Origin: Spizellomyces punctatus DAOM BR117
Lineage: Eukaryota
Length of the DNA: 64,000 nucleotides
Strand: one strand, 5' to 3'
Assembly (NCBI GenBank): GCA_000182565.2
Contig: KQ257459.1
In this document: positions 1-64,000 of the stretch, piece by piece
How positions within the stretch are numbered: the first letter of the stretch is position 1
How the letters are laid out: the number at the start of each line of letters is the position of its first letter
Position numbers and translations under genes: made by a program
The notes under the pieces: generated by a model
The model's input: only the letters and a program-made list of their open reading frames with translations
Database searches by the model: none
What the model was told of the DNA's origin: nothing

Positions 1-1300
1 TACCATTGCTGCTCTTAAACTCCCTAAACTAAATATCATCAAGTAAGTCTCATCTTGCGACAAACCCAATTACGCCAAGCACTTCATAAACTATTACTAT
101 ATTTTCAAAAATAGGCAAACAAAAGTCAGCGGAAGCGTCACATCCCTTACGTTTGATACACCGGCACATCTGTATGCGGGTACATCCTACTCAAACATTT
201 ACTACATGTCCGTTCAGGATTTTGAACCCATTTTGAAGTCAACATGCCACTATTCTGCAGTAAATGATATCGCATTCCCAGAGTAAGACCCATGATAAGT
301 TGCTCATGACTATTCACCGTTGAATGTTTCAACCTTAAAACCTAGGGACTCGTCAGACGTCTTTGCTACAGCATCTGACACCGATATCCGTATTTGGAAC
401 GCACATACCTCTCAAGAGCTGTTGCGAATTGCGGTGCCTAATTTAGAGTGCAAATGCATCACGTTCAAAAAGGATGGTTCCAGCTTGATTAGTGGTAAGC
501 TGCAACCGAAAATCCTAAACACCTGATGCAAACACAAGTCTAAGCAACTTTTTTGGCATTATAGGCTGGAACGATGGCAAGATCCGAGCCTTTGGGCCCC
601 AAACTGGCCGCCTTCAATACGAAATCACCGATGCCCACAAAAAGGGTGTCACCGCTCTAGCAGTTACGTCTCCCACCAGCCCACATTCCCCAGCCTTCCG
701 CATCGTCTCGGGTGGTTCAGATGGTCAAATCCGAATCTGGTCGATAACACCTACCCATCAAACCCTTCTCGAAACCCTTAAAGAGCACAAGGGAACGATT
801 ACGGCCATCAAACTCCGTAAAAACAATCTGGAATGTGTATCGAGTTCGGCGGATGGCAGTTGCATTGTGTGGGACTTGTTGCGCTTTGTGAGAAATCAGG
901 TTTTGTTTGCTCCGAGCTTTTTTAAGAGCGTTTGTTATTACCCGGACGAGAGTCAAGTTTTGACCAGTGGGACAGATCGCAAGGTGCGTAATTTGGCCAT
1001 GTAATTTGTCCGTGGTTCTCCCCTTCTGCCACCTGATGATAGGATCTGTCATTGGACAAATAGGTAGCGTATTGGGAAACCTACGATGGTACTCTCATCC
1101 GCGAACTTGAAGCCTCCCAATCCGACACCATCAATGGCCTCGACATCTCCTCCGACGGACAACACTTTGTCATAGGCGGAAGCGACAAGCTCGTCAAGAT
1201 CTATCGCTACGAAGAAGGGTCAGTTGACTATGTCGGGGTCGGTCACTCAATGGATATCACACAAGTCAAGATTTCGCCGGATCAGAAGAACGTGGTGTCA
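1..1300 (+). repeat. Duplicate of the 3' part of CFAP52 (matches 5619-6918), ending at the N gap
   Basis: Same sequence and same ORFs at offset 5618 (147..332 vs 5765..5950; 717..1052 vs 6335..6670); stops exactly at the gap. Confidence 0.95.
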
Positions 1301-1400
1301 NNNNNNNNNNNNNNNNNNNNNNNNNNNNNNNNNNNNNNNNNNNNNNNNNNNNNNNNNNNNNNNNNNNNNNNNNNNNNNNNNNNNNNNNNNNNNNNNNNNN
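1301..1400. other. Assembly gap (100 N)
   Basis: Run of 100 N. Confidence 1.
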
Positions 1401-1774
1401 ATATGAGACAGACCAATAGCTACAGTGAATGAGTCATGTGTTTGACGGATTAGTTCTTGGCTTGATTCCGCATGCTGTTTGTTGCTGTTTAGTTATCCGA
1501 TCCAAGCTCGTTTTCATGCACCAATGTGCTACACTCTTTGTTTTCCAAAATTACGGATTCCAAACCTGCTTCACCTGTTGTAGTATGGGGAGGCTATCTT
1601 TTTTGGTGACACATTATAGCTGATCTCACATCGATGTTCAATCATTTATCGACGCGTTTGATCATGTGGGATCACGACAGTACGTTATTTTGGGGAGTAA
1701 ATCCACCCGATATTGTTCATCTGCAAGAGCAAGTATCTGGCGAAAGCAACATTTACCAGTGAAACCTAATCAGA

Positions 1775-1920
1775 ATCCGTTATACCGACAAACCGGCGCG
1801 AGTCGCCCCAACGTGTGTTCATGTGCACTGGTTCTGTTGCAATTATCTGGATCCAAACCGAGTCAAGTTACAACTTTTGCTAGGACTGACCCAGTCAGTA
1901 TCCGTTATACCGACAAACCG
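1775..1920. repeat. 21-bp direct repeat ATCCGTTATACCGACAAACCG, two copies
   Basis: Exact copies at 1775-1795 and 1900-1920. Confidence 0.85.
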
Positions 1921-2033
1921 ACCCCAAAGCGTTTCCTCAAAGGTGGGATCGTACCGTATCTAGATATCCCCAACTGGCATCTCCCTTGATCTTGGCACTG
2001 CAAGGGACTTCAAGGGACCGCACTCGTTCAGAC

Positions 2034-2192
2034 TACAACTAGAGTCGACGTATTTAACGGTCAGACAGGTTGCATTCTTTAACTGGCCATTTTATAGCTG
2101 TTGCTCTGGCGGGATTAAAACTGGTTAACGCCAACGTGGTTCTACTATGTTTCTGCTCTGTCTGACCGTTAAATACGTCGACTCTAGTTGTA
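2034..2192. mobile_element. MITE, Tc1/mariner-type: 155 bp with 33-bp perfect TIRs and TA duplication
   Basis: TA-CAACTAGAGTCGACGTATTTAACGGTCAGACAG (2034-2068) is the exact reverse complement of 2158-2192; no coding capacity. Confidence 0.85.
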
Positions 2193-2376
2193 ACAGTGCT
2201 GCAGGTCCCCGACATCTGGCCATCCTGCAACTATGCTCTGAATAGCAAATAGATGCAAATTGTAATATAAAAAAGAGGAGTTGCGACCCTCCCCAGCTCA
2301 ACCAAAGCAAGCCAGTCAATCAATCGATCATCGATCCTACAATAAGCAACTGCTCTTCATCAATCAAGCAACCAGA

Positions 2377-2677
2377 ATGAAGCTCATCCTTGCCCTCGCT
2401 CTCGTCTTCCTCGTTCTTACTCAGAGTATGATATCTTATTGTAGTTTACGCTCCAAAAAAAACTGATCATACTAACATCAATTTTATGCCATCTGCAGTG
2501 GCAACTGTCAATGCTGCCGATGGCGACTATTGCAACCTTAGTGGCTGTGAGTACAAACCCCGGTGCGACGCGGGCAAGAAAGAGATAACATGCCCAGCAG
2601 GGCCAACCCGAAACAACGGATGTCTCCTTGGACAGAGCAGGGTTAATTGCTGCACCAATGCCCGTGATTGCGCATAA
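2377..2677 (+). CDS. Small secreted cysteine-rich peptide (75 aa, 8 Cys)
   Basis: Exons 2377-2425 and 2499-2677; intron GTATGA..ACTAAC..CTGCAG; signal-like MKLILALALVFLVLTQMATVNA followed by ADGDYCNLSGC...NCCTNARDCA; TATA-like box near 2266. Confidence 0.85.
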
Positions 2678-3953
2678 GGTGGACGACACACAATTAGACA
2701 TTGTAGATCCATGTACATACTGTTGATAGTTCATTGGAAGTAAATCGCTCACTGATAGACAAAGACGTTTTGTCTGTTGGAATTTGTTTAACAGATTTTC
2801 ATGTGTATCATGGGGGTGGGTCTGGGCACCCAAAAGTTTGCGCAATATATCAGAATCAACTTGCATAACTGCGAAGGACTATTCGCCTTCCATCGCATTT
2901 CATTATTTAACCATTGTTGGGCTGATGAAGTCAGCGCATTGATCGTGGGATTACCATAGCAACAAATAAATGGAAGCCCATGAATCCTTTTTATACTTTC
3001 AGATAGCTATTCGTACAGTTTTGGCTGGAACGCCTAGTTGGGCCCTTCAGGCAATTCTGCATTCAGGTAATTATTGGCGTAGGTAGTAGATAGCAAAGCT
3101 CGCTGCTTCTGTCATTACGCGGTTGAGGGTATCTGTAACTGTCGAACAGTGTCCGTATTGGACCACCATATTATTGATATCATTAGTATCTATTTGGGAG
3201 TCCAGTGTCCTGAACGAAAGTCTTTAGGTTGTATTGGCTAAAATATGGGGACGAAGATGCAATTATTGTCTTGTTGCTGGGACAAATGGATGTCAGAACT
3301 GGGACATCATGATGCAATCAGAGAGGATGTAATCACGGTGAGGACTGCCCAAGTGATGACCTTGATGAAATCTGGAAATGTACGCAGTAGCTGGCCCCCA
3401 TTTGAATGCACAAGGCTATGTCTTGAAGATTGTCCCCTAACTAGGGGCAATGCTGGAAAAATGGAGATTGTCGAAGGGTCACTAACAGCAGCACCTAGGT
3501 AGCGAGATGCCAAGTCCGCAGAGAGATCGGTAAGCCAACGTGCTCCCGAGTGTCTTGTCGAGATATCCGACATACTACACGTAGCTAATACTCATTCAAC
3601 GGTTACCTCAGATTAATCACTTGGGCATACCACAATCGACGTGTCTGCATCGGAAAGAAATCAATAATACCATGAATCATCCCACTTGCATGAACATCTC
3701 CGTAGCCCGCAATGCTTATTAGCAGTTCCGGTGGGTTTTCGAAGGGGGTCAGTGCCAGTGACTTTGATGACTGGATAGGTATCCCACATTTCAACATATT
3801 GTACATATTTCACCGATCGAATTCAACATAGACGTAGTATTCATTCGTAAATCAATTATGGTTGGCAGTATATTGCAAGGCATCAGAGGAGCCGATCGTG
3901 CGGTGAATCCGCAAAGCAGTGAACTTTGTACACCCAAAATTCGCCCATTCAGA

Positions 3954-4386
3954 CTACAACTCACTTTTCGCTCTCTCCCATCCAGCCCCCCCGACCACCC
4001 CACATCCCCTCTCTGCTCTTACACACACGTACCAATCCCCTACAGAACACTTGGTTTGGCCATCCGGACATGGACATTGAGACGGTGTGGGTACGCAAGC
4101 GGATGTGTAAGGGCACACATATGTTTTACACGCTGCATAGATAAAATATATAGTGAGCGCTATGCAAGAGGGACACCACACCAACGTTCTTTGCAGTACC
4201 TTGTGAAGGCGGATATTGGTTTTGTTGGTCCCCCTGCTGCTGTTGCTCTTGTTGTTGTTGTGAATCGTGCGAATCAAAAAAGGAGGAAAAAAATTCAAAG
4301 GCAGTCGCTGGAGATGGTGTGAGGGTTAGGAGAAGGAGTAGGAGGAGGAACGCCGTTGAGAAAATAGTATGCGGTCGAGCGGCCAT
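3954..4386 (-). CDS. LCL2: Lcl2-like small secreted/ER protein
   Basis: Exons 4386-4200 and 4132-3954; signal peptide, FEFF..QQQQ, then CKTYVCPYTSACVPTPSQCPCPDGQTKC..YVCV as in the Lcl2 family; ends KSEL. Confidence 0.7.
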
Positions 4387-4448
4387 GATTGTAAATGGTG
4401 ATGTGTGAGCGCAGCCAACAAAGCATGAAGCGACCATGGCCAGCTCTT

Positions 4449-4462
4449 GTTGCTATAGTAAC
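4449..4462. promoter_or_regulatory. RFX X-box-like palindrome GTTGCTATAGTAAC
   Basis: Fits the X-box consensus; lies about 130 bp upstream of the CFAP52 ATG in a 208-bp divergent promoter. Confidence 0.6.
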
Positions 4463-4594
4463 AGTGATTACGGCATTCACTCTCCGACAAGCGCGCATTG
4501 GGACGGATCTCAACATTTTAGCGATCGGCGAAAGAGCGTGAGGAGGGCGAGCCGCAAATCTGCATCACTCCATTAGACCACGACCAACAGAATA

Positions 4595-6969
4595 ATGGAA
4601 ACCACATCAGATCCAGCCGATTTCTCCCCTCTCACATTAAAAAGTATCATCGGATTTAGTGGTAAGACTCTAATTTTATCAAACACGGAAAATAGTACCA
4701 GTCAATTAACTGTCTCCAACAGGTTCTGTCCCTCAAGGCCACATCAAGCACCCAGATGGAATTCATACCATTTACTCCCTGGGATCCACAGTCGTGATCA
4801 ACGACAACCGTCGACTTCATGCTCAAGAGTTTATGCAGGGACATACGAATGCTGTGAGCTGTTTGGCGGTGGATAAGAGGGGTAAATTGATTGCGAGTGG
4901 GCAGGTTACGCATATGGGATTCCAGGTATGTAGTGGTGCAGTGAGATCAATTACATAAGGTGATTTGTTAATATTAAATGGCCAACACTAGGCGGATATT
5001 ATTATCTGGGATTTCGAAAGCCGTACGCTCCTCCACCGGTTCAGTCTCCACAAGGTCAAAGTCCAATCTCTCGCATTTTCTCCAAATTCCCTCTATCTTG
5101 CCTCTTTGGGTGGTGAAGATGACAATAGTGTCATTGTCTGGGACCTTCAAAAGGGCGCCGCCATTTGCGGGGCACCCGCCTCAAAAGACTCAACAGGAGC
5201 CGCAAACTGTCTAGCTTACTTGAATCAAGATGATACGTCGTTTGTAACTGGTGGGAATGGGACATTGCGTGTTTGGGAATTGAATGTTGCGCAGAGAAAG
5301 GTTCGACCTTCGGATGTGCTTACGGGCCAGATTAAGCGGGTGGTCAAGTGTGTTGTTGTGGATGAAAATGACGAGTACATGTACTGTGGAACGACTACCG
5401 GAGACTTGCTGGAGGTTAAAGTTGCCACGAGGTTATTTAAGCAGGCTGGACCACCAAAGGAAAAGGTAGAGTGCTCATATTTGCGGCTTTACGCATTCCA
5501 AATGACGAGACCTGATCGGTCGGCAATGTCATATGGTACAGGACCTCTTCAGCATGGGTGTGCTCTCCATCGCTCTCGCCCCCGCGCATAACTGCGTAGT
5601 TGTTGGCTGTGGAGACGGTACCATTGCTGCTCTTAAACTCCCTAAACTAAATATCATCAAGTAAGTCTCATCTTGCGACAAACCCAATTACGCCAAGCAC
5701 TTCATAAACTATTACTATATTTTCAAAAATAGGCAAACAAAAGTCAGCGGAAGCGTCACATCCCTTACGTTTGATACACCGGCACATCTGTATGCGGGTA
5801 CATCCTACTCAAACATTTACTACATGTCCGTTCAGGATTTTGAACCCATTTTGAAGTCAACATGCCACTATTCTGCAGTAAATGATATCGCATTCCCAGA
5901 GTAAGACCCATGATAAGTTGCTCATGACTATTCACCGTTGAATGTTTCAACCTTAAAACCTAGGGACTCGTCAGACGTCTTTGCTACAGCATCTGACACC
6001 GATATCCGTATTTGGAACGCACATACCTCTCAAGAGCTGTTGCGAATTGCGGTGCCTAATTTAGAGTGCAAATGCATCACGTTCAAAAAGGATGGTTCCA
6101 GCTTGATTAGTGGTAAGCTGCAACCGAAAATCCTAAACACCTGATGCAAACACAAGTCTAAGCAACTTTTTTGGCATTATAGGCTGGAACGATGGCAAGA
6201 TCCGAGCCTTTGGGCCCCAAACTGGCCGCCTTCAATACGAAATCACCGATGCCCACAAAAAGGGTGTCACCGCTCTAGCAGTTACGTCTCCCACCAGCCC
6301 ACATTCCCCAGCCTTCCGCATCGTCTCGGGTGGTTCAGATGGTCAAATCCGAATCTGGTCGATAACACCTACCCATCAAACCCTTCTCGAAACCCTTAAA
6401 GAGCACAAGGGAACGATTACGGCCATCAAACTCCGTAAAAACAATCTGGAATGTGTATCGAGTTCGGCGGATGGCAGTTGCATTGTGTGGGACTTGTTGC
6501 GCTTTGTGAGAAATCAGGTTTTGTTTGCTCCGAGCTTTTTTAAGAGCGTTTGTTATTACCCGGACGAGAGTCAAGTTTTGACCAGTGGGACAGATCGCAA
6601 GGTGCGTAATTTGGCCATGTAATTTGTCCGTGGTTCTCCCCTTCTGCCACCTGATGATAGGATCTGTCATTGGACAAATAGGTAGCGTATTGGGAAACCT
6701 ACGATGGTACTCTCATCCGCGAACTTGAAGCCTCCCAATCCGACACCATCAATGGCCTCGACATCTCCTCCGACGGACAACACTTTGTCATAGGCGGAAG
6801 CGACAAGCTCGTCAAGATCTATCGCTACGAAGAAGGGTCAGTTGACTATGTCGGGGTCGGTCACTCAATGGATATCACACAAGTCAAGATTTCGCCGGAT
6901 CAGAAGAACGTGGTGTCAGTTAGTGCGGATGGTGCGGTGTTTGTATGGAACTTTCCTCATGGCGCGTGA
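4595..6969 (+). CDS. CFAP52: Cilia- and flagella-associated WD40 protein 52 (WDR16), multi-exon
   Basis: LTLKSIIGFSG start, GGEDDNSVIVWDL..AICGAPA, YCGTTTGDLL, many WD repeats, GT-AG introns, TGA at 6967-6969. Confidence 0.9.
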
Positions 6970-7243
6970 TTGGAAAGGTAGTTAGACGGAAAGGTTTGTG
7001 GTGCTAGAGGGATAGATTCCATCCTCTGTAAAGGTGCTGAAAGGTTAAATGGTTGCAATTTATACCCTGTCATTTCACATTTTTCATGTCCAAAACAACT
7101 CTATTCCACAAAGTATTACAGTACCTATTCACAGAAGCCAAGCAAGCAAATCAAATACAATGCGCAATTTCAATCCACGTGGCCATTGACGCTCCCAGTG
7201 CAAAAAAAAAGTGAAAAAAAAAAGAAAACACGCAGACAACGTC

Positions 7244-9840
7244 TCAATAGGAATTCTTCTTCTCAAGGCCATTTCTCAATAACTCCATGACAGCTAAAAC
7301 CTTTTCTTCCTCAAAGCGACGTCCAACGACCTAAACCAAGACAGATAATGTGAATATATGGTACCGGGAGAAAGAGCGCCGACCAAGGTTAACCACCTGA
7401 ACTGCAACACTTGCTTCGGTACCGACGCCCTCGGCAAGCCTTGAATTGAACTCTTCGACTCCCAAAATTCCCAGAAAATTGAAGCATCCTTTATGATGTC
7501 CATGACTTTGCACCGCTGGCTGGCCAGGTATATTTACGGGTGGTGGAGCGCCTTCCTGGCCATGCACGTACATGAGGGTATCGTGAACGCGGTCTGCAGC
7601 AGTTACAGCTGTCACATTTGGAACGACGCCAACCGGATAATCCAGAAGACCATAGAGCATAGAATATGACGTTCCAGCGCTAGTGTAGGGAAAGGAGACG
7701 GAGGGAAGTGGTGGAATGGCGTGGACTTCGGTAAAGTCGTGTCAGTTTAAAAGTTATGCTAAGAATGAACGGTCATCAAAAGCCCACCAGGACAGATTAA
7801 CACATCCATTCCATCCATCTCGTTCCACGCCTCCGCAAACAGTCGTTGATACTCCTCTTTTTCTTTCTGCAATTGGACCAGCTCCGCGGCCGCTTTTGGC
7901 CCTTTGCGAAATCTTGCCGTCGTGCCGCCAAGTCCCAATGTCCGAATCATCTGTCCCACAACGGTGTCATCCATGATCCTTTCGAAGAATGTCGCCACCA
8001 GGGCCCGAACAAGCATTGGAGCACGCATAAGAAGCATCAACGGGACGATGGGTTCCCCTAGATCGTCTTGCTGGAATTCCCGCAGGAAGGTGCAAGGTGA
8101 ATCGAGATCCATGACGAGGAGTTTGGTAAGGAGGAGAACCGCCTGGATGGTTTTTGGGGGGTGGAATTCAACAACTTCGTGACCTTGTTTTTCAAGTGCG
8201 GTCACAGCAGTATGAACTGCACGACAAGCTGGAGGAAGCGCCCGCAAGAAACCGTCATTGGTGTACCAGCCAATTTTCAAACGTCGAGATTCAAGGGTTG
8301 AAGTGTATAGCGCATGATCAAAGGAAATTGGGACGACGGATGGGTCAGTCCGCCAGGGATGGGTGAGTAGGAGGGAGCGAAATATGGTGACGATATTGGG
8401 TAACGAGCGAGATACTGGACCAAAAACACGAGGTATTGTATCCCAAGATAACGTGTTATTATTTGTGGTTCCGGGTGGTAGACGACTGGAGGTTGGTTTC
8501 AAGCAATATAAGCCGCAATGCTGGGCAGGAACTCGGAGACCTCCTACAGCGTCCGAGCCAATGCCCACGAGTGCACCACCTAAAGTACCATTTCGTCAAC
8601 CTTTCCGTGAGTAAAAATGTGGGAAGCTTAACCAAAATTAGATAGTTACCAGCCGCCACCAAAGCGCTCACACCGCCACTGCTCCCACCGGGACTTGTCT
8701 TGGTATCCAGAGGATTGAGGGTCTGTCCAAAAAGTGTATTGGTACATTCCGCGGATAGAAGATGCCAAGATACATTGGTTTTGCAGAAGGGAATAGCACC
8801 AGCAGTTCGCAGACATTCGACAATGGGTGCGTCTAGGTGTTTTGGTTGCAGGCACCCGCATTTGCACCCTAGGGTTGTGTCTAGTATCCAGAAATGGTAA
8901 GCAGAGTGCCTACTGAACAGACTCAGCTCTAAAACTGTTCCTTACCATAGCCTTTCACGTCCATGTCGTCTTTCAACGCTATTGGCAGTCCATGCAGTGG
9001 CCCTATAGGATCCAACGTGTGCAAATGGCCATAGTAAGATCATTTCTAAACAACGTCCGCCAGGTATCAATGCACAAATTTACCCACGAGCCTTCCTGTA
9101 GACCGAAACTTTGCATCAAGGGTTATTGCCAACAAAATCGCATCCTCCATAAACTGTTCTGATATGAAGTTGTACTCCCGATGCAGTCGCAGAGATTGCA
9201 AACAGTACACTCGCATGACATCTTCGGCCGACCATCGCCGTTCTGCAATGCCGGTGACGAGCTCTTGGGCGTATTGGGTGTGAAGGATAGCAACTGCCAC
9301 TTTTTCTGGAGGATAATTCGAAAGAATTTTCTGTTCTAGGTTGTTATATGATGCCTTTATGAGACTGATCTTGTGGGTTTTCACAGAGTCCGCTGATAAA
9401 TAAAGCTGGTAAGATGATCAGCAGACTCTATAACATAATGGAACGGAGTAGTCATCTAATCATACCGACGAAATAACTATAGATACGCTTCAGTCCGTCG
9501 ATAAGAAACATTGTTGATCTACTTTGGGAGCAGTCCACGTAATAAACTGCAACAAAAGTATGGCATAATGCTCGTTAGTCAGCTGCGTTCGTACTGGTCC
9601 CAGATGTTATAGTTTCACTCCGGGCACCTGCTGCTACTGTTCTCCCAATTTAAAGATCAAAGAAAAAGCACACACCTTGACATAGATGTAGATCACCAAA
9701 ACCGACACAGGCTTCAACAGCCAACCCACCACTGGTAATTCAAACAAAGTTTGCTTCTTGACACGATCCAACTCGTTGGAATTTGGTGCCGAGTGTACAA
9801 CCGACGAGGACAGCGATTCCGGGGTGACCGTCGCTGGCAT
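7244..9840 (-). CDS. Amidase-signature (FAAH-like) membrane protein, multi-exon; nucleophile Ser replaced by Gly
   Basis: LHGLPIALKD, PGGSSGG, GIGSDAVGGLRVPAQHCGLYCLKP, YGLLDYPVGVVP, VVGRRFEEEKVL; N-terminal hydrophobic segments. Confidence 0.85.
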
Positions 9841-10288
9841 TCCCGTAAGGGGAGTGAGTGCGCGTTCCTTGTCTAGGTGCTTATAGGTACAGGAAGCATC
9901 AAGTTCGACGCTTTGGAGTGGTGATCTTTCCGAATGTCTCAGTTATCTGTCACGAACAACCAGGCAAGAAAGGTCAAACTACCATTTGTTGGGTGTACGC
10001 GAGGTGACGTGTTCTTTCAAGAGTGTCTCTGTCATCAAACAGCTCATGCACCAATTATAATTGTGAACAAAGATAATGGACATTTTGAACCCTTTTTACA
10101 TCCTCTTTATTGTAATGACAGTCAAAGTAGATTATATGCTTACGGCCATACACAAGGAAATGGGTAGCAGTTTCATATATTTGACAATTATAAATTCAAA
10201 GCAGATATTATTTAACATATGAGGTTGCATCAGCAAAGAGGCACCAGTAACTCACATCAGTCGTAGTACACGACGTAAAGTACCTTCA

Positions 10289-11621
10289 TTATATCACCGG
10301 ACGCCGTGGCCCTTGTGGGCGAGGCGACGCGGCAGATATTTGCAGTTTCTTAAGTTGATCAACCAACAGGTCGTCATCTGTTATTGTTTCCAGGCTGTTC
10401 ATTGTTTCGTCGGAATCGGCGATATACTGCGCACTGAATTCAGCATAGAATTCGTCGTCTTCAATGATGTCACGGGCTTTGGAGAGGAATTCTTCGGCTG
10501 CGTCAATGAACAAGGATAGTAAGGATACTTTCAGTTACATGGAGGGACAAACTGAATGGTCCTACCGCTCGCAATGCGCCAATCGGATAATATGGCGTCC
10601 AGTTCCTCCCAAACGGCGGGTTTCCGTCGTAGCACAACAGATCTGATCATGTCAAAGATCTGTGTGTGCGCAAACGTGGTGAATTTGCGGCAGATGTTGG
10701 CTCGTACAAACCTCATCCATACCTGATACCATGAAATATTTTGGCTTTGCGACATCACCAAATAATTGAGCACGTCGTGATACAGTTCATCTACACATTC
10801 GATCCTATAAGCAACGAAAGACAGAGCAAGCGAATGCTGTTTTAACTGTCTTCTCACCATCGGCAATTGTCGTCTGAGCCTTTGCCATTGTCTCAAAGTC
10901 CATCCCTAGTGGCGCGATATGAGAATGAATCTAGGTACGCAAACAAACTTTGTCAACATTACCCATGCTCTGAGCAACTTCTTCCTGAAGGAACGCTATG
11001 CGAAGCTTTCCTAACGTTCGGGCATCAACGTTTGCCTCAAACCAATTCCAGATCCGTCGCATAATGTCCTGATGCTCTGCATTTGGTGCACCGAGTTGGA
11101 GAGCGGTGATGTATCCCTATAGATATGGCCCCATCTGAGGTTTCGCCGATAGATGCGACACGCAAAAAGGCCGCAAGCGTTTGCAACTCACACGAAAAAC
11201 ATCCTCGCCGAATCCCGCCAAAGTCAAAATTGCTCTTACATGGGCTTGAACCCAATAAGACTCCACCAGCCGCGTAAACCCATCTGAGAAGCCTGGTTGA
11301 TGTTTTACCAATTCCGCAAGGGTTTCAAAGGTGGCGAAAATGGCAGAGGATGAGTTGGCGAGAAAGGGATGTATCGCAGGAACGAGTTGGGTCTGCAGCT
11401 CTTCACTCTCCTTAGCTGCGTGGGTAGCAAACACTGGGAGAAGCTCTAAAAACTGCTAATAATATACAGACATGCCTTTAGTTTTGCGGAATCCTTAAAT
11501 AACAAGAGTGGAGTCATGTTTTTACCGTGAAAAGATTGTCATCACCCAGGTCTTTCTCGATGGTTTCCAGAAATTTGAACGCGTCCAAAAAGGGTGACAC
11601 TGTAGGGTCGCCAACCGACAT
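10289..11621 (-). CDS. Uncharacterised multi-exon helical protein, possibly with PAH/HHD-like repeats
   Basis: ATG 11621 MSVGDPTVSPFLDAFKFLETIEKDLGDDNLFT splices to QFLELLPVF; last exon AAEEFLSKARDIIEDDEFYAEF; internal exon structure not fully resolved. Confidence 0.5.
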
Positions 11622-12245
11622 GAATGAACAGAAACGGAGGAGAAGGGAAATGGTGACAAATGAGTAGAAAGATGGGGTGGGCAGTCGCTAAAGAATAGGA
11701 GCAAACAGTTCGTAAGCCCAATGTTGCTTGCAAAAGCCTCTGATCAGTTGAGTGACATTTGCCTTTTTAGGAAATTGCTAACGTCAGCATGTTTGGTTTA
11801 TTGGATCGCTTGGTTCCGTCACACAAGGTAGGATATGAATGGTCATGATGACCTCATCGAAGGTGAAATGTCATCCATCCGAGCGTGTGGAACGTGTTGA
11901 CCCCCAATTGTAAAATGGAACTTTGGAGTATGTCGCCCTCAACTACACAGGGGAAGGGACAGCGTAACGACGACGGGAACTACCATAGCAAAAGCAAGAA
12001 GAACGGGGGGGCGGTGAGGGGGGGAGGAAAGTGTGCGCAGAAAACCCAACTTATCGCTTTTGTCTCCGCGCATTGACCTGTCTCCTTATTGATTTACCCC
12101 TCGCCCGTTACATCATCCCTGTTTTGTAGCCCCCACAAGGTTGACTATTTAACGCTGCGCATTTTTTGTTTTGCTGTATTTTTTTTGGTCTTTATCGATT
12201 TATGAACAGTCAACTGTCGTTTTGTAGTTTTGATACGCCTTCACC

Positions 12246-13981
12246 ATGCCTGGTCTGACGCCAAAGCCGGCCTCGACACCACACACGACTGACATGTCTT
12301 TGTCATGTTGCCCATCACGGAAACCACAAGGTCTCGGAATCCTGCTTGACCCACAACTGCCATCGGAGAAGCCAACCATTTTGGAACCCATCGCAAATCC
12401 GCACCGCCCACCTCACAAAATATCGCCTACAGATACCGACGACGACTCGGAAGAGTTTTTAAATGGGACTTCTTGGGAGCATATATACGAGCGACATCGA
12501 ATGTACTTTGCGTATTTGCACAAGACACTGCATGCACTGAAACATGAGCTTGGTAATGGCAGAGAGGTTGAAGCCGGCGAAGCAAGTGGAGAGCGGAATA
12601 GCGATAGGCACAAAGAAGACGAAAATGACATGCCAGCGTCGGTGTTTGTGCTTCCCTACGACCTGGACACGGACGCTGACGAGATGACTTCAAGTAATGG
12701 GGTAGCACTGGGAGAGACATTTATCAAAGTGACGGTGCCTCCAGAAACAGTCCTGACAGCGACAGATGTTAAGTGATGACACAACAAAGCAAAGAACAGT
12801 TGCAGGCAGATTCACCCACGCATACCGCCGATCAAGATGGCGAACAGAACGCAGTCATTAGCGTATTGGTTCCCTCAGACACTGTTGTGACTTTAAAGGA
12901 AAGCCTTCCAGTGACAACCTCCACACCAGCTCTTGACGATCGCCCAAGCGTGTCCCTGGCACCACCTTCAGAAGTCACAGAACCTAGTACGCTTCTTCAT
13001 ATACCCGTTTCACCAGCCGCAGAAGGTGTCGTCGATGCAACATGCGCGTCCACAACTATTACACCGACATCAAAGCTCAAACCTGCTATCCGATCACGAT
13101 CCCCGTCCTCAAAATCCGTTCGCTTCAATGCCACTGCCTTCAAGCATATCCTTGTTTTCCCCCGCGGAACAATACCGATAGCACTGTTGACTTGTCCGCA
13201 ATTTACCCTGCAAGATTACGCTTCGATCGATCACCTCGGATCGGGGACTCCACCGTTGGTCGTACGTCCGGCAAACTTTACATTCGATGAGCTCTCGCGC
13301 CTTGATTCCTCGCGGCCTGTCCGTGTCGAGACTGTCATGCTCACATTAAAGGAGAGCACAAAGACACCAGTCTTGATTGTCCGCATACGAGTTGCGAATT
13401 GGGGCAACCCGAAAGAAGTTGTCATTCGATATTCAAACGATTCCTGGACAACGTATACTGAAACACGAGCCGAGAGTGCCAAGTGGGCAGGGTTTGTCGA
13501 GGGGTGCGATAAGAGTGAGGAACGATTTTCGGTTGAGATCCCCAACATGACGCCGGGAACGACGGTTTTCGCCGTTCGATACAGTATCAATGGTCGCGAA
13601 TGGTGGGATAATAACATGGGCAGCGACTATAAAGTCGACCTTGCAATGCTCCCTAATACCACAACAAAACAAAGCTCATCTGTGTCCCAACCAAAATGGC
13701 CATCCATGTCCATCTGGACGTCAGAATATCCACCTAATGTATTCAAGTGCGCCCCAAATCCCGTTGTTGAACCGGTCGTACCAGATTCTCCTCCGCTACC
13801 AAATCCCGGACGTCGACATCGACCGTATTCATTTTGGACTAATGGGGATTGGACGCGAGATGCAAAATCTGGGCGTCTTGGATGTGGCTCGCTGCCTACA
13901 TCTGAAAGAAGTGTAAAATTACAATCGGGGCATTCATTGTCACTTTCAAGACCTTTATATGCAGACAGTAATGGGATATAG
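12246..13981 (+). CDS. PP1 glycogen-targeting subunit (CBM21 domain, Gac1/PPP1R3-like)
   Basis: RVxF-type KSVRF, VRIRVANWGNPKEVVIRYSNDSW, FAVRYSINGREWWDNNMGSDY; two ORFs joined near 12770 by a 38-nt intron or a 1-nt indel. Confidence 0.85.
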
Positions 13982-14240
13982 GACACACATTGGAGGGTTA
14001 TTGTAGAGTGTGCTTTGCTGATCTGATCCACTCGGTCATTGAATAGAATGCATTTGAACCGTTGATTATGTGCACAGCCGCAGGCGTCATGGATCAACTT
14101 TCGTCACAGCGGCGTTTGCTTATTGGTTTCAGGCTTTTAAGCGTTTTCAGTTGTCAGTTTCTCCTATCCGTCAACAGAGGTCGTATTCCAAAAAGTTGTT
14201 TTCCTTTTACTCGTAGATCTGCATCAAACAGATACCCATA

Positions 14241-15557
14241 ATGGACTTTTTAAAGAAAGGTAGGGGCAGTGTGCAAAGTGTGGTCAAATTATCTTCCTGT
14301 CAAGTCAAATGAACCATCCGTCTTTACAGCGTCTGCACTTGTTGGTGGAGATGAGAACCCTCAGACCGAGGAAGGTCAAGACCGTGGCTTGCCCTTCAAG
14401 CTGCCAGGTTTCGTTGTCAACGCTATCGATCAATACCTTGATGGTAAGAATCCTTGTTTCTTTGTAAAAATATATATGTGAAATGAACAACTATACTGAT
14501 GACATTGGATGAAATCCATTCCATATTTGCAGGTCTCAAGCCAGAACTTTCGCCTCTCATATCCCGCGAAATCGGGAATTTTCAAGAAAGTACCTTATCA
14601 AGTCTTGAAATCCGGGTGAAAGAAATTGTGCACCAGATCTGTCATGGGGATTTCTCTGCTTTGAACGGAAGCGGTGGAAGTGCTGGGACGAATGTGCCCA
14701 CAAGTGGCGGATACGGTGCTCCGTCTTCTGATGGGAATGGTGCTGCATTGATGCAAGCTACCGGTGGCTACGGCTATGGCGCACCTCAAGCGGCCGTATC
14801 GAATGGCAGTTATATGAGCGAAATGTCACGATCGATTGATACCCCAGTTGCGACTACTGATCGCGGCATTATCCAAGACGCCCTGAACGCTGCTCAATCC
14901 TTTGCAACCACCGCGTCAAGCACCATCTTCAACCCTGAAGAAAAAGCTCGGGAACTCATTCCCCCACTCCGAGAGCAAGTTTCCCGCCTTCTCGCTGACA
15001 AGCATCAAGATCTTGCTGATCGCTTCTCCGAGGAGGCTATCAAGCAAATCAAGATTTATCTCCACGGCAACATTTCACCCAGAGAGATCGGGTCAGGCGC
15101 CGTTGATGATGCGGTGGATCTAGTATCTGGATTCTTTGGAGGGAACAAGCAACAGGAAACGGATCGGGCCATTCCAGGCATGAGCAACCTGAAAGCACTG
15201 TTTTCCCGGAAACTATCTGAGGGGATGGTCATTATTCGGGGTCAAGTTAGTACGACAATGCACCGTGAACTGACGACAATTGAAGCCAACATTTTCACGG
15301 ATCTTCCCTCCCACATCCGTGGACCGCTTGAATTTGTCTTTGGAGGGAATCCTTTCCAAAACCAGGACCGTGGTCTTGTCAGTGATGTTGCCGATAAATT
15401 CAAGAGTGTTGTCCGGGGGTTACAGGAGGGCATTCAAGAGCGGGCGAGAGGTGTCGTCATTGAAGGTCATCGGGAGTTGGAAGGCAAAGCTGTGGACAGG
15501 GTGCAGGACGTTGTGGTTGAGAGGGTCAGGAAGTATGTGCCCGATATTCAGATATGA
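14241..15557 (+). CDS. Uncharacterised protein (3 exons) with recurring DRG motifs
   Basis: ATG 14241 MDFLKK, two GT-AG introns, long last exon to TGA 15557. Confidence 0.7.
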
Positions 15558-15736
15558 GGACATCTTGGCGTTGAGCTGTCGTTATTTGGATGCATTGGCG
15601 CTACCATATTTCATTGGCAAATATACCACACGTGTACAAATCCAAATATGCTAAAAATGCAGCATGAGGCTCTCAAACGAGTCCTGCCAACCCTGTATTC
15701 ACTATTTTTCAATGAATAAATACTATCAATTCCCTA

Positions 15737-16069
15737 TCAAAGCTTGCTGAGCTCCCTAAACATCTCAATCTTTAGCTCTCCATCCAAGAGGTCCTTGACC
15801 TTTAGCCCAAACTCCTTGAAAAACGGGTTCTTTTTATGCGTCTCAATGTCGGGTACGGACTCGTACCTCTCCACAATCGCAAACTGGTTCGGATCCGATG
15901 GGGATTGCATGACGTGCCAACCGATCGTTCCTTGGTCTTTAATGTAGATGCTGGCGGCCTTCTGGAGGAGGGCCGACACGGCGTCTTGGTGTTGAGGCTT
16001 GGACCGGAGGTGGACGACAAGTGTCACGGGCAGGCTGTTGGGGTTGGCTTTGTGCAGGTTGGTGGCCAT
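15737..16069 (-). CDS. Antibiotic biosynthesis monooxygenase (ABM) domain protein
   Basis: 110 aa; DQGTIGWHVMQSPSDPNQFAIVERYES..IETHKKNPFF. Confidence 0.85.
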   Translation of the reverse strand: MATNLHKANPNSLPVTLVVHLRSKPQHQDAVSALLQKAASIYIKDQGTIGWHVMQSPSDPNQFAIVERYESVPDIETHKKNPFFKEFGLKVKDLLDGELKIEMFRELSKL

Positions 16070-16343
16070 TGTGTATAGTCTTTTTGGTTTGGGTTGCGGA
16101 GAAATTGCGAAAGGAATGCAGATGGTTTTTGGGTATTTAATAGGTTTTTCGCTGACGGGCTGGTGATTAAGCCGATCGTGCGTGTTCCATTGGAATTACG
16201 CACGCGTCATTGACCTTTCGCTTGCCGACAGCTGAAACCGGATCTTCACTGCACGTGATAGCAGCAACCGCCACATTTGTCAACCTTCGGACTTTTTTCT
16301 GCGCGCCGACAGCAGAACATAAGACTCCCTCGCACCTGATTCA

Positions 16344-17060
16344 ATGGCAGCAGAGCACACAAAGCGTTATCTTGAAGAATATGCGGAGATAGTAGAAGTG
16401 GAAGAAGCAACTCGTAAAAGGCCTCGTGATCTCCGTATTCCAAAATATCAGGAGCGACTCCGCTGTTTCCCTCCGGGCCGCATTCTCTACGGAGCTGGGG
16501 ATAATGACGATATTCATGTACCATTTGCAGGTTCATATGTTGATGAACTTCGCCATCACCAGTTTGCTTTATTGGACTCCGTATTTACGTCATTTCTCGA
16601 CACGAACCGTCACCGAGGGGTGAATTACAGCTTAGAACGGCTATTCACAATGGACAATAGACATAACAAATACTTCAGGTTTATGCAGTACGACATTCCG
16701 TATCTGGCTACTGTTTGCGTTTATGATGATTACGATGGCGACCGGCTCAACATCAAACTGCATAATGATGGCTTCACCTACGTTCCTAAACGCGGGCGCA
16801 TTGTACCTCCTCGGCACCAATGCGACGGCTGGGTGTTACTAGAATCCCAAGGGTGGAAGGATTTGAAGGGACTCATCAATGCATTCAAATCATTGAGTGA
16901 TGGAACTGCGTTCAAGACTTGTCGTGTCTTCTATAACCACACTGAGCGACGTTTAGATATCAAGATGAATTCAGAGGTGGACGGATACAAGAACGTTATT
17001 ATTACGTTTGAGGATGGATACCCTTATTTTGATGACGATGTGGAATCCACACCATTGTAA
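16344..17060 (+). CDS. Intronless hypothetical protein (238 aa)
   Basis: Long ATG-initiated ORF with globular composition, divergent from the ABM gene; no family recognised. Confidence 0.6.
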   Translation: MAAEHTKRYLEEYAEIVEVEEATRKRPRDLRIPKYQERLRCFPPGRILYGAGDNDDIHVPFAGSYVDELRHHQFALLDSVFTSFLDTNRHRGVNYSLERLFTMDNRHNKYFRFMQYDIPYLATVCVYDDYDGDRLNIKLHNDGFTYVPKRGRIVPPRHQCDGWVLLESQGWKDLKGLINAFKSLSDGTAFKTCRVFYNHTERRLDIKMNSEVDGYKNVIITFEDGYPYFDDDVESTPL

Positions 17061-17415
17061 CCTTAATTGCTGACTGCTGAGTAATGTAAGAACTGAACAC
17101 TTGCAGTATTGATCCATAATGAGGAATGTCACAGTCATAGCTCATGTTCGTGAGAGAGAGACAATAGGCATAGTGTGTGGGCAAAAAAGACTGTCAGTCT
17201 GCAGATAGATGCAGCCTCTGGATTGAATGAGATGACATGCAAGATGCCTCCCTCGATTTAGGCAAATGAACTATGCACAAAAGATGCTCAACGGGTCCAA
17301 TATTTGCGGCAATGAACAGATTGCAACTATCATCCCTTGCAGTCATCTATGAGAGGAATATTCTGCAGTTGCCACCTGCATGATGCTCCATGACTCATTT
17401 ATCCACTCTTTTTTC

Positions 17416-17683
17416 TATATAAACCCCCCTCTTTGCTGCCCCCCATCTTGTTCTTTACCCTCGACTCGCAAGCATCTGCCCATGCTCAAGTCTCAGTCCA
17501 TCATGAGAATGCCACTCTGGTGCCGAGGACCTCGCCCTCCCGACAACAGCAACAACATAACCCCTTGCAAACGCTGCTACTACTATATTGCTACGATTGC
17601 AGGTATATCCTTATGATTTTTCCCACGCGCATATTACCAGTCTAATTCTGACTTTACTAGTATCTGAAACATCCTCCGACTAA
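17416..17683 (+). other. Small TATA-driven spliced unit, copy 1 (possible 47-aa microprotein containing WCRGPRPPD)
   Basis: TATATAAA 17416, ATG 17482, 58-nt intron 17603-17660, TAA 17681-17683; homologous to 59711-60021. Confidence 0.45.
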
Positions 17684-18462
17684 GAATTTCGGAATCAAAG
17701 GGCTAGTAGGATTTCTCTCGTGGTGGTGGGCTTAGTTACCCGGTTGACCAACCGTAACGTTATCGCATGTGTAATTAGGCCTAGTAGTAGTTTGTTACTT
17801 GTAAGGAGTTAGTTAGCTAGTTGGCTTTTCCGAATCGGTTCTCGCCGGTTCATTCCCTGGTGTGCGAGGCACTGACATTTGTTTTTGCCAAATACACTAA
17901 TCAAATAAGTAAGAGCTATGGATGTGCTTTGGCCATCAGTAGCGAGTTTATATTTGTCACCTCCGACTCAACCAGTGTGGTTCCATCCGCATTTGGTATC
18001 TCTTGCGCGTTACCGTGTTTCTCTGAATAGCATGACGCTTGAGGGTTGAGCACAAACGTCAAGCAACCAGAAAGCAAAAGGTAGGGTACAGCAAGGATAT
18101 TTGTAAAAACAAAGACATGCACATTTAAAGAAAGCAGCAAACGTCCAATACCTCCTGCTAGTCTTTGGCATTATGGGGGGATGGAGCAAGAAGAACAAAA
18201 CCAGGGGATGAACCCAAGGAGTCAGGGAGCTTCCAAAAAAGAAAAAAAAAAAGGTTCCTACCATCGTGCGTAGAACGATCGACATGATTCATTTCGAATT
18301 GGGTCATCATACGCGGCGCGTGCTTCGCGGAAAAAAAGGCACACAAAACGTTTCTAGTTACTTTATCAAAGCTATAAAAGTACCAGTTGCAAATCATGTC
18401 ACCATCCCCCTTTAGACGACTGTAGCATACAGTAATAGATATTTTCATTTTTTACATGCAGA

Positions 18463-21400
18463 ATGTCAATTTCAGGTAGTCAGCTAGAAATGACTCAAAC
18501 CGATCCTCCACACTCTAGTCTCGTCCCAACAAGGGAAGCCGACGAAAATGTTGTGATCCCCCTTGACGATCCGTCTATTATGCAGCGGGAGGACGGGTGG
18601 GCCATTCCCGTACCGAAGGCCGTAGGTATCGGAACCGAGTCGTACGTCACTAATGGGGGAATGGCACAACCATGGCAAGACGGCGTCAAAGAGGTTGAAA
18701 AGCATGTACAGAACACGGATCGCCCGCCGCGTCCGGAACGAACAGGAAGCCTTATTCGCGACTCGATTTCCATATCCATTTCCACTCCCTCTGATCAAGA
18801 CACGGCAAGTGAGGTCCGGCAAAGGACGTCACGACAGTATCAAGATGGGAAAGGTAGAGAACAGACCTTTGTTGAAGGTCACGAAGATGGAGATGGATCT
18901 GCGGGATGTGATGGACGTATGGACATTTATTGGGAAAATGTTCGATACTCTGTGACGGTCGGACGCGGGAAATCGAAAAAGGAAAAGGAGATTCTAAAGG
19001 GTGTGTCAGGACGGGCTCGTCCTGGAGAGGTAAAAATATATATCAATAATTGGAGTATTGGAGATCATGAACAGATAATAATGGTTTGTCTGCTATCAGA
19101 TGGTTGCCATCATGGGAGGATCGGGTGCAGGAAAGAGTACGCTTTTAAATGTCTTGGCTGGGCGGGTGCCAACCGGCACACCCACAGGCGTTATTCTCGC
19201 CAACGGACGCATCCGAGAAAAGCGAACATGGAAGAGATTGGTAAACAAAAGCAGCCTCATGAAACGCCAAATCTTTTTTGTACCCTCGTAAACTAATACT
19301 ACCATTTAATGGTAGGTTGGTTACGTCGAACAAGAGGACTTGATGTACGAAAACTTGACAGTTCGCGAAACCCTCACTACAGCCGCTTTGCTCCGTCTCC
19401 CAAATAGTCGATATACCAAAGACCAAAAACTGGCGCGTGTCGATGAGGTTTTAGCAGAGTTGGGTTTAACGCATGTGGCGGATTCTAGGATTGGGAATTC
19501 CCAGATGGGCGGGATATCTGGTGCGTTTGTTTTTCGTTTGATGCTTTCCATCTACATGAACCGGATTGTAATGGCTAAAAATGTTAATTGGTTCATAGGT
19601 GGCGAAAAGAAACGAGTGTCGATTGGTGTGTTGATACTTTCATAGCTTTTGTTTACATCCTACTTATTTTGTTGTTTTGATTAGGTATTGAACTCGTCAC
19701 GAATCCAGGGTAAGATCTCCATCGGTGGGTGCATAGTCAAACGCACAGGTTACTCACAAGGGGCTTTAGAACGCTCTTTCTGGACGAACCGACAACAGGT
19801 CTCGACTCTGCAACGGCACGGAACATTTGCGATATGTTGAAAAACGTAAGCTGTTTGCACTTGCCGTAATCGAATACGTTGTTGACTTTTTGGTATGGTT
19901 TATCAGCTAGCAAAAAAGAGCGGGAAAACGATTAGTACGTATTGTTGAAAAAGACCAGTCATACTTTTGCAAAAAAAAACGTGGTGCTCAAAAGCGTGTT
20001 TTTTAAATGACAGTCATGACGATCCATATGCCGCGAGAAACTATTTTGGATATGATTGATCGGGTCGCGCTCATGTCATATGGCAAGATGGTCTGGTTTG
20101 GACCTGCCAAAGGTAGGGACTCTGATTCGCACAAAACTGGGAAATTCGAAATAGACATAAACACATGTTATCATCCTTTTTGTAGATGCGTTAAAGCATT
20201 TCGCTCAACTGGGATACAAGTGTCCACCTCAGACCAACCCCGCAGACTGTAAGTAAAACCAACATTTTTGGGCTAAACAATGCAAAACACGCCCATCTGA
20301 CACGTCCGCAGTCTTTCTTGATCTCATCCAGGTTGATACGCGGGATCCTACATCCCAGGAAAGACTCAAGAAACTTTTGGACGCATGGGACAGGGTGTCG
20401 ACACAGTATGTGAAACCGATTGATAGTGCCCTGCGGGAGACCGCAACGGGACAGCAGCAAGCGCTCAAGGAAAAGAAAGGTGCACGACATAAAGTGGAAG
20501 ACGATTGTCATATTGATCGCTGGGCTGTACCCTGGCCGGTGGAATGCGGTGTATTATTGCAGAGGAACTTGAAGGTATGGTTTCCAACCCTTCGATGCCT
20601 ATAGCTCATATTTTAGTGTTTTGTTTAATTCCTTGATTTTTTTTTAGCATGTTTGGCGTAGCAAGATTATCATTATCTCGACGCTCATACAGCAATTTAT
20701 CCTTTTTCTTATTATTGGGTTTGTCTTTTTCCGGATATCGGATGACCAGGCGGGTGTTCAAAACCGATATGGAGTCTTATTCTTTATTTGTATCAATCAG
20801 GCACGGAAACAGTTATAAATATGGCAGATTGGGAGCAAAGCTAACCCGTAAAACATATTTTTTTTCAGACATTTTCGTTCCTCATGCCCATCATCACCGT
20901 GTTCCCACTCGAACGACGCATCATCCTCCGAGAACGTGCTGCAGGATCATACCGAGTTTCCGCGGCTTACCTCGCAAAATCTCTCTCCCAATGGCCTCTA
21001 GCCATCTGCGCATCCCTCTTGTTTAGTCTGCCCGTATATTGGCTCATAGGGCTGCAGCCAAATGTGGGTCGATGGATTTTGTTTATTGTTATTACGCAAT
21101 GTCTGGTTTTTGCGGCGCAGAGTTTGGGGATGCTTATTGGGTCCAGGTGCGTTGTATATGCGTTCTGTCGAATCATATCATGCCCTAACTATGTATATAG
21201 TGTTCCAAATGTGCAAATGGCTCAAGTGTTTGGACCGCTCGTTGTGGTTCTGTTTGTTATTTTTGGAGGAAACTTTGCGAATCAGGATAGTATTACGCCG
21301 GTTTTGAGGTGGATTCAATGGTAAAGTGTCTTTTATTTCAATCGTTGATTTTGAACGGTACTGAAATGGAAATGTGTAGGATATCAATCATTCGTTATGC

Positions 21401-21710
21401 GTATGGGGCGTATATGCAAAACGAATTTTACGGACTAGAGTTTCAGTGTCCGGGGGGAGGTGGTGGTGCAAGCGGAGGTGCACTCTGTGCAGCTCAAGGA
21501 GAGCAAATCGTTAAATCGTTTGGACTGGTATGTACAACCCAAGTGCACTTTCAAGCCCACATTTTCTCATTCTGTTCATGCATAATTATATAGGACACAC
21601 CTTCGAAAGCAGTGTGTATTATCGTGCTTGTGGGTCTTGGACTGGCGTTTCAAGTACTGGCTGCACTGGTACTGCGACGGACGACGAGATTGAGAATCAA
21701 GATCATTTAA
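18463..21710 (+). CDS. ABCG (White-like) half-size ABC transporter, multi-exon
   Basis: Walker [10 protein letters not shown], signature [13 protein letters not shown], Walker [31 protein letters not shown] domain, TAA 21708-21710. Confidence 0.93.
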
Positions 21711-21783
21711 AAGAAATGATATTTTTTAATATTGGTTTTTTAATGGGTGGGGTAAACAGTAGGTAATCATTGTTAATCAGAAA

Positions 21784-21787
21784 CATA
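21784..21787 (+). promoter_or_regulatory. Fanzor target-adjacent motif CATA at the left junction
   Basis: aaaCATA|GTGCGG; CATA is the TAM reported for SpuFz1. Confidence 0.8.
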
Positions 21788-21946
21788 GTGCGGAGCCGAT
21801 GGGTATTGGCACTAGTACAAAGATTCCAACCAATTTAATCATAATTTTACTCGATTTAGACTCATGAACTATGGTTTGATTCAAAAAATCCTATGTAAGT
21901 CATCGTCCATTTTCCCAGGCTTTCATCTTTTTCTACAGATATCATC

Positions 21947-22816
21947 ATGCCACCAAAGAAGAAGCAAAAGCTCGAAAGGCTCGAAAAACTTGACAAACCC
22001 ACCTTACATACCTGCAACAAGACGTCCTTCACAAAGGCTTTCTTGCCTAATGAGACCTACCAGCAGCGTCTTCTAGATTACATCGCCATCATCCATCAAC
22101 TCGCTGACCATGCTTCCCACGCTCTCAAATTCTACATCCTATATGCACCAACCTTTCCCACGGTAAATGAAGATACAATTGAAGCGATTCTCTATCTTCT
22201 CAACAAGGGGGAGGCTTGGCATCCAAGAAAGGAAGCAAAGAAGGCATGGCGGGATTGTTTGCTGCCATATGTTCAACGGTACTGCCACATCATCAGCTTC
22301 GTTCATCCAAATCTACAAAAAGAGCAGCAGTCAATCAATTACCTGACAGCGAGTATGATGACGAACCTGAAAGTCAACGTTCAAGAGCATTTCATGCAGA
22401 TGCTCCTTCGGTATATCAATCTGCGGCTCGATGTGAAGGGACAGAAGCAGCGACTGCCACTGAAAAGCGATGCATGGAAAGCCTTCTTTACTCGGCTACG
22501 CTACTTAAAGTCAGTTTTTCTTTTTGATATCGTGCCCGAGTCGCTGGATGACTTGACTGCTGAAGAGAGTGAGCTTCTAGAAGAGATGTGGTCCTTCATT
22601 CCCCTTTCCGACCAGCCGCTTGCATATTCGGTTGCTGTTGACCCTCTCGCTTTCTTTCCTGCTTACTGCAAACTCTCTGTGCTGTATGAACGACATGGCT
22701 TCCGTCGGTTCAGCGCAATACCTCTTCATCGGTCTCTGATTCAGTCCCATATTCGCATCGACACGGTCATCCTGTACCAGCATATCCTTTGCATCATGCG
22801 ACGGGAAGCGGAAACT
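21947..22816 (+). pseudogene. Fz1: Fanzor1 nuclease, N-terminal 290 codons (NLS-like start, REC/WED)
   Basis: MPPKKKQKLERLEKLDKPTLHTCNKTSF... closely matches SpuFz1 as recalled; cut at ...RREAET by an LTR. Confidence 0.93.
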
Positions 22817-23417
22817 TGTAACGGATTTTTTGTTGGTAGACTACGGTAAAGACAACTTGGGTCTCCTAGCAGGTTGTGTGGGTGTCCGTACTAGGAATCG
22901 TAGTCTCCAAATCCTTTCTTTGGGCGTCGGTAGCGACTTGAGGGCGAGAGGCAAGGAGAGTCGGTTAGTTGTGAACCGAGCAGGATTTAGAGGCTTCGGT
23001 ACGGGTGATCAGGCCGTTGAAGCGCTCTGTTAGGTTCCTGTTAACCTAAGATTGGAGTTGAGAAGCGAGTTATGGGGATTTTTTTGTCGCTACGGCTTCT
23101 GCCCCCGACTTATTTTATTGAATACATCCTTTTTATACAAGATTCTTGGATAAACTGTTAAACTAAACTAAACTAATGGGTGTCGCTGCACCGCAACTGA
23201 TTTATTGGTGGCGGTACCGATCTCTTCCTTTTCCGCACTGGCTCGGGCCTCCACAGGTTGTACGAGGCACGCTGAAATCTAATGCGCCAATTGCCATTCT
23301 CCGAACCGGTTTTTTCGGTCGCGGTAACCCAATCGGTGGAGTTGGTCACGCGATTCGTGCTTCCCGCGTCCGATTTGGGCTTACTCGCGATCTCTCGAAG
23401 ACGTCCTCGTCGTTACA
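22817..23417 (-). repeat. 3' LTR (LTR-A, 601 bp); polypurine tract at 23418-23427
   Basis: TG..CA ends with 6-bp inverted termini; AAAGGGGGGA precedes it on the minus strand. Confidence 0.95.
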
Positions 23418-23474
23418 TCCCCCCTTTGAAGAGCCAATGCACCGGCGCTCCGAGCGGGGGTGTTGGGACGTCAA

Positions 23475-26400
23475 TTACCAGGTCGGTACCGGATCTGTGG
23501 GGTCCGCTTCATCTGCATCTTGGTTCACGACCCAGATGATACTGGCACGGCCACCGACGTTGCAACAAAACCAGATTTGATCTGTTGCGGTACGAACGAT
23601 GGTACCCGGGGTCACGTCGGGGCCAGTTCTGGTTACGTAGAGGGCCGTAAAGGTCTCCGCGGCCCTTTTCAGGTTTGTCGCGCGGAAATGGTACTCCGCG
23701 TGCTCGTGATGTCGGGGTCTGGTGAGCCTTGCAGAGGCTTCCGCTGCGTTCGCCGTCCTTAGGAGCACCGTCCTAGCTGCTTCAATGACGGCGGACGCAA
23801 ACTCGTGGGCGTCGTCATTCGGCCAATCGGTGAACGGAGCCGTTTTTCGGCTTCCCGCCTCATGTTGGGGAACCCCGCGGTCGAGCCAAGCGGCGCACGG
23901 AGCTGGGCGCCCTCTTTTTCCGGGTTTTTTCGCGTCGGCAACTATTCCGACCGCTGCTTCACCACCATCGGTGGCCTTGCTGTAGGGGTCCGCGATGTGG
24001 TTTGTGAGGGGCTGGCCCACCGCGTAAGGTTTCGGAGCGTCGACTCCCAGCCAAAACTCATGCCCTGGAGTCTGCAGCGGCGCGTTGGGGTTGGTCCGAA
24101 GCTGATGAACCCAGGAGTGAACCCAGGTAGCGATCGCAACCCCAAGGCGATCCAGCACGCCCTCGGCCTCGAAGTCGCCCGAGTCTTCCTCCCAAGGGTA
24201 GCCGGACATGTACGTGGAGGGTACGCTCACTCCTGCTTGTCCTCTGAGATCGGTGTTCATTGTGTTAGAAATGGAAGTTTTAGTTTCGGTGTCGATAGAA
24301 GGGGTTTGCGAAGCAGAGTGAGTGTGTAAGGGAAGTAGGTCGTGGGCGGTTGAAGAAGAAAAAAGAGGGGGAGCGTGCAGGGGCGTCCTTTTAAGGTCGT
24401 CGCCGGCTGATTTTGACAGCTCGGACGCGCGTAAGCGTGATCGGGAGGCTTGGTGTGGCGTTCTCGACTGGTGAGGTAAGCCACGCGAAACTGGTTTTCT
24501 TTCTGGTGAGAGGGCGTGATTATCACGTGAGCTATCGTCCGGATAAACCGCGAAGCATTGGTGGTCGGAAGCATAAGCCGTATCTTCCGGGGCGTCGCCT
24601 GCAAGGCTGACTACCAAAGAGTCCTCTACTAGCGCGCTAGTGGGAGCTCTGGATCTCCAGTACTCTTCTAAGGCTTCGGAAGCCTCTGTTAGGGCTTCCT
24701 CTGGTTCCCAGGTATCCTCATGGGGTGGGTATCCGGACCAACGTATTCGAAATTGACGTTTTCCGCGCCTGGTTCGATGGTCTACTATCGCTTCCACTTC
24801 AAACTCGCCATCTGAAGCGTTGGAATCCTCCGCTTGTGCTTCCGCGACCTTTTCCTCAGTTTCGGCGTCGACAGGCTTCTGGTACGGACGTAATTTCGAT
24901 ATGTGAAACCATGGATGAAGTCGTCTCATCTTGTCTGGCAGTTTTAACTCGTAGTTGTCGCGGAGAGGGTTACAGTCGGTCACCGTGACTGGTCCCAGCC
25001 ATTTCGGAGCGATCTTGGACTCATACCCTGCTAGGTTTTTCGTGCTCAGAAGCACCTTATCTCCTCTCCGGAACTCCAAATGTCGTCGCGATAAATCGTA
25101 ATATCTTTTCTGCGAATCCTGGGCTTCGATCATCAGATCTCGGATAAGGATGTTTAGGTCGCCGAGGTGTTTACAGAGCTCCTCCGCATCTGCATTTCTG
25201 GTTTCTGACGGCCTTTCGACGATGTCCGCCAGTGGATTGTGGGGCTCATAGCCTAGGTCCATTCTGAATCGCGTCATTTTTGTCGCCTCGTGTACCGTAT
25301 CGTTGATAATGAATTCCGCAACCGGAAGAAAGGTGTCCCAGTCGTCTAATCGGGTGTTGACCATTGTGGTAAGGACCTGCAAGACCGTTGCGTTGTCTCT
25401 TTCTGATTGTCCATCACCTTGAGGGTGGTAGGCTGTGGTGAGCTCTTGATTAATCTTTAGGTTTTTGCAGACCTCCTGCCAAAATCGACTCGTAAATTTG
25501 GAGTCGCGGTCCGAGATAATGGTCTCCGGGATGCCGTGCAATGGGACGTAGCGCTCTATAAAGAGTTCCGCGACCTGAATAGCTGTCGCAGTGCTCTTGA
25601 GGGGCCATACGTGGATCCTCTTTGAGCATTTACATGCTATTAACCAAAAGGCGTCGTACCCTCTGGAAGTAAGTGGGAGCTTGGTTACGAAGTCAGTCGT
25701 GATGACTGTCCAGCGTCCCGGAGCTGGTGGTATGGGTTTCAGCAACCCCGGAATCAGTTGCGGTACCCTTTTTGAGCGTTGACAGGTTTCACATCCTGCG
25801 CAGTGTTTTCTGAAATCTTGTGCCATTTTCGGCCACCAGACTTGCGCTGCAGCTCTAGCGTAGGTTCTTTCGAATCCGAAGTGTCCTCCCCCCTCGTGAA
25901 AAAGCTTGCGCACCTCAGGGGTGCAAGCAGGGGGCACGTAAAGGCGCCAAAGGTCTTCGGAGACTGAAAAACGGTGCCACAGCAGGTTATCTGCACGTTG
26001 CCAGTCCTGAAGAAAGCGCGTGTCGGCGGTAGTGTACGTGTCGGGGCTGGTCTCCCATAGGAGCGTGCGGGCCTGTTGGGCTATGGGGTGGAGCTGGCCG
26101 GTGAGGCCAGCGCGGATGGCGGCAATGAGTGCAGGCTGTAAGGCCAGACGAAAGACGGCATCTGCCAGTGTCGAGGAAGGTGCGAGAGCAGCTGGTGTGG
26201 TGCGCAGCCATCGTCTTCCGCGTTTCGACACCCATATTTGGGTCGCGGTGGAGCAGAGTAGGGTTTCCGCTCCTAGTAGCCGTGAAAGTGTATCAGCGAC
26301 AATGTGAAAACGTCCTGGTTTGTGAACGATTGTCATCCATTCGGACCAGTAACTAAGATCGAGGGCCCAGCGGAGAAGCTTACGGTTCTCGCCTTTGTAT

Positions 26401-29400
26401 TTAGCGAGCCACAAAAGAGCTCGGTGATCAGTAATGACCGTGAAAGGCAGGCCTTCGAGGTATGGGCGGAGTTTTCCGAGGCCCCAAATGAGGCATCCGG
26501 CCTCGAGTTCGACGGGGGGGGCCTTCTTTTCCGAGGTGGTGGTGCCTCGGGAATGGTAGCACAGCGGGCGTTTAGAAGCATCCGGCTGTAACTGTTCGAG
26601 CGTGACATTAAACGCTGTGTAGGAAGCGTCACTGTGAAGGGTGTAGGGGAACCCTTTTCTGGGTGCCGCGAGCACTGGAGCTGTTGTCAGAGCCTGCTTG
26701 GCGGCTGCGAAGGCAGAGTTTCGGGAATCGGTCCATGAAACTTCACGCTTCGCGATAAATCTGCGCAGACCTTGGTCGGGGCGCTTGCGAGCAAGGCGTC
26801 CGACACAAAAGGGGTCAATGGGTAAGTCCGCCAGCGATGATTGGCGTAGATTGACCGCCGGTAGGTCTGAGGAGCTAGATTTCGGATGTTGCGAAACCTC
26901 AAATTGGGCTCCGGTGGCTGTGATTGTAGGGGCCACCGCCGTGTCGAGCATGGATGGTGAATTGAGCTTTTCAGCGCCTTTCTTCGGGTCAGCGCGACCC
27001 TTTTTAAGGTCTCGGTATTCGCGAACGCCCTCTTGGATAGCGTCTTGCAGGGGTCGGACGAGTTCCGCGTAGCGAGAAATGAATTGGGCGTAGAACCCTA
27101 GGAGACCCACGAATGACCATAGGTCACCTATGAATTTGGGTTGTGGCCAATCGACTATGGTTGCGACCTTGTCTGGATCGGTAGCGAGACCCTGAGAGGA
27201 GGCAACGAAACCGAGGGCCGTGAGCTGGTGAAAGAGCCATTGACACTTGTCGAGTCTTAGGGTGAGTTTGGCTCTGGAAAAGCGGTCGAGCCAGTCCGCG
27301 ATGGCGTCTAGGGCTTCCGCGGCTGTCTCCGCTCGTGTGTGGATATCGTCGACGAAGTTGTTGATATTTCGCCATTTGGAGGGACCCAAGGTGTCGTCCA
27401 TCACCCGACAGAAGTGCGAGGGGGCAGTCTTGGGTCCGAAGGGCATAAAGAGTGGTTCGTAGATGCCGTCATGGAGTCTGAGCGCGAGCCATTTGCGTAC
27501 CGACGCATCGGTGATGGCGATTTGGTAGAATCCTTTGTTTGCGTCACCTCCCGATATGTATCGGAATGGGACTGCGACGATCCAGTTCAGGATGTCGAGC
27601 ATGATGGGAAAGGGATATGGATCCCAGGCCATGCAGTCGTTGGCTCGGCGATAGTCGAAGGCTACGCGCGGGGGTTTGTCTGCATAGCGAATGATAACAG
27701 GATCGCTGGCGAAGGTTACTTCGGTGGTTCGTTTCCACCTCTGAAGCCCCATCATGGTGTCTCGCTCCGTCTCGAGGGCTGTCCGCTCCAACGGAGAGTA
27801 CGACCGTGGCCTCGAAAGGGGTGGCGGAGCCGAGATAAATCGAGGCGCATAAGGAATCTTGGTGTAGTTCCCTATGAGATGACCCTCATAGCTGAAGGCT
27901 TGATGGAAGTGTCGTAGAATGTTGATTAGGGCCCAGACCACGGGTTTGGGTCGCTTGAGATCGACGTGGAAACGTTCCGCGTCTTTTAATTGGGCTTCGA
28001 AGGCCCCTGGAGCCCTCTCCGTAGAGTCGAGGTTCCATTTGTTCCGAAGTGTCTGCCATTCTTCTTTGGAAATGTTCTCTTCGGGGTCCGCAACCGAATT
28101 ATGGGTCGCGGTGGACAGTTTGAGGCCTAACGGGACCGTTGAGCTAGCAGCGGTGGCCTCAAGAGGGTTTTCGATGAGAAAAGTTTGGGCTGCCACGCGC
28201 GTCTGTCCCGTGATTAACATGGTTAATCTAGACTTCTGAGCTTTGGCTTTGGTCAGCCGTGGCATTGACACATCCTTCATGAATTCACCCTGCTTGGTCT
28301 TGTATGGCGTGCCGCGCATGTGATCGGTGTCCAGCTCATCCGTTATGGAGCAGGGGATAAGGATGTCTGGATTCTTGAGCGTCACCGCGAAACTGGGTAA
28401 CGGGGGTTCCTGAACCAAGGTTTGGAGTTTCAAATGTCCCAAAACGTCGTTGGCTAGGATGATGAGAGGTTTCCCGTACGCGATGACCCGAAAGTAGGCG
28501 CGGAAAGTCAGGTATTCTCCGCCGCGGCCTCTGAGGGAAGTTTCGAGGCATACTGTCTTGGTAGATGAGATACGTCCACCAATGCCGTTGAAAGCCATCG
28601 TTTCCGCATCCTGCAAATCGGTTTCGGAGAACAGAAGGCCTTGGTACGTGTCGGAAATCAGAGACTCGCAGGCCCCTGTGTCTAGTACCACAGGTGCCCA
28701 GAGCTGCGCGATGACGGCTAGCGTCCAGCAAGGCTGCGTTTGGGTCTTAGTCTGGCTTTTGAGTACATCGCCTAAATCTACTGAGTAGAAGGCGTTGATA
28801 GAAGGCACCGCGATCTCGAAATGGGGCGCGATGTCGTTAATTGTTGCTTCCGTAGCCTTGATCACACTCTCAAAGTGTTCTCTAGTTTTGTCGTTTTGTG
28901 GTTTTGTTGTTTTATTCTGGCGAGCAACTTGTTCGATAGCCAGCATGACTATACGCGTCCGTTCGCTCTCTTCGTGTCTTTGGAGACGTGGATGGTCTTT
29001 AACGTGCCGAAATTTGGGGTTTCCGCGACGATAATAATAGTCTGAGCGAACGATATTGCCTGTCAGGAGAAATGCCACCAGTTGCAGGTTGGCGTACGCA
29101 TCAAAGATAACAGGATCTTCAGAGCTCCACATCAAGAATTTCTCGCGCTCGTCGAGCTTTATCCAGGCAAGGAGAATCAAACGAGGGGTACCGTCTTCTC
29201 GGACCTTTCGCAGGATTCGATCCTTGTCAGCTTCGGCTGCGGCAGCGATGTAGAGGTGGTGGGAACTCCACGCGACTGCGTAGGGGTCGTTCCCGAGGTG
29301 CCCGGCGCCTCGCTTCGGTTCTTTGGCGAAGAAGCTGAGCGCGCGGGGGTTGTTGCCCATCATCAGAGCCACTTGCGGGGTGCCCCAGATGATGGCTATG

Positions 29401-30953
29401 TTGTCCCAGACTCGGTCCCAGCCCTGCGTGGGCGTGCGGGGGTCCTCTTCCTTGGTCACCGTGACCTTGGAAAGAGGTGCGGTCATCAAAATTGTTGATT
29501 CCGAGTGCTTGGGTGAATGAAAGAACCCGATGGTGTGGAATCCTTGATTAGCGGCTTCCGTTCTTTCCAGTTCCGAAGCCGAAAAAAGAGTCTCGGTGGT
29601 AGCGGACGTCGAGTCCAGCTCCACTATGTACGCCTTCTTCGATTCCTGTTTGGGTTTCCAACCTGAGGGCATGGGTGCTCCATATGGTCCTTTCTTTCCA
29701 TCTTCAGGATCTTTTCGGTTCGGGTTCTGCCAGCAGAAAACATTCCAATGCTTTTTCTGACAGAATTTGCAGGGTGCCGGTGGTTCCTTGTTGGGGTCCG
29801 GAACCATCTTCTGAGGACCATCGCGACCCTTTTCGGGGTTTCCGGTTTTATGCGGAGCCGTCTGCTTAGGGCCTTTGTCGGTTCCGGTCTTTTGTGACTT
29901 CTTCTGAGCTTCTGCAGCACCGCTGTAGCAAGGGTCTCGTTTTCTGGTGTCATCAGAGCCGAAATAAAGGCGCAGGAAGTCTTTTAATTTGGTCAGGTTC
30001 GTGACGTTACAGGATTTGACCATGATTTGGATGTCGCTGGGCAATTGTTCGACTATTAGGTCGAAATGCTGGTCAGCGGGACATTCTATGTTTGCCCGGT
30101 CGCCATAAGCGAGGCGCCGGAGATGAGTTTTGTGGTCGATGAACGCGAGAAAGCTGCGAAATTCTTTGGGGTTCGCATGGCAGCGCACATATTCGGTTTT
30201 GCGCTTGGACTCGGTTAGGGGATCTCGGAACTCTCGAAGCAGTTCCTCTTTCCACCTTTTCCAGGTCCATGAGCGAGTTTCCTGGGCTTCCAGAGTGTAA
30301 AACCAAGCGTCAGCAGGGGTTTTCTCGGCTATCATGGCTGGTAGGAGCTGTACCATCCTGGCATCCGACGTTGCGCTAACGTTTTGAAGAAGTTGGACTT
30401 TGTTAAGCCATTCTTCAACGTCTTGGTTTCTTCTGCCCGTAAACTCGGGTACGTCCTTTGCTTTCAAGGAATCGACCTTGGTGTCGCTGGCCCACGGGGC
30501 CGCTGGCACTTGGATTGGAGGCACCGCACCTGAAAAACTTGGTTCGGTACGCTCCCTTGGTGTGTCCGCCGTTTCCCACGGGGTTGCGGACCGTTCTCTT
30601 GTAGCTCGTGCTATGGGAGGTTGTTCAGGCAGCGGGCGATGTGCTAGGGCTTCTAAGGCTCGTGCGAGGCGCTCATCCGCCGCTGTCTGACGTTCGGAAA
30701 GCCTATGAAGCTGTTCCGTAAGGTTTTGAGTTGCCAACTGCGTTGCAGCAGTCGAGCGGGCAATGTCTTCTTTTAACGCTGCCACTTCAGAGGCCATCGT
30801 GGCCAAGTTAGGGGCTTCCGGTTCGACGGAAGTGGTCCCTGAACGCCTTGGGCGTGTTGCGGGAGGGACTTCGACGTCCTCCGCAGGACCCTGACTACGA
30901 GTCTGGATCACAGGTGAGCGGCCTCGCGTTGGTGAGCGTTCGACCGGCATCAT
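23475..30953 (-). CDS. Gag-Pol polyprotein (gag, Zn knuckle, PR, RT, RNase H, IN, chromodomain, extra domains)
   Basis: Uninterrupted ORF; CKFCQKKHWNVFC, LDTGA, FVDD, SDAS, GGHFG..CETC, TTDFVTKLP, SDRDSKF, FEVEAIVDHR..RWSGYPPHEDTWEPEEAL; first ATG 30953. Confidence 0.95.
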   Translation of the reverse strand: MMPVERSPTRGRSPVIQTRSQGPAEDVEVPPATRPRRSGTTSVEPEAPNLATMASEVAALKEDIARSTAATQLATQNLTEQLHRLSERQTAADERLARALEALAHRPLPEQPPIARATRERSATPWETADTPRERTEPSFSGAVPPIQVPAAPWASDTKVDSLKAKDVPEFTGRRNQDVEEWLNKVQLLQNVSATSDARMVQLLPAMIAEKTPADAWFYTLEAQETRSWTWKRWKEELLREFRDPLTESKRKTEYVRCHANPKEFRSFLAFIDHKTHLRRLAYGDRANIECPADQHFDLIVEQLPSDIQIMVKSCNVTNLTKLKDFLRLYFGSDDTRKRDPCYSGAAEAQKKSQKTGTDKGPKQTAPHKTGNPEKGRDGPQKMVPDPNKEPPAPCKFCQKKHWNVFCWQNPNRKDPEDGKKGPYGAPMPSGWKPKQESKKAYIVELDSTSATTETLFSASELERTEAANQGFHTIGFFHSPKHSESTILMTAPLSKVTVTKEEDPRTPTQGWDRVWDNIAIIWGTPQVALMMGNNPRALSFFAKEPKRGAGHLGNDPYAVAWSSHHLYIAAAAEADKDRILRKVREDGTPRLILLAWIKLDEREKFLMWSSEDPVIFDAYANLQLVAFLLTGNIVRSDYYYRRGNPKFRHVKDHPRLQRHEESERTRIVMLAIEQVARQNKTTKPQNDKTREHFESVIKATEATINDIAPHFEIAVPSINAFYSVDLGDVLKSQTKTQTQPCWTLAVIAQLWAPVVLDTGACESLISDTYQGLLFSETDLQDAETMAFNGIGGRISSTKTVCLETSLRGRGGEYLTFRAYFRVIAYGKPLIILANDVLGHLKLQTLVQEPPLPSFAVTLKNPDILIPCSITDELDTDHMRGTPYKTKQGEFMKDVSMPRLTKAKAQKSRLTMLITGQTRVAAQTFLIENPLEATAASSTVPLGLKLSTATHNSVADPEENISKEEWQTLRNKWNLDSTERAPGAFEAQLKDAERFHVDLKRPKPVVWALINILRHFHQAFSYEGHLIGNYTKIPYAPRFISAPPPLSRPRSYSPLERTALETERDTMMGLQRWKRTTEVTFASDPVIIRYADKPPRVAFDYRRANDCMAWDPYPFPIMLDILNWIVAVPFRYISGGDANKGFYQIAITDASVRKWLALRLHDGIYEPLFMPFGPKTAPSHFCRVMDDTLGPSKWRNINNFVDDIHTRAETAAEALDAIADWLDRFSRAKLTLRLDKCQWLFHQLTALGFVASSQGLATDPDKVATIVDWPQPKFIGDLWSFVGLLGFYAQFISRYAELVRPLQDAIQEGVREYRDLKKGRADPKKGAEKLNSPSMLDTAVAPTITATGAQFEVSQHPKSSSSDLPAVNLRQSSLADLPIDPFCVGRLARKRPDQGLRRFIAKREVSWTDSRNSAFAAAKQALTTAPVLAAPRKGFPYTLHSDASYTAFNVTLEQLQPDASKRPLCYHSRGTTTSEKKAPPVELEAGCLIWGLGKLRPYLEGLPFTVITDHRALLWLAKYKGENRKLLRWALDLSYWSEWMTIVHKPGRFHIVADTLSRLLGAETLLCSTATQIWVSKRGRRWLRTTPAALAPSSTLADAVFRLALQPALIAAIRAGLTGQLHPIAQQARTLLWETSPDTYTTADTRFLQDWQRADNLLWHRFSVSEDLWRLYVPPACTPEVRKLFHEGGGHFGFERTYARAAAQVWWPKMAQDFRKHCAGCETCQRSKRVPQLIPGLLKPIPPAPGRWTVITTDFVTKLPLTSRGYDAFWLIACKCSKRIHVWPLKSTATAIQVAELFIERYVPLHGIPETIISDRDSKFTSRFWQEVCKNLKINQELTTAYHPQGDGQSERDNATVLQVLTTMVNTRLDDWDTFLPVAEFIINDTVHEATKMTRFRMDLGYEPHNPLADIVERPSETRNADAEELCKHLGDLNILIRDLMIEAQDSQKRYYDLSRRHLEFRRGDKVLLSTKNLAGYESKIAPKWLGPVTVTDCNPLRDNYELKLPDKMRRLHPWFHISKLRPYQKPVDAETEEKVAEAQAEDSNASDGEFEVEAIVDHRTRRGKRQFRIRWSGYPPHEDTWEPEEALTEASEALEEYWRSRAPTSALVEDSLVVSLAGDAPEDTAYASDHQCFAVYPDDSSRDNHALSPERKPVSRGLPHQSRTPHQASRSRLRASELSKSAGDDLKRTPLHAPPLFSSSTAHDLLPLHTHSASQTPSIDTETKTSISNTMNTDLRGQAGVSVPSTYMSGYPWEEDSGDFEAEGVLDRLGVAIATWVHSWVHQLRTNPNAPLQTPGHEFWLGVDAPKPYAVGQPLTNHIADPYSKATDGGEAAVGIVADAKKPGKRGRPAPCAAWLDRGVPQHEAGSRKTAPFTDWPNDDAHEFASAVIEAARTVLLRTANAAEASARLTRPRHHEHAEYHFRATNLKRAAETFTALYVTRTGPDVTPGTIVRTATDQIWFCCNVGGRASIIWVVNQDADEADPTDPVPTW

Positions 30954-31097
30954 TCTCGGTTTCGTGAAGTTCTGTCTCCGAAACGAGAGAAAAGGTTTCC
31001 GAGTAGCTACCTGAGCGGATCTCGGTTTGCGCAAGAGTTTCGGTACGACCGAATAAGGTTTTCAGCTGAATTTGAGAGGGGAAGGCGGTTCGTCGCG

Positions 31098-31108
31098 CTT
31101 CTCCACCA
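31098..31108 (-). promoter_or_regulatory. Primer-binding site TGGTGGAGAAG (tRNA-Ala-like); second copy at 32357-32367
   Basis: Directly abuts the LTR; complementary to a tRNA 3' end ...TCTCCACCA. Confidence 0.75.
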
Positions 31109-31708
31109 TGTAACGGATTTTTTGTTGGTAGACTACAGTAAAGACAACTTGGGTCTCCTAGCAGGTTGTGTGGGTGTCCGTACTAGGAATCGTAGTCTCC
31201 AAATCCTTTCTTTGGGCGTCGGTAGCGACTTGGGGGCGAGAGGCAAGGAGAGTCGGTTAGTTGTGAACCGAGCAGGATTTAGAGGCTTCGGTACGGGTGA
31301 TCAGGCCGTTGAAGCGCTCTGTTAGGTTCCTGTTAACCTAAGATTGGAGTTGAGAAGCGAGTTATGGGGATTTTGTGTCGCTACGGCTTCTGCCCCCGAC
31401 TTATTTTATTGAATACATCCTTTTTATACAAGATTCTTGGATAAACTGTTAAACTAAACTAAACTAATGGGTGTCGCTGCACCGCAACTGATTTATTGGT
31501 GGCGGTACCGATCTCTTCCTTTTCCGCACTGGCTCGGGCCTCCACAGGTTGTACGAGGCACGCTGAAATCTAATGCGCCAATTGCCATTCTCCGAACCGG
31601 TTTTTTCGGTCGCGGTAACCCAATCGGTGGAGTTGGTCACGCGATTCGTGCTTCCCGCGTCCGATTTGGGCTTACTCGCGATCTCTCGAAGACGTCCTCG
31701 TCGTTACA
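31109..31708 (-). repeat. Internal LTR (LTR-B, 600 bp)
   Basis: Near-identical to LTR-A, with three private differences seen by eye. Confidence 0.95.
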
Positions 31709-31985
31709 GATATCTGTTCTTGATGGTGATCTTGTTCAGAGCCCTGTAGTCCACACACATCCTCAAAGACCCTTCTTTCTTCTTGACAAAGAGGATGGGT
31801 GCTCCAAATGGGCTCTTGGATGGTCTGATGTGGCCTGCCTCCAGAAGTTCTGAAAGCTGCTTCCTCAGTTCTTCTAACTCCAAAGAAGAGAGGTGGTAGG
31901 TTGGTCTCCAGGGGGTCTGGTTGGGGTCACTGAGTTCAATTCTGTGATCTACTGATCTCTCAGGGGGAAGTCCTGGGGGAATGTG
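31709..31985 (-). pseudogene. RT N-terminal fragment of a different Ty3/Gypsy element
   Basis: [70 protein letters not shown], truncated by LTR-B. Confidence 0.9.
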
Positions 31986-32182
31986 ACAGAATTCTTCTGT
32001 CAGTGCTATGGTTATACTGGTTAGATGTGGTTCCAAACTAGTGGTCACATGACTTTGCTGATGGTGTCAGCATTCATTTGACCAGAATTAGATAAATAAG
32101 CAGATTTAGCCATTTCTGGCTAAATTAGATGAGTATCCTGACACACTGGCATCTGCCCCTTTCAATCAAGTGGCACAGTGTA

Positions 32183-32318
32183 TTTAGGATGACTTGTCTC
32201 ACTTGTGATTGGCTATAAATGGTGCAATAGGCTGACAAATAGTTTAGGATGACATGTACAAGATCTGATTGGTTGCAAATGGTGCAATAGGCTGACAAAT
32301 AGTTTAGGATGACATGTA
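32183..32318. repeat. 60-bp tandem repeat, about 2.3 copies
   Basis: TTTAGGATGAC at 32183, 32243 and 32303; AAATGGTGCAATAGGCTGACAAATAG twice. Confidence 0.9.
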
Positions 32319-32367
32319 TGAGTTCTGAATTTGAGAGGGGAAGGCGGTTCGTCGCGCTTCTCCACCA

Positions 32368-32967
32368 TGTAACGGATTTTTTGTTGGTAGACTACGGTAA
32401 AGACAACTTGGGTCTCCTAGCAGGTTGTGTGGGTGTCCGTACTAGGAATCGTAGTCTCCAAATCCTTTCTTTGGGCGTCGGTAGCGACTTGAGGGCGAGA
32501 GGCAAGGAGAGTCGGTTAGTTGTGAACCGAGCAGGATTTAGAGGCTTCGGTACGGGTGATCAGGCCGTTGAAGCGCTCTGTTAGGTTCCTGTTAACCTAA
32601 GATTGGAGTTGAGAAGCGAGTTATGGGGATTTTTTTGTCGCTACGGCTTCTGCCCCCGACTTATTTTATTGAATACATCCTTTTTATACAAGATTCTTGG
32701 ATAAACTGTTAAACTAAACTAAACTAATGGGTGTCGCTGCACCGCAACTGATTTATTGGTGGCGGTACCGATCTCTTCCTTTTCCGCACTGGCTCGGGCC
32801 TCCACAGGTTGTACGAGGCACGCTGAAATCTAATGCGCCAATTGCCATTCTCCGAACCGGTTTTTTCGGTCGCGGTAACCCAATCGTGGAGTTGGTCACG
32901 CGATTCGTGCTTCCCGCGTCCGATTTGGGCTTACTCGCGATCTCTCGAAGACGTCCTCGTCGTTACA
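32368..32967 (-). repeat. 5' LTR (LTR-C, 600 bp)
   Basis: Matches LTR-A except for one missing G near 32886; followed on the minus strand by the PBS and leader (32325-32367 = 31066-31108). Confidence 0.95.
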
Positions 32968-32970
32968 ACT

Positions 32971-33989
32971 GTTGAAAGGTCGACTTATGGTTGCGCATCT
33001 GTAATCTGCGGAACAAGGCTTTTAGATCTCGTTGTGGAATGTGTTTTGAAGGCTCGATCACGACAGACGGTACCTTGGTGTCAGTTTACTTGAAACATCC
33101 TGAAGCTGACAAGTATGGAAAGTGCAGCGGCGGAGGGAAAAAGTCAGCAAACACAACGGAGGCAGAGGTTAAAGCGCAATATGTGGAGAAAAACTTACCT
33201 GCTTGTCGAGTAGCAGAGAATGTTGTTGTTATCGACCCAAACAAGCGCGACATTCTCTACTGCCAAGACAACAGTGGTATGACATTTTGCTACACCGCCA
33301 ACCAGCGAGCCGTGGAGACTGGAAGCCGTCGATTTGCAAAAGAACGGCAGCAGATGAAGAAGGAAGCGGGAATGGACCTCATAGAATCACGTATCCCTAG
33401 TCACAAGACAATGAACCTCATGGACTTCATGCGCTATCTCCTTGTTCGGTGCGCTGATTGGGATCGTCGCAAGGAATTCTACTCCCACCCTGCCCACACG
33501 CGATGGAAATGGCACTCCTTCATCAATCGGCAGTGAAGCGAATCAGACCTCATATCCAACATGCGCAACAAGTTTGGGAACTTTACCGTTGTGATGGGTG
33601 ATTGGAGCGACGCTGGTCGAACTGCGAGATTTCAGACCTCATCAAAGACAAAAGGCTGGCGCACCCTCTTTAAGCGGAACAGGATCAACTGCTTCCTTCT
33701 CGACGAGTACAAGACCTCATCTGTCTGCCCTCACTGTTCCTCTGGCGTTGAAAAAGGCTTCAAAACACGACCTCATTCAAGACCTTGGCGCCGTCGCGAA
33801 GGCAAGATTGAAAAAGTCCACGGATTGCTGGGTTGTACCAACCCTAACTGTTTACAGCAATCCTGGACGATGCGCTACTGGAACAGGGACACGCTGAGCA
33901 CCTGCAACATGCTGATGATTGTGCAATCAATGTTGGATGGGCACTGTAGACCAGAAGTGTTCAGCAGGAGTGTTCCAGCCGTAGCTTAG
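32971..33989 (+). pseudogene. Fz1: Fanzor1 nuclease, C-terminal part (RuvC I/II/III and Zn finger)
   Basis: VVVIDPNKRD, MGDWS, LLDEYKTSSVCPHC, GCTNPNC, WNRDTLSTCNM; 1-nt frameshift near 32976 and in-frame TGA at 33534-33536. Confidence 0.93.
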
Positions 33990-34003
33990 ATTGGTTAGAT
34001 TAG

Positions 34004-34093
34004 GTTTTCCGAGCCGGTTGTCGCGCGGTTCAATCCCTGGTGCGGGTGCTAGTGCCAATACCCATCGGCTCCGCACTAATCATTTATTCTGTC
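34004..34093 (+). ncRNA. Fanzor omega-RNA: scaffold 34004-34078 plus flank-derived guide from 34079
   Basis: GTTTTCCGAGCCGGTTGTCGCGCGGTTCAATCCCTGGTGCGGGTGCTAGTGCCAATACCCATCGGCTCCGCACTA; GAGCCGGT pairs with ATCGGCTC; overlaps the right TIR; 3' end approximate. Confidence 0.88.
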
Positions 34094-34526
34094 ACTAGTA
34101 TAAAAATATTCACACATTTTATTTTTTTACATGAGCCTTCTCTGTTAACATGCGCGGCAACTAAGCTCACATGTCCAAAGTGTAGATGTAAGCAGTTGTA
34201 GTCATAACTCGTAATCAGCGGCCGCGATCTTTGCCGCAGAAAATGTCACATTTGGGTTTTCCCACCCCCCCAAAAATTCCCACACCGTCAATAATAAGGA
34301 AAACTCTAAAGTTATTTTTAGCTTTTTTTTTAAAGTGATGTTGGGATATTGTTGAGTCTTTGCAGGAATCATCTTAAGAACCCTAATGGGCTTGAAAGAG
34401 TTCGATGGCATGAGTAAAGGGTGAACGATAAACAACCAAAAAACGAACAACAACAACAACAACAACAACAAGGACATAGAGTTGAAAAAACAGACCCTTG
34501 ACAAGGCACCCTCACACTCTAAAACC

Positions 34527-35674
34527 ATGACCTCAAAAAAAGACCCTAGTAAGATGCCCGACATTCATCTCGCCGTCGACGAATACCCTCTCACAAGTAC
34601 TTCAACACCCACCTCCTCGCTCTCGTCGCTGGACAACACCCCAGCACGAAGTAAACCCCTTCCAACCAAACTCTCCAAAACGTACGCAACGCACCTTGAT
34701 GCACTCTGCAGGGATCCCAGTGTGTTGACAACGTCGCGGGTGGTATCGACGAGGACGTTATTGTGGTGGAGGCTTGGGGCGGCGTTTTGGACGGTGTTTA
34801 TTATACCGTGGAGTTTGGCGAGAGGGGAGGCTCAGACTTATTTGTTTTATTTTACGCATTTGACGTGGGTGGGGTTGGGTGTATGGTTTTTGGTAAGTGA
34901 TGAGTCGGAATGTTGTTCGAGTTTTTTGTTGTGTGTTGACATTATTTGGATAGGTTTCGGCGTTCCAGACGTGGAGATTCAAAAGAGATGGATCCATGAA
35001 CGCTTTTTTAAAGCAATGCAAGTTTACGCAGTGGATTACTTGGAATCTCTATGTGTTGCCTGCAACCTTTCATTGGATTGTCCCAGTTGAGTCGTCTTTT
35101 TATCCCTCTTTCCTTGCGTTTACATGAAACTTATAGTGTTTTTGGTAGATTGTGTATTGGGCGCTATTATCAGGAAGTCTCTTACGGACCGGTAAAGCCA
35201 TCGACGTAAGTCCACCAAAAAAAAAAAAATAATCCAACAAGAGAAAATCACAATTCTGACCTTTATGATTTTGAATAGTGGTGGACAAACGTCAATGTCC
35301 ACGCACTAGATTTCGTCTTTATCATGGTGGAATTTTATTTGAACCGTGTACCCATGTATTATTCGCAATGGCCTCCTGTCATTGGTTCCGGGTTAGCTTA
35401 TTTGGGGTACGCATTCTTTCAGCATGGTGTGTATCAAGGGTACGATAAAGCTGACTAGTAAGTTTACTGTCGTATGAAATGTTGATTTGGGATATTTTTA
35501 TTGATTTTGTTTATATTGGTGTATAGTCCTGATGGATGGTGGGTTTATTCCTTTCTGAATACCTCCAAGGCGTCGGCGTGGGTATACTACCTTGTTCTCC
35601 CCCTTGGATTTGTCGGTGTGTTCTTGTTTGTTGTGTGGTTGCACAAGATTCGGGATCGTCGACGGGAACAGTGA
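34527..35674 (+). CDS. Multi-pass membrane protein (rolling-stone/FAR-17a-AIG1-like)
   Basis: LFYFTHLTWVG, IVYWALL, NVNVHALD, WVYSFL; four introns; TGA 35672-35674. Confidence 0.75.
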
Positions 35675-36262
35675 TAACCTTTTTGTGTGTCAAATTTTTT
35701 TTTTTTTTGGTATGGGGGACATCATTTTGTATTATAAGCAAAAGCAAAAGAGTAGATACATTTTTTGGGGGGTTTGGGAGGGGATAGGGTGATAGATGAT
35801 GGGCGATAGAATCCTCTTTTTTATACTGCTGCTACTACACAAACACTATACTCATATAAAACTGTGACTGCGACTGTGTCAAACATGTTTTTGGGTAACA
35901 AAGTAAACAAAAAACTATAAAACGCTGCAATGTTCTACCAAAAGTACGTTATTTCCGTCGTAATGCGCTCAAAAGCATTCATCAAGGAAAGCAAACCACA
36001 GTTACAAAAATGTGAACAGCGACTTGTGATGCACGCATAACATGATGCTGTGAATATACTGTACTGTTTTCTCCAAAAGATCATCCTGTCGTTCGTGATG
36101 CATTCTAGGTGACAGTGACAGTGATCGATCATATTTACCCCACATAAACAAACGAATACAATTCCTCCCCCCCCCCCCCCCCCCAAAAAAAAATGCCAAA
36201 ATGGTTTTTCCAAAAAAAAAAAAGATTATAAACAAACTATCTACCACTACACCAAAAAAAAA

Positions 36263-37080
36263 CTAGGTATCATCCACCTTTAACCTCTCCAACAACTCCT
36301 TCAACTCATCCACAACCCGAACAGCTTCATCCGTCGTCGTAATACGTTCCAAACGTTCAGTAAGGAGGGCAGGATCGAGTGTTGTGGAATGATTGGGGTG
36401 GTGTGTTGTGCAAAGTGATAGGATTTCAATCAACTAAAAATGAAAAAGGTTAGAATAGTGTGATGGAAGTTGGGATGGGGGATAGGTTTACCTTGCGAAG
36501 ATCATTTAACAGTGTTTCTGTACATTCCGTGACTCGCAGCATGTTGAGACGGGATTGAACGAGTTGGAGGGGTGTGCGTTGAAAATGGTCTGTAGCATCC
36601 ACATTTGCATCTGCAAAAGAAATTCATACACGTTAAACACCGACAAAAAAACAACAACAACAAAAAAAAAAAAAATAACATACTCGCACGCAACAGCACC
36701 AAAACAACATCAACTTGACTCGAACAAACCGCCAAATGCAACGGTGTATTCCCATTCACATCCCGCGAATCCACATCCGCACCCCGATCCAATAATAGGG
36801 TTACTAAATCAGCATGTCCACCCGCACACGCAAAATGCAAGGCAGACCGTCCTTTATCATCCCGTGAATTCACATCCCCCTCCCGTTTTCGTCGCTCTTT
36901 TTTGGAAACCCGCCCAGAGAGGACTTGTCTCAATTTATCGCTTGTGGAGGATGATGGTGGTGGTGGTTTGGTATCCATTGTTGGGGAATTCATGGGTGTT
37001 GATGATGGTGTGTTGTAGAGGGAGGCGGGTGAGACGGAGAGACGGAGGGATGTCGGTCGTGATACGTATTTGGATTTCAT
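36263..37080 (-). CDS. Ankyrin-repeat protein (ANKRD54-like)
   Basis: DDKGRSALHFACAGGHADLVTLLLDRGAD, DVNGNTPLHLAVCS; C-terminal VDELKELLERL. Confidence 0.8.
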
Positions 37081-37559
37081 TGTAATGGACAGTGTGATGT
37101 TGGTGAAACGCAATATAAAAAGTGCAAACGGAACAAGTGAGGTCAAGCGCGCTTTCGTTCGGCCCCCAGAAGCCGCATCTATGCTTAGTAACATGATTAT
37201 CCAGAAATAGCCAATAAACTCATGTTCTCTACCTTATAACATCTTTTAGGATACGATATAACAGTAAACGATAAACGCCCTTCCAAAAAACCCCCTCCCA
37301 ACACCATTTTAAAAAAAAAACCCCCAACAAACCCCCAATACACACCCTCCAAAACCCAACAACTTTTATACACCTACCAACTTGATACCTGCTGCCCATT
37401 CTTGACCCCCTTGACAGTAGACAGTACTGTGCTGCACCGCCACACCCGCCACACACGTGTAACTCCGTTCAGTGTCATTTCACCTTTCGCATTCTAAAGC
37501 TGGTTTCTCTTTTTGAGATTCCTTCTCCCCCACCATTGCGTACAGGCATTTGGAACGGC

Positions 37560-37650
37560 ACTCACACACGCACTCACACACGCACGTACACACGCACTCA
37601 CACACACACGTACACACGCACTCACACACGCACGTACACACGCACGCACA
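37560..37650. repeat. CA-rich compound microsatellite (about 24-bp period)
   Basis: CACTCACACACGCACGTACACACG repeated. Confidence 0.85.
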
Positions 37651-38518
37651 TAACACACAAAGGAGATACAAACAACAATGGGCAACGTACGTAACCCCCA
37701 ACAAATACCAAAAACACAACAAAATGACTAACGAGATTCGGATTAGGGCCAAAAAGCTCAAATGCGACGAGACAAACTCGCCAAGGAAAAATCAGGGGGA
37801 TCTAAATCCCAACTCAAAATCGCAAGTAGAAACAAATCATTCTCTCACTGTACATTCTGTTGATTGGGGTGTTGCAGAATGAAGCAGCGAAAACCCATCA
37901 ATGCCAAACATGTCGACAAACATTCTTAATGACCATTCGACAAAAGGTTAGAAATAACGTTTCGTTTTTTTGGAATGTGTTATTGATGGGGTTTTTGTTT
38001 AGGCGCTTGAAGAACATGTTTTGAATAAACACCCTGGAAAAGAGTTTGCGAGTTGTTTTCCGGGGTATACTTGCTAAAAAACCACCGTCTTCTTCGTTCT
38101 TTCTATCCTCCTTTTTTTATTTTAATCAATAGTATATATATATTTCGTGTTTGTGTGATGGATAATACTCGTATCTCAAAACTTTATTAGTTGACGGAAT
38201 ACACATGAACGATTTGCTGAATTGTACATGCATATATGCAATGTCCAAATGTACGTGAATGAACCTCGAATGTTCACAATTCACCAAAAAACAAAAACTC
38301 TCACCAAAAAAAAAAAAAAAAAAACAATTCAAAAGACGCAAAACACAACCATTATATTATCCCAAACACCCCCAAAAAATAACCACCCGAAAAAAAAAAA
38401 AGCCTACATATACAATAACCACTTGCATCAGCATCACCCCTTCCACTTCTACACAAACAAAAAAAAAAAAAACAATACACATCAAAAACCGCATCACCAA
38501 AACTCACAAACCAATAGT

Positions 38519-40321
38519 TTAACCCACCTGAACACTCCCACTCGTCCCTCTCTTACGTCCATTCCCACGTCCAGCCCCATTCGGATGCGTATACGTACTA
38601 AAAGTCTGAGCAGGGATAGGACGAAACGGTTTGGCGTAGCGGTCAATAGGGGGTAAACCTCTCTGCTGCTGTTGTTGTTGGTGATGCGAGGAGAGATGGG
38701 GGACGGATGAGAGTGTCGTTGTAGTGGTAGTTGTAGTGGTGGTGGTAGTAGTAGTGGGTTTGTCATATCCCCATCGTTCAGACCATAATTCAGACCGTTC
38801 CGATCGGCGCCCAGTAATCCACTCATGTAAAAGGGCATCAGAAGGACGCATCCGTTTAACAGGATCCCATTCCAAACACTTGTTGACAAAATCCACAAAA
38901 AGGGGGTCAGCTCTCAAGACGGAACTCAGGGATTTGGAATCTGGGCGTCGTTTTTTGCCTTTGGAGTTGGGTACGATGCGAGGGTGGGGGCCATCAAAAA
39001 AGTTTTTGCGGCGGGTGGAGCGGTCTAGGAGGGTTACCGGTGGGAGGCCCTTGAGTTCCATGATGCAGGCGAGTTGTTCGGTTTCGTTTTCGCCGGGGAA
39101 GAGGGGGTAGCCGGTGTAGAGTTCGGTTAGGATGCAGCCCAGGGACCACATGTCGATGGAGGCGTTGTAGGATATGCCTGAGTGTGTTGGAGTGTGTTAT
39201 GACAGCGCGGTACACAATGGCGAGAAAAAAAAGACAAAACTCACCCAAAATCACTTCAGGACTCCGATAAAACCGACTCTGAACATAGGTATAGATTTTC
39301 TCATCCTCAAAACAACTACTCCCAAAATCAATTACTTTGATGCGATACCCGACTGTATCCCCACTCATAGCATTATTCACAGCATTCGGCGCATTCCCAT
39401 CCACCCGCGACGGATGCGTCACACTCGGATCCTGCAACAAGATATTCTCTGGTTTCAAATCACAATGCACAATCCTCGATCTCGATAAAAGATCCAAACA
39501 ATGGAGCATCTGGACCGTAAAGGATTTAATCACACCCAAATGGACGCCACGGAATCCACCTGCTTTCAGCCATTCGTAAAGGTTCATTCCCAACAACTCA
39601 AACGTGATACACAAGTGGCCACGAAAGAGAAAACTGTCAACCATGTGGACGATCGAGTGGCTATCGTCTGCGTCTTCCATTTTAAGGCGTTCAAGAACTT
39701 TGACTTCGACGGCTCCTTGCTTTTCAAAGCGTTTTTTGTTGCGGATGATTTTCAAGGCAACGTTGGATTTGGTCTTGTGGTCGTAGCATTTGACGACTTG
39801 GCCGAATGAACCTTTGCCAAGGAGTGACAGGATCTCGTAGCGGTACCCAACGTGATCGTGTTTGGTAAGGTAATAGTCGCCGCGAGAGTCGTCATAGCCT
39901 AACCAAAAGAATCGAGTTTGTTTAATCAAATGTTGAATACCCCTACACCAAAGTACACATTTGCAAAAACGTATTCTTACCACTATTGTAAACACTCTTG
40001 TCATCATCCTTTGCCGTTCCAGCTGCATTACACGTCTCTGCCAAATCAGCACCCGTCTTGCGTTTCGTTCCTCCAATTTTCAATATACTCGCAGCACCCG
40101 CAAAATAAATTTCTTTAAACTCGTAGATTTCTCGCTGCTCATAGGGGGTGAGTAGATCATTATAGTATATAATGGTGGCTTCGGGGGAGAGCGGGAGTTT
40201 GAGGTCTCGGAGGGTAGAAGTGGGGATGCGCGCGCTAATGGGCCGTTGCTGCTGCTGCTGCTGCTGTTGCTGTTGCTGTTGTGGTGACGGTGGTGCTAGT
40301 TGTGGTCGTGGTTGCGATGGT

Positions 40322-40355
<34 letters not shown>

Positions 40356-40864
40356 TTTGCTGTGGTTGTTGGCTGCGACGCGCGTCGGGGTTGCGGTAGG
40401 CTGCGTCTTTGGATGGAACGCGCGGTTTGGATGGAGGTTCATTATGGTATTTTGGTTTCACATCAACCTTTACAGGTATAGCAGCCTGGGCAGTACTAGA
40501 GGTAGTAGCAAGAGTTGCAGCAACGGGTGGCCTTGTTCGAGATGATGCATGATCTGCGAAACCACCCTCAGGTATGGCGTACGAAGAGGACGTGTATGGC
40601 GACTGTGACTCGATTCGAGACCGGACATGCTGCTTGGAAGGATGCTCCATGTTTGTTTTAGACAGCGAGCCCGTAGAGCGTCGCCCATCTCCCCGATGAT
40701 GGGATTCACTAGCATATTTTCCAGAGGGCGAGATGGGAGACTTTGGAACGGGCAAGAGGGACCGGTTCATGACTTTACGGACCGAGCCGGGTGAGCCACC
40801 CGAGGACGTGCTGGTGCTCGATTGGAGTGGAGAGTCGAGATGTTGTTGCTGTTGCTGTTGCTGC

Positions 40865-40898
<34 letters not shown>

Positions 40899-42105
40899 TT
40901 TGCTTGTATGGACCTGCAGCTCCGGCACCTCCGGGACCCCCGGCACCACCGCCAACATGATTGGTATAATGGCCTGTATGATGGCTCGTATTGCTATAGA
41001 GTAGGCTCGTTGGTGTGTTTGCCATGGAATTTAATGTTGACGGGGGCGTATCCAGCATATTCATAGAGGCAAGCGAGTCTGCCATCAGGTCCATGTTGGA
41101 TTTCCCTCTGGGCCGCCCAGAGGGACTTTTACGCTCTAGTCCCGAGGTTTTATTAGTAGTGTTGACACTGGCAATGTGGGACGGGTATGCATCGTAGCCT
41201 GCTGCGGTATGGGATCCCGCCGTGCGTCCTGCTCCAGACGCTATTTTCACTGCTGCATGATTTTGTGCAAAAGAGGTAGATGATCCAACAGCAGCAGCAG
41301 TAGCAGTAGCAGGAGCCCCAGCAGCAGGAGCGTAGCCGCGATGCCCGCCCGATGGTCCGCCGGAAGTACCTCCGCGGGGATCTCCACGGCCATCGCGTCG
41401 TTGGACGGCCGACGGAATGGACGCCATTTCAAAGTCTGCAACGGAAGGAATGGGCGGTATGCGCGGAGGAGCAGCGGGAGCAGAGAATCGCAAAGAGCGT
41501 TGATGCGGGTAATGCGGCTGTGGAGCGACGGGTAATGAGGTAGTGGCTTGAGCGTAACCTGCCGTATGGTGGTGGTGGTGGTGGTGGTGGTGATTCAAAG
41601 AGGAAGCGCCGTACGAGGAACCACCGAGTGACGGCACACCGAGTGACAATGCCAAGGACGACTGGGACGACTGGGACGAAAAGGACGATGCTTGTTGCTG
41701 TTGTTGTTGTTGGTGGTGGTGGTGAGAATAGAGCGACGGAGGGATCAGAGAGGATCCTTGTTGCGCCAAGGACGCCAGTGACGTGGCGGAATGACCCACC
41801 AACGATGATGATGACAGGGCCGATCCCGAAAACGGAGCACCACCCACACCAACGTGAAAGACTCTTGCCCTTGGCTGAGCACCCGCTAGAGCACCCGCAC
41901 CTCCACCTGCAACAAGAGCAGCAGCACTCGAACTAGCAACAGTAGGAGCAGCAATAGTAGTAGTACCAGTAGTAGAAGAAGAAGAAGAAGACAATGAATA
42001 GCGATCCAAAGGAAAATACTTTTCCGAGCGTTCTGGAGGGGAATAGACTGAGGAGGTTTGAGACGAGAGATGCGGAGCGTAGTAGGGTTCTGTAACGACG
42101 TGCAT
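38519..42105 (-). CDS. DYRK2: Dual-specificity kinase of the DYRK2/Pom1 class with polyQ/polyH N-terminus
   Basis: DH-box YDDSRGDY, LGKGSFGQV, HCDLKPEN, DFGSSC, YTYVQSRFYRSPE; two introns. Confidence 0.9.
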
Positions 42106-42550
42106 TTGTGTGTATGGTGGTGTTGTTTGCCCAGAATGAGGCGAACAATAAAGTCGCTTTTGGCGCACCAAAGGTTACGACGACGGATGCAGTGTGTTTA
42201 CAGCAAAAAAGGGGGGGAGTCCGTGTGTGCTCTCTCGTTTGTCGTTTGTCGCTTGCTCGTTCCTAGTTGTCTGTCCAAAAATACCCCAATGCCCAATCTC
42301 TCTACATGGACACCCCTCAACAAAAGACAAGAACAAAAGAACACGACTAGTGTCAAAATTCTAAAATCACCTTGTCCGTTTGCGTGTGTTGAGTGTGAGT
42401 GCGTGTGTGTGGCGTATTTTGACTTTTGGGCGGGTAGAGGCGGGTAGCAGACTAGTAGGTGGGAAAGCAAATCTCTGTTAATCTAAACGTAAAAAGAATG
42501 CAAAATACGAGTAAACCTACTGTTTACAAGAGTTGCATGAAATGAATGAA

Positions 42551-42566
42551 TGTATGTGTATGTGTA

Positions 42567-42601
<35 letters not shown>

Positions 42602-42982
42602 GTGTGTGTGTGGGAATAAAATAATAAAAAAAAAGAATGACGCGTAAAAGAGAGAAGGCACGGGAGGGGCTGTTCACTTGATGTATAAATGTACTAGTAG
42701 TAAGAGAGAGAGAGAGAGAGAATGAATATTACTCTCTCTAATTAGAGTGTGAATTTCCTCTTGTTTTCATCTCTCTTATTATTATTATTATCATTATTCC
42801 ATACGCATGTTATTCTCTTTCTATTCTCTCTCTTTAATTATTCCCATTGCTGTTGGAAATGTCTCTTTCTCTTTTTATTCCATACGCGTTATTCTCTCTG
42901 TCTCTGGCTTTAGAAGGGAATGTGTCACACGCCTTTATTCCCACACACACACACACACTCTCTCTCTCTCTCTCTCTCTCTC
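42551..42982. repeat. Microsatellite cluster (TATGTG, GA, CA, CT)
   Basis: Visible dinucleotide and hexanucleotide runs. Confidence 0.85.
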
Positions 42983-43420
42983 TGTCTTTTGTACACTCAC
43001 TCTCCCGCTTTCTAAAACATTTATTGAACCCTTGTTTTTTCTTTCTTTCTCTTCTTTTGCACTCCCATCATGTATTATATGAACGGTTCTTTTCTTCTCA
43101 TTTATCTATATATGTATATATTATATCTATAATAGGAATGAGGCGTATTCACGTGTAGTACACACATAAGCAACGGTAAAGATTTGACTTGTAAGCCGCT
43201 CTCCATCCAGTGGGATTATGTGTGCTGTTTCAACCACCATCTTTTTTATTCTTTATGCAAAAGAGGATGATGGAGAATATAAAGAGAGGGATTGGGGGAA
43301 TTTCCCCTCTCGTTTTTACGTTCCCACGCACTTACAGGGGACAAACGACCGAACGATTTATAGATATCCATCTCTAGATTTTGCTATATACATTTGACAT
43401 TTTGAGTATCAACGAGCAAG

Positions 43421-46400
43421 ATGCGCATCTTGTCATTGATTCCCATCTTGCTCTTGACGACGACGCAGGACTTTGGTCATGCCGCCCCCATGGTAGAAAC
43501 ATCCCTCGCTCCAGGTAAACCGTTAGGATTTGGAATGATTACATTGTCGATCAAATCTGTAACACGCGTCGTTTTTTTAATGAATAGAGGGGACACCGAC
43601 TGGCGGTGCGAGCGGCATTGAGGTCTTGTCGACTCCACAATCATCATCTCCTGTCGCTTCTCAAAAGCCAAAAAAGTGTCGTAGAAAAAAGAACAAGCAC
43701 TCGCAAGTGCCAACACCTACTACGACATCCAGCATCGAGATTAGTGTAGCTACACCCACGGGAAACAATTTCATTAATGAACCACAGGGTACTCCTCAGG
43801 GTATGCCTCAGGGTGCACATCAGGGTAACCCTACCGATCCAAACCCGATTATCACACCCGATCGCTCCGATGAGACGCGTTTGCCCATCCAAATCATTCA
43901 GACGGGTGTCCCCATCCCGATGCCCGTCATTGAGCCCTCAAAGCCCGTAGAGACGGGCATGCCCAGAGACAATGGAATACCCACAGAGACTCCCAGAGAG
44001 CGAGAAGAAGAGATGCCTGTCCAGATCTCGACCATTCCCTTCCCTACCGGCATGCCAAACGAAAACAATGGTAACCGCGGGAATAACAACATGCCCCACG
44101 AGAACAACGGTAATCGCGGGAATAACAACATGCCCCACGAGAACAACGGTAATCGCGGGAATAACGGAAACAACAACAACATGCCACACGGGAATAACGG
44201 TAATGGCGGAAACAACGGAAACAACAACAACATGCCACACGAGAATAACGGTAATGGCGGAAACAACGGAAACAACAACAACATGCCACACGAGAATAAC
44301 GGTAATGGCGGAAACAACGGAAACAACAACAACATGCCACACGAGAATAACGGTAATGGCGGAAACAACGGAAACAACAACATTGTCACCACCACCGTCC
44401 TCGAAACTGTCATTCAAACCATCACCGATTCCGCCGCATGCACAACCACCACCATCAACAATGGCGGAAACAACAACAATGGCGGTTCTCAATCCACCAC
44501 CACTGTCCTCGAAACTGTTGTCGTCACTCGATCGGATTCTGCGGCGTGCACGACGACTTTACCCACGCCCACGCCCACGCCAGGTGGAAACAATGGCGGA
44601 AATAACGGTGGTTACAACAATAACAACGGCAACAATGGCAATAACGGTGGTTACAACAATAACAACGGCAACAATGGCAATAACGGTGGTTACAACAATA
44701 ACAACGGTAACAAGGGCAATAACGGTAACAACGGAAACAATGGAAACAAGAACGAAAGTAGAAACACCCCCACCCCAACGCCCACTCCAACACGTACCTC
44801 TGAAAAGGGTTCCAATCTGGTCAAAAAACGACCGCTGCACCCACGCCGACACCTACCCCCGGAAAAGGACTTCAACCCGGTGACAACAAAAACGACGGTG
44901 GTGCTGCCAAGGACAACAAGAACAACGGCGGAGCTGCCAAGGACAACAAGAACAACGGTGGGGCTGCCAAAGACAACAAGAACAACGGCGGTAACAACGG
45001 AGGAGCTGCCAAGGACAACAAGAACAACGGCGGCAACAACGGAGGAGCTGCCAAGGACAACAAGAACAATGGCGGTAACAACGGAGGAGCTGCCAAGGAC
45101 AACAAGAACAATGGCGGTAACAATGGAGGAGCTGCCAAGGACAACAAGAACAACGGCGGTAACAATGGAGGAGCTGCCAAGGACAACAAGAACAACGGCG
45201 GTAACAATGGAGGAGCTGCCAAGGACAACAAGAACAACGGAGGAGCTGCCAAGGACAACAACAACAACGGTGGGGCCGCGAAAGACAACAAGAACAACGG
45301 CGGTAACAATGGCGGTGCTGCCAAGGACAACAAGAACAACGGTGGTGCTGCCAAGGACAACAAAAACAATGGCGGTAACAATGGCGGTGCTGCCAAGGAC
45401 AACGGCGGAGCCGCAAAAGACAACAAGAACAATGGCGGTAATAACGGGCGGAGCCGCCAAGGGAGGAGACAACAAGAACGTCTCCCCCGGTGCGGCCAAA
45501 TTCTGCCAAACTTTGGCAACCTCCCCATCGGTGACGGCACCCAAATTCGCACCGGCTTCTGCTCCCAGACCGCCCAAGGTGCCATCCCCTCTGCCAACAA
45601 ATGGTCTCGACCGTCATTGTCCAACCTGAAAACGAGGCCACAATCCCCATCGGTCAAGACTTTAAAGTCCAGATCAATGTAGCTAATCTCCAAACCGGCT
45701 TCTTTTCTGACCCCCAAACCCTCTACTACGCCCTCCCCCAACAACTCAACGCCCAGGGTATCATCCAAGGCCATCAACACATTACCATCCAACGCATCGC
45801 AGCCAACGCCAACGACAACCTCGCGGCCCCCGACGCCCAAATCTTCCAGTTCTTCAAAGGTCTCAATGATCCCGCCGATGGATCTGGCAATATGGAGACA
45901 ACCGTCCCTGGAACGTCATTCACAACCTCTGGACCCGGGGTCTACCGTATTTGTTCCATGTCGGGATCGTTTTCGCATCAGCCGCTTGTGATGCCCGTTG
46001 CTCAGCGTGGAGCCCAGGATGATTGTATTCGGGTCAATGTTGTTGCGCAAGGGAATAAGCAGGCTGGTAACAAGCAAGCTGACAATAAGCAAGCCGACAA
46101 CAAGCAGGCGGATAACAAGCAAGCTGACAATAAGCAAGCTGACAATAAGCAGGCGGATAACAAGCAAGCTGATAATAAGCAAGCGGGCAACAAGCAAGCT
46201 GACAACAAGCAGGCGGATAACAAGCAAGCTGATAATAAGCAAGCGGGCAACAAGCAAGCCGACAACAAGCAGGCGGATAACAAGCAAGCTGATAATAAGC
46301 AAGCGGGCAACAAGCAAGCTGACAACAAGCAAGCTGACAACAAGCAAGCGGATAACAAGGAAGCTGACAATAAGCAAGCTGACAATAAGCAGGCGGATAA

Positions 46401-46683
46401 CAAGCAAGCTGACAATAAGCAGGCGGATAACAAGCAAGCGGATAACAAGCAAGCTGACAACAAGCAAGCGGATAACAAGCAAGCGGATAACAAGCAAGCT
46501 GATAATAAGCAAGCCGATAACAAGCAGGGCGACAATAAGCAAGCTGACAATAAGCAGGCGAACAACAAGCAAGCGGACAACAAGCAAGCTGACAAGAAGC
46601 AAGTGGACAACAGGAACAACCGTGGCAACAATGGCAATGCAGGCAATGCCAACCGTAACCGAATGACCCGTCGGTTCCACTAG
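43421..46683 (+). CDS. Large secreted protein: N/G-rich repeats, conserved fungal domain, (DNKQA)n tail; three apparent frameshifts
   Basis: Signal MRILSLIPILLL; one intron; domain ..YYALPQQLN..GHQHITIQ..FFKGLND..YRICSMSGSFSHQPLVMPVAQRGAQDDC; frame slips near 44815, 45446 and 45512. Confidence 0.8.
46051..46605 (+). repeat. 15-bp coding tandem repeat (DNKQA, about 37 copies)
   Basis: GAYAAYAAGCARGCN units. Confidence 0.95.
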
Positions 46684-46976
46684 TCCAGCCACATAGATAG
46701 CTGCATACAAGTTTTTTCGAGAAAGTATATATAGACCTATTTTGAATCAACAGTTTTTTGTAGATAGGGTAGGTACATAGAAGAAGGGAGAGGGATTGTA
46801 AGATGACATGTCCATTTTTTGTTTCTTGTGGGTTTTTCATTGTAAAGTTGAAAATAGAGAAAAGTTTTGAAAACAGAGTTTTGGCATTTGCAGTTCACGT
46901 AAAACTACCAAGCGCGTCCTTGGTTTTTGACGCGTCCAAATCTCTCTCGCCTCTCAACCAACTGGCCATTCCGACC

Positions 46977-47700
46977 ATGCTCACCTCAAACCCCCTCGAA
47001 CAGTACATTCTCCCAAACGCCCCACCAACAGTGTACTACATCCCGTCCTTCCTAACCCCCCAAGAATCCACAACCCTCCTCGAAAAAATCTACAAAACCC
47101 CCAAACCAAAATGGGTTTCCCTTCGTAACCGCCGCTTACAGAACTGGGGTGTCCTTGCAGGGCATTGTCCCCTTTCAGACCCACTACCCCCTTGGTTAAC
47201 CGCCATCGAAAACCGAATCGCAGCATTGGGTATATGGCATCAACATTCCCACGCCAACAATTGTCTTATCAACGAGTAACGTATTCCCCCCGTCGCACAC
47301 TTGTTACATATATTCACCCATATTTTGAATTAGGTATTTACCAGGGCAAGGTATCCTCCCCCACGAAGACGGCCCAGCCTTCCACCCAACAATAGCAACC
47401 CTCTCCCTCTCAAGTACCTGTCTCCTCCAATTATACCCACACGGTCAAACCAAAGCCTCTCATACCCTGTTTTTGGAACCGGGGAGCTTGTTGGTGTTGG
47501 ATGGGGAGGTTTATAGGGGGTTTTTGCATGGGATTCCTGAGCAGAGGGTTGATGTTCTTGAAGGGGTTGTGAATCCTGTTCGAGATTTTGGTAAGGAGGG
47601 GGGGAGGATTGAGAGGGGTACGAGAGTTAGTGTGACGTTTAGGGTTGTTAAAAAGGTTGCCAAAGTTTCTGTTGGGAGGGTATTTGGAAAGAGGGTTTAA
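46977..47700 (+). CDS. ALKBH6: AlkB homolog 6-like dioxygenase
   Basis: PPTVYYIPSFLT, KWVSLRNRRLQNWG, NNCLINEY, PHEDGPAF, LEPGSLLVL, HGI, RGTRVSVTFR. Confidence 0.88.
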
Positions 47701-47978
47701 GAAAAAGTTTTGGGTTTATCGGTTATGAAACCAAAAACCGCCAAAGCATTCACAACATGGATCGAAAATCTGTTGATGGAGTGGTCAAATTGCTTTGTAG
47801 ATACCACATGTATAACCCATATTTTAATCAACTTGATTTATGCTATTTTGTTGACATTGTGTTTATCCCCTCAATAACCAACTCTACGCCCTTCCATCTC
47901 GATTTCCATCAAATCAAGGCATCTACAGTCCCTCTCCCATAAAACACCTCCCACGACATAGCCCTTAATGCCATGTCC

Positions 47979-49080
47979 TCATCCCTCAATAACCAACTCT
48001 ACTTTCCACCTTGTTTTCCAGCGTCCCATAAAGGCATCTACAGCCCATGGCATCCCTCTCCCATAAAACTCCTTGTACCCTTCTTCACGGTATAAATCCA
48101 ATTGAGATAATACAAGCCTCCGAAATGCCCCTGACGTTCCTGTGGGTATCTCTAGAACCTCTTGTTCAGAAACGACGCCGTCGGACATGTACACAGCAGC
48201 TGGGTCCGTGTTTCCCACTAGTTTAAGCGATTGAAGCCGGGTCAATGGGGGTAGGATGACGGTTGTGATGGATCTGACAGTCAAGTGCGTTTCAGTTGAT
48301 AGTGTTAATGTTAGAGATTGGAGGGTGTGTGAAAGGGATTGGAGATCGCTTGGTCGTAGTCTTGGAAGGGGCGTTACATGAAATTCCGTTAACTGAGGAT
48401 GAGATTCCAGAAATGGTGCAATGGCATATGAATCCATTGTAGGGCGGTACACGGAATGTCTTGACCGTGGAGCCTGTGATAAGATCAACTTTTTTAACCC
48501 CGGGGCAGCGTATCGTATCCTTTCGAACCCTCTTGTTGATATCCCTGTCGAATGCAACACCAATCCTTCTAATTTGTTTCCCGCAGCTTCAAAAACCCTC
48601 TCTAAAAACTCATCATCAACCCTCATGTACACTTCCAACTCTCTTAATGTCCCTATACGAAGCTTCCAAGGCAATGCATACGGTACATCACAATGAAGAT
48701 GTAATCGCACCGTATGGACATTCTCACACATTTCAACCATATGATATAAAACATATTGCAACGAATACGGTTTGAACATGTCGATACCGGAATCCCTCCT
48801 CCCATCATCATCATCTTTCTCCACCAACAACCAACCAAACATCCTCAATAACGTGAACAAAATCCTTGTAGGGACCCAAAACGGCGTTAACGAATCCTCT
48901 CCAGGCTCGGTTTTGGATACGTGTGCCGAGTCGGGGGGCTGACCAGAGGATTTGGCGGGTTGTGAGATAAAATGCTTTTGAGACTTGGAGGCAGGCGTAG
49001 AGGGTTGGGTTGTGGTGTGTTGTTGGGGTTTTGGTGTGGAGGAGGATACACGATAAGAGTTCGGGTGGGAGCGGTGACAT
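47979..49080 (-). CDS. F-box/LRR-like protein with a 1-nt frameshift near 48815
   Basis: MSPLPPELLSCILLH..LYACLQVSKAF..ILWSAP followed by LRR-like repeats in the adjacent frame. Confidence 0.7.
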
Positions 49081-49748
49081 TTTATGTGTCCTTTTTTTTT
49101 TGTAATGTGTATTGTCTGCACAAGTTGCAACAAGATTGGAAAAACCCAGTTGTGCTTTTTGAAATTCTTGGCCCACCTCGGGCCATATACCACACCCTCA
49201 TCACCCCAATATCCCCACGGCTCAGTTGTTTCCTGCTCTGCTAGTTACGTAATTACGAGCAATGCAACAGGCTCTTGCTTTTTTACGGTCAAAACTTTTG
49301 ATATGATGGATACTTGTATGTCTCGTCGAGTGGGGATTGGAAACCATTATTGTAAAGGGAATCTATGTTTTTAACTACGAGTTGGTTTTGGACAACGAGC
49401 ATTGATTCGACACCATTGATATATATGCAACTTTACGGTTAAGAAAATCTAGGTAGATGTGTTTATTGCAATATCATTCCGTCTATCTCATCGTGTTTTT
49501 TGGACGTGATAAGTGAGAGGTTTCTTGCATGTTCAACGAAACATTGGCCGTTCATCAAAACCCCAAGTATCTTGGTAGGCTATCGGAGATTTCCAGTTTA
49601 ACAAGCTTACATACACAACATGCGTTTATTGGATGAGAGTCTCATTAACCCATAAAAGGAAATTTTTATTTTTGACCAAACTTGACGGATCTTGCTCACA
49701 ATGATACTCTATTCCTCCACTGAATTCCACTTTTTGCATCCTTGCGTT

Positions 49749-51651
49749 ATGACACCCCCAACCCTCCCAATAAACCCAACATCCCTCTCCCCGCACAAGT
49801 TCCTAGCCCCCTCACAAACCCTCAGCACCTCCCTTCTAAAAACAACATGCGCACTCTACTCCCTTGCCCATCAATCCCAACCTATCCAAATGACGCATTT
49901 GGACAAGGTTTGGGTGGATGGGTTTGATGCGGAGCAGATTTGGGAGCAGATTTGGATGCTTGTTGGGCCTTTTGGGGAGTATTTTGGGGATAAAGTTCAG
50001 GAGATTTTGGAGAATGCGGAGGGGGATGCGGAGGAGAGTGATGTGCATGTGGAGGAATTGGAGGAGGATGAAGAGGAGGATGTGAGTGAGCATGATGAGG
50101 ACGAGGATGTGGATAACGAGGATGAGGAAGAAGAGGAAGGCGAGGAACAAGATGAGGAATTGGAGGAAAACGATAACGAGGACATGTTGAGCGGTTCAGA
50201 CCCACTCGATGACGACCAGGTCTCAAACGCTTCCAACCCCTCCGACTCACCACGGAAACGCAAAAGCATCATTGATGACGAATTCTTTTCCCTTGAAGAC
50301 ATGGAGCGATTCGCCGACTTTGGTGAGGCGCGTGATATGAAACGTGCACGGCGGAACCAAGAGGATCTAGAAGAAGATGATGATGAGTTTGCATTGGAGG
50401 ATGAGTTGAATGAGGAGGATGAGAATGCGAATGGTATGAAAAAATATTTAGAGTGTATATCAACGGGGTGGGTGACATTTTCTGTTATTATTTGCAGAGA
50501 TTCGGTATGAGGATTTCTTTGGACCGCGTGAACAGCATCATGAGCGGCCTGATGCACGTGTACGGTTCTCGGATCAGAACCAAGTCAAGGAATTCCAAAG
50601 GGAGGATGAGAATCAGGAGGAACAAGACCAGGAGGATGAGGACCAAGGGGAAGAAAACCCGACAGTACACCCTTCCCGAACCGCCAACCTGTTTGATGAA
50701 GACACCCAGCCGGATACGACCATCTCCACCTTTGAAAGAGAGCAAAAAAAACTTGCGGCCCAAATCACCCAGCTCGAGTCTGAAGCCATCGCCCCCAAAC
50801 CATGGACCCTCAATGGAGAAGCCTTTAGCAAATCCCGTCCAGTCAATTCCCTCCTCGAAGAAGATTTAGAATACGAGCACGCCGCCAAACCCGTTCCCGT
50901 CATAACAGAAGAAAAAACATCGTCGTTGGAGGATTTGATCAAGCAGCGGATCAAGGATGCTGTGTTTGATGATGTAGTTCGCAAGGCGCCACCTCGGGAT
51001 AGAGATTTTGATCCCAATAGACGTATCGAGATTATAGAAGAAAAGAGCAGCAAGGGGCTTGCAGAGGTCTACGAGGAAGACTATATGCGAAAAACAGGAC
51101 AAACAACCACAACAGAAAAAGACGCCGCCCTCGCCGCCCAACACGCTGAAATCGATACCCTCTTCAAATCCCTTTGTCAGAATCTTGATGCCCTTTCCAA
51201 CTGGCATTTCCAGCCCAAACCCACTACCGTCGAACTGCAAGTCACACCCCTCCCCAACGCTCCTGCTTTGCAAATGGAGGATATCACGCCTTCTCATGTA
51301 GCCGATTCTGCACTCGTAGCACCCTCGGAGGTATTCGCACCCCCCAAGGACCTCAAAGGCGACAAGGAACTCTCATCCGGCACCAAGAAACGTCTTCGAG
51401 ACAAAACGAGGAAACAAGCTGGAAAAGCCCGCAAAGAGAAACAAGATCGTCTTCAGGCTATTGTGGCTGCTAAACCCCGTACAGCCTTCGCAGAGCGCAA
51501 AGAAAAGGAGTCGGCGTTGAAGAAATTGATGGGACAAAAGAATGTGACTGTAGTTGGTAAAGTCGATAAAGGGGCCAAGGCGAGGGGTGTGGAAAAGGGG
51601 GGAAAAATTGGGGAAAGAAAAGTGGAGAGAGCAGAATTTTTGAGGTTGTAA
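49749..51651 (+). CDS. MPP10: U3 snoRNP protein Mpp10
   Basis: DGFDAEQIWEQI, acidic tract, DDEFFSLEDME, KPWTLNGE..RPVNSLLEEDLEYE, LDALSNWHFQPK. Confidence 0.93.
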
Positions 51652-51813
51652 ACACAAATTGTATATTGTGGTATTATTCATAACAATGATAGCGGGAACA
51701 ATATAATCTTTATTTCATTATACAATGGCGTTTGGTCTTTTTACAACCTGCAGTACATATTGTATATCCACGAACTCAATACTCCAAGCAAGGCGGATCC
51801 CACCATTTTCTTT

Positions 51814-53244
51814 TTACTGATCCATCAAACTAATGAACCCCAACTCAGCTTGCACCTGCCTCCCCGCCAAAATCTCTGGATACTTTTCCCGCCCCTCTTG
51901 TCCACCCAACCCTCCAAGAGGCCTCAAAACCCTATCACTAGCAACATGATAAAACAAGGTTGACGAAATCCTCCATAAAGGACGGTTCTTTTCTTTTTGC
52001 CTCGTCATGGCAGCGATGGTATCCTCCACAACACACACCTCGTGAAACCCGGCGCGAATGACACCCCCGGTTAGGATCTCGAGTTGTTTACCGGCTTGGA
52101 CCAAAAGTGTTTGTGGAGGGAGTTTGGCGAGGAGTTTTTGGTACGTGGGTGTCCAGATGTGGAGACCTGGGAATCGAGATGGACCGTGGATCGTCAATAA
52201 ATTGAGATCCCTACAATGTGTCGTGTTCATTAACATAAACATTTTTGAAAAGCATGGTGTATGATGATAATTGCAGGATACGTACGTATGAAACCCAGCC
52301 AAAACCGTTCCAACTTTACCATACTTTTCCAAATCACTTCCGGTAGGCGCCAACAAGTGCGGTCCGTACCGTCCAAACTCTACAAACGTCTCCCGAGGGA
52401 GTCCGAGTCCAATTGCGAGCATTTCTGTGAGGGTTTCGACAGAGGTGTGCATGAGTGTTCCCCATGTGTTCATTGTTTTAGACCAGGTTGGGAATGCTAG
52501 TGGGTTTTGTTTAGTATAATGTTGTATAATGGAGGTTTGTAGTGCAAGTTTTTGTGCGTGGTTTTCTTTTTACCTGCTGGAACGACCGGGTCGGCGTTTA
52601 GGGCATTGAATTGGGTTTCCGGGGGTTGGTCACCGATACGCCAAAACTTTATAAAAACTGTGTTGGTTACGGGAATGCAAACGTACGTTTCATCAAACAA
52701 AACTTACGAAACGCCATTTAGGATCCGTACCATCGTAAGGCAAAGGTTTATTCTCCTCAGCCATCTACAAAAAAACCCAAAAAGAAAACCACATTTTAAA
52801 AAACAAACTCTTTTGTATAATCAACTACCAACTTACGGTCTTGACAATCTCCTCACACCCTTCATCCCTCGCACACCTCGGCCGCTCCGTATTCTCTGGA
52901 GTAGCACCAACTTGATACCCAACCTCCGGCCTCACATCCCGTAACTTTGCTTCCTCATCCTGCGCAAAATAATCTTCCATGACATTTAGGAATGTGTCAT
53001 TGTGGGATTGGTTTACGCGGGGGTCGTGGATTGCGAGGGCTGAGTGGGTTTTGAGGGCTGTTGCTGCCTACATGTGTATGTTCATATTCAGTATATTTTA
53101 TTGTTTTCAAAGAAAATGGGGTTTTTGTTGTTGGTGTACCTTTTCGCATTCTGCGAGTGCTTCCTCGGAGGTTGGGTCTGCTAGAAAAGGCGCGAGGTTC
53201 ACAACGGGGAGGATAAAGGTCGTTGCTTGGACGGTGACGGTCAT
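51814..53244 (-). CDS. 2OG-Fe(II) oxygenase (IPNS/clavaminate synthase-like), multi-exon
   Basis: LPVVNLAPFL, GPHLLAPTGSDL, AGFHTDLNLLTIHG, LLVQAGKQLE..GFHEV, WRISSTLF. Confidence 0.85.
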
Positions 53245-53817
53245 GATGAGCGTAAGTTGTCAAAACAAAAGATGGAATTGCAAGGAACGAGGAGGGAAAT
53301 GGTTGCCCGTTTTTCTCGCTTTTGTGTTTTTTGAGGTCTGTGCATGTTGGGGACACATATTGCCTTTTTGGGACTACTGCGCTCACGTGATAAAATCGAA
53401 CTCAAACTTTGGAGATAACTTTTGTATCATGATATTCTGGGTTTGAATAATGGCCAAAGACGATCAACAATGCGTAGAAGTCTGCTGGTATAAACAAGGA
53501 AGGGTATTTCAAACAATCTCACAATTAATGGCTTCTTTTTGCATGTCGATTTGGACGTTTTATCATATGTCCCCTATTACAGCTTAAACTCAGTACAACC
53601 CGTATCGCTGTATGCACTGGACAAGCGATTAGCCTTTACATGTGTCAATAGGTGGCATATAAAGTACTAGCCGAATATGCATAATTCAAAGCAGACCACT
53701 ACTGTGCTTGTCCAGTTGCTACGAGTTGTAATTGCTGCTGACAAAACCCACGTGACCGATCATGATGACAAGTCTCTCACAGTCAAAGTTTGCATTCTGC
53801 CATCACTTTCCCAAACC

Positions 53818-53982
53818 ATGAATCGCGGCCCCATTGTCCTCACAATTGACGAAGCAGAATACCTTCTCGACCAACTTCCACCCCCTTCAAAAGACGAAGA
53901 TACCCTCGTTACAAAACTCCGCGAAAAACTCGAGATCCTTTTAAACGAGCTGCGAAAAGGTGCTGAAGGCTCTGGTCATTAA
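53818..53982 (+). CDS. 54-aa small helical protein
   Basis: MNRGPIVLTIDEAEYLLDQLPPPSKDEDTLVTKLREKLEILLNELRKGAEGSGH; good start context (AACCATG). Confidence 0.65.
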   Translation: MNRGPIVLTIDEAEYLLDQLPPPSKDEDTLVTKLREKLEILLNELRKGAEGSGH

Positions 53983-53986
53983 AAAG

Positions 53987-54959
53987 ATGGCGGATTACAA
54001 TGTCAGTGTAAATGTTGTCGGTCCCCTGGATTGTAACTGCGTTATTGTGGGAAATAAGCAGACGGGTGAGGCGGTTGTTGTTGATCCTGGGGGAGATGTG
54101 CAATTGATTTTGGACGAGGCAGAGAGGATGAATGTTCAAGTAATGTCATTACAAACAGTATTACAAAAAACTGGCCAAAAACTAATAACTGCACTTGACA
54201 GATTAAGAAAATCTACCATACCCACGCCCATTTCGATCACTTTCTCGCTACCGCCCAACTCCAAAGCGCAACGGGTGCAACAACCCACCTCCACCAACAA
54301 GACCAGGTAAAACCACTCTCCCAAGAGATTACAAAAACAGATTCTCACTCCACTACCTTACAGTTTCTTTGGGAAAGACTCGAAGACCAGTGTCGCCTCA
54401 TAGGTCTCATTCTCTCATCTGATCAAATCCCATCTCCACCCGACACCCTCCTACGTAAGTCCACACCCACACAAAAAAAAGAGCTCATATATAAATATAA
54501 ATACTCACATCACCCAAAAGTTGGTCAAGAACCCATTACTCTCGGTACAACCCAAATCGGCACAGTCTTGCATACACCTGGACACAGTCCCGGATCATCT
54601 TCTTATTACTTTCCTGAACTGGGTATAGTGTGCACGGGGGATACACTATTCAGGTTCGTCCTAACATTAAATGCAAAAAACTATACGCATGTCTTAATGT
54701 CACATCCAACAGGGACTCGATCGGTAGAACCGATCTCTGGAAAGCATCCTTTACAACCTTGCAGGAATCAGTTCTTTCAAAACTCTACACACTTCCAGAT
54801 GATGTCAAGGTGATTCCTGGCCATGGACCCGCAACGACAGTGGGGAGAGAGAAAAAATACAACATGTTTGTGAGGGACGTTGTGGATAAGGGGGTATCAA
54901 AGTTGGCGGAGGGATGCGCGGGGTGTGAAGCATTGAAAGGATTGGAAGCGAGGTTATGA
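53987..54959 (+). CDS. Metallo-beta-lactamase fold hydrolase (glyoxalase II/YcbL-like), multi-exon
   Basis: VVVDPGGD, HTHAHFDH, HTPGHSPGS, TGDTLF, PGHG. Confidence 0.88.
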
Positions 54960-55128
54960 AACAGTCCCCTTTCATGCATGGCCATTTTAAACAGATGTCA
55001 CACTCGCTGCACATGGTGTATCTCATGTATTACATGCAGACAAACCAAAAAAAAAAGACACAAGGTCCATTATGAATAAAAGTCTCTTTAAAAATGGTCC
55101 ATTTCCCCCCCTCCCCAGTCTCAAACAT

Positions 55129-56770
<1,642 letters not shown>

Positions 56771-56872
56771 TGTTGACAAGCACTTGTGTTCTATCACGAC
56801 CTGAAGGTGGAAAAAAACAGTGTGATCACTGTCAAGTGGAGGGGGGACGATGGACGGTGATGATCGGGTTTA

Positions 56873-56886
56873 GTTGCCGTGGCAAC
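56873..56886. promoter_or_regulatory. X-box-like palindrome GTTGCCGTGGCAAC
   Basis: One base from the canonical GTTGCCATGGCAAC; about 100 bp upstream of the aminotransferase ATG. Confidence 0.5.
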
Positions 56887-57204
56887 AGAGCTTTTGGCTT
56901 CGTGGAACGTGAGTCGGCTGAGTCATCCAATGATGTGTCTGCATCATACAGTATTTTGCTCGTGCGTCCCAAGTATTGATCAGTCATAAAGTCAAATGAT
57001 GAACAACAAAATATATATGAGGTACTAAATAGTGTATTTACAAAAACAGACACGCCATGTATACATCATCTCGTTGATATGCTATATAAAACAATGTTAT
57101 GCTACAGAAGTATGCTGCACTATACTACAATTATATATAGGATCGCAACAGGAAGAAAGGTATTGCAGCCTAGCACGATATCAAAATTGTCCGCACTAAG
57201 TGCA

Positions 57205-58963
57205 CTATCTCTCCTTACCAGTTGATGGCTCGGTCCATACCGTCGGGGCGCCAGGTTGGAGTGTCAGGACGGGAGGTGCGACAACCAATGACTTGTGGTA
57301 AAACGATGGTCCCTCCGCAGCGGGCGCCACATCCAGCTGTCCAGAGCCTACCTCCAGCAGATCGTCCCACGATTTCATGGCGGGCTGGAAATTTTCGATC
57401 GCATCCACGATATGTTTGATTTCCTTGCAAGTTCCTCCGAAGCAAGTGCATTTAGGAAGTGGAAGCTGTCCAAGAGCCAATTCCTTCAATCCCAGCAGGT
57501 CCAGGTATGCAAGCTTTGAGGACATGCTGCCAGTCATGGTCCGTTTATCTGCGGCGATTTTAAATATCACACGGTGTTCTCGTGGCGATAGGAGGCGACG
57601 GTCATCCAGGTAGCCAATGATATGCTCCAGGATCTCCAGCGGTAGCGAGTGGATTGTGGTAGGGCGGGACGAGGGGGAAGAAGCAGGAGATAACTTATTG
57701 CTCAGCAGCACGCGAGCCGGGGCAAGCATTTTGACAGCCACTACGGGACGAATTCTTTTGTTTGCCTCTTCACATCCATTCGACGCAGCCAGAGTATAGT
57801 TTTGAAGCGACATGACATTGTTCTGAGGGACTCCCATACCATACTCGTAGCAGATTCCCAGTGACAGTTGTGACAAGGCGTGATTCTGTGCTGCGGCGTG
57901 CTGGAACCACCCAGCAGCCAGCGCATTGTCCGTTCGCACTCCAATTCCATCATGATAGCATCGACCGAGATTGTATTGCGCATGCGGGTGTCCGTCCTTT
58001 GCCGCCAAAAGGTAATGTTCGACAGCTCGGATTTCGTTGGGCCCACTCATCCCAAGGCCTTGTTCATAGAAGATGCCGAGAACGTTCTGTGCGTTGATGG
58101 ACCCAAACTTTGCTGCCCGTTGGTACCAGCCCAGCGCTTGCGACAAATCTTCTTCGACTGCTATTCCGCGTTCGAATAGTGTTCCAATGTTGTAAATCGC
58201 AGCTGCCTCTCGTTGTTCCGCGGCTTTGATGTACCATCGCAGTCCAAGAGTAGGATTCCGTGTACAGCCAGATCCTTCGATATATAGATTTCCCAAAACG
58301 TTTTGTGCTCCTGAATGGCCCTGATTGGCTGCCTTTTCACACCACAGAAAAGCAACTGCATCATCTTCTGGGACAGCGATGCCGTTATAGTAGCATAATG
58401 CCAGACAAAACTGCGCTGCAGCTATTCCTGCTTCTGCTGCTTCTTCCAACCAGCGAATGGCATCTTTCCCTTGTTCGGCGCATTCCTTCCTCCATCGTTC
58501 TGCTTCTGCATGGTTGATCTTGATTCCAGGTCTGCCGTGGGTCTTTAGAAATGCCAGTCGAGCCTTTGCCAAACCACATCCTCGAGAAGCAGCCATAGTA
58601 TAAAGCCTGAAGCATGCGGCGATGAGTTATTGACTGGGCGAGAAAAATTCACCACAGCTACCCCAACACTCACCTCTCAGCAAGCGTGTAGTTTTCCTTT
58701 GGGATCGTCGAAACGGGTTGAGGTCCTTCACCCATTCTGAATTCACTGAAGAATGCCACGGCTGTTTTACCCATAAGGCAGTTCTCCTCGTCCGCCAATT
58801 TGAAATACTTCAAAGCCCTTTCCTCGTTCTTTTTTTGCAATAACACTTGACTACCCAAAATCAGGGCCACAAGCCCTTTGAAAGACGGCGTACAATGACG
58901 GACTTCCGTGGTCATTGGTGTTGAATGGTGGTGCGATGGTAGTGTCGGTGATGTTGCAGACAT
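57205..58963 (-). CDS. Sel1-like repeat protein with C-terminal F-box-like motif
   Basis: AQFCLALCYYNG, AQNVLGNLYIEG, AQYNLGRCYHDG repeats; IHSLPLEILEHIIGYL. Confidence 0.88.
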
Positions 58964-59710
58964 GGATTATCTTATTAGGTAAAAGGAGATGTTGGGATCC
59001 CCTCGCCCCGTATATAGCTCCTCAACGTCGCTATATTTCTCCCGCCTGGATACAAGAGAAGTGGAAAGTGTTCCGCGTGCGCACTTGCAAGCGTCGCCGT
59101 TTCAGACGACGAAACCGGAGTAAGAACAACGGGCCGCAAAATGCAGATTGGAAGATCAACGGCTGTCCCTAAAAATAGCTCTGGTCAGTGTCCTAAGCCG
59201 CACATGCCGCATTCAACTCAACTGATTGCATTTGATCGTGATTACTAAGCGATCAGGACTCATGACTCACGCACTGATATCAGCAGGTTCAAACGATAAA
59301 TACACCACGAGTAAGACGTATGTATTATTTATTGTTGGGTGCATATAAGCATATCCATGTTAGCTTAAAATGAGAATCATGGAGTATCTCGTGTGTATCG
59401 CAGCGCTGCTCGCATTCGGTTTGAAATCAAGCAGCGTGCTGTGAGACAGCAAGACCCCAGTTGTACTGTAGTGTAGAGGTGACAGAAACTGGCACTAGCT
59501 ACTACACCAGGGAATAAACCGGCGACAACCGGTTCAGAAAAGCTAACTACTACCAGGCCGTATACACGCAATACGTAACGGTTGGTTCTAACCGGATAAT
59601 TGCCCACCACCACACGCGGTCCCTACTAGGCCTTGATCTGGAACTCTTGATGGCATTGAAGCCAGACTCTTGCATCCAGGAGCAAATCGACTGGGCAGCG
59701 TCACAAGCCA

Positions 59711-60021
59711 GAGGATGTTCAGTGACAAGGCTTGGAGACTACAAAAACTGCATGTCAGAAGATGACCCGATGACAAGAAATGCAAGAAATGCCATCGATA
59801 CATACCAACCAAGCTCAACTAATGTGGCAGCATAACAGCTTTGTTGGTTCCGAGGCTGCGCTGGTTCCAGTTGGTTGTAATCGGGTGGGCGAGGTCCTCG
59901 GCACCACCATCTGCAGAACTCTCATCGCGACTCGGTCCAATCATGAGAATGCAGATGATTTGAGAGTCGAGGATGGGTAAAGAGGAAAGAGGGAAGAGAG
60001 AGCAAAGGCCCCCTTTTTATA
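59711..60021 (-). other. Small TATA-driven spliced unit, copy 2 (paralog of 17416-17683)
   Basis: TATAAAAA 60021-60014; 25/26-nt core shared with copy 1; 58-nt intron 59805-59748. Confidence 0.45.
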
Positions 60022-60187
60022 GACCTTTGGCATGCGCCTCACCGCAGTTTTAAAAAAAACATTACATGCATGCCACACCGTTTTTGAGCGGGGGGTGCTG
60101 ATTATGCGATATGATTAACCGGATTAATCCGGATAATAATGGGTCCTAGTGCCATTTTCAATCGCCTCCACACTATGTACAGCATGT

Positions 60188-60298
60188 GCAGATAAAGATA
60201 GAGCATCACGTGAGTCATGTGGTGGTCCATCCATTCAATTCGGCGCCTCACATCCTTTGAACATCACATGACTCACGTGATGCTCGATCTTTATCTGC
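60188..60298. repeat. 34-bp inverted repeat (one mismatch) with 43-bp spacer
   Basis: GCAGATAAAGATAGAGCATCACGTGAGTCATGTG (60188-60221) against 60265-60298. Confidence 0.85.
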
Positions 60299-60764
60299 CT
60301 GCACAAGCTGTAGGAGCGACACGAGGCAAAGGACGTGCCCTCTCATAGCAACCGACCATAGCAACAAACTCTGCACACAGCGACGACGCACTGCCAAATG
60401 GGTCACACCAAGTGCACCACCCCTTCGGCGCCTGTCTGCTGGTAGTGACGGCATACGACCACGAGGACGAACGAGAAATACACAGGCTGTCGGTGATTTT
60501 GGTTGCGGTGTCAAATCCCGGTGCTAGTTGCGTCTGCCTTCTCTTCATTGCAGAGCGTTCCACCGCTTCCCTGAAGCAGACAAACGGTGATAGCGGAACG
60601 AACACTTGCTTGAAGTGCGGCAGCGCAAGACTACGCTCCTCAGCTCAGGACCTCATTCATTCTTATAACTGAAACAAAACAACACATATAACACAACCTC
60701 TTCCAAGTTACCTTTCAATCACTTTTGTCCGAAAGGACGTTTCCTTTTTTGATTCATATTCAAC

Positions 60765-63700
60765 ATGAAGGGGCCGGATCACTCCCCTTCGGTTCCCGAC
60801 ATTCTGGCGCTCTTTGACACATTTCCTGTACCTTCCCAGTTGGACCTAATTGAGCTTCTTACGAGAAAAGCAGCCGCACAGTCGCCCGCACAGCATGACG
60901 GCAAGACCATCGATGAAGCTTGGGGACGGATTTCAGGCGTGCTTGAGCAAGCCCACAGAGGCCGTGGTGGGCAAAGTATTCGGACTCGCTCGCGGACACC
61001 TCCCGCGAAAGCTGAAAAGGACGGACAAATATCGATGCGAATTCCGGATGAACTACGACCGTTTGTGGAGAATTTCAGTATCTTGCATAAGAAAGAGGCC
61101 ACCATGCTCTTTGCGGGATTGGAGGTGACCGCTGCATTGACGTCAAGGCATAATCGCCAGAGCTACCAATCTAATGAACGTGCACGATCGGATCAGCCGT
61201 TTGCACTCATTGAATCCCAACTTCTCACCATTTTGTTGCATGCCCCTGCTATCATCCTCCGTCCCCTTCCTGCAACCTCTGTCACATCTTCACCAGCATA
61301 TACTCAATACGGGCAAACCTCCTACGAGCCTCATCACCACCGTTCACCATCCCACGATAGAATAGACCACAGATCTGCGCTTGCACAAGTGTTATCTGCA
61401 TCATCTGCATTAGCGGCCCTTATCGAAGCCGTTGTCTCAACACATAATGATCGAATATTAGCTGAGTTGAATGATCAAGGCGAGCTAGAGGACTATCAGA
61501 GGATTTCGGAACAGGTTTGGGAGACAGCATCAGGCATCTTGCGCGATGTCAAAAGCTTGAAGGAGGGAGATCTCGGCAGAGATAGTTTGGAAAAGGCGAA
61601 GGTTGATTGAATAGCGGATTCCTCTGTGTCAACCATGTATACTGACATTGGTTGCATACAGGCGCTGTACGGCCGACTTATCTCAACATCGATGCAGTTT
61701 AGTCGGGCTTTGAATGCATTTGTCGATTTTGCTTGGAAGATTCTTGGAAGTGACTCTCGACGATGGCGTGTGTATTCCAGCAAATACTTCCCTGCCCAAT
61801 GGTGTGCATTTTGTAACTCGTTGTCTCATTTCCTGTAGCTTTGCGGACCGACAGCGCGATTTCCTTCCTCTCTCCAAACGATGTATCGCCGGCAGATAGA
61901 GCAACTGAAGATGTCCCACCGCCTCGCGTGCTTGGGTCGCCCCTTGCAGACAGAATATCCAAGCGACTATCATGTAAGGATGTACTGTAAGACGTTTTCC
62001 CCCTGCAATGATATTCATATGTATTCGTAGTTGGAGCACGTTTGAAACGCCGACTTGCTCAATTGACGGAGCACGCACGTCCGTCATCCATGTCTAGCGA
62101 TACATCTGATGATACTTCAGAATCATCACATCCAACAACTAGATTTAGCCGTCCGTCGGAAGCGACGGATGACTCTGGCCTCAAACCACCATCTACGCGA
62201 CCAACCAGCTTGGACGTACCCCGTCGGGGTAAGAGTGTGGATATACCTCGTCAACCGCGGACCCGTGGCACACAGTATCCTGTGGGTAGGTCGAGCCTGG
62301 ACGCATTGAGGCCAAAACTTCGATCGAGATCCAGTGGCGATATGTCGCGCAATAAATTGGAGCCTGCGCCATCGACTCTGAAAAGGTCGATATCCGCTCG
62401 TCACTCGTCTTCCTTGGATGTGCCAGTGCTGCCAGAGATCTCCTTCGGAACGGCAAAGGCTACTGAGTGGCTGAATGAAGTTTTAAGAAACGATGAGGAG
62501 GAGGTTGGTCAATATGTTTCTGTTATCAAGTTGTAGTCTTTTACTGACATATTTCTTCAGAGTGCTGGATGCCGCATATCGTCTCCGGAACACGAGCCTG
62601 AGACACGTCCTAATCACGAAATCCAAACATCGGAAGAACGTGCACCCCCGACAGTTCCCCACCAGCATCACTTTCCGCACCACCACCATTCTCGATCTCT
62701 TTCTGCATCTGCACCCATCATTCCCCCCCTTACAACACCTGCTAAGCGGCCCACTCATAGCCGAACACATTCATCATCGTCCCTTCCTTCGACAAGAGTG
62801 CAACTCCTCCAAGCCGAAGACTGGAAAGTCAGACTACCTACCGATGCTGGACAGAGTTACGAAGGAGGGCATTCAGATCGATGGTCTAGAATGATGGAGA
62901 GTGTGGTTGGGGTGGCCGAGGGAGAAACGGGGGAAAATGGCCGACAGGAATGGAAAGATGGGATGGAGAAGAAGCCAGGGCTGGCAGTAGATGTCGAGAA
63001 GATCGACGATGGAGCCGATGGAAACAACCGCTTTGAGAGGTTGGTCAGCACAACAGACAACATAGACGGCAGTGCCCAGAAGATAACGTCATTTGGGTTT
63101 TTTTTTAGTTTGAAAAAACTTGGTTTCAAAGCTGCACAACGGATTCCTACGTATGACAGCCAGGTGCGTGCGTGACGGTGCCAGTTTTCAGTTTTCGCAT
63201 CCATCCAGCAGCGGGAAATAGTAACGTCGTCTTCACAGGGCAATCGGATTGGCATACTGGACCATGGTCGGTTCCTTTCTGGCACAGGTAGGATTTCTCA
63301 TGACCCTCCTAGTCGTTATCGGAAACTGATAATTGTGATATATAGATGAAGCAGGGGACGCCAATGCGACCGAGTTCATTTCCGTGCGAGGAAACCTTCT
63401 TCATCTTAGCGAAGATGATCGAGATGTCCTCGTGATGGAGATGGTGAATGGTAAATTACAGATTGTGGCCGGAACGGTGGAAAAATTGGTGCTGAGATTA
63501 GCAGATGAGAATGGACAAGGTGATTGTTTTTCCACTTTCACCAAAGATGGTGATGATACATGAAAACACCCATAATGCTGACCCACTGCTACCAGATATG
63601 GACTTTGTTGACATGTTTATCCAGACACATCCCTTCTATCTGTCATCTCGGGATCTCTTGAGCAACCTCATCATGAGGTATTATTGCGAGGTTTCCGAGG

Positions 63701-64000
63701 ATACCAGTGCTGAAGAGCTCGAGTACTTTGCCAAGTGGCAAAGACCTATACGCACCAAGTACGTTGCAAACGTCATTGTCATGGAGAAGATGCGGTTGGT
63801 AAACTGACATTTTCAATCTGATGATAGAGTATTATCTGTTCTCGCTCGATGGGTTAAGCTGAGATTTGAAGATTTCGAAGGGGATGGCAAGCTTCGGGAA
63901 GGATTTGAGGATTTTTTGGCGGAAATCGAATCAGGAGGAGACAGCTTCCAGACTGAAGTGGAAAGAATTCGTCGTGTCGCGGCCGTTCAGGTACTTTTTA
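60765..64000 (+). CDS. Ras guanine-nucleotide exchange factor (REM domain), partial; runs off the window
   Basis: LQIVAGTVEKLVLRLAD, DFVDMFIQTHPFYLSSRDLLSNLIMRY, RVLSVLARWVK; linkage to the 60765 exon is inferred. Confidence 0.7.

Follow-up and report, generated by a model that had tools for sequence, protein, structure and literature searches.

The window, that is, the whole 64-kb stretch of DNA analysed here, contained a 12.3-kb element (21786–34078), which is one catalogued copy of Spu-1 from Spizellomyces punctatus DAOM BR117 carrying a Fanzor1 gene of the SpuFz1 family and a 3′ omega-RNA. The element was located behind a host gene of the ABCG type, and its Fanzor1 gene was split by a nest of Ty3/Gypsy sequences (Table 1). 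We regard this structural reading of the locus as close to certain.

Table 1. Features of the Spu-1 locus and its flanks, in window coordinates
Feature	Position	Strand	Basis
Host gene of ABCG type, upstream	19082–21710	+	Pfam domains; introns skipped by X3 and X6 contigs
CATA: flanking CA plus the TA common to the repeat	21784–21787	+	equals published SpuFz1 TAM
Left terminal inverted repeat, 33 nt including TA	21786–21818	+	repeat search; published 30-nt 'end' = 21786–21815
Fanzor1 N-terminal piece, 290 aa, SPPG_09322	21947–22816	+	8gkh_P residues 396–690, E 5.7e-161
Ty3/Gypsy nest splitting the Fanzor ORF, 10,151 bp	22817–32967	-	repeat families, polyprotein frame, published 'Ty3' feature
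Fanzor1 middle piece, 186 aa, with the IDPN catalytic Asp	32976–33533	+	8gkh_P residues 693–876, E 2.1e-103
In-frame TGA; a residue in SpuFz1 (chain position 877)	33534–33536	+	sequence and alignment
Fanzor1 C-terminal piece, 150 aa plus stop, partly SPPG_09323	33537–33989	+	8gkh_P residues 878–1032, E 3.5e-90
Omega-RNA scaffold, ~75 nt, with the right repeat and TA at its 3′ end	34004–34078	+	comparison with SPPG_07727, published omega-RNAs
Right terminal inverted repeat, 33 nt including TA	34046–34078	-	published 'end' = 34049–34078
Right flank: predicted 14–15-nt guide and target half of the empty site (ATCATTTATTCTGTC)	34079–34093	+	sequence, published guide length

Host gene, termini and published record of the element

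The upstream host gene contained two matches to Pfam ABC_tran (19082–19288, E 2e-8; 19316–19642, E 3e-5) and one to ABC2_membrane (20884–21324, E 7.6e-25), a domain placed overall at 20845–21324. The order of a nucleotide-binding domain followed by the membrane domain identified it as ABCG-type. Its last exon (21594–21710) ended with the stop codon TAA at 21708–21710, and its exons were supported by a spliced contig. Therefore, 75 nt separated the stop codon from the TA of the left repeat, in agreement with the initial annotation, which had placed the site about 75 bp downstream of the ABCG stop. A spliced contig of run X3 (21593–21797) continued past the last ABCG exon, covered the 75-nt spacer, and stopped at 21797, within the left repeat, probably because the repeat is present in many copies. 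The transcript of the host gene seems to extend into the end of the transposon, and the course of the contig places the insertion within the 3′ untranslated region of the gene or immediately after it.

A repeat search over 21500–34400 gave one long inverted pair, with arms of 33 nt each that were 97% complementary and 12,227 nt apart. Both arms started with TA. The 25-nt core of the repeat occurred exactly twice in the window and in none of 100 shuffled sequences, and a metagenome scan with the same core gave no matches. At the left junction the sequence read gaaaCATA followed by GTGCGGAGCC; the stretch 21781–21815 consisted of aaaCATA and then GTGCGGAGCCGATGGGTATTGGCACTAG. The CATA reported in the initial annotation was thus present, with its TA at 21786–21787. 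At the right junction, GGCTCCGCACTA was followed by ATCATTTATTCTGTC, with TA at 34077–34078, and contigs of other copies departed from the locus exactly after 34078. The 13-mer ATCATTTATTCTG started directly 3′ of the right TA, at 34079, its single occurrence in the window with up to two mismatches allowed. The locus therefore had the termini of Spu-1, namely terminal inverted repeats of 30–33 nt ending in TA at the coordinates of the published 'end' features, with CA directly upstream of the left repeat to give CATA at 21784–21787.

Two further observations concerned the left junction. Another copy, found in runs X3 and X23, matched the locus from 21780 on, that is, through gaaaCATA. The base 5′ of CATA was A in all three left junctions that could be read (ACATA), a sample far too small to define a fifth TAM position.

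The locus corresponded to record NW_015971546.39 ('Loci with Fz', 14,675 bp, supercont1.10) in Supplementary Data 1 of Saito et al. (2023), which is cited throughout from the accessible portions of its text and supplements. The 'end' features of this record, 1225–1254 and 13488–13517, corresponded to 21786–21815 and 34049–34078 of the window. The record also annotates two 'fz' pieces, a 'Ty3' feature, and the gene models SPPG_09322 and SPPG_09323. The translations of both models, and of the right-flank gene SPPG_05859, which is given word for word in Supplementary Data 1, were identical to ORFs of the window. Since features and translations agreed in this way, the present finding concerns a published and individually catalogued Spu-1 element. 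In the accessible supplements, NW_015971546.39 had no gene model on the left flank, and peptide strings from the ABCG C-terminus were absent. Within the same accessible material, the catalogue comprises 42 Fz loci, of which 19 are full-length, together with 134 'ghost' loci; additional genes are present at 11 loci, with Gypsy/Ty3 in the Fz gene among them. The record also contains a 'cur_end' feature (a curated repeat hit) at window position 29848–29877, inside the Ty3 polyprotein, which had only TGCGGAGCCG in common with the repeat and looks like a chance hit.

The Fanzor1 gene and the Ty3/Gypsy nest

Three ORF pieces matched consecutive parts of the SpuFz1 chain 8gkh_P by phmmer (21947–22816, 32976–33533, and 33537–33986, the last without its stop), and this homology identified the gene as Fanzor1. 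The motifs VIDPNKRD, LDEYKTSSVCPHC...CTNPNC, and WNRD aligned with the solved chain, so that the RuvC catalytic residues and the C4 zinc ribbon were all accounted for. The C-terminal piece contributed the Glu of LDEYKTS, the CxxC...CxxC zinc ribbon, and the Asp of NRD. The roles of these residues (the IDPN Asp, the Glu six residues before the zinc ribbon, and the NRD Asp) were taken from the accessible parts of Saito et al. (2023) and of a 2026 review. A metagenome scan with the 290-aa Fanzor piece gave 163 pattern matches, none of which was confirmed.

The Fanzor1 ORF was interrupted in three ways. The nest split it after ...RREAET, and the N-terminal frame ran on into the LTR. Contigs of other, uninterrupted copies joined 22816 to 32975 via GTTGA or GTCGA, which shows that one A is missing here in the run 32975–32977 and that the middle piece is consequently out of frame. 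The in-frame TGA between the middle and C-terminal pieces was the third lesion. The nuclease gene of this copy is dead, and any activity at the locus would therefore require Fanzor from other copies. The three breaks had been overlooked in the initial annotation, and the nuclease to which it referred cannot be the element's own.

The nest included three LTRs of 600–601 nt (A, 22817–23417; B, 31109–31708; C, 32368–32967) and a polyprotein frame of 2528 codons on the minus strand (23475–31061), and ACT was present on both of its outer sides. The outer LTRs, A and C, differed at 1 of 601 aligned positions, A and B at 4, and B and C at 5. The readable catalytic motifs and the near-identity of the outer LTRs indicate that the damage to the Fanzor1 gene is recent. 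The nest was not a simple element: an LTR, a complete internal part, and a second LTR were followed by a 659-nt remnant and a third LTR. The 39 or more nucleotides preceding LTR-B and LTR-C were identical, showing that the remnant retains the same internal end. The rest of the remnant consisted of a foreign reverse-transcriptase fragment (31704–32066, minus strand) and a 60-nt tandem duplication (32183–32302). The same Gypsy family was found in the Fz gene of the locus preceding NW_015971546.39 in the accessible records, at another position (near ...HTRWKWHS...); repeated hits of this family in Fz genes are mentioned in the accessible text of Saito et al. (2023).

When this copy was compared with the Spu-1/SpuFz1 loci as far as described in the available sources (Bao & Jurka 2013; Saito et al. 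2023, PDB 8GKH), the protein, the 30–33-nt TA repeats, the upstream CA, the overlap of the omega-RNA scaffold with the right repeat, and the guide drawn from the flank were the same. It differed in the Ty3/Gypsy insertion in the Fz gene, which is a published class, in the 1-nt deletion, and in the in-frame TGA.

The omega-RNA scaffold and the flank-derived guide

The scaffold region 34004–34078 differed by one base, compared by eye, from the same stretch of the characterised SPPG_07727 locus, and ended like the published omega-RNAs. Folded alone, it formed a pair of stems with an 8-nt loop in the second, at -28.3 kcal/mol; this fold was not significantly better than those of shuffled sequences (z -1.84, with 8 of 200 shuffles at least as stable). 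The scaffold matched no Rfam family at E up to 1. A tRNA-like origin of its GGTTCAATCC stretch was considered and rejected, as ARAGORN and Rfam (E up to 1) each returned nothing.

According to the accessible text of Saito et al. (2023), the RNA has 88–90 nt and consists of a 75-nt scaffold and a variable extension of 14–15 nt into the flank. In the accessible omega-RNA table of that study, two S. punctatus RNAs end with ...CCGCACTA (...CACTA) followed by 13–14 nt of flank. By the same rule, the guide at this locus would start at 34079. The earlier proposal that the guide match begins directly after the TA is thus consistent with the ends of published omega-RNAs. Among the 383 CATA sites of the window on both strands, the one closest to the 15-nt guide had 6 mismatches.

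Read depth in the RNA run X23 fell from 107 in the bin 33609–34075, which is common to other copies, to 0.64 from 34076. This run is a standard RNA-seq library and not a small-RNA library, its scaffold reads are common to copies, and no guide-bearing transcript of the locus was seen in it. Separately, 339 and 286 reads of X23 carried unlike sequence before 33996 and 34000, respectively, and 213 reads diverged after 34042. The reads confined to the scaffold (33996–34042) are probably transcripts of ghost loci or of copies with part of the omega-RNA.

These data bear on whether the copy is a fossil, in which the junction would only preserve the family signature, with no guide RNA and no cutting at the site. 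The ORF split by the 10.2-kb nest and further broken by a frameshift and a stop codon would fit a fossil, as would the lack of appreciable X23 reads across the right junction and the detection of native omega-RNA at only four loci in the accessible text of Saito et al. (2023). Both repeats were intact, the scaffold was nearly unchanged, and the damage appeared recent; these features argue against a fossil, and the type of library behind X23 weakens the argument from missing reads. According to the same accessible text, ghost loci without an ORF give working omega-RNAs that function with SpuFz1 in trans, which makes a supply of Fanzor in trans plausible here as well. We therefore consider a fossil copy rather unlikely, and favour a nuclease-dead copy with an intact guide module. 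Like the ghost Spu-1 loci, as described in the accessible material, it has a guide-RNA module flanked by repeats and CA and would be served by Fanzor in trans. The ghost loci differ in being ~550 nt long and in having repeats that differ at seven positions, whereas this copy has the canonical Fz-type repeats and scaffold.

The CATA junction, the empty site and retention

In the accessible text of Saito et al. (2023), the TAM of SpuFz1 was determined as 5′-CATA from a randomised library, mutation of any TAM base abolished cleavage, and in vitro cutting occurred only where the guide sequence directly followed 5′-CATA. The same text reports a conserved CA 5′ of the left repeat in Fz loci as well as in ghost loci, and TAM regions drawn at the loci are mentioned in the legend of Extended Data Fig. 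3a. The designation of CATA as the TAM in the initial annotation agrees with this. In PMC11423790 (Cell 2024), the TAMs of 'GtFz1 and SpuFz1' are given as 'CATA and TTAA, respectively', the reverse of Saito et al. (2023), and apparently a writing error.

The guide is a transcript of the flank, so that its match to the flank is true by construction, and only the CA before the TA is informative. The numbers of TA sites in the window with CA upstream were 200 of 2866 and 183 of 2866 on the two strands (6.4–7.0%), so that one locus alone is little proof. CATA was found at all three left junctions compared in the available records, namely this locus, SPPG_07727, and the record preceding NW_015971546.39 (reverse strand). 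The comparison of left flanks suggested earlier thus gave CATA and not TA alone in these three loci, against 42 Fz and 134 ghost loci published, and wider conservation rests on the accessible text of Saito et al. (2023). The CATA junction is real, beyond chance, and already known. On the other side of the element, six right flanks began with AT, TC, GA, TA, CG, and TA, the CG being a consensus of two contigs with an agreement of 0.62. The mirror-image TG was found in none of the six. In this small sample, CA was one-sided, present on the left only and without a mirror on the right.

The target choice of whichever transposase moves Spu-1 could also account for CATA, the Fanzor TAM having co-evolved with it or coinciding with it and playing no part in retention or re-copying. 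Target preference is normal for transposases, the insertion specificity of IS200/IS605 elements matches the TnpB TAM exactly (Yoon et al. preprint, accessible part), and homing is shown for no Fanzor in the accessible text of Saito et al. (2023). Near-perfect 33-nt inverted ends and a palindromic TA, however, would predict a symmetric CA TA TG, which the right flanks did not have, and in this small sample the CA was on the TAM side of the element. Where the inverted ends are nearly perfect, a nuclease TAM accounts for a one-sided CA more readily than a symmetric transposase preference does. A pure target choice thus appears unlikely.

The empty site reconstructed in the initial annotation, ...aaaCATA followed by ATCATTTATTCTG, was a correct reading, provided that the TA is the target duplication. 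Bao & Jurka (2013) described 'putative' TA duplications flanking 33-bp repeats, as in Mariner-type carriers of Fanzor1. In the accessible text of Saito et al. (2023), the TA is counted within the 30-nt repeat, and 'two further conserved nts, CA' lie outside. The accessible part of the 2026 review assigns the 5′ duplicated target to the TAM and the 3′ one to the scaffold. Like Tc1/mariner and IS630-type carriers of Fanzor1, the element has terminal inverted repeats flanked by TA. It differs from them in the DDE transposase: no such ORF was found between the repeats, where only Fz pieces and Ty3/Gypsy frames were present. Saito et al. (2023) likewise found no transposase within Spu-1 repeats across the genome.

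Four of 24 public runs, including X1, X3, X6, and X23, were aligned to 21000–35000. The X3 and X6 contigs skipped the GT..AG introns of the ABCG gene, which identified these as RNA runs. The depth of X1 was 0 at 21000–21466 and 0.59–2.4 beyond 34076. The joint 21787→34079 expected of an empty allele was seen in none of the four runs, a comparison of low power given two RNA runs and the barely covered flanks in X1; none of the four was clearly a DNA run from a different strain with coverage of both flanks.

If the TA were part of the element and not duplicated, the empty site would read CA plus flank, carry no TAM, and stay uncut, and homing at the donor site would not occur. The 30-nt repeats with outlying CA would suit this reading, the absent joint is compatible with it, and an invariant TA at both ends fits a repeat end and a duplication alike. 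The duplication read by Bao & Jurka stands against it, as does the 5′ duplication within the TAM in the 2026 review. Moreover, the TAM from the randomised library requires all four bases of CATA in the accessible account, a requirement that would be functionally meaningful only with a TA in the natural target. The TA as an integral part of the element is accordingly improbable, and a duplicated TA is assumed in what follows.

On the occupied right side, the guide-matching flank was preceded by ACTA and not by CATA. As every TAM base is required, the filled site should be spared, and an empty site that includes the TA should be a substrate. The claim that the nuclease would cut only the empty site is supported to this extent, with the qualification that the nuclease must come in trans.

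As published, the omega-RNA scaffold ends with the right repeat and its TA, and transcription continues for 14–15 nt into the flank, which supplies the guide. The proposed sequence of events would run from there. With the TA duplicated, or one TA left on excision, a vacated or never-filled site would read CATA plus guide, predicted to be the sole good substrate nearby. If it were cut and then repaired with a filled sister or homologous copy as the template, the element would be restored, in the manner of TnpB-type 'restorative homing'. The dead copy would act solely as a guide donor, like the ghost loci, with Fanzor from intact copies elsewhere. Insertions beside CA may be preferentially retained in this way, and such retention would explain the one-sided CA. 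The homing or retention step is predicted from its sequence prerequisites (a TAM on the left, a guide on the right, and a filled junction that lacks the TAM), and we give it about even odds. Overall, a Spu-1 copy with CATA and a flank-derived guide, whose empty site would be the substrate for homing or retention, is the best explanation of the locus, with a probability of roughly 0.8.

The same logic is known from IS200/IS605 TnpB with omega/reRNA (ISDra2 type), as summarised in the accessible parts of the discussion of Saito et al. (2023) and of the 2026 review. There, too, the TAM lies outside the left end and the flank past the right end serves as the guide; the vacated site joins TAM and guide, and the filled site has no TAM beside the guide. 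Those elements differ in having no inverted terminal repeats and no duplication, and in single-strand movement by an HUH transposase with scarless excision, whereas here 33-nt repeats are present and the TA found on both sides is read as one half of the TAM and also as the final two scaffold bases. The TnpB of IS607 (ISXfa1) and the Fanzor1 of insect viruses share with Spu-1 a fixed flanking nucleotide or duplication within the RNA scaffold (Yoon et al. preprint, accessible part). For IS607, that preprint proposes promiscuous insertion followed by selection, through the nuclease, of those insertions that carry a TAM, and for insect-virus Fanzor1 it describes the arrangement given in the 2026 review, with the 5′ duplication in the TAM and the 3′ one in the scaffold. 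They differ, in the same part of the preprint, in their mobilisation by a serine recombinase or by an unknown transposon that duplicates TTAN, and in their TAMs.

The system, the CATA TAM, the conserved CA, the flank-derived guide, and this individual locus are all already published. The idea of homing or retention is likewise in the literature (Saito et al. 2023; the 2026 review; Yoon et al. preprint); in the accessible text of Saito et al. (2023), restoration of the element is only a possibility and the biological role of Fanzor is called unknown. The locus is therefore of low value as a discovery. Its value is as a check, in that the correct architecture was recovered from the raw sequence by the initial annotation.

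The one-sided CA may be the trace that Fanzor-driven retention has left at the level of the population in a eukaryote, after insertion at any TA in either orientation; this extension is tentative and somewhat less probable than the homing step. If it is true, only insertions that create CATA before their own guide would survive excision, and nuclease-dead copies would persist as guide donors served in trans. The locus, with its unique 15-nt guide, dead ORF, and intact scaffold, would then be a natural test case. As a broken copy with an intact guide module, it is a possible test case for whether Fanzor restores excised transposons with terminal inverted repeats in eukaryotes.

What the first reader, a model, noticed from the sequence alone, without database searches (positions are those of the whole stretch)
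21784..34093. Eukaryotic RNA-guided nuclease system (Fanzor1/OMEGA) hidden by a 10-kb nested insertion
Seen: 30-bp perfect inverted ends including TA, 12.3 kb apart. Removing 22817-32970 joins ...RREAET|VE... into a roughly 630-codon frame with an NLS-like PPKKKQK start, RuvC-I (IDPN), RuvC-II (DEYKTS), Zn finger (CPHC/CTNPNC) and RuvC-III (NRD). There is no transposase. Known: this is the architecture of TnpB-derived Fanzor1, a programmable RNA-guided DNA endonuclease, and the protein closely resembles SpuFz1 as I recall it. Inference: protein, guide RNA and TAM are all readable from this one locus. The family is described, but this copy would be missed by ORF callers and implies intact siblings elsewhere in the genome.
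Basis: partly seen in the sequence, partly recalled or inferred. Interest (0 to 1): 0.95.

Follow-up and report, generated by a model that had tools for sequence, protein, structure and literature searches.

The report
Broken SpuFz1 Fanzor copy, already described
This is a dead copy of the well-studied Fanzor1 RNA-guided nuclease transposon (SPu-1/SpuFz1) of the chytrid fungus Spizellomyces punctatus, split by a retrotransposon, and this kind of locus in this genome is already in print.

Summary
Two perfect 30-nt inverted ends (21786-21815, 34049-34078) enclose one Fanzor1 gene in three collinear pieces. These match the solved SpuFz1 structure at E 6e-161, 2e-103 and 4e-90, with 87% identity overall. 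The gene is broken by a 10,151-bp Ty3/gypsy composite (22817-32967), a 1-nt frameshift beside the insertion and a TGA at 33534. Active-site, TAM-contact and zinc-finger residues are all kept. The 75-nt omega-RNA scaffold (34004-34078) matches 14 of 14 nucleotides named in the published structure. CA+TA at the left end gives the published CATA TAM.

It is not new. A flanking Mpp10 exon is 100% identical to S. punctatus DAOM BR117, the genome where Fanzor was discovered (Bao & Jurka 2013) and characterised (Saito et al. 2023). Saito et al. list 42 Fz loci there (19 full-length), 134 ORF-less 'ghost' loci, and 11 loci carrying extra genes, including Gypsy/Ty3 inserted in the Fz gene. Intact siblings are annotated.

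Verdict: real feature, interpretation supported, novelty nil, low interest. The window also holds a ghost element (59469-60175, minus strand) and a ghost remnant near 17.8 kb.

The parts
21784..21787 (+). CATA: conserved CA plus the TA that opens the left inverted end. It equals the published SpuFz1 TAM.
   Evidence: Sequence. Saito 2023 passages report CA upstream of the 5' IR and a 5'-CATA TAM.
21786..21815 (+). Left 30-nt inverted end (33 nt, to 21818, with one mismatch)
21947..22816 (+). Fanzor1 codons 1-290, equal to SpuFz1 residues 1-296 (WED/REC part, includes 5 of the 6 TAM-contact residues)
   Evidence: E 5.7e-161 to 8gkh
22814..22816 (+). ACT, left copy of the apparent target-site duplication of the retroelement (right copy 32968-32970)
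   Evidence: Sibling contigs read straight through this point with one ACT (loose end at 32975).
22817..32967 (-). Ty3/gypsy chromovirus composite with three LTRs, 10,151 bp
22817..23417 (-). LTR-A (3' LTR, 601 bp, TG..CA), preceded on the element strand by a purine tract
23478..31061 (-). Open 2528-codon gag-pol frame: RT, RNase H, integrase (zinc-binding and core domains), SH3, chromodomain
31109..31708 (-). LTR-B (600 bp), followed on the element strand by a tRNA-type primer site (TGGTGGAG...)
31709..32367 (-). 659-bp spacer. It holds 43 nt identical to the leader after LTR-B, about 2.4 copies of a 60-bp tandem repeat, and a roughly 95-codon piece weakly like the start of a reverse transcriptase.
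   Evidence: RVT_1 E 0.022, below cut-off
32368..32967 (-). LTR-C (outermost 5' LTR, 600 bp), one indel different from LTR-A
32971..32975 (+). GTTGA: remains of the two codons VE (SpuFz1 297-298), one A short, so the frame shifts
   Evidence: A sibling contig has an extra A behind 32974 (table 4).
32976..33533 (+). Fanzor1 middle piece, equal to SpuFz1 299-482 (includes RuvC-I D383/N385 at 33234/33240 and Y345)
   Evidence: E 2.1e-103
33534..33536 (+). In-frame TGA at the position of SpuFz1 K483. Contigs of sibling copies read C at 33534.
   Evidence: table 3
33537..33989 (+). Fanzor1 C-terminal piece, equal to SpuFz1 484-638 (RuvC-II E541, four zinc-finger Cys, RuvC-III D606), plus stop TAG
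   Evidence: E 3.5e-90
34004..34078 (+). 75-nt omega-RNA scaffold: stem 1, 6-nt linker, stem 2 with an 8-nt loop. Its 3' part is the right inverted end.
   Evidence: 14 of 14 named nucleotides; fold
34049..34078 (+). Right 30-nt inverted end
34079..34093 (+). Predicted 15-nt guide (flank read into the omega-RNA)
   Evidence: Sequence. The 14-15-nt length comes from Saito 2023. Inferred, not shown for this locus.

Best explanation
This is one copy of the SPu-1 transposon of Spizellomyces punctatus DAOM BR117. SPu-1 is a 2.1-kb non-autonomous DNA element with 30-nt inverted ends. It carries the Fanzor1 nuclease gene (SpuFz1 family) and, at its right end, the omega-RNA.

In working copies the protein binds the 75-nt scaffold plus 14-15 nt transcribed from the right flank. 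It recognises 5'-CATA and cuts double-stranded DNA matching the guide (shown by others for sibling copies).

Here the protein gene is dead. A Ty3/gypsy chromovirus composite landed in antisense orientation after codon 290. One A is missing just after the insertion point. A sense codon has become TGA. The inverted ends, the CA/TA motif and the omega-RNA scaffold are untouched.

The predicted empty site reads CATA followed by the guide sequence, which is the TnpB-like logic of an element aiming at its own vacant site. That step is inferred. Inferred too: the copy could still be moved in trans and could still supply a guide RNA to sibling proteins, as ghost loci do.
For: Identity of the gene. The pieces match PDB 8gkh (SpuFz1) at E 5.7e-161, 2.1e-103 and 3.5e-90. 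They map to residues 1-296, 299-482 and 484-638 of the 638-aa paralog P0008, with 543 of 624 aligned positions identical. All 23 of 23 residues that Saito 2023 names in the passages I read are kept. These comprise 4 active-site, 6 TAM-contact and 13 nucleic-acid contacts. All 4 zinc-finger Cys are kept as well.

One element, not two. The gaps are exactly 2 and 1 residues. ACT lies on both sides of the insertion. The 30-nt ends are perfect.

Omega-RNA. 14 of 14 named nucleotides match at offset 0, against at most 8 of 14 at 40 other offsets. The fold gives two stems, a 6-nt linker and an 8-nt loop, as the paper's text describes.

Organism. The Mpp10 exon is 100% identical to DAOM BR117, and the next best hit is 93%. 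11 of the 21 relatives found are DAOM BR117 proteins at 81-89% identity.

Retroelement. The Pfam order is RT, RNase H, integrase, chromodomain. The outer LTRs differ by 1 position in 601.

Siblings without the insertion. Contigs of public runs read through the insertion point, carry the extra A, and read C at 33534.

Literature. Saito 2023 passages and Bao & Jurka 2013 passages.
Against: No contig listed bridges the LTR/Fanzor junction, so the insertion rests on the assembly and the ACT duplication alone.

A 3-bp duplication is short for a Ty3/gypsy element. My recollection is that 4-6 bp is usual.

The fold of the scaffold is only modestly better than shuffles (z -1.82; 6 of 200 shuffles fold as well).

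Local Pfam, NCBIfam and Rfam give no relevant hit. The profile search found no bacterial TnpB, so the TnpB link rests on the literature.

Expression of this locus was not tested.
Confidence: 0.95

Rival explanations
1. The two halves come from two different SPu-1 copies that were brought together by recombination between retroelements, so the joined frame is a chimera.
For: Three LTRs, with the middle one differing at 4-5 positions from the outer two, show that the retroelement region has a complex history. The best-matching annotated paralog differs between pieces, although those gene models are of uneven length.
Against: The pieces abut at exactly consecutive positions of every full-length paralog (296|299). 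ACT is duplicated on both sides. The two 30-nt ends are identical. Two independent insertions at the same nucleotide are very unlikely.
Confidence: 0.02
2. The nested structure, or part of it such as the third LTR and the 659-bp spacer, is an assembly artefact of a repeat-rich region.
For: The assembly has gaps (100 N at 1301-1400). No listed contig of four public runs bridges the junctions.
Against: There is no N in or near the element. The ACT duplication and clean TG..CA LTR ends fit a real integration. Saito 2023 reports Gypsy/Ty3 inside Fz genes in this genome.
Confidence: 0.03
3. The locus still makes a working nuclease, with the retroelement spliced out and the TGA read through.
For: All catalytic and contact residues are intact.
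Against: The insert ends ...ACA, not AG. Exact removal still leaves a 1-nt frameshift. A TGA follows 186 codons later.
Confidence: 0.01

Closest known systems
SpuFz1 / SPu-1 element of Spizellomyces punctatus DAOM BR117 (Bao & Jurka 2013, PMC3627910; Saito et al. 2023, PMC10432273; PDB 8gkh)
   Same: Same genome. 87% protein identity. Same 30-nt inverted ends with CA upstream. About 2.14 kb once the insert is removed. Same omega-RNA scaffold (14 of 14 named nucleotides) and the same CATA motif.
   Different: The protein gene is broken in three ways. The N-terminal part is nearer to other paralogs (89%) than to SpuFz1 itself (83%).
Fz loci with Gypsy/Ty3 inserted 'in the Fz gene' (Saito et al. 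2023, text on Extended Data Fig. 3a; among 11 loci with further genes inside the IRs)
   Same: Exactly this class: a Ty3/gypsy element inside an SPu-1 Fz gene in DAOM BR117.
   Different: I could not see Supplementary Data 1-2 (supplements closed), so I cannot say that this very locus is on their list.
Ghost Spu-1 elements (Saito et al. 2023)
   Same: Intact inverted ends and omega-RNA without a working protein gene. A real ghost lies in this window at 59469-60175.
   Different: Ghosts are short (about 550 nt in the paper, 707 bp here) and have a distinct IR and stem 2 variant. This locus keeps the canonical IR and the canonical 8-nt loop.
Bacterial TnpB / IS200-IS605 omega systems
   Same: RuvC D-E-D plus zinc finger. 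Guide RNA at the right end reading into the flank. The TAM sits at the left end, so TAM plus right flank equals the empty site.
   Different: No TnpA. Inverted ends with TA. A larger REC region. No sequence-level hit to TnpB was obtained here, so the relation is taken from the literature.

Membership tests
Fanzor1 (SPu-1/SpuFz1 family) | Significant sequence match to experimentally characterised Fanzor1 proteins | tested here: met
   Pieces against PDB 8gkh: E 5.7e-161, 2.1e-103, 3.5e-90. PpFz1 and GtFz1 are also hit. The family profile hits all three solved Fanzor1 proteins.
Fanzor1 (SPu-1/SpuFz1 family) | RuvC catalytic D-E-D (D383, E541, D606, with N385) | tested here: met
   4 of 4 kept
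Fanzor1 (SPu-1/SpuFz1 family) | Bao & Jurka motif D-X(125,275)-[TS][TS]-X-X-C4 zinc finger-X(5,50)-RD | tested here: met
   IDPN ... KTSSVCPHC ... CTNPNC ... NRD. 4 of 4 Cys kept. The motif is read across the TGA break.
Fanzor1 (SPu-1/SpuFz1 family) | Uninterrupted reading frame (a working gene) | tested here: not met
   10,151-bp insertion, 1-nt frameshift and TGA. It is a pseudogene member.
Fanzor1 (SPu-1/SpuFz1 family) | 30-nt inverted ends with CA upstream of the left one | tested here: met
   Definition from Saito 2023.
Fanzor1 (SPu-1/SpuFz1 family) | 75-nt omega-RNA scaffold spanning the right inverted end | tested here: met
   14 of 14 named nucleotides; fold
Fanzor1 (SPu-1/SpuFz1 family) | RNA-guided, TAM-dependent DNA cleavage | not testable with these tools
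   Shown by others for the sibling SpuFz1
TnpB superfamily | Profile-level sequence match to bacterial TnpB / OrfB_Zn_ribbon | tested here: inconclusive
   No TnpB among 4 PDB hits at E up to 1. No Pfam or NCBIfam hit even for SpuFz1 itself.
Ty3/gypsy chromovirus (the insert) | Domain order RT, RNase H, integrase, with a C-terminal chromodomain | tested here: met
Ty3/gypsy chromovirus (the insert) | LTRs with TG..CA ends, primer site after the 5' LTR, purine tract before the 3' LTR | tested here: met
   (sequence reading; the criteria are recalled)
Ty3/gypsy chromovirus (the insert) | Target-site duplication of 4-6 bp (figure recalled) | tested here: inconclusive
   Only ACT (3 bp) is duplicated, or 4 bp if the LTR's last A is counted

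The most novel reading that the evidence does not exclude
The dead copy is a ghost locus in the making. Its intact ends and canonical omega-RNA may still be transcribed and loaded by sibling Fanzor proteins, aiming them at CATA plus this locus's own flank. If so, ORF-less guide donors would arise by decay of full copies.

Separately, the three-LTR retroelement may transpose as one unit. Its outer LTRs are near-identical while the inner one differs, which is what reverse transcription of a read-through transcript would give.
Probability: 0.3. Interest if true: 0.3.

Novelty: already known. Interest (0 to 1): 0.08.

Why it matters
It matters little beyond annotation. The system, its RNA, its TAM and its structure were worked out from sibling copies in this very genome. 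Loci with Ty3/gypsy inside the Fz gene are already mentioned in print.

The locus is a clean example of how a copy dies while its ends and guide RNA stay intact. It also shows the empty-site logic (CATA plus right flank) at a single locus. It offers no new editor, because intact siblings with 81-89% identity are annotated.

Tried and rejected
Pfam on the three pieces gave only chance-level hits. Pfam on SpuFz1 itself gave none and NCBIfam none of relevance, so these libraries cannot test membership.

Rfam at gathering score gave no family in the window.

The genome search on the window's own genome was not possible, as none is held.

Sequencing runs: no RNA holder was listed. Reads laid: all four runs are contigs. 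The right flank 34096-34400 had no cover. No listed contig bridges 32967/32968. The locus itself was therefore neither confirmed nor contradicted, and expression was not addressed.

I first read the ghost element at 59469-60175 on the plus strand, and the alignment and fold were poor. blastn showed that its omega-RNA end lies on the minus strand, which I then confirmed.

Searching the papers' main text for omega-RNA sequence motifs found none. I used the nucleotides named in the structure text instead.

The spacer's RT-like piece has no match to the element's own pol at E below 0.5 and only a sub-threshold RVT_1 hit. Its origin is unresolved.

Supplementary Data 1-2 of Saito 2023 (the locus lists) could not be read.

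Full report
**Observation**

The repeat finder gives one long inverted pair in the region. Its arms are 21786-21818 and 34046-34078, 33 nt, 97% complementary. The first 30 nt, starting with TA, are perfect. A 28-nt core occurs exactly twice in the 64-kb window at up to 3 mismatches, and 0 times in 100 shuffles.

Inside the pair, direct-repeat families mark three LTR copies at 22817-23417, 31109-31708 and 32368-32967.
- 21947-22816 starts MPPKKKQK and ends RREAET.
- 32976-33533 and 33537-33986 are separated by TGA. They carry IDPN, DEYKTS, CPHC, CTNPNC and NRD.

ACT stands on both sides of the insert. After the right ACT only GTTGA (5 nt) precedes the frame of the next piece, so one nucleotide is missing.

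**What it is**

Each piece matches the solved Spizellomyces punctatus Fanzor1 chain (PDB 8gkh). The E-values are 5.7e-161 (N piece), 2.1e-103 (middle) and 3.5e-90 (C piece). Parasitella Fanzor1 is a weaker hit for all three pieces, and Guillardia Fanzor1 for the N and middle pieces.

A word-indexed search with the N piece, restricted to longer proteins, found 21 relatives at E up to 1e-5:
- 11 are S. punctatus DAOM BR117 proteins (81-89% identical).
- 4 are from Fimicolochytrium jonesii.
- 6 are unnamed.

P0008 (638 aa) is SpuFz1 by its numbering: all 23 residues named in the passages of Saito et al. 2023 that I read have the stated residue type at the stated position. The window pieces map to P0008 residues 1-296, 299-482 and 484-638, with 543 of 624 aligned positions identical. 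All 23 named residues are kept, as are the 4 zinc-finger cysteines. The 23 comprise:
- 4 active-site residues: D383, N385, E541, D606.
- 6 TAM contacts: R96, Q129, Q130, N133, R291, Y345.
- 13 other nucleic-acid contacts.

The missing residues 297-298 are VE in SpuFz1, matching the GTTGA remnant. Residue 483 is the TGA. A 12-sequence profile of the family hits the three solved Fanzor1 proteins and no bacterial TnpB. Local Pfam and NCBIfam give no hit even for SpuFz1, so they say nothing either way.

**Omega-RNA and TAM**

The paper's text puts a 75-nt scaffold at the right inverted end, followed by a 14-15-nt guide. If the scaffold is 34004-34078, then 14 of 14 nucleotides named in the structure description match: C7, U16-G20, G22, A29, C32, C34, U35, G37, A72 and A75. 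The best of 40 other offsets matches 8 of 14.

The fold gives stem 1, a 6-nt linker and stem 2 with an 8-nt loop. This is the canonical form according to the paper. The energy is only modestly better than shuffles (z -1.82).

CA at 21784-85 plus the TA of the inverted end gives CATA, the published TAM. The predicted empty site is therefore CATA followed by the 15 nt at 34079-34093, which is the guide. This is the TnpB-like self-targeting logic, and for this locus it is inferred, not shown.

**The insert**

The minus strand holds an open 2528-codon frame with RT, RNase H, integrase and chromodomain, so it is a Ty3/gypsy chromovirus. The LTRs end TG..CA. A TGGTGGAG... primer site follows LTR-B and LTR-C, and a purine tract precedes LTR-A.

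The outer LTRs (A and C) differ at 1 of 601 positions, so the insertion is recent. The inner LTR-B differs from them at 4-5 positions.

The 659-bp spacer between C and B holds three things:
- 43 nt identical to the leader after LTR-B.
- About 2.4 copies of a 60-bp repeat.
- A piece of about 95 codons weakly like the start of an RT (RVT_1 E 0.022, below cut-off), unlike the element's own pol.

I cannot explain the origin of this arrangement. A read-through transcript reverse-transcribed as a unit would explain why A and C are near-identical while B differs.

**Organism and prior knowledge**

An Mpp10 exon at 50476-51648 is 100% identical to the DAOM BR117 protein. The next best hit is 93%, from Spizellomyces sp. 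'palustris'.

Bao & Jurka 2013 (passages) described SPu-1 in this genome. It is about 2,100 bp, has 33-bp TIRs and putative TA duplications, and has 17 full-length copies. Without the insert and one ACT, the present element is 2,139 bp.

Saito et al. 2023 (passages) report the following for this genome:
- 42 Fz loci, of which 19 are full-length.
- 134 ghost loci.
- 30-nt IRs with CA upstream.

Their locus lists are in supplements that I could not open.

**Public reads**

Contigs of four coded runs were laid on 32800-34400. They show sibling copies that read through the insertion point, carry an extra A behind 32974, and read C at 33534. They do not bridge this locus's junctions.

**Verdict**

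It is nevertheless an already described element in the genome where it was discovered. Interest is low.

Noticed in passing
window 59469-60175 (minus strand): A ghost Spu-1 element, 707 bp. Its inverted ends differ from the Fz-locus IR at 6 and 9 of 30 positions. Its omega-RNA scaffold is the reverse complement of 59469-59543 (76% identical to the canonical scaffold; fold z -3.79, with 0 of 200 shuffles as good). CA+TA lies on its 5' side (plus-strand TATG at 60174-60177). Stem 2 differs from the canonical one by paired changes.
   Followed up: partly
window 17824-17898 (plus strand), with a further short match at 17518-17543: A degenerate omega-RNA-like scaffold (77-79% identical over 53-57 nt) ending ...ACACTA. 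It is probably the remnant of another ghost element. Its left end was not found.
   Followed up: partly
window 22817-32967: Three-LTR arrangement. The outer LTRs differ at 1 of 601 positions, and the inner LTR differs at 4-5. The 659-bp spacer holds a leader duplicate, 60-bp tandem repeats and a weak foreign RT-like piece. Origin unexplained.
   Followed up: partly
window 23478-31061 (minus strand): The retroelement frame is very long (2528 codons). About 1,100 codons before RT and about 390 after the chromodomain have no Pfam hit at E up to 0.01.
   Followed up: no
window 43584-46750: Dense coding-type tandem repeats (periods 30-102, rich in AAC/GGN codons, so Asn/Gly-rich), with open frames on both strands and strong AT skew. 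No Pfam hit for the 681-codon frame.
   Followed up: no
window 32975-34078 versus contigs of runs X1 and X9: Differences between this copy and sibling copies are mostly transitions: 21 of 24 places in X1 and 23 of 28 in X9 (table 1).
   Followed up: no
window 1301-1400: A 100-N assembly gap.
   Followed up: no

Follow-up and report, generated by a model that had tools for sequence, protein, structure and literature searches.

A Spu-1 element interrupted by a retrotransposon

The window analysed here is a 64-kb stretch of Spizellomyces punctatus DAOM BR117 DNA (contig KQ257459.1). An inverted-repeat search identified two 33-nt terminal inverted repeats (TIRs) within it, at 21786-21818 and 34046-34078 (plus strand), which are 97% complementary and include a TA target duplication. 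The right one corresponds to the "end" feature of the published locus. The left junction reads CATA (21784-21787, plus strand), that is, a host CA followed by the TA duplication, and this is the target-adjacent motif reported for SpuFz1 (PMC10432273). The hallmarks of Spu-1 termini, namely TIRs of 30 to 33 bp, a TA duplication, and a CA preceding the left end, are all present. The element also resembles SPu-1 as described by Bao and Jurka (2013, PMC3627910): once its insert is subtracted it measures about 2.1 kb, with a single ORF, 33-bp TIRs, and a TA duplication. It differs from that description, which dates from a time when no RNA was known, in being interrupted.

Between the two ends lies a Fanzor1 gene in two pieces, both on the plus strand. 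The 5' part (290 codons, 21947-22816) is truncated by a retrotransposon and matches SpuFz1 (PDB 8GKH) with an E value of 5.7e-161. The 3' part (32968-33989, with a TAG stop at 33987-33989) matches the same protein with E values of 3.5e-90 and 2.1e-103; it was this PDB sequence search that identified its two pieces, on which Pfam returned no Fanzor or TnpB family. The gene is a pseudogene that retains the RuvC D, E, and D codons (33234, 33705, and 33888) and the four zinc finger cysteines (CCCC). An autonomous Spu-1 element would have an intact single ORF, whereas this one is broken by the Ty3 insert, by a frameshift, and by an in-frame TGA at 33534-33536, which agrees with the initial annotation of the local ORF as dead. 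The frameshift leaves the two halves one base out of frame near 32975, counting the visible 3-bp duplication, and intact copies in the published supplement have an extra A at that position (PMC10432273). These lesions distinguish the copy from the SpuFz1 and Spu-1 elements described by Saito et al. (2023).

The insertion is a Ty3/gypsy element spanning 22817-32967 on the minus strand, delimited by repeat comparison and labeled Ty3 in the published locus. Its gag-pol ORF has reverse transcriptase (RT), RNase H, integrase, and chromodomain matches. Three copies of its LTR, of 600 to 601 bp each (22817-23417, 31109-31708, and 32368-32967), are 99.3 to 99.8% identical and lie in a tandem or nested arrangement. 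LTRs so alike indicate that the break of the ORF is recent. The 659-bp piece between the second and third LTRs contains the same 43-nt primer-binding region, a tandem repeat of about 60 nt, and a short RT-like fragment (31704-32066) that had no Pfam match. Just 3 bp of the target duplication of the insert are visible.

The omega-RNA scaffold at the right end

The initial annotation had pointed to a 75-nt GC-rich segment that begins 14 nt after the Fanzor stop, ends at the TIR/TA, and is followed by 15 nt of flank, and had read it as an omega-RNA scaffold that extends across the right TIR and takes its guide from host DNA. Its letters and coordinates are correct. The segment (34004-34078, plus strand) overlaps the right TIR, has a GC content of 61% against 39 to 50% in the surrounding 1-kb bins, and shares 74 of its 75 nucleotides with the published SpuFz1 scaffold, the exception being T instead of C at nucleotide 62 (PMC10432273). 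Almost certainly, it is the right end of a Spu-1 (SpuFz1) Fanzor1 element, where the omega-RNA is encoded; its sequence is intact, and its RNA should be able to fold and bind in the manner of the published one. We base this identification on the identity to a published RNA and not on a fold score. The single difference falls between C40 and G70, a part shown to be dispensable, preserves pairing as G-U (pair probability, 0.95), and is common to the tested loci ID14, ID19, and ID20 (PMC10432273). Two other copies in the published supplement are identical to this one over all 75 nt, and the scaffold bases named in the section on the SpuFz1 cryo-EM structure are, by eye, the same here (18/18). Rfam gave no match for the segment up to an E value of 5. 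One metagenome match (1 of 99 candidate loci; 60% over 20 residues) was discarded as spurious.

A boundary of conservation at 34078 had been set as a test of the scaffold reading, and this boundary was found. The right ends were counted, like the promoter boxes discussed below, by reading the supplement of PMC10432273 by eye, and they comprise at least 34 of the Fz type; a degenerate ghost-like end, an extra TIR-only end, left ends, and repeat listings were excluded, and one or more right ends whose stem is deleted escaped the count. All 34 stop at CACTA and continue into 33 different flanks, two rows sharing one. In the RNA run X7, 154 reads diverge at 34078 (agreement, 0.48; left-end reads included). 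The flanks of other copies appear there as loose ends at 34078-34079, represented by these 154 reads and by 255-nt ends in X1 and X2, and an X1 contig follows the flank of one sister copy in the published supplement for at least 255 nt.

The published RNA has 88 to 90 nt, of which 75 are scaffold and 14 to 15 are flank, and was found bound by SpuFz1 from four native loci (PMC10432273). With the guide length given there, the predicted guide of this copy would be the first 14 to 15 nt of the host flank (34079-34093, plus strand), which are predicted to be unpaired with a probability of 0.93 to 1.0. What would such a guide do? Cutting by SpuFz1 adjoins CATA and depends strictly on this motif (PMC10432273). 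The pre-insertion site here is CATA followed by the guide sequence. By analogy with TnpB, the complex would cut empty alleles carrying CATA and the flank, favoring retention of the element. At the occupied site this flank is preceded by ACTA rather than CATA, and that site would be spared. Within the 64-kb window, CATA followed by the guide does not occur. Eight letters across the right TA and the start of the guide are repeated at 21764-21771, 15 nt before the left TIR and with no CATA ahead, probably by chance. In the published annotation (offset 20561), a host mRNA begins on the same strand at 34256, 178 nt past the right end, which places the guide within the promoter region of that gene.

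This locus, its family, the RNA, the structure of the RNA, and the idea of its use in trans are already in print. Supplementary file 6 of PMC10432273 contains this locus together with its flank, as number 39 under "Loci with Fz" and with the features end, fz, Ty3, fz, end (Saito et al. 2023); insertions of Ty3 in Fz loci are noted in the main text of the paper. The present copy shares with the SpuFz1 omega-RNA and Spu-1 of that work (PDB 8GKH) the scaffold, the two-hairpin fold, the CATA junction, the TIRs, and the protein. The position of the scaffold at the right end and a guide taken from the flank are also features of the TnpB omega-RNA (Nety et al. 2023, PMC10278001). Saito et al. proposed a repertoire of guides acting in trans (PMC10432273). 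For the ORF-less scaffolds known as ghosts such use has been biochemically established, and SpuFz1 supplied from a separate plasmid suffices in cells. Hence, the suggestion in the initial annotation that Fanzor proteins from other copies could load this RNA is not new.

Ghost Spu-1 elements (PMC10432273; PMC13434818) resemble the present copy in having a scaffold without a working ORF that can be used in trans, as far as the sequence of this copy allows the comparison. They differ from it by their own TIR, their own stem 2, and an ORF-less interior of about 550 nt. The end studied here has none of these traits: it is a canonical Fz-type end, orphaned by an insertion.

The window does contain other elements. 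An apparently complete ghost Spu-1 of about 707 bp (59469-60175, minus strand) has a CATA left junction, a ghost-type scaffold ending in CACTA, a TATA-like box, and a short ORF. A more diverged ghost-like element (about 17250-17899, plus strand) has kept stem-loop 1, and its left end has decayed. The two have a 31-nt interior stretch in common (17518-17548 and 59876-59906). Just beyond the left end of the former, at 60188-60298, lies a 40-nt inverted repeat (93%) with a 31-nt loop. We also noted a MITE-like element of 159 bp (2034-2192) with perfect 35-nt TIRs, unrelated to those of Spu-1, and TA at both ends; two identical direct repeat units of 300 nt or more (1-300 and 5619-5918, 5.6 kb apart), possibly another LTR pair; and tandem-repeat arrays of 51, 42, 30, and 15 nt at 44050-46700, probably a long low-complexity coding region.

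Secondary structure of the RNA

The best predicted fold consists of stem-loop 1 (scaffold nt 8-28; 34011-34031, plus strand), a 6-nt linker, stem-loop 2 (nt 35-75; 34038-34078, plus strand), and a free guide, with no pseudoknot. This two-hairpin fold is the one described by cryo-EM, where the linker is A29-C34 (PMC10432273). Stem-loop 1 is the protein-contacting hairpin, and stem-loop 2 is mostly made by the right TIR. The fold stands out modestly from shuffled sequences (z = -1.8; equally good shuffles, 6/200 and 8/200 in two runs). When this scaffold is aligned with the two ghost copies in the window, which makes three sequences and is too small a sample for covariation statistics, stem-loop 1 is paired in 24 of 24 cells. 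In the published ghosts, stem-loop 1 shows a two-sided change from G-C to A-U (by eye).

A different fold, with a long-range stem closing inner hairpins, had been proposed in the initial annotation. Its two 8-nt arms (34011-34018 and 34064-34071) exist and are complementary at 8 of 8 positions, with one G-U pair, so that this part of the proposal stands. Yet it is extremely unlikely that the RNA adopts this fold. Forcing the long-range stem gives -22.3 instead of -27.4, a cost of 5.1 kcal/mol, and its pair probability is 0.0008. In the three aligned sequences it is paired in 16 of 24 cells and shows no two-sided change. The solved cryo-EM structure, obtained with an RNA identical at 74 of 75 positions, has two stems separated by a 6-nt linker. 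We therefore retain the fold with two hairpins.

Nature has provided a variant of stem-loop 2. In one near-sister Fz copy (PMC10432273, supplementary file 6) it has lost 21 nt, so that the scaffold closely resembles the trimmed one made by engineering; an X1 contig spans this deletion and continues into the flank of that copy (loose end at 34048).

Expression of the interrupted copy

How could an RNA be made from such a locus? By analogy with the bacterial systems, the omega-RNA would normally be cut from a longer transcript that covers the ORF and continues across the TIR. TnpB generates omega-RNA by cleaving its own mRNA, and the 5' end of the bacterial AmaTnpB RNA comes from a longer transcript (PMC10278001), as we infer here; the accessible parts of the published descriptions held no demonstration that the SpuFz1 omega-RNA is processed from mRNA. 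Four of nine sequencing runs were covered (X1, X2, X7, and X9), X1 and X2 being of no recorded kind. The plus-strand depth of Fz-type reads in X7 passes from the ORF into the scaffold without a step (97, 86, and 107, the last being 396 minus 289 at 34031). No sharp start or end stands among the ends listed, and reads of the ghost type reach beyond the scaffold on its upstream side. This continuous depth and the upstream ghost-type reads fit trimming from a longer transcript.

At this locus, a 10-kb insert in the opposite orientation splits any such transcript from the promoter of the element. For this reason, we think it probable that the locus is mostly silent or very weakly expressed, and that its guide is competent but mostly unused. 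In the part of X7 that was covered, about 6 in 100 of the run, none of the 1,314 reads on 33500-34400 reaches 34089 on the plus strand. The X7 plus-strand depth is zero at 34089-34119, the X1 and X2 contigs have nothing there, and X9 has no reads on the region. These results should be interpreted with caution. A hand calculation from the 66 plus-strand reads at 34065 and at least 34 ends gives about 1.9 expected X7 reads per locus, and with equal shares zero reads would occur with a probability of about 0.14, which makes the negative weak. The cDNA library also loses RNAs of 90 nt, and the zero at this guide is to be read accordingly. Furthermore, X7 depth is zero over the neighboring flank and the start of the host gene as well, so that the locus may be absent from the X7 sample.

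Alternatively, the 3' half of the locus could still be transcribed, from a cryptic or LTR-antisense Pol II start, with an intact Fanzor protein from other copies trimming and loading the RNA in trans and guarding the site against loss. Several facts would accommodate this scenario, which we nevertheless regard as rather unlikely. Ghost scaffolds from ORF-less loci function with SpuFz1 encoded on a separate plasmid, and a trans repertoire has been proposed by Saito et al. Sources of intact protein exist, since nine copies with intact ORFs (PMC3627910) and 19 full-length Fz genes (PMC10432273) have been described. Ghost-type reads dominate the scaffold in X7, with 289 of 396 at 34031. A published mRNA model spans 33376-34045 (annotation of PMC10432273, offset 20561); it may reflect transcription of the 3' half or may derive from sister copies. 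Finally, the scaffold has not decayed. Yet an intact scaffold needs no selection after so recent a break, no X7 plus-strand read extends to 34089, and the five Spu loci that the published work expressed in yeast do not include this one. The X7 plus-strand reads that lack the common G at 33861 (2 of 22) are not specific to this locus because a sister copy carries the same letters; locus-specific expression inferred from that position was rejected. We therefore keep to the reading of a locus that is mostly silent.

In X7, most scaffold reads (33996-34060) are of the ghost type, and 181 reads diverge after 34042. Their stem-2 sequence is absent among the ghost matches listed, which suggests another highly expressed ghost subfamily.

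A possible Pol III promoter

One oddity appears to be unpublished: a pair of promoter-box look-alikes straddles the start of the RNA and might, though we think it improbable, form a Pol III promoter. A putative A box of the tRNA type overlaps the stop codon (33982-33994, plus strand), and a putative B box (34027-34037, plus strand) combines the 3' arm of stem-loop 1 with the 6-nt linker at 34032-34037. These look-alikes were defined with consensus patterns picked once the sequence had been inspected. With the same patterns, their distance falls within the spacing of type 2 promoters, in which the boxes lie 31 to 93 bp apart. Past the guide, a run of seven T's (34122-34128, plus strand) would be a Pol III terminator if the boxes work, and is otherwise ordinary AT-rich flank. 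The omega-RNA could then have an internal type 2, tRNA-like promoter, with the A box over the stop codon, the B box in the scaffold, transcription starting some 28 nt upstream of the mature 5' end, and the T run as terminator. Such a promoter of its own would let expression survive the Ty3 insertion. No proposal of a Pol III promoter in Fanzor elements was found in the literature searched, to the extent of its accessible text.

The chance of this reading being correct is, in our opinion, about that of a long shot, and the evidence divides as follows between the window and the family. Within the window, a strict pattern combining both boxes has one match, and none in 100 shuffles; a relaxed pattern has the same sole match, with 0.4 expected per window, or about 5e-4 in any 150 nt of a single strand. 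Still, the pattern was post hoc, and either box alone is at chance level. The A box sits in a TAG-rich repeat, a run of four T's lies at the mature 5' end, and X7 shows no step in depth near 33975, although this library may miss Pol III RNA. The A-like and B-like boxes are 32 nt apart, the commonest spacing in yeast tRNA genes, whose type 2 promoters provide the parallel (PMC11724288). The likeness in sequence to tRNA genes does not extend to a cloverleaf (ARAGORN found no tRNA, and Rfam no match) or to boxes kept across the family.

Among the published copies, 30 of 34 right ends of the Fz type have an intact B box, the main determinant for TFIIIC (PMC11724288). A more indirect argument is that the native 5' extension of the RNA raises activity in human cells where unrelated hairpins do not. 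However, a perfect A box is present in 16 of 34 copies and both boxes in 14 of 34 (by eye), the A box being imperfect in ID19 and in ID16, the best-studied copy. In the ghost copies examined, the C and/or the A that are invariant in a B box are missing, and yet ghosts provide most of the X7 reads. The omega-RNAs of Parasitella have kept the hairpin and have no B box (PMC10432273), which indicates that the stem and the linker account for the letters. Conservation of the boxes in expressed copies, expected of a type 2 promoter, is thus not what these elements display.

Implications

Were the promoter real, a eukaryotic OMEGA element would not depend on its mRNA for making its guide, and its scaffold would serve as an RNA structure and a DNA promoter at once. 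Dead copies like this one would then keep supplying guides in trans. Neither a second local promoter nor trans loading in the native host was found to be shown in the accessible parts of the published descriptions. Since the 10-kb insert on the opposite strand separates the scaffold from the promoter of the element, the locus offers a convenient natural experiment on the biogenesis of native Fanzor guide RNAs: any RNA traced to it would establish both a second, local promoter and trans loading in the native host.
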